NCBI GenBank assembly: GCA_020137815.1 | Contig: CM035353.1 | Span: 4,960,001-5,024,000, forward strand | DNA length: 64,000 bases | Source: Hormiphora californensis | Taxonomy: Eukaryota; Animalia; Ctenophora | Direction of reading: 5' to 3' | Shown: positions 1 to 64,000 of the stretch, piece by piece | How positions within the stretch are numbered: the stretch's first letter is position 1 | How the letters are laid out: the number at the start of each line of letters is the position of its first letter | Made by a program: the position numbers and the translations under genes | Notes under the pieces: model-generated | Told to the model about the DNA's origin: nothing | Databases searched by the model: none | What the model saw: only the letters and a program-made list of their open reading frames with translations

Positions 1-690
1 ATGCCACTTCATCCATGAGGGAGTTGCCCGGGTTGGAGGTAGAGGTACTGGATTTACCAAAGGTTAATACTATTTGCTATCAACTACTATAAAAAAGAAA
101 TATGGTACATGGGAGGGAGTATAAAAAGTAAACTTGTATTGTTTCTTCTTGGTTGAGCCAATAGATGATGGCACTTGCTGCTCCGGCCGTTGCGACGCAG
201 CCAGCAATAATCTTTGTCTTCAAAGTGAACATAACAAATGTTGTCTTTACTCTTTGTTTTTCTTGGAAGATGTTCCTGGAATCGTTTCTTCGACTCCGTA
301 AAGGAGTTTAGCAGTTGTTACTGCTGTCCATATCCATTCCTGTACTTCTGTGCCGAGTCCCCATGTTGGTCCTACCAATCTGCGGGCTAGATTTTCCATT
401 CTTGAGGCTTCTGCTGTTATCCTCGTATAGTGAGACATCCAGATCAGTCCAAAGTCACCCCCAGATACTTAAATACTCTTTTTTTGAACGGTATTATTTC
501 TTCTTTGCAGATTTAAATGGTAGTTGGAGAAGTTGGCATTCGTTTCTTGTGTGTAAAAAGGACTACTGCTGATTTTCCCACTGATATTTCCAGGTCCAGT
601 TCTTCGCACCATTTAGCAACTTCGTCCATGATCCATTGAAGTCGCTTCATTAGATCTTCGATATCTGTATCACTAACCTTGATGTGGAGA
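1..690 (-). mobile_element. Decayed non-LTR retrotransposon RT C-terminal/thumb fragment (R1/LOA/I-like)
   Basis: Minus-strand pieces read RLQWIMDEVAKWCEELDLEISVGKSAVVLFT, then KYLGVTLD, then RRLVGPTWGLG...WTAVTTAKLLYG, the usual post-YADD LINE RT motifs. Broken by stops and frameshifts. Confidence 0.75.
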
Positions 691-721
691 GTATAGGGTG
701 TAAACAGCAAAACAAGACGAA

Positions 722-755
722 TTCAACGTTTCGGATATAAATCCTTTATCAAGAA
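722..755 (-). ncRNA. Minimal type I hammerhead ribozyme motif (UUGAUAA core variant)
   Basis: Minus strand reads ttc TTGATAA a ggat-ttat-atcc GAAACGTT gaa: stem I ttc/gaa, stem II ggat/atcc, palindromic AACGTT stem III as in Penelope-type HHRs. Confidence 0.6.
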
Positions 756-1148
756 ATTGGTAGATTACATAAAGGATGATATCTAATAAATCAAACAAGG
801 ATGTTGTTGAGAACAATACACGTGCAGTTGGTAACTAAGTATAGCTTCATTTCAAAAGTGATTCTTGGTACCTAACAGTTTTAACATTGGAGCTTCAAAT
901 GCCTTTTATTAGTACTACATAGTACAAAGTTTTCGCTAGTTCATACTAACCCGTGAGGTGTGGAACTGGAATACCAAACTCCACTCTCCAATATTGTGCA
1001 TCTTTGGGACCAAGCAGTTTACCCTTTCATGCAATATATTGAATGTATCTTATGAAGATACCTGTCAAATGTTCTTACTTCTATAACAGGATATGTATTG
1101 CGAAATTATGATGCTTATTATTACAAAGTAATACAAGATGTAATAATC

Positions 1149-1185
1149 GTTTACTCAAGTTTCATGCTTTCACAATCATCAGAAC
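1149..1185 (-). ncRNA. Minimal type I hammerhead ribozyme motif
   Basis: Minus strand reads gtt CTGATGA t tgt-gaaa-gca t GAAAC ttga GTA aac: intact core, stem II closed by a GAAA tetraloop, GUA cleavage triplet. Confidence 0.7.
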
Positions 1186-2059
1186 CTGTTACACCTGTTA
1201 TTGGGAATATTAGTTGGAGACACACAAACTGAAACTCAGGAACTTGGGTGATGGAAAAAGTTCAGTGGGAAAGTGAAAGAGTGGGAATAGTAGCAATAAG
1301 ATGAACCTTTTAGTTTTTGAATGGAATTGGAATTTGAAGATAAGTGAAACTCAAAGAATTTATTTTTAATTATAAAATCCAATTATTTATACACATAAAA
1401 TCCATTTCTATTTTTTTTGTCTTTTTATTTTTTTCCCGATTTTCTTTTTTTTGTCACTTGCACTGTGTCAGTCGGCGGGGGTTGGGCGCTGGATCCTCCT
1501 CCAGTTCCACCGCAGACCTCATCGAGCTGAAAAAGTAGTTTGCTGTAATATATGTATAAATATTATCACGATTGGAAGAAAAAATTGGTCGATTTTGCAT
1601 TTGTACTTACAGATGCCCAGGATTCATTAAGTATGCGCATTACTTCCTCATCCGTAATGGTGTTTGACATATTTGCTATAAAATGGCATGTTGTTAAAGA
1701 TTGATGAGACAGCTTTCGCTGTATTGCCTAATGCCTGCCGCGGAGTGATTATACGGAGATCTGTTAGAGTCTCGCGGCGTGTTCCGAACCATGTTGTCAG
1801 ACATTAAAAACAAGATTTTTAAGCGATATTTCGGATTTCTCCTTAATCATGCATGACTCTAACAACTATTAATAACTTTTGCCAGTTTCTACAGAGTGCT
1901 GATCTCATATAATGCCTTTTTAATTTTCCCTTCGTAACTGACTGGGGCCATATCTCATACCACTTCATGGAACGCCACTCTCAAAGCTTTGTCTTGGTTC
2001 CTCCTTGTATTTTCTTTCAAGTCTTGTCATTTTGGTGTACAGGTTTTTGTTGTTTCGTT

Positions 2060-2605
2060 CCCAGTGCGAAACGTTGTTCAAGGTGTTATCAATGTGAAAT
2101 CCGGTCGAAAAAAGTGCTATAATTTTTTTCTATGAGGGTGATATTTTTAGGGTGATATTTTCCAATGCGCCAGCAATGCATTGCTGGTGCATTGGAAAAT
2201 ATCACCCTGTATTGATGTCGCATTGGAGAGCAATTTTAGAGTGCGAATCTCTCTCTCTCACTATCACTGAGAGTTGTATATCACTGAATCATAATAATGG
2301 TCGGTGTTAGCCCTTGAAAAATTTCGCAGCGCCGGCAAGGGCCCCCAGGAGTATCTTAAATGCACATATGCATTCCGTGCATTCCAGCAGTTTTAAAGAC
2401 TATCCGAGCAATAAAAACTACTTTTGACATTATATCTACTATCTAGGAGTACATATAATGGTCGGTGTTAGCACCTGAAAAATTTAGCAGCGCTGGAAAG
2501 CGCCACTAGCGTATAATGATGATGATGGGGGTGCAATAAGTCATAAATTTAAGCATAAAAGTGATATCAATTAGATTGATAAATTGGCCAACATTTCGCA
2601 CCGGG
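2060..2605. mobile_element. MITE with 8-bp TSD (hAT-like TSD length)
   Basis: TIRs cccagtgcgaaacgttg / caacatttcgcaccggg, TSD gtttcgtt at 2052-2059 and 2606-2613. The empty site is present in the duplicate copy near 5245. Confidence 0.85.
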
Positions 2606-3179
2606 GTTTCGTTTAGCTTTCCATCGTCTTTCTGCGTTGTTGTACAGGTTCCGGAGCTTCCTCAGTTTCTGTGAACCATTCTTGTTTCAAGGACGATTTG
2701 TCATGAATATCTCAAAGTTTGCTTTGGGGATCTTTTTTCATGAAGCCTTCTCAAGTTCCGACTTCGCTTTTGAAGATAGTTTGCTAAGCTGTGAACAATG
2801 GGACTAACTCTAATTTTTCGTTAAACGCTACTCCAGTAAGGTGATGCTTCAGCCTGAAACTTTGTACGAGCAAAAGTGTCTCGTCCAAACCAAAACTGCT
2901 TTCGATGACGGTTCTTGGACAGACGATAGGAATTGAGTATACATATTTATATAGCTCAATCCTTCTCCGCCACCTCTTCAAAACTCGACATGAGTCATGA
3001 GTGTATACAGGCAACGGTTGGTCATAAACAAACCACAGAAACACTAAAAACTGCAGGGATTCGGTTCCCTCCATATTCACCCCAGGGTGTCCTCCGCTGA
3101 TTTTATGTGTGTAATGGTCGTGGTCATGATGATAACTTTGGTGAACGGTGCATTGCCCGTCGGTTCGGTCATTTGGTTG

Positions 3180-3480
3180 AAGTCTAGGTGTACGTGTTCC
3201 ATGTAAATATTGATTCCCTAGGTTTTCTACTATATTGGAGTGAGGGGGGTTGCACGTGTAGGTAACGAAAAAAATCAGGTTTAAAAAACTTAGCGGTGAG
3301 CGCCATGCTGTCTTGATACTGTTGTTGCGGCCAGCGCTTACCGCCAGTAAAACTCGAAGGTAAAATAGAGGGGATACCGGGGTTATACTCACAATCCCCA
3401 CTGGTGGTATCCTCTCGATACATCATCAGTCCTTCGGAAGTCTCCTTTCGGTAGTCAGGTTGGTTCGTTCGTAGGTACCT
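3180..3480 (-). mobile_element. Helitron RepHel fragment (helitron_like_N region), frameshifted
   Basis: ILPSSFTGGKRWPQQQYQDSMALTAKFFKPDFF and, in another frame, FVTYTCNP match the Helitron consensus LPSSF.GG.R...YQDAMA...KPDLF.TFTCNP. Confidence 0.85.
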
Positions 3481-6400
3481 GTAAAATACTCCATCACCAT
3501 CATCACGCCACTCATTTCTAATTTATAATATAGATTGCATTTAATTAATAATAATTACACTTTCGGGAGGTTGTTCACTTCTACCGCAGGGGCCTCCATT
3601 TTCCTTAGGTTCCATTGTAAAACTCTTATAAATTTCCCTGCCTAGTAGTCCTTGTAGTAGAAAGACTATATATATATCATACAATGGTTTGAGATCAGGC
3701 TGTTTTTTTTGCGAAGCTCCCAAGCGAGTAGTCGTGTTATATTTCGTCACCACTTACTTGCTCAACAAATCATCCCCACTTATCAAGAAAACAAATGAAT
3801 TCAGATGAATTGATAACTTCAATCGTAACAACACTTGTTCTGGCTCAGTTTTATAGGAATTTCAGCTCTAATAAATAATAATAAATCGGATCTACTATTT
3901 TTAGCATTGTGCTCACCTTTCACCCAAAGTTGCAGCATGCTGCTTTGATGTAATTGCTGCAATCTCCGCCAGTAATGCTAAATGTAAAATTGTGTCTCAG
4001 TTTCAAGAGCTTGTGTTACATTACTAAGTAGATTAGTGGTCGTAGCAGTTAATAGAAACAGTAGTATAGAAAATTGTTAACCACTATACACGGGCTAAAT
4101 GAACCAATCGAAGAGAATTCATGCTGAGTCCTCTTTAAATTTAGTAATCCTGCATTTTCGGAACGTGTTCGTCTCAACACTGCGCGTCGCAGACTGTACC
4201 AAACCCGGGCGAACAAGCTAACAATAGTGCAATTACATGCGCGCGATGTACTATATCGCATGGAAGTTCACTATTGTTAGCTCGCTCACCCGTACTAGCT
4301 CCTGCACCCGCGACACGCAATGCCGAGACGAACACGCTCCGAAAAGAGAGCATAATGCCATGAGGCACATGACTCAATCCTGATATATGTTTGCATTCAA
4401 AATATACCCTTTTGAAGGAGTCTGTTGTTATTCCCACCACCTTACCAAACTTGTGTTTAGTACTTATCGCTCTCCCCTTGGAACCTGAGTTTCCGAATGA
4501 CTCGTATGTCGCCTGCTGTTCTCATGGTTTTCGAACAAGGATCAGGTTTTTGTTCAACCTTTCCTTGCAATTGGGAGTAATAAGGTACTGAAGGTTGGGG
4601 TTTATAAGGCTCATTAAATATAAGGGAACTACTCTCAAATATTACATCATCAAATTTTACTTTGCCGGGGGTTGGGGGGCGCTGGATCCTCCTCCAGTTC
4701 CACCGCAGACCTCATCGAGCTGAAAAAGTAGTTTGCTGTAATATATGTATAAATATTATCACGATTGGAAGAAAAAATTGGTCGATTTTGCATTTGTACT
4801 TACAGATGACCAGGATTCATTAAGTATGCGCATTACTTCCTCATCCGTAATGGTGTTTGACATATTTGCTATAAAATGGCATGTTGTTAAAGATTGATGA
4901 GACAGCTTTCGCTGTATTGCCTAATGCCTGCCGCGGAGTGATTATACGGAGATCTGTTAGAGTCTCGCGGCGTGTTCCGAACCATGTTGTCAGACATTAA
5001 AAACAAGATTTTTAAGCGATATTTCGGATTTCTCCTTAATCATGCATGACTCTAACAACTATTAATAACTTTTGCCAGTTTCTACAGAGTGCTGATCTCA
5101 TATAATGCCTTTTTAATTTTCCCTTCGTAACTGACTGGGGCCATATCTCATACCACTTCATGGAACGCCACTCTCAAAGCTTTGTCTTGGTTCCTCCTTG
5201 TATTTTCTTTCAAGTCTTGTCATTTTGGTGTACAGGTTTTTGTTGTTTCGTTTCGCTTTCCATCGTCTTTCTGCGTTGTTGTACAGGTTCCGGAGCTTCC
5301 TCAGTTTCTGTGAACCATTCTTGTTTCAAGGACGATTTGTCATGAATATCTCAAAGTTTGCTTTGGGGATCTTTTTTCATGAAGCCTTCTCAAGTTCCGA
5401 CTTCGCTTTTGAAGATAGTTTGCTAAGCTGTGAACAATGGGACTAACTCTAATTTTTCGTTAAACGCTACTCCGGTAAGGTGATACTTCAGCCTGAAACT
5501 TTGTACGAGCAAAAGTGTCTCATCCAAACCAAAATTGCTTTCGATGACGGTTCTTGGACAGACGATAGGAATTGAGTATACATATTTATATAACTCAATC
5601 CTTCTCCGCCACCTCTTCAAAACTCGACATGAGTCATGAGTAATGTAATACAGGCAACGGTTGGTCATAAACAAACCACAGAAACACTAGAAAATCAAGA
5701 GGAACATGAAGGAGCAATGGCCTTAGACACCGGACACGTGGAACTGCAGGGATTCGGTTCCCTCCATATAATATACAACCCAGGGTGTCCTCCGCTGATG
5801 TTATGTGTGTAATGGTCGTGGTCATGATGATAATTTTAGTGGACGGTGCATTGCCCTTCTGATAAAATACATTGTGGCCGCCATGCTTCCTTCAAATCCC
5901 AGTTTAAAGTGGAAAACCAGGTCGCTTGGCCACTCCACTGAGTCTACGTGCGTTAGTAGCTTGTTATTGCCTCCGTAAGGTCGAACGCGACACCAACGTT
6001 ACCCTCTGAGAGAGGTTGGATCTGTACCGCCACAGACATCCTGTAATTACGATAGAAGAAAATTGTAACTCAATAATTAGATAAATGCTAAACCTCTCAA
6101 CCAATAATAATAGTCTAGATCCTGTGCCAATCTTATATCCTACTGATTCAACAGTATAATTTTGGTTCCCTTATTTCTTTTGTTTTTTAATTCTTTTCCC
6201 GGATTCTCTTAGATGGGATTGCGGGGGAGTTAGATGCGGTGCCAGACATTTTAGGCTCGTATTCATCAAGCGAACTCCAAGGTTCATCAAGAATTTTGCA
6301 TATTTCTTCATCAGTGAAACTCATCTGATTCTGACTCATGTTTTTTGCAAAGCTCCCAAGCGAGTAGTCGTGTTATATTTTGTCGCCCCTTACTCAACAA

Positions 6401-6700
6401 AACATCCCCACTTATCAAGAAAACAAATGAATTAAAGTGAGAGAGAACAGCCCCGATTTTGATGAAACTTGGTCAGAATAGTGTTTGGTGTCTAATTAGA
6501 ATTCAAAAAAATTTTTAGTGCTCAAATCCTAAATTTAGGATTTTTAGGTTTTTTAGGTTTTTCGGCTTTTATGGGTTTCAGGAACGTTCTAGAACAAAAT
6601 GAATAAAACCATCTTTCTCGGCATTAAATTCTTCATCGATTATAGTGGTTATAAACCTTTCTATGACGTAAGGTTCAGAAGTTATCGCAAAAAAGCCCAA

Positions 6701-7077
6701 ACGGGTACATGTGTTAGGGGCGGGTTCATGTTTTAGGCTAACCGGCGAACCTCTTGTCAGAACACCATGTTATAGGGTGTCAATCGACGCGTATTGATAA
6801 GGAGATCATTTTAGTGAAAATTATTTTCATCTGCGATGTCTGTGTAACTAATGAAACCTAAAAAACCTTACTGAATGAAGCATACCCGTTTGGTTAAAAC
6901 ATGTGGTGAGGTTTTTTAGGTTTCATTCGTTACACAGACATCGCAGATCAAAATAATTTTCACTAAAATGACCTCCTTATCAATACGCGTCGATTGACAC
7001 CCTATAACATGGTGTTCTGGCAAGAGGTTCGCCGGTTAGCCTAAAACATGAACCCGCCCCCACTAACACTGGTACCC
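6701..7077. repeat. Foldback palindrome inside a probable non-autonomous DNA transposon
   Basis: 6701-6870 is the reverse complement of 6909-7077 (gggtac...ggggcgggttcatgttttaggctaacc / ggttagcctaaaacatgaacccgcccc...gtaccc). Confidence 0.8.
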
Positions 7078-8669
7078 TTCTGCATTTGAGAAAGTTCTCC
7101 TTATGCTAGTTTCGGTATATCGGTGGTTCGTTTCAGTGGACCTGGTAAAATATCCTAAATACTCCATCACCATCATCACGCCACTCATTTCTAATTTATA
7201 ATATAGATTGCATTTAATTAATAATAATTACACTTTCGGGAGGTTGTTCACTTCTACCGCAGGGGCCTCCATTTTCCTTAGGTTCCATTGTAAAACTCTT
7301 ATAAATTTCCCTGCCTAGTAGTCCTTGTAGTAGAAAGACTATATATATATCATACAATGGTTTGAGATCAGGCTGTTTTTTTTGCGAAGCTCCCAAGCGA
7401 GTAGTCGTGTTATATTTCGTCACCACTTACTTGCTCAACAAATCATCCCCACTTATCAAGAAAACAAATGAATTCAGATGAATTGATAACTTCAATCGTA
7501 ACAACACTTGTTCTGGCTCAGTTTTATAGGAATTTCAGCTCTAATAAATAATAATAAATCGGATCTACTATTTTTAGCATTGTGCTCACCTTTCACCCAA
7601 AGTTGCAGCATGCTGCTTTGATGTAATTGCTGCAATCTCCGCCAGTAATGCTAAATGTAAAATTGTGTCTCAGTTTCAAGAGCTTGTGTTACATTACTAA
7701 GTAGATTAGTGGTCGTAGCAGTTAATAGAAACAGTAGTATAGAAAATTGTTAACCACTATACACGGGCTAAATGAACCAATCGAAGAGAATTCATGCTGA
7801 GTCCTCTTTAAATTTAGTAATCCTGCATTTTCGGAACGTGTTCGTCTCAACACTGCGCGTCGCAGACTGTACCAAACCCGGGCGAACAAGCTAACAATAG
7901 TGCAATTACATGCGCGCGATGTACTATATCGCATGGAAGTTCACTATTGTTAGCTCGCTCACCCGTACTAGCTCCTGCACCCGCGACACGCAATGCCGAG
8001 ACGAACACGCTCCGAAAAGAGAGCATAATGCCATGAGGCACATGACTCAATCCTGATATATGTTTGCATTCAAAATATACCCTTTTGAAGGAGTCTGTTG
8101 TTATTCCCACCACCTTACCAAACTTGTGTTTAGTACTATATCTGTCCTTCTCCCCTTGGGAAGAAACCCTGACGTTTCCGAACTTGACCTCAGTAAGTGT
8201 CGCCCCTGCTGGATTTTCCTCTATTGGGTTTTCGAAACAAAAGGAATCAGGTTTTTCTTGTTCAATCCTTTTCCTGTGCGAAGATTAGGGTAGTAAAAGT
8301 AAGAGGTACATTGATAAAGGTTGGGGTTTTTATAAAAGGCTCAATTTTAAAATAATAAAGGAGAGACTTACTCTCAAAAACTGATTACATCATCAAATTT
8401 TTCACTTTTCTTATTACAATATTATGTATTATTATTACTACTGTTATTATTACTGTGGTTGATGGGGAATAGGTCCTCAGTGAGAACTCGACAGGGAAAT
8501 ACAAGGAATCTTTGTTGAGTATCCCAATTAACTCGAATTTTAATTTCGAATCTTACCACAATAAGTGAGTCGACATACTGCTTACTGAAGAATAAGAATT
8601 CTTTCCCAAATTATTCTATTGTTGTGGACTTCATCCATAGAGGCCTCAATCTGTCCCGTTTTAATCTTA

Positions 8670-9835
8670 TAGGCCAGTCATATGACGTTGTTTTCTCACC
8701 ATAAAAGTTGTAAATCTAATTCCACTTCTAGGGTACTCTAATAGGTCCCTAGAATCACCAAATAAATCCTTCGCGAATTTCGCGGTGAAGAACTTAGGTT
8801 TTTGGGCCACACCCTTTTACCTATGTTTTTAGCCTGTTTTATAAGACGTAACATGGCTTAGGAACGGAGTAGAGACAAAACTGAGGGCATTAAAGTGATC
8901 AGCGTCCTCGCATTAGTGGGGGTAGACACCGAAATTAAGTCTCTATCTTTTCAGGTTAATTAGATAATTGGATAATTAGATGCGCACATAACCGTTTTGT
9001 GGCTATATGGTAAAAACCATCTTAGGAAACGAGTAGAGATGAAATCGAGGGCACCAAAGTGATCAGTGTCCTCGAATTAGTGGGGGTAGGTACTGGAATT
9101 AAGTCTCTATCTCATCTGGTTAATTAGATAATTAGATAATTAGCTTTGCGCATAACCGTTTTTAGGCTATATGGCTATAGCCACTTAGGAATGGTTTAGA
9201 GACTTTTCACGGGTGCCATTTTGTAGGCAATGGCCAAGTTATGGGGGGTCGACGTCGGACTTTTAAGCTCTATTTCCAACCGTTTAGCCGTTATTTGGCT
9301 TTAAATGTGCCCAAAATGGGCAAAAAACGGTAAAAAGCCCGATTTTGAGCACCTTTAGAGCCAAATAACGGCTAAACGGTTGGAAATAGAGCTTAAAAGT
9401 CCGACGTCGACCCCCCATAACTTGGCCATTGCCTACAAAATGGCACCCGTGAAAAGTCTCTAAACCATTCCTAAGTGGCTATAGCCATATAGCCCAAAAA
9501 CGGTTATGCGCAAAGCTAATTATCTAATTATCTAATTAACCAGATGAGATAGAGACTTAATTCCGGTGTCTACCCCCACTAATGCGAGGACGCTGATCAC
9601 TTTAGTGCCCTCAGTTTTGTCTCTACTCCGTTCCTAAGCCATGTTACGTTTTACAAAGCAGGCTAAAAATATAGGTAAAAGGGCGTGGCCCAAAAACCTA
9701 AGTTCTTCACCGCGAAAATCGCGAAGGATTTTTTTGGTGATTCTAGGGACCTATTAGAGTTCCCTAGAAGTGGAATTAGATTTACAACTTTTATGGTGAA
9801 TTTTGATCTACATCCGACATCATATGACTGGCCTA
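8670..9835. mobile_element. PIF/Harbinger-like foldback element with TTA TSD
   Basis: TIRs taggccagtcatatga / tcatatgactggccta, largely palindromic interior, TTA on both sides. Empty site aatcTTAttgtatattttg at 10690-10708. Confidence 0.85.
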
Positions 9836-11349
9836 TTATTGTATATTTTGTTACATAAAAGTTTTAAAAAGTCTTACACACACAATTGTTTTTATAAAAT
9901 CTAGATAACTGTTTGTATTGCCCTTCTTGCAGCTGTTATTCATCATGTTTTGGAGTTTTTTACGGATTAGGTTGTTCCCCATGTCGTAGCATTCGGAGGC
10001 TGCTACGACAAGGGAGTCCGTCCCCAGCCCACAATAAAACCCATTGCTCCCCCCAGTCCCTTCTAGCAGATGGAATGAAACATAGAACTAGAAGACACAC
10101 AAAAAACATTACTGGTGCTGAGAGAGTGATTTGCTCAGCTGTTCGGCGAAAAGTCCCTGCTTGACTCTCTTTATCAGTGTAGCCAGTTTTATCTTGACAC
10201 TGTCGTAGGGTTCCCCCGATTGTTCAGAGACCACCGGTTCTAAAACGAATGGGAGAGAAATTTTAAAATTAAAGAATTAAAATTTCGAATCTTACCACAA
10301 TAAGCGACTAGCGAGTCGACATACTGCTTACTGAAGAATAAGAATTCTCGCCCCCCTCGAAATTGTTGGGGAATAAAAACCACGTGGGTTTTGGCCATGT
10401 CAGGGGGGAAGGGCCCCCTTGGTTGATTATGCATCCACCATGGTTCACTTCTTTGCGGAACATGCCAGTCCTGCAAAAATTTCGGTGAACTTCAGACAAT
10501 TTTTTGCATTGATGGTTTTTATAAAGGTTAAAAGGGAACCGTTGTCTATCGTGGCCCGTGGGGCCTAAAAATTTCGAATCTTACCACAATAAGCGAGTCG
10601 ACATACTGCTTACTGAAGAATAAGAATTCTTTCCCAAATTATTCAATATTGTGGACTTCATCCATAGAGGCCTCAATCTGTCCCGTTTTAATCTTATTGT
10701 ATATTTTGTTACATAAAAGTTTTAAAAAGTCTTACACTCGGGTCGATACGCTCCTGTAATTGAAAAAACTAAAGGGCTAAAAGTGCCTCTCTCGACATTC
10801 AAAATTGGTTCCCGTTCTACGACCAGCCAGTATGTTACATAATAGCTTGTTATGTCCGTAAATAACGCATCTCCTCGGCCGCAGTTGATCAAATCTTTCT
10901 CATAAACACATCTGATCTCTGGTAGCCGTGGTAGTTTCTTAATAAAAGACTATCCCGAAATCCACCCTTGTCTAGAACAATAGGAAAAATAAGAATTTCT
11001 TCTTGTGCCGGCATTTCGATAGAATCTCTGATCTTTAACAGCCGTTGATCCATGGACGTACAGAGGTCGCACGTTGACTGGCCCACGTTATATATAATGG
11101 TCTTGATCCTCTCCTCTTGATCTCCCACTAAATTTCCCACGATCGATCTTCCCTCATGTTTAAGATATCCCAGACCTTTCCAAACAGTTTTGTATTTTTA
11201 CTCGTGGCGAAATGCGCCGGACTTAATCATGATAAGTGCTGTTCTTACGATCAGCTCTCTTCTTGTCAGCATGAACCCCATCTTCTTCAATTGACGGCGA
11301 TATTGTAGTAGTACTGGTTGGGGTAGGATGGTGGGAGATGCCACCAGTT

Positions 11350-12560
11350 GCCGTGTCCCCCGCATCGAGGATCCCTGGGCCATACCCTGAGCCACTCCCA
11401 ACCTTCTCTCTTTTATTTTCAAGAGCCGCTTCTAACCAGTTTTTGTACTTTAATGCTGCTTGGTCCTGGGCTCTCTTTTCTCTTAACCCTACCAGTGTCC
11501 TGGCGCTCCAAGGTGGCATTGTTTTTCATTGGCAGTCCGAGCCGCTAACATATTCTAACAAGCTGTTTGTAGCAGTTCTGATATACCAAAATGGCAAGAT
11601 TTACGGCTAGTTCCTGCCTCTTCTTGCCGTAAAACTTGGTCTTCGTCATGAATGACTGCACAACACAGAGTTGTACGATTCGTTTACATTAGTATTATAT
11701 CCTGGCTCCATTCTCAGCAAGATACTCTGCTGAGTGTAGTGCTCAAACACCGGGGTGAGAAACTCAAGAAAAACCGGTGCGAGATGGTGGGGTTTGTCCT
11801 CAAACGAACCAGGGTTGTCAGTTTTATATAAACACCAAGAGTCTGTGGGGCAAAATTGGTGCCGTCTTTCTGATACATGAGTGGTAGAGTATAGCAAACT
11901 ATACATTCTTCCTCATCTTGTCTGAAGCCGCATTGGCATCGGCAGACGTGCTAACCTCCCTATTCAATGACCTCCTCACAGCATTTCTGATATTTTTTTA
12001 TATTTTTAGCCTGGCGTGTTTGCCCAACCTGTGCTGCCCCCTATTTACACTCTTATTGTCCTCCATTCGCGTACCATCAACAACCAATCTAGAACTCAAG
12101 TTTTTGGCAACATGGCTGATCATGCAGTCTAACTTCAGCACAACTACACAGTTGTATGCTGGGTCGTCATGGAACTCGACCCTCCGCTTGTACTCTGGTG
12201 TGTCTTTCCATTCTGCCTGGTTTATGTTATCTTTGTACTCAGTGCACAATGTACAAACCAGGTAATGATTCCAGACATCGAGGTACCCCTGTCACTTATA
12301 AATGAGGTTACATATGAGTTCGACCGCTCATATAATCTCTTCAGCCCCCACCTCTCCATTTCTGAGCTTGGCCCCTCGAAGTTTTTGCCACATGTTATGT
12401 GTGGCCTTCTTTCCAGGTCTCGCGGTACCCTTCCCTATCTGGCTTCCAGAGTATTGCACTCCAAGCAGAAACAACTATTGCATCCAAAGGGATGTCTAAT
12501 TCCCCGTCAAATACTACCAGTACCCCAATTTTACTAGTGTACCCTCGACTTGACTGTCAA
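11350..12560 (-). mobile_element. Decayed Mutator-like (MULE/Phantom-type) transposase
   Basis: Motifs in order: CGKNFEGPSSEME, FISDRGTS, KLDCMISHVAKNLSSRL, HQFCPTDSWCLYK, PGYNTNVNESYNSVL, C-terminal GYGPG. Multiple stops and frameshifts. Confidence 0.8.
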
Positions 12561-12648
12561 AAATACGGCAAAAATGTTAACCTCAAAAAAGTATAGCTAC
12601 AGAACGCTTTGAGAACTGGTAACCCCCGGAATAGATCGGGCTTGTTAA

Positions 12649-13667
12649 GGCCAGAGGGGGGGGGGTCGACCGATTTTTGACCCCTATTTTGGGCCATTTC
12701 TGGGGTTACCATCATGTGATAGCGCTTGGCACACCGGACCAGATGGATATGACAGAATCGATTTTGCGCGAACGGTCTGGGAGAAAAGTGGGGTTAACTT
12801 TTGGCCTGAAATCAATGTAAACCCCATTATTTCAGCACTGGTAGGGTTTGGGACATCCAATCAAGTGTCAAACGCTTCGTCTTATCAAGAGGGATCACTC
12901 TGCTAAGTTTTACACCATTAGTCCAACTGGTCTTTGAATTATTTGGGGTTTACAAAATCTGGAAAAATCGACATTATGGCTCCCATATACACCCCATTTT
13001 TTCACATGGTTAACCACTTTCTGAGAAAACGGCTAGGATTTAGACCTTGTCGTTTGGCACACTTGTTCTACAGACCAAGGAGCACGAAACATATGTAGCG
13101 ATTTTTGATTAAGGCCCTCATTCAAAAATTATGGGGGTTTACATAATATTTTCCCTGACCAAACATTTGTAAACCCCCATAATTTTTGAATGAGGGCCTT
13201 AATCAAAAATCGCTACATATGTTTCATGCTCCTTGGTCTGTAGAACAAGTGTGCCAAACGACAAGGTCTGGATCCTAGCCGTTTTCTCAGAAAGTGGTTA
13301 ACCATGTGAAAAAAATGGGGTGCATATATGGGAGCCATAATGTCGATTTTTCCAGATTTTGTAAACCCCAAATAATTCAAAGACCAGTTGGACTAATGGT
13401 GTAAAACTTAGCAGAGTGATCCCTCTTGATAAGACGAAGCGTTTGACACTTGATTGGATGTCCCAAACCCTACCAGTGCTGAAATAATGGGGTTTACATT
13501 GATTTCAGGCCAAAAGTTAACCCCACTTTTCTCCCAGACCGTTCGCGCAAAATCGATTCTGTCATATCCATCTGGTCCGGTGTGCCAAGCGCTATCACAT
13601 GATGGTAACCCCAAAAATGGCCCAAAATAGGGGTCAAAAATCGGTCGACCCCCCCCCCCCTCTGGCC
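12649..13667. mobile_element. ~1.0 kb near-perfect palindromic element with TTAA TSD (Kolobok-like GG termini)
   Basis: TTAA|ggccagaggggg...ccccctctggcc|TTAA, with arms reverse-complementary up to a centre near 13155. Confidence 0.85.
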
Positions 13668-14086
13668 TTAACCTCTTTGATATATGTATGGGGTCTAAAA
13701 AGTCACTTTCGGGGTCTGTATCGCTTAGTGTTTACTGTTTCCTCCCTGCCTTGGATGTGTTAAGAGGAAGGGCCCGTATCGCTTAGTGTTTCCTCCTTGT
13801 CATGCTCTCTGACAGCAGCAGATCTTCTGGACCTGAATAACTCAACTGAAGGATTGTTTTTGGGAAATTATTATATCTGTGTTAGTATAGTAAGAATTGT
13901 GTATGGAGGTATATAGGGAGGAATGAAAAGTGTAGGGCGAGGTGTTCAGGCGTAGGGAGCTGGAGGTAGGGTGAATTATGTGGGGGTGCGTGGTCAGTCA
14001 GGTGCCCTCTGCCCAGAGCTATATTGCATTGGACTTGGTAAACTGTCAGTTTTGACTTGTTAACACGGGGTATTTCCAGTGATCAT

Positions 14087-14806
14087 TTAACATCTGTCAT
14101 ATATACTACCTTGATCAGTGAGAGTCTCAATTAGTATTTGACAGGAACAAGTGGATTCCCTCATGCAGCCAATATCTAGCCAAGACCCTGCGTCAGTAAT
14201 AGTAGCACACATTTCCTCCGGATTATTTGGTTCATTTGTCGCCCATTTACTGTATGATAGAGGGACACCACCAGTCCATACCCAACCCGTGTCCATATCC
14301 TCTTTTGTGGTATCATACAGACCCAACCAGCTCCTATAACCATTGTAGTACTTCATCTGCCAGAGAAACCGTGTGTTATCCTCCTCGCTGAGTATGGTAG
14401 GAAGTGCACCGTTCAGCCCTGCACAGAATGTTTTACATTGCGGTTGTGTGATCATTCCTTCCTCCTTAAACAGCGCTAGAATCTTTTTCAGTCCTTTGAA
14501 TATGGCTGGTTTCGATGATTCTCCACAATCCGGAGTCTCGGTATCCTGGATACAAGTTACAACCTGTTCTTTCCACCCTTCGTCTCCACAGTACAAGTAG
14601 AGAGTGTCTCCAGCGGTGACCTTGTCAAATTCCGTGGTTGGTTCGTAGGAAAGTGGTATGGATGAGGTCTTCAGGTTGCAAACTGAGGACAGGAATTATG
14701 GTTTGAGAAATAATTTAATTTGAGCTGAGAGATATTTGGTATGCTACAATTACCCACCGTTATTTGAAGACGCAAGTGCTAAAACAAACAATAAAATTTC
14801 AAACAT
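14087..14806 (-). CDS. Secreted C-type lectin (about 214 aa, exons 14806-14758 and 14682-14087)
   Basis: Signal-like exon MFEILLFVLALASSNN, 75-nt phase-1 GT-AG intron, a short Cys-containing module, then a CTLD with SWLGL, WVW, WATNEPNN..EMCA and WLDIGC (EPN motif). Confidence 0.85.
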
Positions 14807-15124
14807 TCTTGCTAGAGAAAACTGAGAGAGTGAGAGAGAGGGAGAGAGAGAGAGAGTGAGAGAGAGATCCAGGATCCTAACCAACTGGTACAGATATTAT
14901 AAGAAAAGAAAATATTCAACCGAAACACACCGGCTAGTCGACTGCTATAATGCGAATTACAGAAGGATGATAAACAGAGGGAGAGAGGAAAAAAACTAAT
15001 ATAACTGAGAAGCATCGACAAACAGCAATAAAGGGATTATCGTGACCAGTTACAAACTTGCTTGTCCGATTGAGCCATTATATAGAGAGCAAAAATCCCT
15101 TTATTGCAATGAAGGGATTATTGC

Positions 15125-15501
15125 TCTCTATATAATGGCTTTATCGAACAAGCTGCCACAACTGACTGGTCACGATAATTCCTCTTTCATGACTTATAGC
15201 TATTGATAGCCGTCCCTCTCTACATAATGGCTTTATCGAACAAGCTGCCACAACTGACTGGTCACGATAATTCCTCTTTCATGACTTATAGCTATTGATA
15301 GCCGTCCCTCTCTACATAATGGCTTTATCGAACAAGCTGCCACAACTGACTGGTCACGATAATTCCTCTTTCATGACTTATAGCTATTGATAGCCGTCCC
15401 TCTCTACATAATGGCTTTATCGAACAAGCTGCCACAACTGACTGGTCACGATAATTCCTCTTTCATGACTTATAATAGCTATTGATAGCCGTCCCTCTCT
15501 T
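15125..15501. repeat. 92-bp minisatellite, about 4 copies
   Basis: taatggctttatcgaacaagctgcc recurs at 15133, 15225, 15317 and 15409. Confidence 0.95.
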
Positions 15502-16073
15502 ATACCGCCTCCATTAGTGTCGTGTACCTAATACTAATACAGCTATTCTGTCCGGTTAATCACGGAATGTGGGGGCAACACTTGACAGTTTAAAAAAAGG
15601 CCAATTAGCAATGCTCCTTCATGAGTTCATGTAACCATGCAATTGGCGTCAAATGGGCAAAAAAGGAGGAATTTGTACTTCAGCTTTGTCATCAACACAT
15701 GTTAGCCGGGTTGTACACAGATCAAACACAGTAACTTTGGTTGGCGGAGAAGTGCCAAGTTGAAACACAAAAACACATTCACAAATCAGAATATCAAACA
15801 ATCTAAACCGCGCGTGCACACTGTTCGTGTGCGCGCAGCGCCGCATCCTAATGTCGCGGTAGGCGCTGACACTAGGGGAGTTTTCCTTTTCCCAGAACTC
15901 TTGCGCTACACCAAGGGTGCCGAAAGATGCAGACCTTGACATAAACACGCGAGCTCGGATAAGTGGGAAAGGAAAAGAAATATACTTATCCCCCGAATCT
16001 TATTCCCCGAATCATAAATACTTTCTAACTCACGATCACTGTCATCAGTCTTGTCTAATGACTACATAAATAA

Positions 16074-17411
16074 CAGGAAGCGACCGAATATTCGGTTCGG
16101 TTCGGTTCGGTTCGGAAATTCGGTGTTTTTTGGGCGGTTCGGTTCGGTTCGGTTCGGTAGGAAATTTTGGCCGAACCACCGAATTTTTTTGGTCAAAAAA
16201 TGCCCAGAAATCGGGCTTTTTCATGCAAAATTTTTCAATTATTTCACGAAAATTGTATGGATTTCAATGTCAATTTCGCCGTATTAACCCTATTTCGAAT
16301 CGGTGGTGCTATGTGGAAATGATTTCGCTAGTTAGCGGGTTTGATATGGATTGATTTGATACCTGACTTCCCGTCGAATCGTGTCCTCATGAGAGGGTCA
16401 ACAAATTCAGAAACTTTTTTTTTCAAAAAATTCATCAAGGTGTTAAGAATCATTCTCTGAAATTTTGTAAAAAAGTTTGGAAAATATTTCAAAGTCAATT
16501 TTATGGAAAATTTTCTATGTCAATTTTTGCGTACGAATCGTGTTTCGAATCGGTATTGCTAAGCGGGAGTGATGTTGCTAATTAGTGGGTCCGAGATGGA
16601 TTATGCTGTGACGTGATCCCCCATCAAATCTAATTAGGAAGTTTAGGGGAAACGATTCATGTTTCAATAAATCCTGCTAATTAGCGAGAGCACTGCCGCA
16701 TAGCATCACCGATTCGCAACACGATTCGTACGGCAAAATTGACATATAATTTTTTTTCCGAAATTGACTTTGAAATATTTTACAAAGTTTTTTCACAAAA
16801 TTAAATGTTTCTCTAAAAGTTCATGGAGAGCATCGATCAAGGTATTGAGAATCATTACCTGAAATTTTGTGAAATTTTTTTGTGAAAAATATTTTAAGTA
16901 AATTATGGTATACGAATCGTGTTTCTAATCGACAATGCTAAACGGGAGTGATGTTGGTAATTAGTGGGTCCGAGATGGATTGTGCTGATACGTGATCCCC
17001 CATCAAATCTAATTAGGAAATTTAGAGAGACACGATTCATGGTTCGTTTAATCCTGCTAAATAGCAATACCATTCCCGTATAGCATTGCCGATTCGAAAC
17101 ACGATCCGTACGCAAAAATTGACATAGAAAATTTACGATAAAATTGACTTTGAAAATTTTTTCACAAAATTGACTTTGAAATTTTTTCAAACATTTTTTA
17201 ACAAAATTTCAGAGAATGATTCTCAATACCTTGATCGGTGCTCTCCATGACTTTTTAGAGAAACATTTATACAGAAAAAGTTTTGTATGGTTCGGTTCGG
17301 TTCGGTTACCGAAATTCGGTTCGGTTCGGTTCGGTTCGGTTCGGTAAAAAAGTTTTTCAAATTTGGTTCGGTTCGGTTCGGTGGAAAAAAACCCGGTTCG
17401 GTCGTTTCCTG
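16074..17411. mobile_element. Non-autonomous hAT element with (GGTTC)n subterminal repeats
   Basis: TIRs caggaagcgaccgaa / ttcggtcgtttcctg and 8-bp TSD ataaataa at 16066-16073 and 17412-17419. Confidence 0.9.
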
Positions 17412-17438
17412 ATAAATAACAGTAGAAAATAATCATAA

Positions 17439-17742
17439 GGGTCACCACACACCAAAGTTAAAATTAAAATTAAAATTTTGATTTTAAACCCGCACACACC
17501 AGCGGCCGTAATTTCTCTCTCCCATTCTAAAAGTAACGATTTTGACGGCGTGTTAAAATTTTGTCATCCAACGCGACCGTCAAAATCGTGCGTGAGATTG
17601 TTTTGGGCACGTCGCGCCCCCATGTTCGCGACCAAGAGATTGTTACTTTTAGAATGGGGAGAGAAATTTTAACGGCCGCTGGTGTGTGCGGGTTTAAAAT
17701 CAAAATTTTAATTTTAATTTTAACTTTGGTGTGTGGTGACCC
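17439..17742. mobile_element. Tourist/Harbinger-like palindromic MITE with TAA TSD
   Basis: TAA|gggtcaccacacaccaaag...ctttggtgtgtggtgaccc|TAA. A second copy lies at 24048-24324. Confidence 0.9.
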
Positions 17743-17894
17743 TAACTGAAACAGAACTAGTAAGGAAAAACTATTGTCTCAGTCCGTCCTAGTCGGTAGT
17801 AGTCACTGCGGGCTGCCTCCTCTTTCTCCATCTTTTTCTCAATATTTTCATTTTGAGATTCATCTTCTTGAGAAATGAAAGCTTTCCTTGTTTT

Positions 17895-18290
17895 TCCTCT
17901 TTCTCACAGCACAAAACTGGAACGTTGAATTCACTTGAGGACTGCCTTACCAAATCAGGAACATACACGGTCGCTTGTAGTGGGAAAACGGTAATGGAAA
18001 ACGAAGATACAGTAAGACGACGCGCAACCGTGACCAATCAGGGCGCTAGTACGTGCTGACACATGAACTTTTTGCCGCACGTTATGCACCGTGCGCGTCT
18101 CCTTACTGTATTTTGCGTTACCGTATTTTTACTGCAAGCAGCACTGATATTCCACGTCTTCCTCTTTCTCACAGCACAAAACTGGAACGTTGAATTCACT
18201 TGAGGGCTCTCTCACCAAATCGGGAGCATATTCCACATCTTCCTCTTTCTCACAGCAGAAAACTGGAACATTGAATTCACTTGAGGGCTG
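17895..18290. repeat. ~80-bp degenerate tandem repeat interrupted by a small foldback (about 17975-18135)
   Basis: tcctctttctcacagcacaaaactggaacgttgaattcacttgagg occurs near 17895, 18160 and 18241. Confidence 0.7.
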
Positions 18291-18863
18291 TCTCATAAAA
18301 TGATGAACAAACTGTGTATGTTTGAGATGCTCATCTTTACTTGTTCTAACAGACACTGGTTGGTTTCTGTTTTCATACCTTTTTCTTCACGTCGTATCCC
18401 TACCGGGTTTACGCTCCTTTCAAAACACAAATCATCCCTCCATAAGTCTGGGACATAAACATTCCTCGGGGATCGTTTATCCGGAGCACCAATCATCCTC
18501 TCTCCAGAAAGGAACTCATCAAATTGTCTGTTGTTTATGTCATTGTGATTGTACGTCATTTGTTGGATGTGGGTGAGATTAAAACTGGACAAACTTCTCT
18601 AATAAACACCTCCCACACACTTTATGAATTTGGTCTGAATTACGGTAAGAAGACGCACAAGCGTGCCCAGTCAACCCGTTATGACGTGCTGAACAAATGT
18701 ACTTTTTGACATATAAGCACTCGTGTGTTACACAAAGTCTGTGTCTTCTTACCGTTTTTCAAATACGGTATCTCCTGTCACTAATAATACTGTGCCTGTA
18801 ATAGGAAAACGGTAATGAAAAATAGAATTATTGCCCTTGGCATAGCATGGATATGACTATTAA

Positions 18864-19440
18864 TGGGATCCCATCAACAGTAAAACTCTAACTGATAATG
18901 GACCATGACAGTGATGGACGGTAGGCGGTAAATGTTAACCAGATCTGTGAGAATTTCGCACGTTTTTGCCCATAACTCAGCCATTTCTTGACCAATCTGC
19001 AAGATCTTTAGCTCATCGGAAAGAGGACATTGAGATCTTTCGAATGAGCTCAAGAAAATGAAAATTGGCGCAAATTGCGCAGCGTGGTGGCGAAAACGCG
19101 CATTTTGCGCCATGACGCCGCGCATTTTGCGCCGATTTTAGTTTTATTGGGCTCATTTGAAAGAGCTCAATGTCCTCTTTCCAACGCGCCCAAGATTTTG
19201 CAAATTGGTCAAGAAATGACTGAGTTATGGACAAAAACGTGGTTTTGCACGTACGTTTTCTCTCAGATCTGGTTAACATTTACCGCCTACCGTGATGGAC
19301 GATGGTTCTTTCTCTGTATTCTCTCTGTAGGCAGTACATTGGGCATGCCCGGGCGCGGGCGCGCACACGGAGAGAATACAGAGAAAGAACCATCACTGTG
19401 GTCCATTATCAGTTAGAGTTTTACTGTTGATGGGATCCCA
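18864..19440. mobile_element. Palindromic MITE flanked by TTAA, host of a nested MULE MITE
   Basis: tgggatcccatcaacagtaaaactctaactgataatggacca at the left end and its reverse complement at the right, TTAA on both sides. Confidence 0.75.
18920..19291. mobile_element. Mutator-type MITE (372 bp) with 9-bp TSD
   Basis: TIR ggtaggcggtaaatgttaaccagatctg and TSD gtgatggac at 18911-18919 and 19292-19300. Confidence 0.92.
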
Positions 19441-19827
19441 TTAATGGGATGCCATTCAGTTAGAGTTTCCCCTAACAGTTCGCACCGAAACCATTTTTAA
19501 ATTTTCAAAAGACGAAACAGTTAGAGAAGTGAATATAATATCGAACATTCAAAATACATACTACAAGAGTAAATATATATTCGCACGCCTCACTTCACCA
19601 CAAGGGATTGTGTGCACTCACTGCAATTTCAAGCATGCTGCGACAATTATACACCCTCTTTTTAATTCAAATATGGGTGAAACGGACATCATGGGATCCA
19701 ATGTTTTCAAAATACTATACCGTCCCCGAGAGGCGAGGAGCCAGTGTTGGTGACATAGACACCTGGTGCGACCGAGATTGAGCTCACCAAGAGCCGGTGT
19801 TGACTGTGCAGTATATCAATGGAAACG

Positions 19828-20842
19828 TTATCTTAGTCGCTGGAGCTTCATCAGCCCTGAAGACTCGGTAACGGATGACACTGATCTTTGTCCACCATTT
19901 CGCCAGTGACACACTCTCTCCCGGACAAATTCCTTAAAACTACGGATGAGAAAGTAGTAAAGAAAGGGGTTTGCCGCGTTGCTAAGATAGATCAGGAAGG
20001 AGCACACCCTGTAATAAACAACAAACCAAGGTTTGATTTTAGTGGTCATTGGCAAGAACCTTCGAAGCGCGGCAAAACTACCAAAAGGAGCGAAGGAGAT
20101 AGAGAAGATTATCGAAATTAGAATTGCAGTTCGAACTCCCTGTGTTTGGATGCCCTTACCCAACCTCGCTATCAGTACCATGAGGGCCACAGTGGTCCCA
20201 AACAACCCAACCATTGGAACGCAATCAAACAGTACAATACACACCAGCGCAGAGGTGGAAATGGGTCCATTGGGTTTGTAGAAGTTCATCCTAAACCGGT
20301 AGATAGACATTTCAAAGTGGAGAGTTGCCCAGTGCGAGTTTTGTAGAATTGGCAGGACGAGGAGTAGGGATGTCGTTATGAGACATGTTGTCCACACTGC
20401 TGCAAAGATGATATAACCTCTTCTCCTGGGCCACAGTCTAGCTTGGAACGGAAAGAGCAAAGGTAGCAGTTTCACAATGTGGAGAATTAGGATCGAGAGT
20501 GTGTTGGCGCTGGCAAATACGTACTGGATAAACATGATCACGAAGTTTTCAGTGTTTCCATAGATCTGGCGACCAGCCGCTAGAGCGGGTAGAGTCGCCA
20601 AGATCCCAATAGAGAATCCTATATCTGAGATTGCCATGTTTTCCAGTGATAGGACAGTCAGTTTATCGAGTTTAAGAGCCTGGTATCGGAGAGAGGCATA
20701 GAGAAGGACAATAGTTGCCGCTGATTGATGTTAGGGCGGAGAGAATGCTCCATGTCACCATGGCAACGTGTTCCCCTGGTGACGGGGGCGCATCCAGCCA
20801 CACCAAATCAGGATGGTCGTTATTCAGTGTGTAGTTAGACAT
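19828..20842 (-). pseudogene. Intronless rhodopsin-like (class A) GPCR with one frameshift in TM1 (pseudogene or sequencing error)
   Basis: MSNYT...SISGN (TM1 GN), frameshift near 20714, then IVLLYASLRYQALKLDK...NMAISDIG (TM2 D), further hydrophobic helices and NAANPFLYY (NPxxY). Confidence 0.85.
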
Positions 20843-21063
20843 CTGGGGAATTGTTGAGGGAGAATTAGAGCAAGATCGTAGCACGGAGCAGGTTATAGAT
20901 AACTGATAAACTACAGTAGACATTGGTGACATAGACACGTGGCGCCAGGTGTCTATGTCACCAACAGTAGACACATGTGCGCACACATTACCGTATCTCC
21001 ACTACAAGCACCAGTGTTAGATTTGACATGTGCGAGGATGGTGGGTATAGGAAATGCTACAGT

Positions 21064-21117
<54 letters not shown>

Positions 21118-21297
21118 AGAGAGAGAGAGATCAGAGATAACATGATGTCACACATTACTGAGTTAGGCCGAGAATTGAATTTGCAGACAAAAACCTGCAA
21201 ACACACGCGATCACGTTGCAGAAGAATGTTACTACTGATCCTGATACGGCCAGAGATAGCGAGCATGCTTAACGAGGTTGGTAATTCGACTTACATA

Positions 21298-21804
21298 CTA
21301 GATCCAAAAACCAAACAAGTTTGGTGGATAGCCGGGGCCGCAGAAATTAAAAAACGTGCGAAAGTTTTGATACATGAACTTTCGGGGCCTGGGGTGCTGT
21401 TAAATTCGCGTTTCCATGATTATAACCAATTTAACATTTTCAAACTATACGCCAGGAAAACTAGTGCAATGATCAAACCATTAATTTATTCCACATTATC
21501 ACATGTCACATCCACACATGTCACATATATTTATTGTGCACAGTGGGTCGTTTCAGAGTCTGTTTTACAGAATAATATTATTATGATAATATTAGACAAT
21601 TTTGACCAGTCATCTAAATTTTCACAGTACACTGTTTCCGGTGGTTAAAGTGTACTGTGAAATTTTAGACCACTGCAAAAACACTAGTAATTATAAAGTA
21701 AAATACCGCTGCAGTGGTATGTGAAAATTTAAACACTTTCTAGTCACACGCACACAGTGTGAACATTACAAACATTACAAACTGAGTGAACGGGATAAAG
21801 ATTA

Positions 21805-21877
<73 letters not shown>

Positions 21878-22046
21878 GTGTGTGTGTGTGAGAGAGAGAG
21901 ATAGGAAAAGAGAGAATCAAAGGCAGAGAGGGAAAGCAGATGCAGGACGCTCATTGGTGTGGTGCCATCACGTAACGATCACGTGACCTATAGTTGCAAA
22001 GGGGAAGAAAAGATAAGGGTTAGGGCGTGTGCACTGTGCAGTAGTG

Positions 22047-22130
<84 letters not shown>

Positions 22131-22631
22131 TTCTCTTTCTCTCTCTCTCTCACTCAATCTTTATCTCTTTCACTCAGTTTGTTTCCAAAATCATCTAATA
22201 AAATTAGAATGACTGCTTTTACATGCTCTATTACACAACAATAATGTTAAAGATTCTTTCACTTTTAGGCCTCGCAGGCTCGGCCCAAAAGTACAACTAC
22301 AGAGCTCGCAGGCTCGCTCAGTAGTTACACTTAGCGTGCCTCGCAGGCTCGGTAGCTAAGTAAAAGGATCTACCTCGACCTCTCGGTCTCGGTTCATTAT
22401 TGTTGTATTTAGAGCACTCGGCCTTCGGCCTCGTACACTAAAAAGTAATAGACCATTTTAACCAGTCATCTAATCATATAATAGTGTGTTTCGAAAGAAC
22501 GGCTGACTATCATGGAAACGCGAATTTAACAGCACCCCAGGCCCCGAAAGTTCATGTATCAAAACTTTCGCACGTTTTTTAATTTCTGCGGCCCCGGCTA
22601 TCCACCAAACTTGTTTGGTTTTTGGATCTAG
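21298..22631. mobile_element. Non-autonomous element with ~125-bp TIRs and TA flanks (Tc1/mariner-like), containing (GA)n and (CT)n microsatellites
   Basis: TA|ctagatccaaaaaccaaacaag...cgcgtttccatgat is inverted at 22509-22631|TA. Confidence 0.8.
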
Positions 22632-22754
22632 TATCAGGCATTTTGTTATACTAGTATGACATGCTGCATGCATTTTGTAATACTAGCTTAATTTAATAAA
22701 CGCGGATTGAGGATTCGCAGACTTTTTAAATCGTAGGTACTAGGTAGCCTCATA

Positions 22755-22955
22755 ATAATCGCAGATATCCAATCTCGGATATCAATCGCGAATAACTAAT
22801 ATCATAGTAATCGCAGACAACCAATTGCGGATAACTTATCAGTTATCAATCCGTTATAAGTTATCGCGATTAGTTATCGCGATTAGCTATCACGATTAGC
22901 TATCACGATTAGCTATCGCGATTAGCTATCTGCGATTAGCTATCCGCGATTGGTT
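22755..22955. repeat. 13-bp minisatellite (tcgcgattagcta)
   Basis: Tandem copies at about 22860-22950, with related sequence at 23715-23810. Confidence 0.75.
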
Positions 22956-24047
22956 ACTATTATATTACTTACTAGAGAGCCCAGGCAAAAGACCCAAAAC
23001 TACTCTCGCCCCCTACTGACTCCCCCCACCCCTATCGAATCATCTCAATATCTACTGACTGCTCTCGCCCCACATTATTGAATACTCATTCCTCAACACC
23101 CTCCTTCCCCCCGCCCCCGCTATGTTGACCAACTAACCCCATAACCCCCTTACAGCCAGTTGGAGTCCTATAACAACCCCCCCCCCCCGTCTCCATGTCT
23201 CTCTCTCCCCCTCTCCATCTCCCTCTCTTTCCCTGTCCCCTCTCCAATGCATAGTCTCCATCTATCCCCTATCCCCCTCTCTCTCTATCCCTCTCACCCC
23301 ATCATTCGATTCCCTTCGTCGTCTCTTCATATCGGGCTGGTGAATATGGAAGCTGGTACAGGGAACTCTTTAGAGTACTGCAGCTGAAGAACATACCGAA
23401 TCAGGTGATAAAGATCCGTAGAACTGGAGCTGTGCAGAGTTATTAAAGCTGGGATACGAATTGGTAGAAAAGCTGTGGCATTCATCGGGGCCTCAGCAGT
23501 AGATGGCCAAACACCACAAAACACCACAGGAACACGCAATACAACACCCAACAACATGCACGTGCAGTATTACAATCTTGCCCACCATCATGGCAACTCC
23601 CCAAACCCCCCACCAACAGCCCCTAACAACACGTCAATTTTCCACGTGCAAGCCCTAAAAACCCCCCTCCCCCAAATTTTGTCTTGCACTGTTCTCTGCT
23701 TTATAATATAGATTTCGCGACAAGTTATCGTGGTTAGTTATCCGCAATTGGTTCTCCGCGATTAATCTATGATTTTGATTATTATAGTCACGGATAATGA
23801 TCACGGATAAGCATTAATAATCAGTATATCTGATAAAATCAGGTTCTAGATGCTAATTCGCTCTTTTCTCGGTGGTTTTTAAAATCGTCTTATATTTAAG
23901 ACAGTCATAACTCTAGATATGACTACCAATTACAACTGAAAATGCGGCAGTAAGGCTAGCTTTATAAATTAAATCTGATTCAATGTTAATTTAGACTCTG
24001 AATCGCTTCTTTGTAGGTGTTTTTAAAATCGTCTTAAATTTAAGACA

Positions 24048-24324
24048 GGGTCACCACACACCAAAGTTAAAATTAAAATTAAAATTTTGATTTTAAACCC
24101 GCACACACCAGCGGCCGTTAAAATTTCTCTCCCCCATTCTAAAAGTAACAATCTCGCGCGCGATTTTAACGGCGTGTTAAAATTTTATCATCCAACGCGA
24201 CCTTTAAAATCGTGCGTGAGATCGTTACTTTTAGAATGGGGAGAGAAATTTTAACGGCCGCTGGTGTGTGCGGGTTTAAAATCAAAATTTTAATTTTAAT
24301 TTTAACTTTGGTGTGTGGTGACCC
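24048..24324. mobile_element. Second copy of the Tourist-like gggtcaccacac MITE
   Basis: Same TIRs and palindromic body as 17439-17742. Confidence 0.85.
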
Positions 24325-24727
24325 TAAGTCATAAATATAGATATGACTACCAATTATATCTGAAAATACAGCAGTTAACCCACGTTGGAAAAACATGTAT
24401 GATAAAATCATGATTTATAGTTTAATTTGCTCTTTTCTAAGTTTTTTTGAAAATCGTCTTAAATCTTAATACAGTCAGATGCCCATAACTGACGAACCGC
24501 AACTCGGATTTGCTTGAAATTTTGAACGTGTGTTCAAGATGTCAAGGCAACACCGCGTACCAAGCGGCGTATTTGTAAAACGACGGGAAGGCCGTCTTAA
24601 ACGCCAAAGAAAACTTAAGACAGTCATAACTTTTGTTATGACTGTCCGTTTTCTCTGTCCAAGCTTTAATACAAGGTACACCACTAGACCTACCGACTCC
24701 CAAAGTTTCATGGTGATAGCTTTACAC

Positions 24728-24962
24728 GGGGGATTACGGGGGCTCGAATAGATCGCCCGTATAGATCGCCCGTACCAGTCGCCCGTACATTTGCTTTGCG
24801 CATTACGTTTCATCGCACTTTCACCACAAGTAAGGTACATGCGCGTTACGCACATGTGTTTTGTTGTGGTGAAAGTGTGGTGAAACGTAATGCGCAAAGC
24901 AAATGTACGGGCGACTGGTACGGGCGACTGGTACGGGCGTCTCATCCGGGCCCCCGTAATCC
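24728..24962. repeat. Internal palindrome of a repeat element
   Basis: ggattacgggggc...cgcccgtacatttgctttgcgcattacgtttc is inverted as gaaacgtaatgcgcaaagcaaatgtacgggcg...gcccccgtaatcc. Confidence 0.75.
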
Positions 24963-26377
24963 GCTGCCTAAAAACTGTGGCCTCTATTATGTACGCAAAA
25001 AGGTCGTACAATCAAGGTCGTTCGGGACCCTAAAAACGGACATTTTGTCTAAAATACGACCCTCTGTAACGTAAAAACCGTAACTCCGATTTGCATGAAA
25101 TTTTAAACGTGTGCTCTAGGTGTCAAGGCAACACGAACTACCAAGCGGCATGTTCGTAGTACAACGGGAAGGTTGTCTAAAACAAAGTTGAATTTGCCGA
25201 TTTCAGACAATAAGTATAGTAGCGCTGCCAAAATTTTCAAAAATTTTCAAAAATTTTTTTTTCGAAATTTCGATTTTCTGTTTACTGGGAGGAAAGATGC
25301 TTGTTAGAAGGACAATTTGGGGGAAATGATGGTTGGGGGAAGGGAGGATTGGGCCCCGGGCGCTTGCCAGCGCTATGATCAGATACAGCATGACTGTATA
25401 GTTATACTATACAGTCATGCTGTGTGTGTGTGTGTGTGTGGCTCTAGGTTATAGCGTACCAAACTCTGCCGCACGACAGAACGGTGTTGCAACCTGTCAT
25501 AAAGTCTGTGGTCTGTATGAAAGATAGTAGCTAAAATATCACGCTCAAAATTACACCAAAATCAAACAAAATTTCTCTGATATTCTAACTGTTTGTGGTC
25601 TGTATTCGGGCACTCTCACGCAACCTTTATGTCCTGTCAGCTTCTGAGTCTGGAACAAGTCATGCTGTATCAGTGTATCTGATATGTACGTATATGTACG
25701 TATAAAGGAAAGGTACTACACACTATGTGGTCATGTCCGATAGGCTCGCGAGATCTCCCAATTTTGACACAAAACGCGCAGCAGAGGCCCAGATTTGACC
25801 CAGATCCGTTCTCATTGCGCGTTTTTACGTGTAAAAGCAGCGCTGACAAGAGATTTTTTAGCACTAACGTCGCATTAAATGTATGACCGCATAGGACCGG
25901 TTTTAAACTACGGGTTGTAAAGTGACCTCTAGCCCTATAGCTTTCTTTTGACACCAAACTTTAGTCTGCGCTTTGAACAGACGCCTGTTTTTGGGCTGTA
26001 GGGCGAACTTTGATACAATCCTGTCAAAAATCTATCGCATTTTTTACTGAATTGTGGGTATCAAAATGATCTTTAGACGATTCCCTACAATTGTCATACA
26101 TCTTTCAGAACGTAAGAAAGCACACGCAGGCGTGCACGCTCCCCTAAAGTGGCTTACAAAATCGCGCAAAACACAGAAAAACGGGTGATTCCTATCGGAC
26201 AAATGCGCGTTTTGACCACATAGTGCTACATGTACAAAGACACGCTGTTTGTAACAGTTGACAGATTCAAATGGACCACGTGTGTACAATAATATGTGCT
26301 CTATATAGATCATAGTATGTAGTAGAAATATTATATGCACTATCACTTGCAGATCATGTGCTCTAATACTATTATAA

Positions 26378-26603
26378 CAGTCGGACCCCGATTTAGTGGC
26401 CCTCGATTTAGTGGCACCCTGATTTAGTGGCAGGATAATCTTTCCCCGATATAAGAAATTAACGGTATCTGCCCCTGATTTAGTGGACACCCCATTTTGG
26501 TGAACAAAACCCTAATTTCCCCCGAGGATGCCACTAAATCCTATATGGCTCAGAAGTCAGATGGGGTCAGCGGCGCCAGACAGACTAAATCGGGGTCCGA
26601 CTG
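26378..26603. mobile_element. Tc1/pogo-like MITE
   Basis: TIRs cagtcggaccccgatttagt / actaaatcggggtccgactg followed by TA, with internal gatttagtgg repeats. Confidence 0.8.
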
Positions 26604-26730
26604 TACTACTTTGTAGCAATAAAAAACACAAAGATTGAGTCGGTGTAGAATCTCCCCTGGTGGCAGGGGTCTCATGTGGTTGGATGTAAAGCCGGCTAGA
26701 GAGAGACAGGGAGAGAGAGAGAGTGAGAGA

Positions 26731-26774
<44 letters not shown>

Positions 26775-27181
26775 GAGGGGAGAGAGAGAGATAGATAGAG
26801 AGAGAGATAGCTGCTCTACTCTCTACACTTCTACGCGCGTAGCGTAATCTCTCTTCTCTACTCTCTCGCTCTCTATGCACATTCTCTCTCTCTGTGCTCT
26901 GGCTCTCGCTATCTTTGCGTCGGTGGAGAGAGCTGTCTGGCGCCGCGACCCATCTGAGCGCACTGTGTTGAGAATCAAATTGGGGTCTGGCGCCGCCAGA
27001 CAGGGAGAGAGAGAGAAAGAGAGAGGGGGAGAGGAGGAAAAAGTAGATTGCCTTAAATTTAATCGGTACGATCGTCTTGGTAACCTCATACACACGTCTT
27101 GGTAATCCCATACACACGCCTATAGGTAACCCCATACACACGTCTTGGTAACCCCATACACACGTCTTGGTAACCCCATAC

Positions 27182-27428
27182 CAGGCATGTAGGGGAAGTT
27201 TTGAAAGTGGTGGGGCCAAATTTTTTTGGTCACGTGATATGACTTTTCTATTGAAAATTTGAATAGATCGGGCGAAGCGACAGCGGAGCCCGAGAAAATT
27301 TTTAGGTTTTTAGGCCAAAAAGTCATAGTTTTTGTCTAATCGTGAAAAGTACTGGGGCCATTTCCTGAAAAGTACTGGGGCCATGGCGTACCCTGCCCCC
27401 CCCCCCCCCTTCCCCTACTGCATGCGTG
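27182..27428. mobile_element. hAT-like MITE inserted in a 22-bp minisatellite
   Basis: Imperfect TIRs caggcatgtag / ctgcatgcgtg, 8-bp TSD ccccatac. The host repeat ggtaaccccatacacacgtctt occupies 27079-27181. Confidence 0.75.
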
Positions 27429-27738
27429 CCCCATACACACATTTTTCTCAATCTTCAACCGTTTTGCTGTAATTGCGAAAACCAGATCCTTTAAAAAGAG
27501 CAAAAGATGAGTTCCGATAGCCTGCTTCGGGCTGTTTTTCCACCTTCTTGCTAAATCCTTTTTCGCAGGATGAGAGGTTAACCTCTTTCTTATTGTTAAT
27601 TCTCTCTCTCTCTCTCTCTCTCCTCTCGCGAGCCCGCTCAGAGCTATGCTCTATACCTCTTCTCTCTCCCCTCTCATCTCTCCCCGTCTCTCTCTCTCCT
27701 ACTCTTCTCTCTCTCTCTCTCTCTCTTTATCCCTCGCT

Positions 27739-27802
<64 letters not shown>

Positions 27803-29667
27803 CATCTTTCTATAAAGAAAGATTGTGCATTGCTAATGGGAAAAGGAAGATTATCATAGAGGGTATTGTTAATAATCGGTACGCCTCGAACACCCACCCC
27901 TCCTCTAACCACCACCGTGGACTGTGGCAGAGGCGAGGAAAAAAAGAGAGAAAGATTATGCATTGCTAATGGGGAAAAGGAAGATGATCATAGAGGGTAT
28001 TGTTAATAATCGGTACGCCTCGAACACCCACCCCTCCTCTAACCACCACCGTGGACTGTGGTAGAGGCGAGGAAAGAGAGAGCTGCTTAAAGAGGGAGAG
28101 AGCGAGAGGGATACCTTGGAGGGAGAGCCGAGAGGGGGTACCTTGGGAGAGAGCGAGGGAGAGGAAGTGAGAGCCGAGAGGGGAAGAAATATAGGGCTCA
28201 GAGAGTGAGAGAGAGGTAGTTTCTTTCCAAGAATACTGAATAGCAGCTATCACGCGGTCTGATAATGGGAACACGTACAAACGCGTATATAACACTGCTA
28301 CGCAAGAGCTCAATCTCAACAACTATTTCCAGCAGCAGAATCTTCACTTGAACTGAACTTCTCAGCAGCCCCTTGAATTGAAATCAATGTCACCTTTCGT
28401 TCAATAAAATCGGATCGTTCATTGTTTTTCATATTATATTGTAAAACTCGTACAACCTCATGGCCAAATGAATATCATTTATAGATCCTAAAAAACTGAT
28501 CAGTTTTTTAGGAGCTACCTAATAAATAGTATTTATTTGGTGACATTGACACCTAGTGCGTGCGAGATCGAGCGGGGGTCGCGCCAGGTGTCTATGTTAC
28601 CAACCTATTTATTTGGCTCATCAATGAGCATAAAAAACTGATGAGTGACTCTCAAACGTCTCCACTCATCTATATCCCCCGCAGCCAGTAGTATAGTACT
28701 TTAGGTCGTTCGCACCGTGGTGCCACAGTTTGGCACTTGCTGTGTATCGCCAAAATGGCGCCACATTGACACCAAAATGGCGCCATTGTGGCGAATATTG
28801 AATGTCACCGTACTCTCTTTTCGGCAGATTTTTGCTCCATGACAGCTGGCGTTTTTCATTATCGTTTGCCCAACCAAATGGCTTCACCAGGGTTTGGGCC
28901 GTACAAAATGGACCTCAAATATGCAAGGATAGCAAGGATTCATATTTTTGGCTTTGCTACAGCCGATTTTACAAGTTGCGAAATATCGATTTTTTTAGGT
29001 ATTTTTGACCTCAGGACCACATTTTTGAGAAGCATGAAATTCTGGGAATATGTATGTATAAAGCTTTCCTGCCAATGATGTAGTGTACAGAGCTTGTTTT
29101 GTGAAACCAGCTTTTGTGAAAGATATAGAAATTCCATGTATCTCAAAAATGGCTGATTGTAGAGACCTGCCAACTCGATGCAGGTTTTGCAATATAAATC
29201 TTAGACATTTTATTTGTACCATACATAGTGTGTACCGTAATAGCAGTTTATTTAACACCCTCTTTTATTAAGCTAAATGTCAGTGTGGAAAATAATACGT
29301 CTCATTCTCTTTAGAGCTGCCTTGTGTGGAACAGTTGTTCTCACAGGTTCGTCAAATAATATCACGTAACAAATAAATATTTGATGCTTTTTACTTTTAT
29401 TTTGGGATCAGAGCACCCGCAACTAATCATTGATACTGAGAACGCTCATATATCAGCTGGTAGGAGGAATTAAATTCAATAATCAATGCTCTTGTGCTAA
29501 CAGGTAAAATTTAGTTTAGTTTTAAGTTTGTAAAATTTGTGGTAAATTTATTCACCCGGAGCCGTTCACTAGAGCCGTTCACACAAAAACAAACAGGAAA
29601 TGTGTGGCGCGCAATGCCGCAATGTAGCGTGCAATGTGGCGTGCAATGTGGGTAAGACTAAGCCGAA

Positions 29668-30254
29668 GCTGAAGCGGTAAATACTCACTCGGTTCTTCAC
29701 ATTTTTTGGACATTCTTGACCATAACTCAGCCATTTCTTGACCAATTTGCAAAATCTTGGGCTCATTGGAAAGAGGACATTGAGATCTTTTAAATAAATA
29801 AGGAACCATAATAAAGTTCAAGAGCCTCCAAGAGCGCACCAAAATCAAGAGAGACCAAAGTCAAGAGCACATCACAATTAAGAGAGACCAAATTCAAGAG
29901 CGCACCACATCTGGTATCTTTTGGATAGGGAGCTCACTTGGATGAGGTGCGCTCTTGATTTGGTCTCTCTTGATTGTGGTGCGCTCTTGATTTGGTCTCT
30001 CTTGATTGTGGTGCGCTCTTGATTTTGGTCTCTCTTGATTGTGGTGCGCTCTTGAACTTTATTATGGTTCCTTATGAGCCACCACGCCGCACAATTTGCG
30101 CCGATTTTCATTTTCTTAAGATCATTTGAAAGATCTCAATGTCCTCTTTCCAATGAGCCCAAGATTTTGCAAATTGGTCAAGAAATGGCTGAGTTATGGC
30201 CAAAAGCGTCCAAAAAATGTGAAGAACCGGCCGAGTGAGTATTTACCGCTAACC
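29668..30254. mobile_element. MULE-related MITE with internal atcaagagagaccaa/agagcgcacc repeats
   Basis: Inverted arms gcggtaaatactcactcgg...ttcttcacatttt share sequence with the 372-bp MULE MITE. An inverted partner starts near 63620. Confidence 0.7.
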
Positions 30255-30381
30255 TGCAATGTGACGTGCAACTTAGTGCTACTAAAACACAACGATTTGT
30301 TCTAAACAGTTTTAGTGACAAATAAATTTAGAAATGTCTGTCCATTGTCCCGCCTTCACATTAGATGGTTATGAAAATAAA

Positions 30382-30753
30382 GGTAGGCGGTAAATGTTAA
30401 CCAGATCTGAGAGAAAACGTACGTGCAAAACCACGTTTTTGTCCATAACTCAGTCATTTCTTGACCAATTTGCTAAATCTTGGGCGCGTTGGAAAGAGGA
30501 CATTGAGCTCTTTCAAATGAGCCCAAAAAAACTAAAATCGGCGCAAAATGCGCGGCGTCATGGCGCAAAATGCGCGTTTTCGCCACCACGCCGCGCAATT
30601 TTCGCCAATTTTCATTTTCTTGAGCTCATTTGAGAGATCTCAATGTCCTCTTTCCAATGAGCCAAAGATTTTGCAAATTGGTCAAGAAATGGCTGAGTTA
30701 TGGGCAAAAACGTGCGAAATTCTCACAGATCTGGTTAACATTTACCGCCTACC
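30382..30753. mobile_element. Mutator-type MITE (372 bp) with 9-bp TSD, absent from the inverted partner
   Basis: TSD gaaaataaa at 30373-30381 and 30754-30762. Empty site near 63495 (cctttattttcataacc). Confidence 0.92.
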
Positions 30754-30822
30754 GAAAATAAAGGTTGACGGGGAAACATAGCATTATGAAACTCTTGATT
30801 GCTTGTTTATTTTTAGTGGTTA

Positions 30823-32229
30823 CCGTAAGTTGGGGTAACTTTGGGGTAACTTTGGGGTAACTTTGTACCACTTTTTAGCATTCTCCTAAAATAACTCCTT
30901 GCCAGAACCACACTCGAAAATTTTTGAACCAAATAATCCCGTTCCAGACCTTCACCTAGTACACCAGATATAACTAGTGAAATTTTTGGTCCCCTCTCAT
31001 TTAATTACATTAATTAACGTGTATTTTAGTGTAAGTGGGGTTTTAGGGCATGGGGTAACTTTGGAATGAGGGTGGGGTAACTTTGGACACCCGTCCAAAG
31101 TTACCCCACGATAGTAATATTGGAACAAACATAAATCCAAACATTTTGCAATGATAAATAAATGAACCTAAAATGTTTAAATGGGGTTTAAATGTGTCAA
31201 TGAGTTAAAAAAGAACCATAGGGTTAGCCAAACGCCCCATGATTTTAAAAAATCAACTTTTTCGGGTGTAAGGAATGATGAAAACTAGCCACCAAATAAA
31301 ATTTCAGCTCAATCGGACTTGATTTAGAGGTTGCCACATGCGACCTGAAAACCATCAAACTTCAGTAATTTGGGGTCCCTCATCCATCCTGTAGATTGGT
31401 AGATGGTATTGGCCCTCTAGGCGAGTGTGTTTTAGTTCTTTTGCTGATTGGATAGCCAGGAATAGGGTCTACTTAGGGTAGTGGCTAAATAAAGGAGTTT
31501 CGGTACCTGTGCTCCTGATAGATTGTCTACAAGAACTAGAACACCGCCTAGAGATCCAATACCATATAACAAGCTACAGGATGATGAGGAACCCCAAATT
31601 ATTGAAGTTTGATGGGTTTCAGCCAGATTTCTGTGATTTAGCTCCATAAACTAGTCCAAATCCTAGTTTTTTCACAACATATCGAATAGATGGATGGAAA
31701 TGGGCGTGGAGTGGGCTGAATCTTGGTTATATGGCCCAAACAATTCAGAGAGGGTCAAGGCAACTGTACAGACATCAAAAGTTGAAAACCTATAGTGTGG
31801 GGTAACTTTGGCACCCCGTCCAAAGTTACCATAATTCAAAAATGGTGGGGTAACATTAGCCACCCCTATAGTCTCAAAAAGTAATTGATCGGGGTTGAAA
31901 AATGGTGCCCCGAATTATTTGATCGAAACCCTTCCACTCTATGGAGCAAACTTGATTCGGTCATTAGCCCGGTCAAATCTATGGTACCCATTTTGATTTG
32001 AACATTTTTAGCGATTTTGACATCAATTATGTTTGCCCCTAATTAGGAGCTAATAGCATAGAATTAAAAAAATAGTTGTACTGTTAGATAGACATTTGTG
32101 GGTCAATTACTTGTACACCCAAAAATTATGCCAAATCGTCGTTATCTGTTGGTAATTTGGACTAAAGCCAAATTTTGAAAGTGTCCAAAGTTACCCTGCA
32201 AAACAAAGTACCCAGAATCCAGATTACGG
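30823..32229. mobile_element. Non-autonomous pogo/Tc1-like element (ccgtaa.ttggggtaactttg TIRs)
   Basis: TA|ccgtaagttggggtaactttg, internal ggggtaactttgg repeats. The partner at 58469-63432 shows both TIRs with TA flanks. Confidence 0.75.
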
Positions 32230-32258
32230 GACTGGTTAGTATATTTATTGTATTTCAG

Positions 32259-33057
32259 ACTGGAAAGCTATACAGCGGAGTGTGAATACACCATGGGACC
32301 TCGAAGGAAGAACTCCTCTCAGATAAAGACGGACTCTACACTGGGTAGTGGTGAGATAATCTGGGTAAAGTTGTACAAGGAGAGCAGCGCGATGGCTACT
32401 TTCAAGGTAAAGTTCTCCTCCACAAGCAGTGTGAGATAGGCTGGTGTAACAGCAGCTACAACGGACCTGCCAGTACAACCCTCGGTGGAGGGGATAAGAC
32501 CTGGGCAATCACCAAAAACAGAGACCGCCCCATCATCACATGTAACAATGTGGAGGTGCTGAACTACCTGTTCGCAGATGTTCAGATAGCAACTGTGTTA
32601 CCAGGTGGGGTGGTGATGTTGTGGAGAAGATCAAGTTTAGCCCTTCTGACACAGCATCTGACTTCTACAGAGCAGGTTAGGGTCTCAATTTAATTCGAAA
32701 CGCTTCTATGCACATCACAGTGGGTTTAGTGTTATATCACAAAAGCTGGTTCAACTACAAATACAATGAACTACAACGTTTACCCAAGCTTTCCATAACA
32801 TATTACCTGTAATTATAATATCACCTGTAAATTACAATGAACTCATACTCATTACTATTTCCATTCCATATCAGTTGCGTGTTCTACTTTTACGTTGATG
32901 GATCGACACAAGGAAGTTGGCCTGCCTCATCAACAGGGACAACTGCACCATCGAATGTGCTGCCTCCCATATCCTAACGGAAGTGCAACTCTGACTTGTC
33001 AGGATGGTGGATCGTGGTCAACTGATATACCGCAGTGTGTCATTGTCAATAAAATTG
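32259..33057 (+). pseudogene. Indel-ridden copy of the modular-domain exon plus Sushi/CCP exon
   Basis: Inverted homologue of 58439-57637 with several 1-2 bp indels. Homology breaks inside the downstream donor (GTAtcg versus GTAAGT). Confidence 0.75.
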
Positions 33058-34350
33058 GTATCGCAGTGATTGGGGTGTCGAATTTTGAAGGCGAGCGCAA
33101 AAGCGCAAAATGCTCAGAGCTCTAATCTCTAATACCTACAATTAACTTGTCCAATTCGGATTCGGTCTTCTCTCACTTTAACGAAACACGGATTAAAATA
33201 TTTTTTCGCATACAAACTAGTCTTGAGTCTTGACTAGCGCTGACAATGGAAAATGATCACTATAGAGAAAACATGTTTGATCCTGACAGCCAACCGTACT
33301 TACGGTCAGGGTTCACACCAAATGCTCTATGTGTGTTCCGAGCAGTTCCTTGGTGCTTTAATCTGTTCCTAGTGTTCCTAGTCTGTTACTCATCGTTATC
33401 GGGTGTTTCTTGCTTGTTTCACACATCGCATTGAAATTTGAAGGGAGTTGTTTGATGGGGGGAATCGAACGACAACCGGTTACTAAATCATAAGAACTTC
33501 CTGGGAAAAGCGTTACATTAAAAATGGGTTCATATAAATCACGCTACAAGAAGAGTCACACTTACAAAGAAAATCTAATCAGTATCACAAAGCACATGGT
33601 ATAAAGTTTGTTAAATAAACTGAGCTCCCGAAATAATAATGAATGAGCGCCAGAGAAAATGTCACAGATTCCAGATAAGAGGTCTGCACACACTCTAGCA
33701 ATGCTGATATATGTCGCGCCGTCCCTTCTGCCCTGACCTCCGCGCGTTCCTTCCAGACTGAAGGTTCACTTCAGCATGAGGCTCACAGTTTCTACTGTTG
33801 GGCCAACAGTAGAAACTGGCCTGTACTTCTTCCTTCTGACATGTACACAGTTGAGAGCTCGTGAGTTGACTGTTGAGGCTAGATAAGTTGAAAGCTAGAT
33901 AGGATTATAATATAGTTGCTAAAGTGTTGTGGTTGAGGGTATGAGCTATCTGAAAATAATAACATTTAACATATTATATTTAACATAATATATATTGATC
34001 ATCAATTTTATGGAGTATCGACAGCTAGATAGTACGAAAGTGTGTCATAACCAACCTCCTCTTCCTCCTTTTTTTGCTAATTCCGCAGCATATGAAACAA
34101 TTGTTCTTAGCATGGCCTTAATCTGCGTCCCTATCAAGCTCACAGTGGGGTTTAGCATCTGTCTCATTATAATGCCCGAATACCCTCGCTCCTCCGACTC
34201 TCTCTCTCTGTTCTGCTTGAGCAATTCATTTTACAACTATATTATTACATTACATTTATAATGAAGTAAAACTAAATCAAATCAAATCAAAATCGCTTCT
34301 ATAACTATAACTCTGATATTTTCAACAACCAACAAATTGAAACAAGTAGG

Positions 34351-34396
34351 TTTTACCAAACAATTGTTTCGATCCAGATGGATCTCATTCGTAAAA
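34351..34396 (-). ncRNA. Degenerate hammerhead-like motif
   Basis: Minus strand reads ttttac gaATGA gatcc-atct-ggatc GAAAC aatt GTT tggtaaaa. Stems and GAAAC are intact but the CUGA part is damaged. Confidence 0.45.
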
Positions 34397-34469
34397 TCGT
34401 CTGTTATTGTTGTATGACATTTATGTTTGCGAATGCCATTTCCTCAATACCTTGTTATTCTTCTCTTAC

Positions 34470-34900
34470 TAACGTCATCGTTGTTCTTGATCTTTTTTAA
34501 AAGTTCGCCTGACGTTAGCCTTTCGAGCCCATGCTTATTTCAAAGGGCACCATAATATATATACTTTGGGAGATTTTACGGCGCATTTGTTCACCAGCAA
34601 GGTAAAGACATACTAGAGATTATGTCTAAAACGAGCGTCTGCAGAGAGCAACCGGGTTTTGCCATATTGAGCTGGACTGCATTTCATGTCTTGAGTTTTA
34701 TCCTTATACAAGCTCCCTAGTGTAGGCCATGGTAGAAATGTTCCGGAAATAATAAAAGCTCCAACCGTTTTACAGAGTTTTTAAGAGTCCAGAATTGCAT
34801 CCAAGTTTGAGAATGTGATTTCCTCAATACGGTTCTGAAAGTCCTCAGGACCAAGTTCCTTATTAGCTTTTCTTGGTTTCATTGTTCACACCAGTGGTGT
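34470..34900 (-). mobile_element. Helitron/Helentron RepHel N-terminal fragment, decayed
   Basis: LELLLFPEHF..G then SPAQYGKTRLLSADARFRHNL*YVF, similar to the E.L.FP.LF..G...S..Y...RL...D.RF....Y.F motif upstream of the Rep domain. Confidence 0.6.
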
Positions 34901-36317
34901 TGGCGGGTGTGACATGACATTGAAGACGCTCATTTAGACGTTTCGTCTGTACGGCCATTATCAATAATGCTCAAAATTAAAGACAGTATCTTACAGTTAA
35001 GACATTACCGTAATAATTGAGTCGTGGTTACACTTCATACTCGATTGCTTCCACTCCTCCTGAGGTTGGGGTACGTTAACCTGGTCTTGTGCAGGTGCTC
35101 CATACATGACCCGATTGTTTCTGCCACTGCTTCAGAGGATGCCACTGCCATTAGTTTTGTCAGCACTTCCCGCACACTCGCTGACGCTCTGGAGGAGTCT
35201 CTGACAATGGTCTGGATCCTCCTGTCCAACGGGACCCAACCGGAAACTTTTTTATCTCCTCTTTCAAACAGAGCAAACTTTGCAGCCGTAAGGTACTGTC
35301 CGTTAGCTTCTGTAGGCTGTCCAGGCACCCCGTACGTTGGAATGGTGGGCTGCAGGAGGGAGTTGGGGCGAAACCCAAGTCCTCTGGTTCCACTCCTCTT
35401 GATGGTGAGGTCGGGGTACGTTGGGGTGGTGGGCTACGGGAGGGAGTGGTGTCACCCAGGTCCCCTGTCTCTAATCTATCTCCAATCGTATATATATAAT
35501 GTATATTTCCATTTCCAGTTAGTTATCGTGGAAAAATTAGAACGTTATATTATATACAATTGAATAAAATATGTTAATAAATAAACTAGTCTTTCTCCGT
35601 TTCGATTTCCAGAAAGTTACTGAGTAAGTATAAAGTGCTTTTGAATCGTCCTTTCGCTTTCAAACTGGTATCGGTAGCTGGTATCGGTAACTGGTATCTT
35701 TCTCCCAGGAGATGCGGGCCAGATATTGATGGTAACCATCGTCTCCGAGTTGGCTGCGAAGTCTTGTTTAGTAAAAAGTAAAATACATAGTTTTGGCATA
35801 TATTGCACTTACATCAACTTTGGGAGAACGTTAACAACTAGCCCAAGAAAGACTATACATGCCAGAATCGAGACAACAATGTCTTTCTCCTCCTTGGGGG
35901 CTTTCTCCTCCTTGGGTGTCTCTAGAAAGAAGATATTGATGGTAACCATCGTCTCCAAGCCGTACAGATATGAGCTGATCCGGACTCTTGGCATCCATGT
36001 TCAGTACCGGTTTCCTGTACTTCATAGCTGTTGGGTTCCTCCTGACCGACGTATTACCTAAAAGTAACTAAGTTCAGGTCACTTATTCACTGTCTAAGGG
36101 TTAAATTCAAGTTAAAAATGTGTTAAACAAAATGAAGATCTCTGCATTCAACTTCAAGTAAAACTTTCACAGAGTTTCTCAGCCAAGGTTTCTTCTCGTC
36201 ATGTTATGATACACTGTGAACTAAAAATTTTATTAATTAAGTTAAGTGAGGTTAAGTGTCGGGGGGGTGTTCAGATCTCAAGTCAGAAACACCGAAGTCC
36301 TATCCTTCATACATTAC

Positions 36318-36664
36318 ATGCCCAGAAAATGTAGTACTTCACAGAGATCTACAATATTCAGGTCACTTCGGAGCATCTGAAAAGAAAAAAGAGTGTTAAT
36401 TCCATCGAGAAACTCAGATAAATGTATAACCCCATGCGTCTACCAACGAAATGATTATAATAGCTGACATATTATAGACAGGGAAATAAAACTCACAGCC
36501 AATGCCTCCTCCGCGGCTTCGCATGGAGTAAGGAACATGTAGGCTCCCCGCCAACTCACGAAAACTCGAATTGCTATCCCATCGCAGCTAGCACACCATG
36601 TCCAATTTACTATTCTGTTAATATCGATGAAATCCTCCATAGTTAGCTGGCAATCACAGGTCAT
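36318..36664 (-). CDS. Small Cys-rich spliced protein, paralog 1 (exon 36664-36497 plus a short terminal exon)
   Basis: MTCDCQL...WCASCDGIAIRVFVSWRGAYMFLTPCEAAEEALA followed by GTGAGT. The next exon after ttttcag reads MLRSDLNIVDLCEVLHFLGM*. Confidence 0.55.
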
Positions 36665-37216
36665 GGTTGTTGCTGTAAGAAGGGATAAAACACAACAAGA
36701 AAAACCATTCTCATACCAAACAAAGGTTCCCTTGCAGTTACATGTTATATTTGATCACCTTCCATGTGCCTGGTGAGGTACCCTTGAGGTGTTAAAATCC
36801 TAAATATATTTATCACTAGTCAAACTCAAAAAGTAACTAAACAATTCAATACACTAAGAAACAGAAAGCTCCCATCTAACTATCAATATGTAAATATCAT
36901 AAAACAGCTGTGTAAATCAAAAGATGAAAAAAAATGTGGTGCCAATCAAAAGATGGACAAAAATTGAAAAATGTAAATAAAATGAAGATGTGATTCAAAA
37001 GAAAGAAGACGAAAACTAAATAAAAACATGTAAATAAATATGATGGCAAGCTCTTTTCATTGACAATTTAAGTTACATTGTAAAGTTACAACAGTTTGGA
37101 AAGTGATTTAATATCGGTCTATGGAACGAAAATAAGAATGTTAAAAGAAGATGAAAAAGAAGATGAAAAAGGATGAATAAGACAAAGATAAAATTCTAGA
37201 CCCAGCAATGAACACG

Positions 37217-37278
<62 letters not shown>

Positions 37279-37940
37279 ACCACAAGTCTAGCGGTGGGTG
37301 TGATATCGGTAATTTGGTCTCTTTCCAAATAGAGAGTCTATCGGTGGGTGGCCTGGTATCGGTAATTTCTTCTACGGAGTCCTTGCCTTGAGACTGCGCA
37401 ACCCGCATAGAGTTTTCCTCTCGTCTCCTCAGCTGTGCTATGAGTCGTCGGATGAGCGCATCCAGTTTCTCCAGAGAAACACACAAATGTATACAATAGA
37501 ATACAAGAAAGAACATAATGATATACAAGAAACAATCACAATACGGGTTTGGACAGACATATTTGTTGGGTAGGGGTTCCTAATTAGTATTCTGAAAGAG
37601 GTGGCGAGGGTAAAGAAAGGGCGGAGGGATTGTAGTGTAAACTGTAAAGTTAAACTAAGATTAATAGTACACAATTCTAGAATGTATTCATTTCATCCAT
37701 TAGTCAACTGTAATCTTATCATTTCAACAGAATTAACCCTTATTATTTGTTACTAAGTATGTCATTTCGTCTGCTATTAAAGTTTAATGACTGAAAAGAA
37801 CTCTCAAACTTCGAAACTCTATTGAATCACTTACATACTGAAGTATGTAGGTGCTTCCTCGTCTGTACTGTACTCCCTGTCTGTTTCAGATGCGTATACA
37901 TCCAACAGGGAGCAAGCCTCACTGTCATCATCCTCGTCTT

Positions 37941-38456
37941 CATAATAATAATTCAGTAATATACCCAGTGTATAGTCCATTGGCATCTGGAAACCGCTTA
38001 CGAATCGCAATAACTGCACACCTTAGCAATGGAAGTCTGCCTTTTCCTTGTTGGCAGCAATATGCGACCATCCAGCGATAAGCAGTGTGGCGCATCAGTC
38101 TTTTCCACTCATTAGTGGGCTTTTTTGGGCATTTTTTACTTGTCGAGTAGAACAGCGGTTATCTCTAATCCTTCTTCATGTCTGAGAATCCTGAGAAATT
38201 CTGTATTCTTCGAAAGAGACTTACCTTCCGCACTTTCCAGTATCCAAATCTTTTACAACATACTTTTCGGAGATTGAAAGTTCTGCTGTCACGTGGCTGT
38301 AGCACATTCCAGTACCCCACAAATACAATCAATTTCATGGGGGCTGTAGTCTTCTTTGAGTATCTTCAGCTATGTTGGCATCACCTTCTCGCGTTGAACT
38401 CACAATTCACATCCCCCTTTTTGGATCATTTTTGCAATTGAACTGACTCGGCCATA
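37941..38456 (-). pseudogene. KolX / P2X7-ballast-like (Nanor-like) domain gene, decayed
   Basis: Minus strand gives DCICG...RKVCCK, a GTAAGT intron, then MRHTAYRWMVAYCCQQGKGRLPLLRCAVIAIRKRFPDANGLYTGY, matching R.AYR....G.R..P.C.V..IR..FP...G.Y.G. Confidence 0.7.
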
Positions 38457-39582
38457 TTAATGAAACTAGGAATTAGTTGACAGGCAAACATTAGCTCGCA
38501 AGTCTTGTAAATAAATAATAATTCTATGTTATATGATCAATCTTCTCCTCCCCTTAAATATTTAAATCAGTGTCAACCATATCCATACCGACGTTAACCG
38601 TTCGCGTGGAGATGATTATTACACAGCAAGCTTTTTATAGTATCTTATGGTAGCTGCGTTCGAAATTTGAATCAATTTCGCAATGATATAGGTCCAACAC
38701 TTTGAGTGTTCTAACAGCAATGTAACATATATGGTAGTAGTACGCTCCACACCTTTCCCTGAAAGAAGATAATTATTGTTTGATATGAATTTATAACAAC
38801 TGTCAGCGCTATTCCCGGTGTCCCAAATAGAGGAATACGGGAACGCCGCTATAACATTCGCAGCAATTCATGGTTGGCAACTGATGGGAATAAACTTAAT
38901 TTCATAGTACATTTCTCACACAAATCTCACCAATTGTTTTCTATATTTCTTCTGATAGATGCGGGAACTGTTGCTACTCACTATACCTTCCAGGCATCAT
39001 CCTCTAAGAATTCTCATTCCCCTCGAGGACTCCCAGTTTAGCACCGCAGTAGGCTATTTTTGCTCCTGATATCTCATTAAACTCATCTATCAGGTCAGCA
39101 ACCAAGGTGTAGAACCACCTGGTTTCGCAGCTCAGATTTGGTAATTAGGAAGAACTTATTTAGTATAGTTGTAGTGGCTAGTGCATTATATTGGTAATAT
39201 CATTCTCTTTTTCGAAATATTGTTATTCTCATTTTAATCTTCGACCGATAGACGGCGGTGCATTCTATTGTCCTCTCGTGTTATAGCTAAGCTTATCATT
39301 TACCAATAGAGGTCACCGGATATGTATCTTATTTCTATTACCTATAATCTTCATTTTTTAATGTTAATATATTAAATTGTTTCATCTCACTACTTATCAG
39401 CAGAAGGTCTTTGTTAGACATGGTAGCAATAAATGGTAGGATTGCCAATGTTGTTGGCACAAGGCTAACTGATGATAGACCACTTCCCTCGTAAGAAGTC
39501 CAGCCTTTCGTCATGCAAACCTCTTGGTGTGCAACTTGAACTCCTCTTGATTTTAGTTTTCTGTCTAAACTATCCAATGATG

Positions 39583-39823
39583 TTGTTAGGTGCTGTTGAC
39601 TATCTATATACGAATATAATGAGAAATAGTATGTAAATAATATAAATGACAAACTTACATTCAATGCGAGGCGTGCAACTTCACATGACGTGAGGAATGA
39701 AAATTCCTCACGCCATGGTATGAATACGTGTACGGCTACGTTATCGCAATATGCAGGCCAGTAGCATATGGCGTTTATGTTGATTAGCTCTCCAACACTA
39801 AGGAAACAGTTGCAACACTCCAT
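39583..39823 (-). CDS. Small Cys-rich spliced protein, paralog 2 (exon 39823-39659)
   Basis: MECCNCFLSVGELININAICYWPAYCDNVAVHVFIPWREEFSFLTSCEVARLALN followed by GTAAGT. Confidence 0.6.
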
Positions 39824-40499
39824 GGTTGGTTACTGATGGCCATGAGGGGTGCTTTTATATTACCTTTCTCACGCAAATCTTACCAATTGTTTTCTATATT
39901 TCTCCTTCATTCAATCAAAAAATCCTAGCTATAGTCCTCTTTCGATTAGAAATCCAATCAGGCCAGAACGTTATCGAAAAGCTCCCAAACATTGAGAAAA
40001 CAATTGCAGAAATTCATGCCCAGTGTCCCGATCTCTGGAATATGAAGGAAAGATAAATGCAAAAATTCTGCAGCAAAACAAAATCCTTGCAGCAAAATGA
40101 AAAAATATTGGGGACTGCAGCAGCAGCTGCTGCAGCAGCAGAAGATATTTCCCATACTTACACACAGAGATACAGCAGTGCTGCAGTGTTAACAGTGTGT
40201 AACAGAGAGATATAATATGTTGGGGCATGTTCCAGTTGTGCGTAATGCACCGACAACAGTCGAGTAAGGGGAAGGGGAAAGAAAGAGAGATTCATACTTT
40301 AACATAGCTCTCTTTTTTCCCCACAGCTTTACAAAGGGGTGAGATCGTTATAGTCACTGTTGCAGTACCTGAGTGGAATTTTCTCGGATTTTCCATCTCT
40401 GCAGTCGCTGCAGCACTGCAGCAGGGAAGGGAAGAAAAGAGAGATTCATACTTTAACATAGCTCTCTTTTTTCCCCATAGCTTTACAAAGGGGTGAGAT

Positions 40500-40790
40500 C
40501 GTTATAGTCACTGTTGCAGTCCCTGAGTGGAATATTCCAAGGAATTTCCACTGCTGCAGCAGCACTGCAGCAGGCACTGCAAAGATGGAATATTCCAAGG
40601 AACTTCCACTACTGCAGCAGCACTGCAGCAGGCACTGCAAAGATGGAATATTCCAAGGAATTTCCACTACTGCAGCAGCACTGCAGCAGGCACTGCAAAG
40701 ATGGAATATTCCAAGGAATTTCCACTGCTGCAGCAGCACTGCAGCAGGCACTGCAAAGATGGAATATTCCCAGGAATATTCCAACCTTAT
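40500..40790. repeat. 58-bp minisatellite, about 4.5 copies
   Basis: ggaatattccaaggaatttccactgctgcagcagcactgcagcaggcactgcaaagat repeated head to tail. Confidence 0.95.
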
Positions 40791-41151
40791 AGGGACTGCA
40801 GTAGGAAATATTCCAATGTTAGGGTAACTGGGACTGCCGGGTATTTTAGGACGGTAAAATCCCTATCCATGACTGCAGCAAATAGTAAAATTCCTGCAGC
40901 AAAACGAGCTCCCAAAATGAAAATTCCAGGCGTGAAAAAAAAAATCGGGACACCGGGAATTCATGGCCTGGTGTCCCATGAGTTTTTTTTTCGCCGGGAA
41001 TGGTCGTTTGCCTGTGGCCGATTTGGCCGATTTTATCGTTTTTCATTTTTGACCAAATAGGTTCAATTATGACCAATTAATTTAAAAAAAGATAAAAGAT
41101 CAATTATAGTACGGTAATATGACGTCGAACAATAATATATTATACATGTAT

Positions 41152-41361
41152 TTAGAGCAAAACCTAATTGAAATTAGTTCGCCAGAAAGGTGGCCCATTT
41201 TGAACTTACTCCTTCATTTCCGTCACCTTTGAGTTGAGGCTTCAAAGACATTGAGGTATCCGTAAACTTTCCGCCTTCAACTCAAAGGTGACGGAAATGA
41301 AGGAGAAAGTTCAAAATGGGCACCTTTCTGGCGAACTAATTTCAATTAGTTTTTGCTCTAA
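41152..41361. repeat. Foldback palindrome
   Basis: ttagagcaaaacctaattgaaattagttcgccagaaagg is inverted as cctttctggcgaactaatttcaattagtttttgctctaa. Confidence 0.85.
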
Positions 41362-42079
41362 ATTTGTACTTTTTTTTGGTCGTTTGAGAGTCATTTATGA
41401 CCTCAAACAACTAAGATAATTGTCAAACAAAGTGTTCAAATGTAATTCAAATGTATCCTGGGATGTAGGAAGCTGATTTGACGAAATTTCAAAATTCGAC
41501 GTCGTTTTTGACGTCATGACGTCACATGTGACGTCACGACGACGTAAAAAATTATGACACGACTATTCGCCGATTAAGCACTAAACGTGTGGAAAGTTTT
41601 AAAGGCAGCAGTAGTCAAGAAATGAATTATTGCACGAAATGTGAGTTTTTGTGTAGATTTTCACATCAAATTTTAAGTTCCGACGCGTTTTAAGTCTAAA
41701 AATGACAAGTTAAGAAAATCACCTTATAGTATCTGAAAGTTCAGACAATTTGCCACTAACGATTTTCCGTCAAAATCAGGAATTGGAAAATGTCTTGAGG
41801 GTGTCTAGAGGCGTTTGAAAATATTTGGTCTGAGATTTTTAATGACGTCACTTTGTGACGTCATTATGCCCGTCATAGTGGACATTTTCACTTGGAACCT
41901 TAACTAATGCATGCCCCGAACGATTTCCTAACGGATAAAACTTAGTTCAACTCTCTAGCTAGTATTGTACAGGCTACAAGTGTTACACAGTGAAGCGTCT
42001 ATATATATATATCTATATTGTCTGACTGTTTTTATGAAGGAGTCATACTTTATCCCAATTCATTCTCATTTTGATCTTT

Positions 42080-42133
42080 GTCTACTGATGATTGGTGCCT
42101 CCTCGTGGGGCATCATGAAACATGTGTATAGAC
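42080..42133 (+). ncRNA. Type I hammerhead ribozyme, first of 12 copies (others start near 42530, 42985, 43440, 43895, 44347, 44798, 45255, 45712, 46169, 46626, 47083)
   Basis: gtcta CTGATGA t tggtgcctc-ctcgt-ggggcatca t GAAAC atgt GTA tagac: stem I gtcta/tagac, 9-bp stem II, short stem III AC/GT, GUA cleavage triplet. Confidence 0.9.
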
Positions 42134-45100
42134 CTTAAAAACTTCTGTTGTTTTTAATTTGTATAAACTGCTCGCCGGCTAACCCCGTGCTAGAGCTCTC
42201 TGTTGATCTCGGACCAAGGACAGGATATCTATCTTGTCATCACTCCACTAATCTCGCTATAATGCATGCTCCTTCAATTTATTTGTTGTAGAGCTCTCTT
42301 GTGATCTGAGGACACGTACGACGTCTGGTTTTAAGGAACTATGATCAAAATGGAATACAGATTACACAGTCCAAGAAAGGGAATGGTTGAAGTACTTTAA
42401 AACTGGGAATCTCGATGTCCAAGATACGAAGATGTGACGAAATGGTGCAACTAAATCAACTAGGAACGATTGACTGACTGTTTTTATGAAGGGTCATACT
42501 TATCCCAATTCATTCTCATTTTGATCTTTGTCTACTGATGATTGGTGCCTCCTCGTGGGGCATCATGAAACATGTGTATAGACCTTAAAAACTTCTGTTG
42601 TTTTTAATTTGTATAAACTGCTCGCCGGCTAACCCCGTGCTAGAGCTCTCTGTTGATCTCGGACCAAGGGACAGGATATCTATCTTGTCATCACTCCACT
42701 AATCTCGCTATAATGCAATGCTCCTTCAATTTATTTGTTGTAGAGCTCTCTTGTGGATCTGAGGACACGTACGACGTCTGGTTTTAAGGAACTATGATCA
42801 AAATGGAATACAGATTACACAGTCCAAGAAAGGGAATGGTTGAAGTACTTTAAAACTGGGGAATCTCGATGTCCAAGTACGAAGATGTGACGAAATGGTG
42901 CAACTAAATCTAACTAGGAACGATTGACGACTGTTTTTATGAAGGAGTCATACTTTATCCCAATTCATTCTCATTTTGATCTTTGTCTACTGATGATTGG
43001 TGCCTCCTCGTGGGGCATCATGAAACATGTGTATAGACCTTAAAAACTTCTGTTGTTTTTAATTTGTATAAACTGCTCGCCGGCTAACCCCGTGCTAGAG
43101 CTCTCTGTTGATCTCGGACCAAGGGACAGGATATCTATCTTGTCATCACTCCACTAATCTCGCTATAATGCAATGCTCCTTCATTTATTTGTTGTAGAGC
43201 TCTCTTGTGGATCTGAGGACACGTACGACGTCTGGTTTAAGGAACTATGATCAAAATGGAATACAGATTACACAGTCCAAGAAAGGGAATGGTTGAAGTA
43301 CTTTAAAACTGGGGAATCTCGATGTCCAAGATACGAAGATGTGACGAAATGGTGCAACTAAATCTAACTAGGAACGATTGACTGACTGTTTTTATGAAGG
43401 AGTCATACTTTATCCCAATTCATTCTCATTTTGATCTTTGTCTACTGATGATTGGTGCCTCCTCGTGTGGGCATCATGAAACATGTTGTAAGACCTTAAA
43501 AACTTCTGTTGTTTTTAATTTGTATAAACTGCTCGCCGGCTAACCCGTGCTAGAGCTCTCTGTTGATCTCGGACCAAGGGACAGGATATCTATCTTGTCA
43601 TCACTCCACTAATCTCGCTATAATGCAATGCTCCTTCAATTATTTGTTGTAGAGCTCTCTTGTGGATCTGAGGACACGTACGACGTCTGTTTTAAGGAAC
43701 TATGATCAAAATGGAATACAGATTACACAGTCCAAGAAAGGGAATGGTTGAAGTACTTTAAAACTGGGGAATCTCGATGTCCAAGATACGAAGATGTGAC
43801 GAAATGGTGCAACTAAATCTAACTAGGAACGATTGACTGACTGTTTTTATGAAGGAGTCATACTTTATCCCAATTCATTCTCATTTTGATCTTTGTCTAC
43901 TGATGATTGGTGCCTCCTCGTGGGGCATCATGAAACATGTGTATAGACCTTAAAAACTTCTGTTGTTTTTAATTGTATAAACTGCTCGCCGGCTAACCCC
44001 GTGCTAGAGCTCTCTGTTGATCTCGGACCAAGGGACAGGAATTTATCTTGTCATCACTCCACTAATCTCGCTATAATGCAATGCTCCTTCAATTTATTTG
44101 TTGTAGAGCTCTCTTGTGGATCTGAGGACACGTACGACGTCTGGTTTTAAGGAACTATGATCAAAATGGAATACAGATTACACAGTCCAAGAAAGGGAAT
44201 GGTTGAAGTACTTTAAAACTGGGGAATCTCGATGTCCAAGAACGAAGATGTGACGAAATGGTGCAACTAAATCTAACTAGGAACGATTGACTGACTGTTT
44301 TTATGAAGGAGTCATACTTATCCCAATTCATTCTCATTTGATCTTTGTCTACTGATGATTGGTGCCTCCTGTGGGGCATCATGAAACATGTGTATAGACC
44401 TTAAAAACTTCTGTTGTTTTAATTTGTATAAACTGCTCGCGGCTAACCCCGTGTAGAGCTCTCTGTTGATCTCGGACCAAGGGACAGGATATCTATCTTG
44501 TCATCACTCCACTAATCTCGCTATATGCAATGCTCCTTCAATTTATTTGTGTAGAGCTCTTTGTGGATCTGAGGACACGTACGACGTCTGGTTTAAGGAA
44601 CTATGATCAAAATGGAATACAGATTACACAGTCCAAGAAAGGGAATGGTTGAAGTACTTTAAAACTGGGAATCTCGATGTCCAAGATACGAAGATGTGAC
44701 GAAATGGTGCAACTAAATCTAACTAGGAACGATTGACTGACTGTTTTTATGAAGGAGTCATAATACTTTATCCCAATTCATTCTCATTTTGATCTTTGTC
44801 TACTGATGATTGGTGCCTCCTCGTGGGGCATCATGAAACATGTGTATAGACCTTAAAAACTTCTGTTGTTTTTAATTTGTATAAACTGCTCGCCGGCTAA
44901 CCCCGTGCTAGAGCTCTCTGTTGATCTCGGACCAAGGGACAGGATATCTATCTTGTCATCACTCCACTAATCTCGCTATAATGCAATGCTCCTTCAATTT
45001 ATTTGTTGTAGAGCTCTCTTGTGGATCTGAGGACACGTACGACGTCTGGTTTTAAGGAACTATGATCAAAATGGAATACAGATTACACAGTCCAAGAAAG

Positions 45101-47082
45101 GGAATGGTTGAAGTACTTTAAAACTGGGGAATCTCGATGTCCAAGATACGAAGATGTGACGAAATGGTGCAACTAAATCTAACTAGGAACGATTGACTGA
45201 CTGTTTTTATGAAGGAGTCATACTTTATCCCAATTCATTCTCATTTTGATCTTTGTCTACTGATGATTGGTGCCTCCTCGTGGGGCATCATGAAACATGT
45301 GTATAGACCTTAAAAACTTCTGTTGTTTTTAATTTGTATAAACTGCTCGCCGGCTAACCCCGTGCTAGAGCTCTCTGTTGATCTCGGACCAAGGGACAGG
45401 ATATCTATCTTGTCATCACTCCACTAATCTCGCTATAATGCAATGCTCCTTCAATTTATTTGTTGTAGAGCTCTCTTGTGGATCTGAGGACACGTACGAC
45501 GTCTGGTTTTAAGGAACTATGATCAAAATGGAATACAGATTACACAGTCCAAGAAAGGGAATGGTTGAAGTACTTTAAAACTGGGGAATCTCGATGTCCA
45601 AGATACGAAGATGTGACGAAATGGTGCAACTAAATCTAACTAGGAACGATTGACTGACTGTTTTTATGAAGGAGTCATACTTTATCCCAATTCATTCTCA
45701 TTTTGATCTTTGTCTACTGATGATTGGTGCCTCCTCGTGGGGCATCATGAAACATGTGTATAGACCTTAAAAACTTCTGTTGTTTTTAATTTGTATAAAC
45801 TGCTCGCCGGCTAACCCCGTGCTAGAGCTCTCTGTTGATCTCGGACCAAGGGACAGGATATCTATCTTGTCATCACTCCACTAATCTCGCTATAATGCAA
45901 TGCTCCTTCAATTTATTTGTTGTAGAGCTCTCTTGTGGATCTGAGGACACGTACGACGTCTGGTTTTAAGGAACTATGATCAAAATGGAATACAGATTAC
46001 ACAGTCCAAGAAAGGGAATGGTTGAAGTACTTTAAAACTGGGGAATCTCGATGTCCAAGATACGAAGATGTGACGAAATGGTGCAACTAAATCTAACTAG
46101 GAACGATTGACTGACTGTTTTTATGAAGGAGTCATACTTTATCCCAATTCATTCTCATTTTGATCTTTGTCTACTGATGATTGGTGCCTCCTCGTGGGGC
46201 ATCATGAAACATGTGTATAGACCTTAAAAACTTCTGTTGTTTTTAATTTGTATAAACTGCTCGCCGGCTAACCCCGTGCTAGAGCTCTCTGTTGATCTCG
46301 GACCAAGGGACAGGATATCTATCTTGTCATCACTCCACTAATCTCGCTATAATGCAATGCTCCTTCAATTTATTTGTTGTAGAGCTCTCTTGTGGATCTG
46401 AGGACACGTACGACGTCTGGTTTTAAGGAACTATGATCAAAATGGAATACAGATTACACAGTCCAAGAAAGGGAATGGTTGAAGTACTTTAAAACTGGGG
46501 AATCTCGATGTCCAAGATACGAAGATGTGACGAAATGGTGCAACTAAATCTAACTAGGAACGATTGACTGACTGTTTTTATGAAGGAGTCATACTTTATC
46601 CCAATTCATTCTCATTTTGATCTTTGTCTACTGATGATTGGTGCCTCCTCGTGGGGCATCATGAAACATGTGTATAGACCTTAAAAACTTCTGTTGTTTT
46701 TAATTTGTATAAACTGCTCGCCGGCTAACCCCGTGCTAGAGCTCTCTGTTGATCTCGGACCAAGGGACAGGATATCTATCTTGTCATCACTCCACTAATC
46801 TCGCTATAATGCAATGCTCCTTCAATTTATTTGTTGTAGAGCTCTCTTGTGGATCTGAGGACACGTACGACGTCTGGTTTTAAGGAACTATGATCAAAAT
46901 GGAATACAGATTACACAGTCCAAGAAAGGGAATGGTTGAAGTACTTTAAAACTGGGGAATCTCGATGTCCAAGATACGAAGATGTGACGAAATGGTGCAA
47001 CTAAATCTAACTAGGAACGATTGACTGACTGTTTTTATGAAGGAGTCATACTTTATCCCAATTCATTCTCATTTTGATCTTT

Positions 47083-47136
47083 GTCTACTGATGATTGGTG
47101 CCTCCTCGTGGGGCATCATGAAACATGTGTATAGAC
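47083..47136 (+). ncRNA. Type I hammerhead ribozyme, last copy, in the partial terminal unit
   Basis: Identical to the first copy. The array stops about 30 nt after it. Confidence 0.9.
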
Positions 47137-47204
47137 CTTAAAAACTTCTGTTGTTTTTAATTTGTATCTATATATCTATATATCTATATATATATATATA
47201 TATA

Positions 47205-47498
47205 CCTATCGCCACACTGAATTTTCTGTTTTGGGGGTGGTGTCATAACTTGCCACCGGAATGAGCTAGCTACTTGAATTTTTTACCGTCAGTAGAGGTC
47301 TATGTGAAGCTTCTTAGTACCAAATTTGAGCCTCCTAGCTCATCTGGTTCCGGAGTTAGGAGGGGTCGAAAAGTGCCAAAATGGGCTAAAACTTCAAAAT
47401 TGTTATATCTACGCTGTTGGCAAGCGGGCCCACTTTTTCGGGAAAAGTTTTTGGGGGGATGGGATGGGGCCACCTTTGCGCTTGCCAGCGCAGTGATA
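47205..47498 (+). mobile_element. Probable HINE/DINE-like (Helentron-associated) element, 3' part
   Basis: Follows the (TA)n tract. cgccacactg pairs with cagtgaagcg on the other side of the array (41988). Ends in hairpin tgcgct-tgcc-agcgca, also seen near 25360. Confidence 0.4.
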
Positions 47499-47519
47499 AA
47501 CAGAGTAAGCGAGAATCTT

Positions 47520-47995
47520 ACTTGAATTTATTGGTTATGATTGCTTTGAAGTTTTCCATTGATCCAATAATCTTGATTTTGCTGAGTTCGTCAACTCCCT
47601 CTGCAATTTGCCTCACTATCAAGTGACTATCATAACCCTTAAAGTTGTGAAAGATGATAGGAAGTTTAGGCGTTTTAATTGTTCTTTTAGATTTTCGCCT
47701 TTTGATGTTGCACTAGCTGTTGGCTGCGTCCACATGTACTTTCCATAGTTTTGATTGAACTCTGTCAGCAATAATCTCTCCCTCAAAACATTTTGTTGTC
47801 ACTCTTGATAGATGTCCCTCGCATATCCAACATTTTGTCGCATTTGCAAAGGAGGTTTCATCTTCAGGTGTCATGGTAAGAGGGTCATGGTCAATATTCA
47901 TTAATTCAGTGAGTGAAGCATATTCCTTTTCCATAGCAGTCATGAAGTGCTGTGCAACATCCATCCCATCAATCCCTCGATATACACACATCGCG
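47520..47995 (-). mobile_element. Maverick/Polinton-type protein-primed DNA polymerase B fragment, decayed
   Basis: YRG.D....F...M, LTMTPEDETSFANATKCWICEG, AANS*CN, LPIIFHNFKGYDSHLIV: the zinc-binding region and exonuclease II motif HN.KGYD.H of pPolB. Confidence 0.85.
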
Positions 47996-49903
47996 ACTAA
48001 ACCCTTTCACATCAGACACTACTTGGTAGGAATATCCGCACGGGATGTGTTCCTTTTCCTCTCCCACAATTATTTCTCAACTCCCTCCACAAGGAGCTGG
48101 AAAACTGTGTAATTACATATAATTAGTACAGTAAAGTGACTGTCCTTAATTGCAACTTCCTGATTGCAATTTACTTAGCTAAATTAATAATGTTTAATGA
48201 TAATCTCCGGCCGTACAATTAACATTTAAAATAAATAAATAAGTAAATAAATAAATAAATAACAAATGGCCGTGTACTCTTCAGTCACTTATAGTACACC
48301 AGGGTTAAGTAATATAGTTGCAGTATATTGTATATTGTATCTCGTGCACCGGCAAAGTATAGGTTGAATTTATCCAGTAATGACTGCTGCTCGCACTTGT
48401 GGAGCAGAGGACAGGTAAAATTGTGACCTTGACAGACTCGCCGTGCAGATTCCATAATTCTTTCAGTAACAAGTGCTACAGTACGAGCACGTAGAATATC
48501 CAGCTGTACTGATAATTTGACAATATAATACTCCAGTCCTCCAACGAGAGGACCACCGACTTGCCAGAAATTCTGGCGTTGGTGATCCTCAGGGGAGTTG
48601 TTTCTGTATTAAAGTGGGTAAGGACCACGTCCCGGCGCAGCCGGTTTATGTCCGGTGGACCCTCACCGAGCCACTCTATCGTGGCTGTGGGTCGGGCCAC
48701 AGGGGGTGGCCTTCGTGGCGTCGTGTTTCAGCCCTGCACTCCCGGTTTAGGTTGGCTAGCATATATATATGATACATAACTATAGCTATTAAACATTCAA
48801 TAAAACATTTATTAATGGGAAATAACTTTATCTTGTCCATCAGATCATATGTGTCGTTACATTTTAAAATCCCATCTCATATATAGGAACTGGCATATTC
48901 GATCATCGTACGTCAGGAGTAGCTGTTTTGCTTCGTAACTTGAATTACGCTCGTTTTTACACTCGCATAGTCAAATAGAAACAAGTTAGTTAGTAACTAA
49001 CAAGTTAGTTAGTAACTAACTAACTTGTTTCTATTTGTATTTGCTCTCACCCTGTGATAGAGCACTGTCGGCACCCGGTGCACTGCAACTGCACTCGCAT
49101 AGTCCCTAATTTCAACTAAACGTATATTATATGTCTCGCCAACCGACCCGGAGAATATATGGGACACCCTGTATATATCTGCAGTGGTCCTCTTGACAAT
49201 GGCTGGCTGGCGGCTGGATCCTGAATGTCCTCGTAATTAGTGGCGGCTGGCTCTCGCTAATAATTCTCTATATTATGTATTATAATTTAATCGTCAAACT
49301 TGTAAAGCAGTAGCGCGAGGAATAATAATTCCTCACTAACTGTTTTCAATGTCGCTATCAGAATCACTGTCATTGTCAATGCTGTCTAAACTTTCATCAC
49401 TCGAAGATAGCTCAAGGTTATCAGATATGGGTTTTGTTTCTATTGTTTGACAAGATGTGCGGTCAAAAACAAAATCAAAATCATGAAAGTAGCAGTGTTT
49501 CAGAACTTGGTGATGCAGCTGGTTACCCGTTAAAAGTTGATCAAGCTTAGGTAGCATTGTCAAGCTATCTTGCCAATGTCGGATTATATGTCAAGCTAGT
49601 CCGAAACTAGGACCTCCAAAGCTGACCAAGTACGTTTCTTTACCTTTAGAGTGTTTCTTTAAGCTACTGTCAATAATTCTATCGCCCATTATATCCTGAT
49701 CCTGTGAGTTCTCCTGACTTTATTAGAACACATTAATTCTTCAAAGGAAAAATATACAAAAGATTTTCATTTTCAGTGTCAAGTAGCATAATCACTATCA
49801 CTATAATCGCTTTCACTAACACTACTCTCAGTATCACTTTCATCATCATGATGATCATGAGACAATCCTCTTCAATCTCTTCGTCCGTTTCGCTATCACT
49901 ATT

Positions 49904-50330
49904 TTACTCCGTGCCCAGCCTGCAGATGGACGCTATGTGTCCGTATGTAAGACATCGCGAGCACTCAATCATTTGCTGCACCCTTGGTGGCTTTTGATTA
50001 TACCGGCCGAAGGCCTCGTGATCCCTAGCAATCGTCTCCCGGCTATCCGCCATTTCCCTCCGTTGCATAAACCGTAGCCACGTAGCGTTGGTCGCCATCC
50101 GCCGCCCCTCCCTCCGCATCCTGGCCTCCCTCTCCGCCCGCCTCCTCCGTGCCTCCACCATCCTCCTCTCCCTCTCCTCTGCCTGAATTCTCTCCCTCAC
50201 CCTCATTAGCCCTTCCACCTTGCTCCTCCTCGTTTCCTCCTCCAACTCCCCCCTAGCCGCCGGTCCTCCGCCACCCAGTCCTCCACCTGCCCCTCCTCCT
50301 GTCCATCCGTCCCCAGCCCCTCCATCCCCT
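49904..50330 (-). mobile_element. Gag/ORF1-like fragment with an R/E-rich coil and CCHC zinc knuckle
   Basis: CSRCLTYGHIASIC (CX2CX4HX4C) after a charged helical stretch. Confidence 0.55.
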
Positions 50331-51185
50331 GGTCAATAAGCGGGCCAGAGAGTGAGGGCATTAATATCAATCACTTCTCTGACATTCAAGTGGCATTCAC
50401 AGTTGGTTACGAAGTCACCCCTTAATATTTCATTTCACTGGGGCGCTCATTACCACCGTAACCACCGGACCACACCTCCACCTCCACCTTCTCTCCAACC
50501 TGTTATCTGTTCATGGGAGAGACAAAGAATAATAGAATGCAGATCTTTTATTATTTATCTATTCGTTAATACGGGACATTCCGCCCTAACTATAACTATA
50601 GATATGTGCCGGCAATATACTACACTAATAAACTAATAAATTATCGGTAATTTATGTTAGGGTCTACCCCATGCTGTTACCGTGGTATCCAATGACATAA
50701 GTCCTGCGAAATTGGCCCCTCGCTTACCCTCTCCAGCGTCCTCAGGGACTATATGTCTCTGGACAAATGTTGCAGTCTTTTAGCTGCTTTTTCAGCCGCT
50801 GCTCGGATGTCTTCGGTGTTCACAGCTGTTTTTATGGCCTCGAGGACTGCATCCGACAACTCAAACGTCGTAACTCTATACGCATTTCTGATAGGCTTTC
50901 TCAGCCCAAACCGATCTATCTCGGTTCTCGATGTCCTCCGTGTTTACCCCCGTTTTTATAGCCTCTCCTACCGTATCAGATAACTCGAATGTCGTAATCC
51001 GATACGTTTCTTTCAGCGTTCAGTCCTATTGTTTCCTAGCAGCGAGCAAGGATCTCAATAATCTAACAGCTTCTTAGCCCCGTCCAGATGTAGATCAACT
51101 GCACCAAAGGTTCCGAGCTGTGCAGCGGTGCTAATCGTTCAAAAACAAAGGATCCAAGCTGTTTCAAAGCAGTCATGGTTTTACA

Positions 51186-51362
51186 TGAGAAGGGGGAAGT
51201 GAGGAGGATACAGAGAACGGAGAGAGAGACAGACACAACAATTACAGATAGACAGACATACTAACATATGTTAGTATACTAACATATGTGTCTATCTGTC
51301 TGTAATTGTTGTGTCTGTCTCTCTCTCCGTTGTCTGTATCCTCCTCACTTCCCCCTTTTCAT
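51186..51362. repeat. Foldback hairpin
   Basis: ggggaagtgaggaggatacaga...acagacacaacaattacaga is inverted at 51298-51356. Confidence 0.85.
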
Positions 51363-52326
51363 TATAATAATATTGCATTATAATAATATTACATATTAAC
51401 ATACTAACATGACAAACTAACATAGAGACACTCTGTCCTCTGACCCCCACAATCCACCACCTTCTCCGACTAAGTTTACGTCCGTTACCCCGAGATAGAA
51501 ACAAGCAGAAACAAGCAGTTCGTTTTCGGGAAATAATATAATATATAATACACGCTGAATTAATTACCTATTACATTGTCAATTTCTATCCCTCACGCTG
51601 AATAAATGATTGTTGTACTGGGACACGTCGTCAAGCTGATCAGAAGATGGTCTTCAATCGTAAGGACAGGAGAGCGTCAAATTTCTCCGCAACAGCGGTG
51701 CCGATGTTCTCGTCACAGAGCGGTCCGTTTAGAAATCCTCTAACAGGGTCCAGCAGTCGGAATTAGAGCTTAGCCCTAATTTTCCTCCTTTGATTGTAGT
51801 CGATTGCGTTGATGCTAGTCAGCACTTCCGCCTTCGCTACTTCGAATCTCCGCCAAAATTCAGTGAGGATCGAGCTGTGATTACCAGGTCCCCGGAGCGT
51901 TGCTGACCCCTCTGAAATCAGTTTCAGTAATCTGGCATTTTTATAGGTCTTAGAATGGTGGCATTCACTCTTCCCTCATGTGGAGTAAGCTGTCGTATTT
52001 CAACTGTGAAAGCGGTTTCAGGATATTCTTCTTCTTGTCGAACAGGAACAGGAGCTGATTCCGGTGCTGAGGCCTGAGTCAAAGCTGGTTGTCGCGTGCT
52101 GCTACACGATGATGTCCGGCTGGAAGGTGATCTCTTTCGTGGGGTAGAGGTGGGTTGGTTGACTGTCTTTGAGCCCCCTAATGGCGAGCTCATCCTCAAT
52201 TTCCCAACAGGTAGTCATCGCTGTAGTCTTTAGGGTGGAGTTGGCTGGAGCGGTTTCAGCTCATTGGAGGTAAAGAGCTCCCCCAATCGGTTGAGTATGT
52301 CCTCAGGGAAACAACCCCGCATCCAC

Positions 52327-53310
52327 TCCTCTCTCCAAAGGGGATGAAACCAGGACCTTGTGTATTGGTCCAGCTGCTGTACAGGTGCCCCGCACCTATA
52401 GGCATTGCGTGTGTACAATCCATCTGTTTCTATGATCCGCACAAGATACAACGTACTGGCCCAAATCTCTTCCTTAGAGATATGCCATCCTTTTCCCGCA
52501 GGAAATCCCACCACCATGTATCCCTATACAGGGGTACTAATTCGATATACATCGGTTTCGCAATAGTAAATTTAAATTGTAAATAACATAATCTACTATA
52601 ATTGTATATGTCATAATATATCATATCATATATATCATATATAACATAGTCCTTACACAGGATGCCGCAAACATCCCTCAGCTCTAAAAGTCTCCTCGGG
52701 TTCGGGTATGATCCCTCCCGCGCTCGTTGTGTTGTCTCACAGGGAATCGCCGTTGCCTACCATATTCCCAGAGGGTCTCGAGTCCCACCATGACCTCCTG
52801 TTTCACCTCTTCAAGTGATCCTTGTTGTAGAAATTCACTAATACTTTTCCCGGTAGCGGTGAAAAGCTCTTTGGCTGCAGCCAAAACTCCTGGACGCCCC
52901 GGGTAGGCCATGATTGCGGCCGATGCCTGTCCCCTTCGGTTCCTCTCATCGCGAATCGCGTGAAGCCTCCGCGGGACCGTGTCCTCTTCGCTGAGGGCGT
53001 CCAGGAGTTCCTCTAAAAACTCCACATAATCCCTGACGGGGACTAATCTGATGGGCGTAGCACCTATAGGTATTGGTTATGAAATGACTTCCACGGTGTA
53101 TATGATAAGTATATTAATCCTCCTCTCTCCAAAGAGAATGAAACCAGGACCTTGTGTATTGGTCCAGCTGCTGTACAGGTTCCCCGCACCTATAGGCATT
53201 GCGTGTGTACAATCCATCTGTTTCTATGATCCGCACAAGATACAACGTACTGGCCCAAATCTCTTCCTTAGAGATATGCCATCCTTTTCCTGCAGAAAAC
53301 CCCACCACCA
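52327..53310. repeat. Local ~190-bp direct duplication (52327-52516 and 53121-53310)
   Basis: Near-identical sequence giving the same ORF fragments (KGWHISKEEIWASTLYLVRIIETDGLY). Confidence 0.9.
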
Positions 53311-53616
53311 GGTGTAAATACCGGTACCAATTCGATAAACAATGTTTTCGTTGCAGGGTGAAAAATATATTTTAATAAATTATATCAGCATAACATACTA
53401 AAACATGTACTAACGAACATAACTTGTGTTTAACAAAACACTTTAGCTGTCTGTGTATCATACTGATTAGTAATCAGTGATTACTGATTACTGTCACCTA
53501 GCTAGTAGCTACATAAGTGGGTTAATCTACATATCTTTTAAAATGTGATTATACATATGTAATCATAATGTATTGTCATTCAATCAATGGTTAGTCAATG
53601 GTTAGTCTGCTAAAAA

Positions 53617-53950
53617 TTATGAACCTACCTCAGCCCCAGCTCGTGCCACTGTCAGAGTGAAATCTTCGAAGTTGCAGATGTATTCCTCTATGTCCATTTC
53701 TTTTTCAACCCTACTATGCACACTGTCAGCACTCATAAATGTATGGCCGGGCTCGAAAAAGCGAAGGGTAATGCTCTCGAGGTTCCTCAAAGTGGGCAGG
53801 GGAGACGTTAGATTATCAGAACTGGTCCGCTCGGTATTTCCCATCATGACAGATAGGGTCGAGAAGAGAGTCCAATTTTTGTTTTGCCCAGTACAATTAT
53901 CGCACCACAAAACAAGTTTCTTCACCCCTTCTTTGTCTACCCCCGTCTAC
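53617..53950 (-). mobile_element. Sola1-like DDD transposase fragment
   Basis: LWCDNCTGQNKNW...FFEPGHTFMSADSVHSRVEK...FEDF, with the DNC.GQNKN and GHT...D catalytic motifs. Confidence 0.8.
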
Positions 53951-54360
53951 AATTCCTATCAGCTTAAGGTATGCTGATGGCACATCCTCATCGTTCCTTC
54001 CGACTTGTCCCTGGTAGTAGTTGGAAAACCGTGTAATGAGCACAGTCACGTGACTGTGCTCATTTCTGAGCCCAGTCACGTGATTCATGACGTCACATGA
54101 CTGTGCTCAACTGCAGATCACGTGATCCATGACGTCACACCATGTGATATGTGTTAATTATTCATTATAATTAATTTCAATTAATTATAATTAATTGATT
54201 TGGTGCTATTTGGTGTAACACCATGTCAATCCCCGGTTGTACAAAATTAAACACATTAATTTTTTAAAGGGTAAATAATTACTACATATAACAAATAACA
54301 AATATATTTAAATAGAGTGAGGACAGAGTTTATGGAGATCCTGCAGGGCATACCCATAGG

Positions 54361-55121
54361 GCGCGCACAGACTGTTCATGCGTGATCATGTCCATAGGTG
54401 GGCAAGATTTTGATCAAGTCACGCAGACTGATCAAGCTTGATCATCTGATCAAGCTTGAAAACTGAAACTTATTCATATCAAAGCAAAAACCACTACCCG
54501 ACTAATTTTGATACTCTGAATCACGTAAGCTAGTTTTCAAATCCTTCGGAGGTCGGGAAAGTGTCCTAATTGGGCATAATTGGGTCTAATTGACCCCACT
54601 TACAACTTGTCACCTGGAAATGACGTAAGGGTACTTTTCCGACTAATTATGATACGCTGAATCACATAAGCAACTTTTCCAAGCCCCCAGAGGTCGGGAA
54701 ATGCTCTAATTGAGCAATTAAGGTCAATTAGATCCAATTATACTCAATTAGGACACTTTCCCGACCTCTGGGGGCGTGGAAAAGTTGTTTATGTGATTCA
54801 GCGTATCAAAATTAGTCGGAAAAGTGCCCTCATGTCACATAAGCGTCTATTATTTCCAGGTGATAAGTTTTAAGTGGGGTCAATTAGACCCAATTATGCC
54901 CAATTAGAACACTTTCTTGACCTCTGACGGATTTGAAAACTAGCTTACGTGATTCAGAGTATTAAAATTAGCCGGGTACAGTGGTTTTCGCTTTGATATG
55001 AATAAGTTTCAGTTTTTACTGTCCAAGCTTGATCAGATGATCAAGCTTGATCAGTCTGCGTGACTTGATCAAAATCTTGCCCACTTATGGACATGATCAC
55101 GCATGAACAGTCTGTGCGCGC
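54361..55121. mobile_element. ~760-bp foldback element
   Basis: gcgcgcacagactgttcatgcgtgatcatgtcca is inverted at the right end, and the arms pair up to a centre near 54730. Confidence 0.85.
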
Positions 55122-55542
55122 GCTTAGCATGCAGGCCCTTTGGCTCAATGACAAACAATGACAAACAATACGGTGACAAACAATACGGTGACAGAAGGAT
55201 CCGATATTGACTTGCTCGTTATGAGCAAGGGTCCCTTCCTGATCCTCTCCATACTCCTCTGTACCCCTCCCTTGCCAAGGGAGGGGTACAGAGGAGTATG
55301 GAGAGGATCAGGAAGGATGCTTGACAACCAGGAATTGTTGGTGTTGAGGCATATCAGTGTAAGTTTTGCCACAAATCAAGACACGAAGCAGCGAGTTGGT
55401 GATCCGGGCAGTCCTGGAGCATGTGTCATCAATAGCTTGATCCCTGAAAGAGGTTTATTGTTATAAAACTAAATCAAGCGAATAATAAAACAAGGGGGAG
55501 GGGAGGGTAATTGCTAGCATATATGTACAGATTCAAACTTAC

Positions 55543-55865
55543 TTCACCAATCAAGTTCAGTGCTTGATCCACCATCTCCTCGTCGTTATAACAAGTTTCA
55601 AAAATCTGAAGGGAAACGAGTATTTAAAACATATTTTAGCGTAAAAAGAAACAAAGGCAGTCAATATAATAAAATATACTAATATAGATGATAAACTTAC
55701 ATTCAAAGCAGTACGGGCGACTTCGCATGGCGTGAGGAAAAGGTATTCCTCACGCCATGGAATATAAACTCTGATTGCGACGGAATCACAATATGCAGGC
55801 CAGTAGGCGACTGCATTAATATTAATTAGTTCGCCTACTGACAAGTAACATTCGCAGCAATTCAT
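55543..55865 (-). CDS. Small Cys-rich spliced protein, paralog 3 (exons 55865-55701 and 55605-55543, may continue)
   Basis: MNCCECYLSVGELININAVAYWPAYCDSVAIRVYIPWREEYLFLTPCEVARTALN|GTAAGT, then in-frame exon IFETCYNDEEMVDQALNLIGE|GTAAGT. Confidence 0.6.
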
Positions 55866-56412
55866 GGTTGGCAACTGAGGGTAATAAACTAACTTTTATA
55901 GTACCTTTCTCACGTAAATCTTACCAATTGTTTTCTATATTTCTCCTTTAATCAATCAGAAAACCTAGCTAGAATTTGAAATCCAATCAACAACTGTTCA
56001 GGTTTTGGGGTTAGTGAAACCTATATTCTTTCTAGCTAGAACTAGAAATCCAATCAGAAATCCAATCAGAAATCCAATCAGAAATCTAGCTTTGGTCTTG
56101 ACTGATTGATTTTTCGCAGTTTTATGATTAGATTTGAGATCTAGAGCCATGTTAGGGTTAGTGAAATCTATGTAATACAGCTTTCTCACCTCTGTTTCAT
56201 TATATTCTACAAATTGATGAGAAAGTTCAGAAATGTCGAGCCATGATTTGCTTTCGTTCTATTCCAAGAAGTCGGCAAAATTACCCTGCAAGCAGTGTTC
56301 CCCGATTAAAAGATGTCCAAAGCACAAGTACAGTTATTGGCAAACTTGGAAATTAAACAGATGATGACTGAAAACATAAGAATAATTATTACTAAACATA
56401 TTTCACTTCACT

Positions 56413-56892
56413 ATGCTCTCCCTCGCTTATGTTGCGCTTGTCAACTTTTTCATTATATTTAACTCGGATAACTGTGATGATTTTCTGTTCCTCGAGGGAG
56501 AAAATGATACATATGGTTATTTACACATTAATAACACCCTACTGGAATTGATGGAAGGAGGGCCTTACGGGCGAGAGATTTATAAAACTAACCTTTCGTT
56601 ATTGTTTATATTCAATTGGGCTGAACGGAGTGTAAACGAAACACAGATGGATCTAGTTTTGAGCGAAGGTGATTACATACGACCTCAAGGAAGTGTGAAT
56701 ATAAGTTATCTCTGTGGGTTTGATGAGCTCTATCAGATACATACAGAAGTTGAATTTGTTGAGAAAAGAAAACATAATCTTGACCTGTTCTACATTTTGT
56801 TTATCATTCCGTTGCTCTCTCCTCTGCTGCTTTTTCAACCCAAACTCCAGCAACTCTACACTTCGGTAGATACACGAGAAACGTTAGCCTAA
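56413..56892 (+). CDS. Orphan 159-aa putative membrane glycoprotein
   Basis: ATG-started ORF with hydrophobic N-terminus, five N-x-S/T sequons and a C-terminal hydrophobic helix (LFYILFIIPLLSPLLLF). Confidence 0.5.
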   Translation: MLSLAYVALVNFFIIFNSDNCDDFLFLEGENDTYGYLHINNTLLELMEGGPYGREIYKTNLSLLFIFNWAERSVNETQMDLVLSEGDYIRPQGSVNISYLCGFDELYQIHTEVEFVEKRKHNLDLFYILFIIPLLSPLLLFQPKLQQLYTSVDTRETLA

Positions 56893-57009
56893 CTATGGAG
56901 CTTTCCTGTTATATCGCTGTCAGAACACTTAGAGTGTTGGACCTACATCATTGCGATATTAATCCCAAGTTCGAACGTAGCTATCTTCAACTCAACTGGG
57001 TAGTATGAC

Positions 57010-57141
57010 ATAGGACCGTCGGGGTTATTTTGGGGTCACTTCGGGGTAACTTCAGGTTCATTTCGGGGTCACTTCGGGGTCACTTCGGGAGACCCCGATT
57101 TGATCCCGAAATATCCCCAAAATGACCCCGACGGTCCTATG
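57010..57141. mobile_element. Mini inverted-repeat element with ggggtcacttc repeats
   Basis: cataggaccgtcgggg / ccccgacggtcctatg termini. Confidence 0.65.
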
Positions 57142-57636
57142 TATATTGTATATAGAGAGAGTGTGAGAGAGAGAAGGGGGTGAGAGAAAAGAAATTATTA
57201 ATTGGTAAAAATTGTAAGATTTAGTTATTTTTATTGGGAAAAACATTTAAACCGAAAATTATAAAAGCAAATAGATTTCGTCAAATATCTGTCGTTATAC
57301 AACCAAGGAGGAACATAAATTGCACGAGAAAACTCAAAACACAAAATATACATAACTTAATATATATCTGAGTTTTTAAGGGCTGTATGATAAGGGGAAG
57401 TGAGGGGTTGGTGAGGGGTGAATATCATGTACATAGCTACCCATGTGGCCTGATCTGGTATGATGGTATGAAGAATACATGAGGATACGATAACATGAGG
57501 ATATGCCATGAAGATAACTAGATCTCCCACCATCCAGGAAGAACCAGTTTTACCTTTTTTTCATTATGTATATTGCAAAATAAGTAGTAATTAATTTCAT
57601 TTACATATTTTGATGAAATTTAGTTAATTAACTTAC

Positions 57637-57822
57637 CAATTTTATTGACAATGACACACTGCGGTATATCAGTTGACCATGATAGATCATCCTGACAAGT
57701 CAGAGTTGCACTTCCCGTTAGGATATGGGAGGCAGCACATTCGATGGTGGCAGTTGTCCCTGTTGATGAGGCAGGCCAACTTCCTTGTGTCGATCCATCA
57801 ACAGTAAAAGTAGAACACGCAA
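57637..57822 (-). CDS. Sushi/CCP domain exon (phase 1-1, 62 codons)
   Basis: cag|...ACSTF...GTTATIECAASHILTGSATLTCQDDLSWSTDIPQC...|GTAAGT, with four Cys and the conserved Trp. Confidence 0.85.
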
Positions 57823-58022
57823 CTGATATGGAATGGAAATAGTAATGAGTATGAGTTCATTGTAATTTACAGGTGATATTATAATTTACAGGTAATATGT
57901 TATGGAAAGCTTGGGTAAACGTTGTAGTTCATTGTATTTGTAGTTGAACCAGCTTGTGTGATATAACACTAAACCCACGTGATGTGCAATAGAAGCGTTT
58001 CGAATTAAATTGAGACCCTAAC

Positions 58023-58439
58023 CTGCTCTGTAGAAGTCAGATGCTGTGTCAGAAGGGCTAAACTTGATCTTCTCCACAACATCACCACCCCACCTGGTAA
58101 CACAGTTGCTATCTGAACTATCTGCGAACAGGTAGTTCAGCACCTCCACATTGTTACATGTGATGATGAGGGCGGTCTCTGTTTTGGTGATTGCCCAGGT
58201 CTTATCCACCTCCACCGAGGGTTGTACTGGCAGGTCCGTGTAGCTGCTGGTACACCAGCCTATCTCACACTGCATTGTGGAGGAGAACTTTACCTTGAAA
58301 GTAGCCATCGCGCTGCTCTCCTTGTACAACTTTACCCAGATTATCTCACCACTACCCAGTGTAGAGTCCGTCTTTATCTGGAGAGGTGTTCCTTCGAGGT
58401 CCCATGGTGTATTCACACTCCGCTGTATAGCTTTCCAGT
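58023..58439 (-). CDS. 139-codon phase 1-1 exon encoding a beta-rich extracellular module of the same gene
   Basis: Open exon WKAIQRSVNTPWDLEGTPLQIKTDSTLGSG...CEIGWC...CNNVEVLNY...DTASDFYRA between a tttcag acceptor and a GT donor, in phase with the Sushi exon. Confidence 0.8.
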
Positions 58440-59597
58440 CTGAAATACAATAAATATACTAACCAGTACCGTAATCTGGGGTAACTTTGTTTTGCAGGGT
58501 AACTTTGGACACTTTCAAAATTTGGCTTTAGTCCAAAATTACCAACAGATAACGACAGATTTGGCATAATTTTTGGGTGTACAAGTAATTGACCCACAAA
58601 TGTCTATCTAACAGTACAACTATTTTTTTCAATTCTATGCTAATTAGCTCCTAATTAGGGGCAAACATAATTGATGTCAAAATCGCTAAAAATGTTCAAA
58701 TCAAAATGGGTACCATAGATTTGACCGGGCTAATGACCGAATCAAGTTTGCTCCATAGAGTGGAAGGGTTTCGATCAAATAATTCGGGGCACCATTTTTC
58801 AAACCCGATCAATTACTTTAATTGAGACTAATAGGGGTGGCTAATGTTACCCCACCATTTTTTGAATTATGGGGTAACTTTGGACGGGGTGCCAAAGTTA
58901 CCCCACACTATAGGTTTTCAACTTTTGATGTCTGTACAGTTGCCTTAGACCCTCTCTGAATTGTTTAGGGCCATATAACCAAGATTCAGCCCACTCCACG
59001 CCCATTTCCATCCATCTATTCGATATGTTAGTGAAAAAAACTAGGATTTGGACTAGTTTATGGAGCTAAATCACAGAAATCTGGCCTGAAACCCATCAAA
59101 CTTCAATAATTTGGGGTTCCTCATCCATCCTGTAGCTTGTTATATGGTATTGGATCTCTAGGCGAGTGTTCTAGTTCTTGTAGACAATCTATGCAGGAGC
59201 ACAGGTACCGAAACTCCTTTATTTAGCCACTACCCATAAGTAGACCACTTCCTGGCTATCCAATTCAGCAAAAAGAACTAAAACACACTCGCCTAGAGGG
59301 CCAATACCATCTACCAATCTACAGGATGGATGAGGGACCCCAAATTACTGAAGTTTGATGGGTTTCAGGTCGCATGTGGCAACCTCTAAATCAAGTCCGA
59401 TTGAGCTGAAATTTTATTTGGTGGCTAGTTTTCATCATTCCTTACACCCGAAAAAGTTGATTTTTTAAAATCATGGGGCGTTTGGCTAACCCTATGGTTC
59501 TTTTTTAACTCATTGACACATTTAAACCCCATTTAAACATTTTAGGTTCATTTATTTATCATTGCAAAATGTTTGGATTTATGTTTGTTCCAATATT

Positions 59598-60856
59598 CCA
59601 ATTTCATTCTCGTCTTACAACTTATCGTTTTGCATCGAATTTCGTCTTCTTGTTTTTAACAGTACCACAGCAAATGGCTACCTTGTAGCTTTTATACAAA
59701 GCAGCGAAAAAATGGAGATCGACAAAAACTGGTACGATGAATGGACACAAAAAGTGAAGAGGCTACCAGTCACCATGAACAACGTTCTGGGGAGAGAATG
59801 GGAGGCCGACCAGAAGAACGGATGGAAGGACGCCACTTGGCAGATAATGCGAGGTGAAAACTGGGATGCTTTGATTGAACTAATGGAAAATACGGTTAAA
59901 ATGTACAAACTGCTGAACGACGCCGATGATATCTTCGCCAAGTCCACTACAAATGAATCTGCCAAGCAAACAGCTGTGGACAAACTAAGTGCAGACAAGG
60001 AAACCGCAGATTGCGAGGAATCGTTGGCGGATATGGAATCGGTCGGTAATGCATCTGAGTCACTATCCTGGATGCTTGATCGCAAATTGGAATTAGATGA
60101 TTATGCATCTGGCCCTGGGTCACTATCAATGTCTAGTGAAATTGCTTCCTATAAAGAGGAAAAAACGGGACCCACTGACAAGCGGCAGAATGTTATCGTG
60201 TTTTTACCTGCAGACATGGATGGCTCTATTCAGGATGAGGCGATTGAAAAAGCTTTTGCATACCTTGGGTGTGAACAATTTAGTATAATGAACACGGAAA
60301 TGGTCAGGGACAGAGGTGAGGACTGCAACGGGAAAATTGTACTTAGAGTACAAATGAACACAGTAAAACAAGCATCAAAAGCCCTTGCTAATGCGTACAA
60401 ACTGAAGAACTACCCTGTGCCTGGAATCTACATTGCCAAGGATATGACATACCATCAACGGCTAAAGATGCGAGAACTTGTGAAGACTCTACGGTACAGG
60501 ATAGAAATGCAACCAAAGTACCGATGGAAAATTGTTGATTGGGAAGTGGTTAACGTTGGTCGTTTCAAGAAACAAGAGCAAGATTTCAAGCATGATTTGA
60601 TGAACAGTTATAGTGGTTCACTGGATAGTATTTCTAGTGGACCACTATAGTCAGTGGTGAAGTTTTTTTTTGAGACAAATATGGAGTAATACGAGAAGTC
60701 AATAAAACTGAGTTCAAAGGGTGTCCTGCCTAATGCAGACACCTACGATATAAACATTTTGAAATTACTATAGTGGGACATGGAAGTGAGTCTAGACATT
60801 ATTTGCGTAGAGTACATGTCGAGTTGGCCGTGTGGCCAAAATCTTTATTATTATTA
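59598..60856 (+). mobile_element. ORF1-only non-autonomous non-LTR retroposon (HAL1-like)
   Basis: Insertion relative to the empty site near 31116, TSD aatatt (59592-59597 and 61493-61498), 3' hairpin ttggcc-gtgt-ggccaa, (TTA)n tail, one intact ORF. Confidence 0.75.
59712..60650 (+). CDS. LINE ORF1-like protein (312 aa)
   Basis: RQNVIVF...VLRVQM...LANAYKLK...IYIAKDMTYHQRLKMRELVK resembles the RRM/CTD region of CR1/L2/L1-type ORF1p. No RT follows. Confidence 0.75.
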   Translation: MEIDKNWYDEWTQKVKRLPVTMNNVLGREWEADQKNGWKDATWQIMRGENWDALIELMENTVKMYKLLNDADDIFAKSTTNESAKQTAVDKLSADKETADCEESLADMESVGNASESLSWMLDRKLELDDYASGPGSLSMSSEIASYKEEKTGPTDKRQNVIVFLPADMDGSIQDEAIEKAFAYLGCEQFSIMNTEMVRDRGEDCNGKIVLRVQMNTVKQASKALANAYKLKNYPVPGIYIAKDMTYHQRLKMRELVKTLRYRIEMQPKYRWKIVDWEVVNVGRFKKQEQDFKHDLMNSYSGSLDSISSGPL

Positions 60857-61491
<635 letters not shown>

Positions 61492-61552
61492 TAATATTAC
61501 TATCGTGGGGTAACTTTGGACGGGTGTCCAAAGTTACCCCACCCTCATTCCA

Positions 61553-63191
61553 CACGGTGCACCAGAAGGATCGTCAACCCAAAGTTGAGCCCACAAAACA
61601 AACTTTTGTTGGGGGTGACCCAGGAGGCCTTCCTGAACATCCCCACGGTGAGAAAAGTATATGTTATCGGGGGAAATTTTTGTCAAAATCGAAAAAACTG
61701 GTTTTTGGTCCAAATTTGTGCATAACTTACTTGACTGCCGTTTGATGAAATATCTGATTGACATAAAGTAAGTATACAAGACCTATTTTTGCACGAGGAA
61801 TCGATTGCCGGTGGAGAGAAATCTCTAAAATGACCGGAAAATTGTCAAATATGGGAATTTTGTCATTTTTTTGAGGTTTTTGGCCCTTTAACCATTGAAA
61901 ACGTTGAGATAGGAAGTTGGCAATAGCGCCAATCGTTAAAATGGTCATTTTTCTACGGGATCCCAAAATTTCATGTATATCCGATTCATGGTTAGATTTT
62001 GGCAAACTATTGAGATGTGCTAACTGAAAAAAGGATAACTTGATTTTCTCGTTTTTTGCGATTTTTTAACTTTTGAAAGAATTCTGATTGAAATGGCCAA
62101 TCAGGGCCATGCTAAAGTTGTTTATGGGACAATTTTCGACCAAAATCCAAGATTTCATGCAAATCGAATGACAGATCATTGATTTATAGAAAGTTGAAAT
62201 AGGCAAAAAAGGCCAATTTTTACCATGAAAACAATAATACACATTTTTTCTTGTCAATTTCCATCAATAACTGGTACCCTACCTATTTTTTGCACGTAGA
62301 ATCGATTGCCGGTGGAGTGGATCCTCTTAAATGATTGGAAAGCGGTCGAAATGTCATTTTTTGGAAGTTTTTGGACCTCCAAAAAATGGCATTTTGACCG
62401 CTTTTCCAATCATTTAAGAGGATCCACTCCACCGGCAATCGATTCTACGTGCAAAAAATAGGTAGGGTACCAGTTGTTGATGGAAATTGACAAGAAAAAC
62501 TGTGTATTATTGTTTTCATGGTAAAAATTGGCCTTTTTTGCCTATTTCAACTTTCTATAAATCAATGATCTGTCATTCGATTTGCATGAAATCTTGGATT
62601 TTGGTCGAAAATTGTCCCATAAACAACTTTAGCATGGCCCTGATTGGCCATTTCAATCAGAATTCTTTCAAAAGTTAAAAAATCGCAAAAAACGAGAAAA
62701 TCAAGTTATCCTTTTTTCAGTTAGCACATCTCAATAGTTTGCCAAAATCTAACCATGAATCGGATATACATGAAATTTTGGGATCCCGTAGAAAAATGAC
62801 CATTTTAACGATTGGCGCTATTGCCAACTTCCTATCTCAACGTTTTCAATGGTTAAAGGGCCAAAAACCTCAAAAAAATGACAAAATTCCCATATTTGAC
62901 AATTTTCCGGTCATTTTAGAGATTTCTCTCCACCGGCAATCGATTCCTCGTGCAAAAATAGGTCTTGTATACTTACTTTATGTCAATCAGATATTTCATC
63001 AAACGGCAGTCAAGTAAGTTATGCACAAATTTGGACCAAAAACCAGTTTTTTCGATTTTGACAAAAATTTCCCCCGATAACATATACTTTTCTCACCGTG
63101 GGGATGTTCAGGAAGGCCTCCTGGGTCACCCCCAACAAAAGTTTGTTTTGTGGGCTCAACTTTGGATTGACGATCCTTCTGGTGCACCGTG
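61553..63191. mobile_element. 1.64-kb near-perfect palindromic element with CACGGTG termini and 4-bp TSD (Chapaev-like)
   Basis: tcca|cacggtgcaccag...ctggtgcaccgtg|tcca, centre near 62372. Empty site near 31063. Confidence 0.85.
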
Positions 63192-64000
63192 TCCAAAGTT
63201 ACCCCATGCCCTAAAACCCCACTTACACTAAAATACACGTTAATTAATGTAATTAAATGAGAGGGGACCAAAAATTTCACTAGTTATATCTGGTGTACTA
63301 GGTGAGGTCTGGAACGGATTATTTGGTTCAAAAATTTTCGAGTGTGGTTCTGGCAAGGAGTTATTTTAGGAGAATGCTAAAAAGTGGTACAAAGTTACCC
63401 CAAAGTTACCCCAAAGTTACCCCAACTTACGGTAACCACTAAAAATAAACAAGCAATCAAGAGTTTCATAATGCTATGTTTCCCCGTCAACCTTTATTTT
63501 CATAACCATCTAATGTGAAGGCGGGACAATGGACAGACATTTCTAAATTTATTTGTCACTAAAACTGTTTAGAACAAATCGTTGTGTTTTAGTAGCACTA
63601 AGTTGCAGTCACATTGCAGGTTAGCGGTAAATCCTCACTCGGCCGGTTCCTCACATTTTTGGACGCTTTTGGCCATAACTCAGCCATTTCTTGAACAATT
63701 TGCAAAATCTTGGGCTCATTGGAAAGAGGACATTGAGATCTTTCAAATGATCTTAAAAAATGAAAATCGGCGCAAATGCGCGGCGTGGTGGCTCATAAGG
63801 AACCATAATAAAGTTCAAGAGAGCGCACCACAATCAAGAGAGACCAAAATCAAGAGCGCACCACAATCAAGAGAGACCAAATCAAGAGCGCACACAATCA
63901 AGAGAGACCAAATCAAGAGCGACCCTCATCAAGTGAGCTCCCTATCCAAAAGATACCAGATGTGGTGCGCTCTTGAATTTGGTCTCTCTTAATTGTGATG

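Follow-up and report, generated by a model that had tools for sequence, protein, structure and literature searches.

The window, by which we mean the whole 64-kb stretch of DNA analysed, contains a plus-strand tandem array in which a 457-bp unit is repeated head-to-tail 11.3 times with 98% matches (TRF; Table 1). The array consists of 112 nt up to the first predicted cut site, 11 cut-to-cut monomers and a 36-nt tail, and it carries 12 type I hammerhead cores. Its left edge lies 63 nt 5′ of hammerhead 1 and its right edge 31 nt 3′ of hammerhead 12, or 36 nt past the predicted cut site of that hammerhead. With a longest stop-free stretch of 47 codons, the unit type has no long ORF; it is non-coding with a GC content of 0.40, below 50%, as animal non-LTR retrozymes require. 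No LTR layout is apparent in the array.

A preliminary description had placed about 11.3 units and 12 hammerheads at 42020..47166, with edges about 60 nt before the first hammerhead and about 30 nt after the last, 11 monomers between the two outermost cleavage sites, cuts after 42128 and 45303 and no long ORF, and our results agree with it on these points. Its remark that the unit is unusually long does not stand, as 457 bp falls within the range of published sizes: 150-450 bp for animal retrozymes in sections of Cervera and de la Pena 2020 (PMC7229834), 463-505 bp for pDo500 (PMC2808323) and 51-972 bp for retrozymes in excerpts of Li, Clavereau and Pollet 2026 (bioRxiv 10.64898/2026.07.22.740005).

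Table 1. Features of the array and its flanks (positions in the window).
Feature	Position	Strand	Basis or comment
High-copy host repeat beside array	41360..42016		contig comparison
Left (TA)n/TATC target	41999..42018		sequence; low complexity
Tandem array, 11.3 x 457 bp	42017..47167	+	TRF and motif positions
Hammerhead 1	42080..42133	+	CTGATGA core 42085, predicted cut after 42128
Hammerhead 2	42530..42583	+	CTGATGA core 42535, predicted cut after 42578
Hammerhead 3	42985..43038	+	CTGATGA core 42990, predicted cut after 43033
Hammerhead 4	43440..43494	+	CTGATGA core 43445, predicted cut after 43490
Hammerhead 5	43895..43948	+	CTGATGA core 43900, predicted cut after 43943
Hammerhead 6	44347..44399	+	CTGATGA core 44352, predicted cut after 44394
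Hammerhead 7	44798..44851	+	CTGATGA core 44803, predicted cut after 44846
Hammerhead 8	45255..45308	+	CTGATGA core 45260, predicted cut after 45303
Hammerhead 9 (reference)	45712..45765	+	core 45717-23, predicted cut after GUA at 45760
Hammerhead 10	46169..46222	+	CTGATGA core 46174, predicted cut after 46217
Hammerhead 11	46626..46679	+	CTGATGA core 46631, predicted cut after 46674
Hammerhead 12	47083..47136	+	CTGATGA core 47088, predicted cut after 47131
Monomers 1-6, small indels	42129..44846	+	comparison against identical type
Monomers 7-11, mutually identical	44847..47131	+	unit comparison
Predicted competing hairpin, every unit	45757..45797	+	prediction only
36-nt tail, insertion 3′ end	47132..47167	+	register of loose-end pile, three DNA runs
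Right (TA)n/TATC target	47165..47204		sequence; low complexity

Five of the units are identical and the remaining six differ almost wholly by small indels: set against the identical type, they lack 29 bases, have 5 extra ones and carry 1 substitution. Four deletions in the first unit are filled in contigs of run X3, so the indels of monomers 1-6 are likely assembly errors. With these set aside, the units appear uniform at the sequence level, and no periodic variant pattern is found among them. The head-to-tail joint is present in contigs of X3 and X5. Its depth in X3 is 751, and the exact-type contig there stands at about 15-30 times the depth of long contigs (751 vs 24.5-48.8), a ratio that serves as a rough guide only. 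The left junction is bridged by no contig among those compared with the array.

The hammerhead motif

The reference hammerhead has a 5-bp stem I (45712-16/45761-65), a 9-bp stem II (45725-33/45739-47) with a U·U at its base (45724/45748) followed by GAAA (45749-52), and a 2-bp stem III closed by an AUGU loop. Position 10.1-11.1 is thus U·U rather than G-C, a known natural hammerhead variant. The preliminary description had called the motif minimal, which it is not in the published sense because of its 2-bp helix III and tetraloop. Minimal PLE hammerheads are defined by the lack of a helix III stem-loop and by a G10.1-C11.1 pair; with its helix III, tetraloop and U·U, the array motif was rejected as a member of that type.

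A full type I descriptor recovers 11 of the 12 motifs and misses hammerhead 4, which is broken as assembled by three single-base indels that are likely sequence errors. The descriptor has no match outside the array on either strand of the 64-kb window, and no antisense hammerhead is found on its minus strand. Since the background is one match per 20,000 random 457-mers of similar composition, a hammerhead motif in every unit far exceeds chance. The Rfam search that had been suggested as a check gave a different outcome: there were no matches at the gathering threshold, and none of the 20 weak matches that appear when E is relaxed to 10, which we take as chance, is to a hammerhead family.

The predicted MFE is -17.3, against -12.9 for the hammerhead fold, as the fold criterion for animal non-LTR retrozymes allows. 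Helix III is predicted at +2.4 kcal/mol as a monomer hairpin, whereas two copies could form an in-register 8-bp helix III at -6.0 kcal/mol, which is compatible with a dimer. Two listed substitutions fall inside the hammerhead and both preserve the motif: one at 45745 turns a G·U of stem II into G-C, and one at 45760 turns GUA into GUU. Variant positions number 4/86 in the hammerhead plus tail and 27/371 in the remainder of the unit (p 0.48), a comparison confounded by the 5% listing threshold.

Insertion site, 3′ end and dispersal

The array (42017-47167) lies in a (TA)n tract, as expected of a Penelope-type target. A candidate 9-bp target duplication (42010-42018, repeated at 47165-47173) overlaps the unit start by 2 nt and the unit end by 3 nt, and is not provable within low-complexity (TA)n/TATC sequence; target duplications of animal non-LTR retrozymes, when present, are longer than 4 bp. 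Another copy of the host repeat at 41360-42016 continues, in one contig, into TATC repeat and not into the unit.

Contigs from three DNA runs, rather than a genome assembly, indicate that the family is dispersed at many loci and present in two organisms, A (X3, X5) and B (X11). At least 42 contigs in these runs exit the unit at 45794-45798, +34 to +38 from the cut site, accounting for 8 of the 18 loose-end rows listed. Their continuations are dissimilar (agreement 0.45-0.7), and this register is the one at which the array itself stops. No second end register occurs among the 18 rows listed, to which all these statements refer; 124 further rows exist. Some loose ends may belong to diverged families that lose likeness there rather than mark insertion ends. 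Diverged 80-84 nt pieces comprising a hammerhead plus tail are also embedded in unrelated long contigs (2667, 2279 and 748 nt).

The shared end sits at the base of a predicted hairpin that would compete with the hammerhead and bury its cut site (inner stem 45767-74/45782-89; outer pairing of 45757-64 with 45790-97). In the finished RNA, stem I is predicted to have a pairing probability of about 0.02. Among 1000 shuffled tails, 47 pair over the cut site equally well and 293 reduce stem I equally, and a modelled hairpin lock on the hammerhead would thus be a weak signal. The circular fold is 62% paired yet not more stable than shuffles (z 0.24); highly self-paired circles are a published trait of animal non-LTR retrozymes, for which no standard based on shuffles is given.

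RNA runs offer little signal. In X15, the sole RNA run with a flank control, flank depth is 5-11 and unit depth about 4, with over half of the unit uncovered and no RNA signal above the flank. Given the abundance of retrozyme circles in coral and mussel, strong coverage could have been anticipated here. Contigs cannot reveal circular RNA. X24, by guess an RNA run of organism A, contains hardly any words of the unit, and X8, whose RNA status is likewise guessed, has one unit contig at depth 2.6. The exact 20-nt motif pattern has no match in metagenome contigs; a looser pattern matches 18 metagenome loci, which we regard as chance matches since none has stems I and II or is unit-like, and has no match in viral contigs. 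A sigma-70 scan, for a promoter type not relevant to an animal, gave chance-level results.

The host is likely a ctenophore, judged from one window protein, P0002, which shares 91% identity over 62% of its length with a Pleurobrachia bachei record. No RT or GIY-YIG Pfam family was detected among 272 window ORFs (87 shorter, distant ORFs lay outside the scan), and the autonomous Penelope-like layout, in which an RT plus GIY-YIG ORF lies between repeats, was not encountered in the window. Naiad PLEs are recorded in two other ctenophores. Our literature searches found no report of hammerhead retrozymes in ctenophores, consistent with the earlier remark that none was described in this lineage; in the one paper that mentions 'ctenophore' alongside ribozymes, the term is purely metaphorical.

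Relation to known elements and route of origin

The array resembles the non-LTR retrozymes of coral, mussel and axolotl, as described in sections of PMC7229834 and excerpts of Li, Clavereau and Pollet 2026, in its few-hundred-bp tandem non-coding units, GC below 50%, type I hammerhead per unit, many genomic copies and proposed PLE partner and circle template. It differs in that its host is likely a ctenophore and its RNA circle is so far only proposed. Predictions have the active fold blocked in this circle, something that PMC7229834 reports for only some mussel circles, and we met no discussion of a fixed 3′ end in those portions of either source. Axolotl HHR_Amex2 (Rtz_353), whose monomer cleaves to 22% and whose dimer does far better, shares the 2-bp helix III with tetraloop and the U·U at the base of helix II; the array differs from it in its long (9 bp) helix II, its 5-bp helix I that is not extendable into a loop I, and its unit length (457 vs about 350 bp).

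Other likenesses are to PLEs. Their hammerheads have a long helix II, short helix I and palindromic loop III (PMC4209133), and they have fixed ends downstream of the hammerhead, with a 30-40 bp tail between two start sites. PAc nicks AT-rich DNA, with its RT starting from fixed internal sites shortly 3′ of the hammerhead (PMC11167929); Hydra, Neptune and Naiad elements have AT-rich or (TA)n targets, with (TA)n used by Hydra and Naiad PLEs (PMC8557442). In contrast to PLEs, the array lacks an ORF, a G10.1-C11.1 pair and an inverted 5′ copy at the locus (no minus-strand unit match in the window), and it has a single end register among the rows listed. As in pDo500 (cave cricket), whose repeat is of similar size, and newt satellite 2, the hammerhead lies in a tandem repeat, but the array is short, uniform and dispersed with insertion marks, and not a large satellite block.

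We conclude that the array is very probably a non-LTR retrozyme of the known animal class, in what is likely a ctenophore genome, and that it probably inserted recently as one copy of a dispersed non-coding element. Dispersal, the fixed 3′ end and the (TA)n target support the previously suggested class of non-LTR retrozyme served in trans by a PLE RT, as does the absence of an RT or GIY-YIG match in the window. The class being known, such an array is by itself no surprise. With it, the known hosts of hammerhead retrozymes likely come to include ctenophores, beneath the published range of 'cnidarians to mammals' (PMC7761336), and horizontal transfer may be the source of the array.

The fixed end and the (TA)n target site point to target-primed reverse transcription of the Penelope type. 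An RT starting 36 nt past the cut site would run off a cleaved linear monomer after at most 36 nt unless it jumped. The cut sites of the template must therefore have been intact or rejoined, which suggests a circle or an uncut multimer. On the circle route, read-through transcription of an array would yield multimers, and the hammerheads would cut after GUA, probably as pairs given the predicted helix III energies of one and two copies. Monomer closure would fall to a host ligase, on the model of RtcB (PMC7229834). From the point at which synthesis reaches +34 to +38, folding predictions have the tail base-paired across the cut site, and this would keep the circle closed. After a Penelope-type endonuclease had nicked (TA)n, reverse transcription would begin at the base of the tail hairpin, run through the rejoined cut site 36 nt later and halt at an arbitrary point. 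We give an even chance to this route as a whole, in which a Penelope-like RT wrote the array in a single step by about 11 rounds on a 457-nt RNA circle. That one hairpin serves both as hammerhead lock and RT start mark, with the array recording an RT rolling round a circle, is a tentative and rather doubtful proposal. If true, it would place the retrozyme-Penelope partnership in comb jellies and provide a young, uniform substrate for the circle-template model.

The same element and a Penelope-type enzyme could instead have used an uncut read-through multimer or repeated template jumps, with circles uninvolved and a hammerhead that is slow or mostly locked. The U·U weakens the motif, stem I is predicted to be almost unpaired in finished RNA, X15 signal does not exceed the flank, and 8/9 Xenopus retrozyme dimers did not cleave in vitro according to excerpts of Li, Clavereau and Pollet 2026; PAc reverse transcription, moreover, is independent of cleavage, using unprocessed RNA, and its hammerhead mutants insert normally (PMC11167929). 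We nevertheless consider this unlikely, as it requires a transcript of at least 5 kb with 12 uncut sites, and the core is intact in both organisms with two listed core changes tolerated, a sequence pattern that suggests selection for cutting, in numbers too small to test. Growth in place by unequal crossing-over from an initially short insert, a partial tandem of about 1.3 to 2.3 units as is usual for Penelope elements, is proposed in excerpts of the same preprint, where families mostly have 7 units or fewer and some 180-300. It would leave identical two ends and, if recent, uniform units; against it stand the lack of a periodic variant pattern and the similar rough exact-unit amounts in both organism A samples, neither decisive, and we hold it to be quite unlikely.

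We find it very improbable that the unit is a pseudo-LTR of an autonomous Penelope-like element and the locus a deleted or pLTR-only copy. The long helix II, short helix I and missing loop I are PLE-type proportions, Xenopus retrozymes match pLTRs (excerpts of Li, Clavereau and Pollet 2026), and the long contigs that contain the diverged 80-84 nt pieces could be such elements, but the window has no RT or GIY-YIG match, the unit is joined head-to-tail at high depth and the G10.1-C11.1 pair is missing. Derivation of the unit from a pLTR is also compatible with the circle route. An assembly artefact of copy number, through a collapsed or inflated repeat, is favoured by the uncorrected indels in the left half of the array and the unbridged left junction; it is extremely unlikely, given that the errors are peculiar to each of units 1-6, which is what a long read across genuine copies would produce, and given the depth of the tandem joint and, as a rough guide, of the exact-type contig in X3. 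With its end fixed 36 nt past the cut site, the array makes the long-proposed, unproven copying of circles concretely testable: circle, uncut multimer and in-place growth predict distinct RNA forms, RT products and long-read alleles.

Tandem hammerheads and the class of the array

The tandem array spans 42017-47167 with a period of 457 bp and 11.3 copies, and carries 12 hammerhead cores on the plus strand, one in each unit plus one, as the preliminary description had stated. The cuts after GUA that it placed at 42128 and 45303 are both among the 12 predicted, and the lack of a long ORF is borne out by stop-free stretches of at most 47 codons in the six frames of the unit type. No second, inverted copy of the unit was found in the 64-kb window. 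Counted from cut to cut, monomers 7-11 are identical; relative to this type, monomers 1-6 lack 29 bases, have 5 extra ones and carry 1 substitution. Aligning read contigs to the first unit (at least 4 indel positions compared) restored the bases absent at 42217, 42265 and 42302 over the entire depth of X3 (a DNA run of organism A) and the base absent at 42404 over 1510 of 2117 of that depth; these checked deletions are assembly errors. We infer the same for the remaining indels of monomers 1-6, so that the array would be nearly uniform and young. The head-to-tail joint occurs in contigs of X3 (depth 751) and of X5, a second DNA run of organism A.

A full type I descriptor matches 11 of the 12 motifs, the fourth being disrupted by indels as assembled; it has no other match on the two strands of the window, and it matches 1 of 20,000 random sequences. 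The Rfam search proposed earlier, run on the window, reported no hammerhead family, so the identification relies on the descriptor together with anatomy described in the literature. The motif has a stem I of 5 bp, a stem III of 2 bp with an AUGU loop, and a stem II of 9 bp over a U·U mismatch at 10.1-11.1, a natural variant already known (accessible text of PMC3088659). The motif had been called minimal, a term contradicted by its difference from the definition in the available part of PMC4209133, though its helix II is long and its helix I short, as in the Penelope-like element (PLE) hammerheads treated there. It also fits the text description of axolotl HHR_Amex2, whose monomer cut 22% and whose dimer cut far better (PMC7229834, accessible part). 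Of the substitutions listed for the read contigs of the unit, two lie in the motif, both of tolerated types: one at 45745 turns G·U into G-C, and one at 45760 turns GUA into GUU. Helix III is predicted at +2.4 kcal/mol as a monomer hairpin, whereas two copies could form an in-register 8-bp helix III at -6.0 kcal/mol, suggesting that the active mode is likely a double hammerhead.

By its sequence, the array falls within the definition of an animal non-LTR retrozyme. Its unit length, previously thought unusual, is ordinary beside published sizes of 150-450 bp (PMC7229834), 463-505 bp for pDo500 (PMC2808323) and 51-972 bp (bioRxiv 10.64898/2026.07.22.740005), as given in the accessible parts of these sources. 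The proposed check for linkage to a reverse transcriptase (RT) or GIY-YIG gene, run within the window, gave no match to either family among 272 ORFs (30, all 97 others of at least 55 aa within 35-54 kb, and the 145 longest of 232 elsewhere), and the locus falls outside the definition of an autonomous PLE. We found no ctenophore hammerhead or ribozyme in the accessible text of the open-access literature (the PMC7229834 supplement may list further taxa), and term look-ups in PMC7761336, PMC5680766 and PMC3088659, as far as their searchable text goes, gave none. This is consistent with the earlier statement that the lineage lacked a description; the array belongs to a known class and is likely its first example noted in a ctenophore, within reach of open-access searches. 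The only ctenophore Penelope elements found were Naiad PLEs of Beroe and Mnemiopsis (PMC8557442, in part). The word "ctenophore" beside ribozymes in the available text of 10.64898/2026.03.07.710320 is a metaphor and refers to no comb-jelly ribozyme.

Related units, insertion ends and the tail hairpin

Unit words are present in 20 of the 24 runs listed, 8 of which hold at least half of the words; they include seawater runs, which fits a planktonic animal. With contigs aligned to the unit centred at the cut site, matches numbered 130 in X3, 379 in X5 and 197 in X11 (a DNA run of organism B). X3 and X5 are two samples of organism A, and X3 may be the window's own source. Organism A holds a second unit subfamily and organism B a diverged relative. 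The second subfamily (X3, X5) has ~15-20 differences from the exact type, and the two have about equal depth in X3 (728-759 and 751-845, respectively).

Of 18 loose-end entries listed (124 further exist), 8 lie at 45794-45798, comprising at least 42 contigs with unlike continuations; the listed entries hold no left-end register. These positions are +34 to +38 past the cut after 45760 (ninth hammerhead), and the array itself ends in the same register, at +36. For a part of these contigs, the break may mark where a diverged family loses similarity rather than an insertion end. Diverged hammerhead-plus-tail modules of 80-84 nt (aligned at 45714-45798) are embedded in long unrelated contigs of X3, X5 and X11 (2667, 748 and 2279 nt; 13, 14 and 7 mismatches), and are candidates for a partner Penelope element or sister families. 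(TA)n/TATC borders the array on both sides; a 9-bp stretch there is a candidate duplication, and each junction has an overlap of 2-3 nt. On the left, the flanking DNA is itself repeated at high copy number, and in one contig of X15 (an RNA run) holding another copy of it, a TATC repeat follows where the unit would stand.

Folding predictions, which cover secondary structure and leave out tertiary contacts, place the fixed end at +34 to +38 at the base of a tail hairpin: 45757-45764 could pair with 45790-45797, closing the hairpin and burying the cut site. The predicted probability of stem I is ~0.4-0.5 when the RNA terminates at +29 to +34 and drops to ~0.01 at +38, and imposing stems I and II would cost 5-6 kcal/mol at 37 °C. 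Among shuffled tails, 47 of 1000 lock equally and 293 of 1000 reduce stem I equally, making the predicted lock a modest signal. A result against the proposal is that the fold predicted for the circle does not surpass those of shuffled sequences (z 0.24).

Route of copying

In the accessible text of PMC11167929, a PLE protein (PAc) nicks AT-rich DNA and reverse transcription begins at fixed internal sites downstream of the hammerhead, and (TA)n is a favoured target of Hydra and Naiad PLEs (PMC8557442, in part). The fixed end and (TA)n target seen here agree with such a Penelope-like mechanism. An RT starting 36 nt past the cut would run out of a cleaved monomer template after 36 nt; an 11-unit product would thus require a circle, an uncut multimer, repeated template jumps by the RT or later lengthening of the array in place.

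We favour a circular template, giving it about an even chance, since the core is intact in two organisms and circles are made elsewhere in the class; our data are also compatible with an uncut multimer, with jumps and with growth in place. Counted against the circle, and in keeping with an uncut template, are the Xenopus retrozyme dimers of which 8 of 9 stayed uncut (bioRxiv 10.64898/2026.07.22.740005) and the dispensability of cleavage for PAc (PMC11167929), both as reported in the accessible text. A hint in favour comes from a single shallow contig of X15 (record 5; 82 nt, depth 4.15, at 42127-42162), which seems to repeat a 52-nt cycle made up of the tail, starting no more than 2 nt from the cut, and ~16 further letters. 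Possible sources are a tiny circle, a concatemer formed in the library, or tail-only insertions arranged in tandem in the genome. X15 otherwise gives no RNA signal for the unit above that of its flank, covering the flank at depth 5-11 and part of the unit at ~4. X8, an RNA run by guess, has one contig (depth 2.6) wrapping round the unit, and X24, guessed to be RNA of organism A, has almost no unit words.

Other features of the window

Predicted cuts and other features by window position
Feature	Position	Strand	Details
Predicted cuts after GUA	42128, 42578, 43033, 43490, 43943, 44394, 44846, 45303, 45760, 46217, 46674, 47131	+	
Helitron helicase-like fragment	3187-3522	-	PF14214, E 2.6e-8; duplicated region, repeats 3484-4663 / 7157-8408
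ORF with C-type lectin domain	14087-14695	-	PF00059, E 2.7e-12
Tandem array	15124-15500		92 bp x 4.1
Palindromic repeat family	18919-19291, 29870-30754, 63192-64000		370-520 bp, 97-99% alike
Tandem array	27816-28082		134 bp x 2
Inverted duplicate	31116-33060 and 57634-59597		1.97 kb, 97% identity
P2RX7_C	37943-38158	-	sub-threshold Pfam match
Tandem array	40528-40783		58 bp x 4.4
Near-perfect palindrome, MITE-like	41150-41363		214 bp, arms 51 + 45 nt
Palindrome	48965-49044		80 bp, 37-nt arms
DUF7869	53620-53946	-	sub-threshold Pfam match
Sushi domain match	57623-57856		end of 1.97-kb inverted duplicate
374-codon ORF	59526-60650		no Pfam match; end of 1.97-kb inverted duplicate

The type I descriptor found no hammerhead in the other three tandem arrays, and the two sub-threshold matches are possibly transposon remnants. 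A 300-codon ORF (19828-20730, minus strand), which we take to resemble a seven-helix receptor, has no match in a Pfam scan. Among 2634 candidates it has a single homologue (91% identity across 62% of the ORF, E 1e-103), filed under Pleurobrachia bachei in EukProt. This one protein makes a ctenophore related to Pleurobrachia the likely source of the window. The 214-bp palindrome lies immediately to the left of the high-copy repeat next to the hammerhead array.
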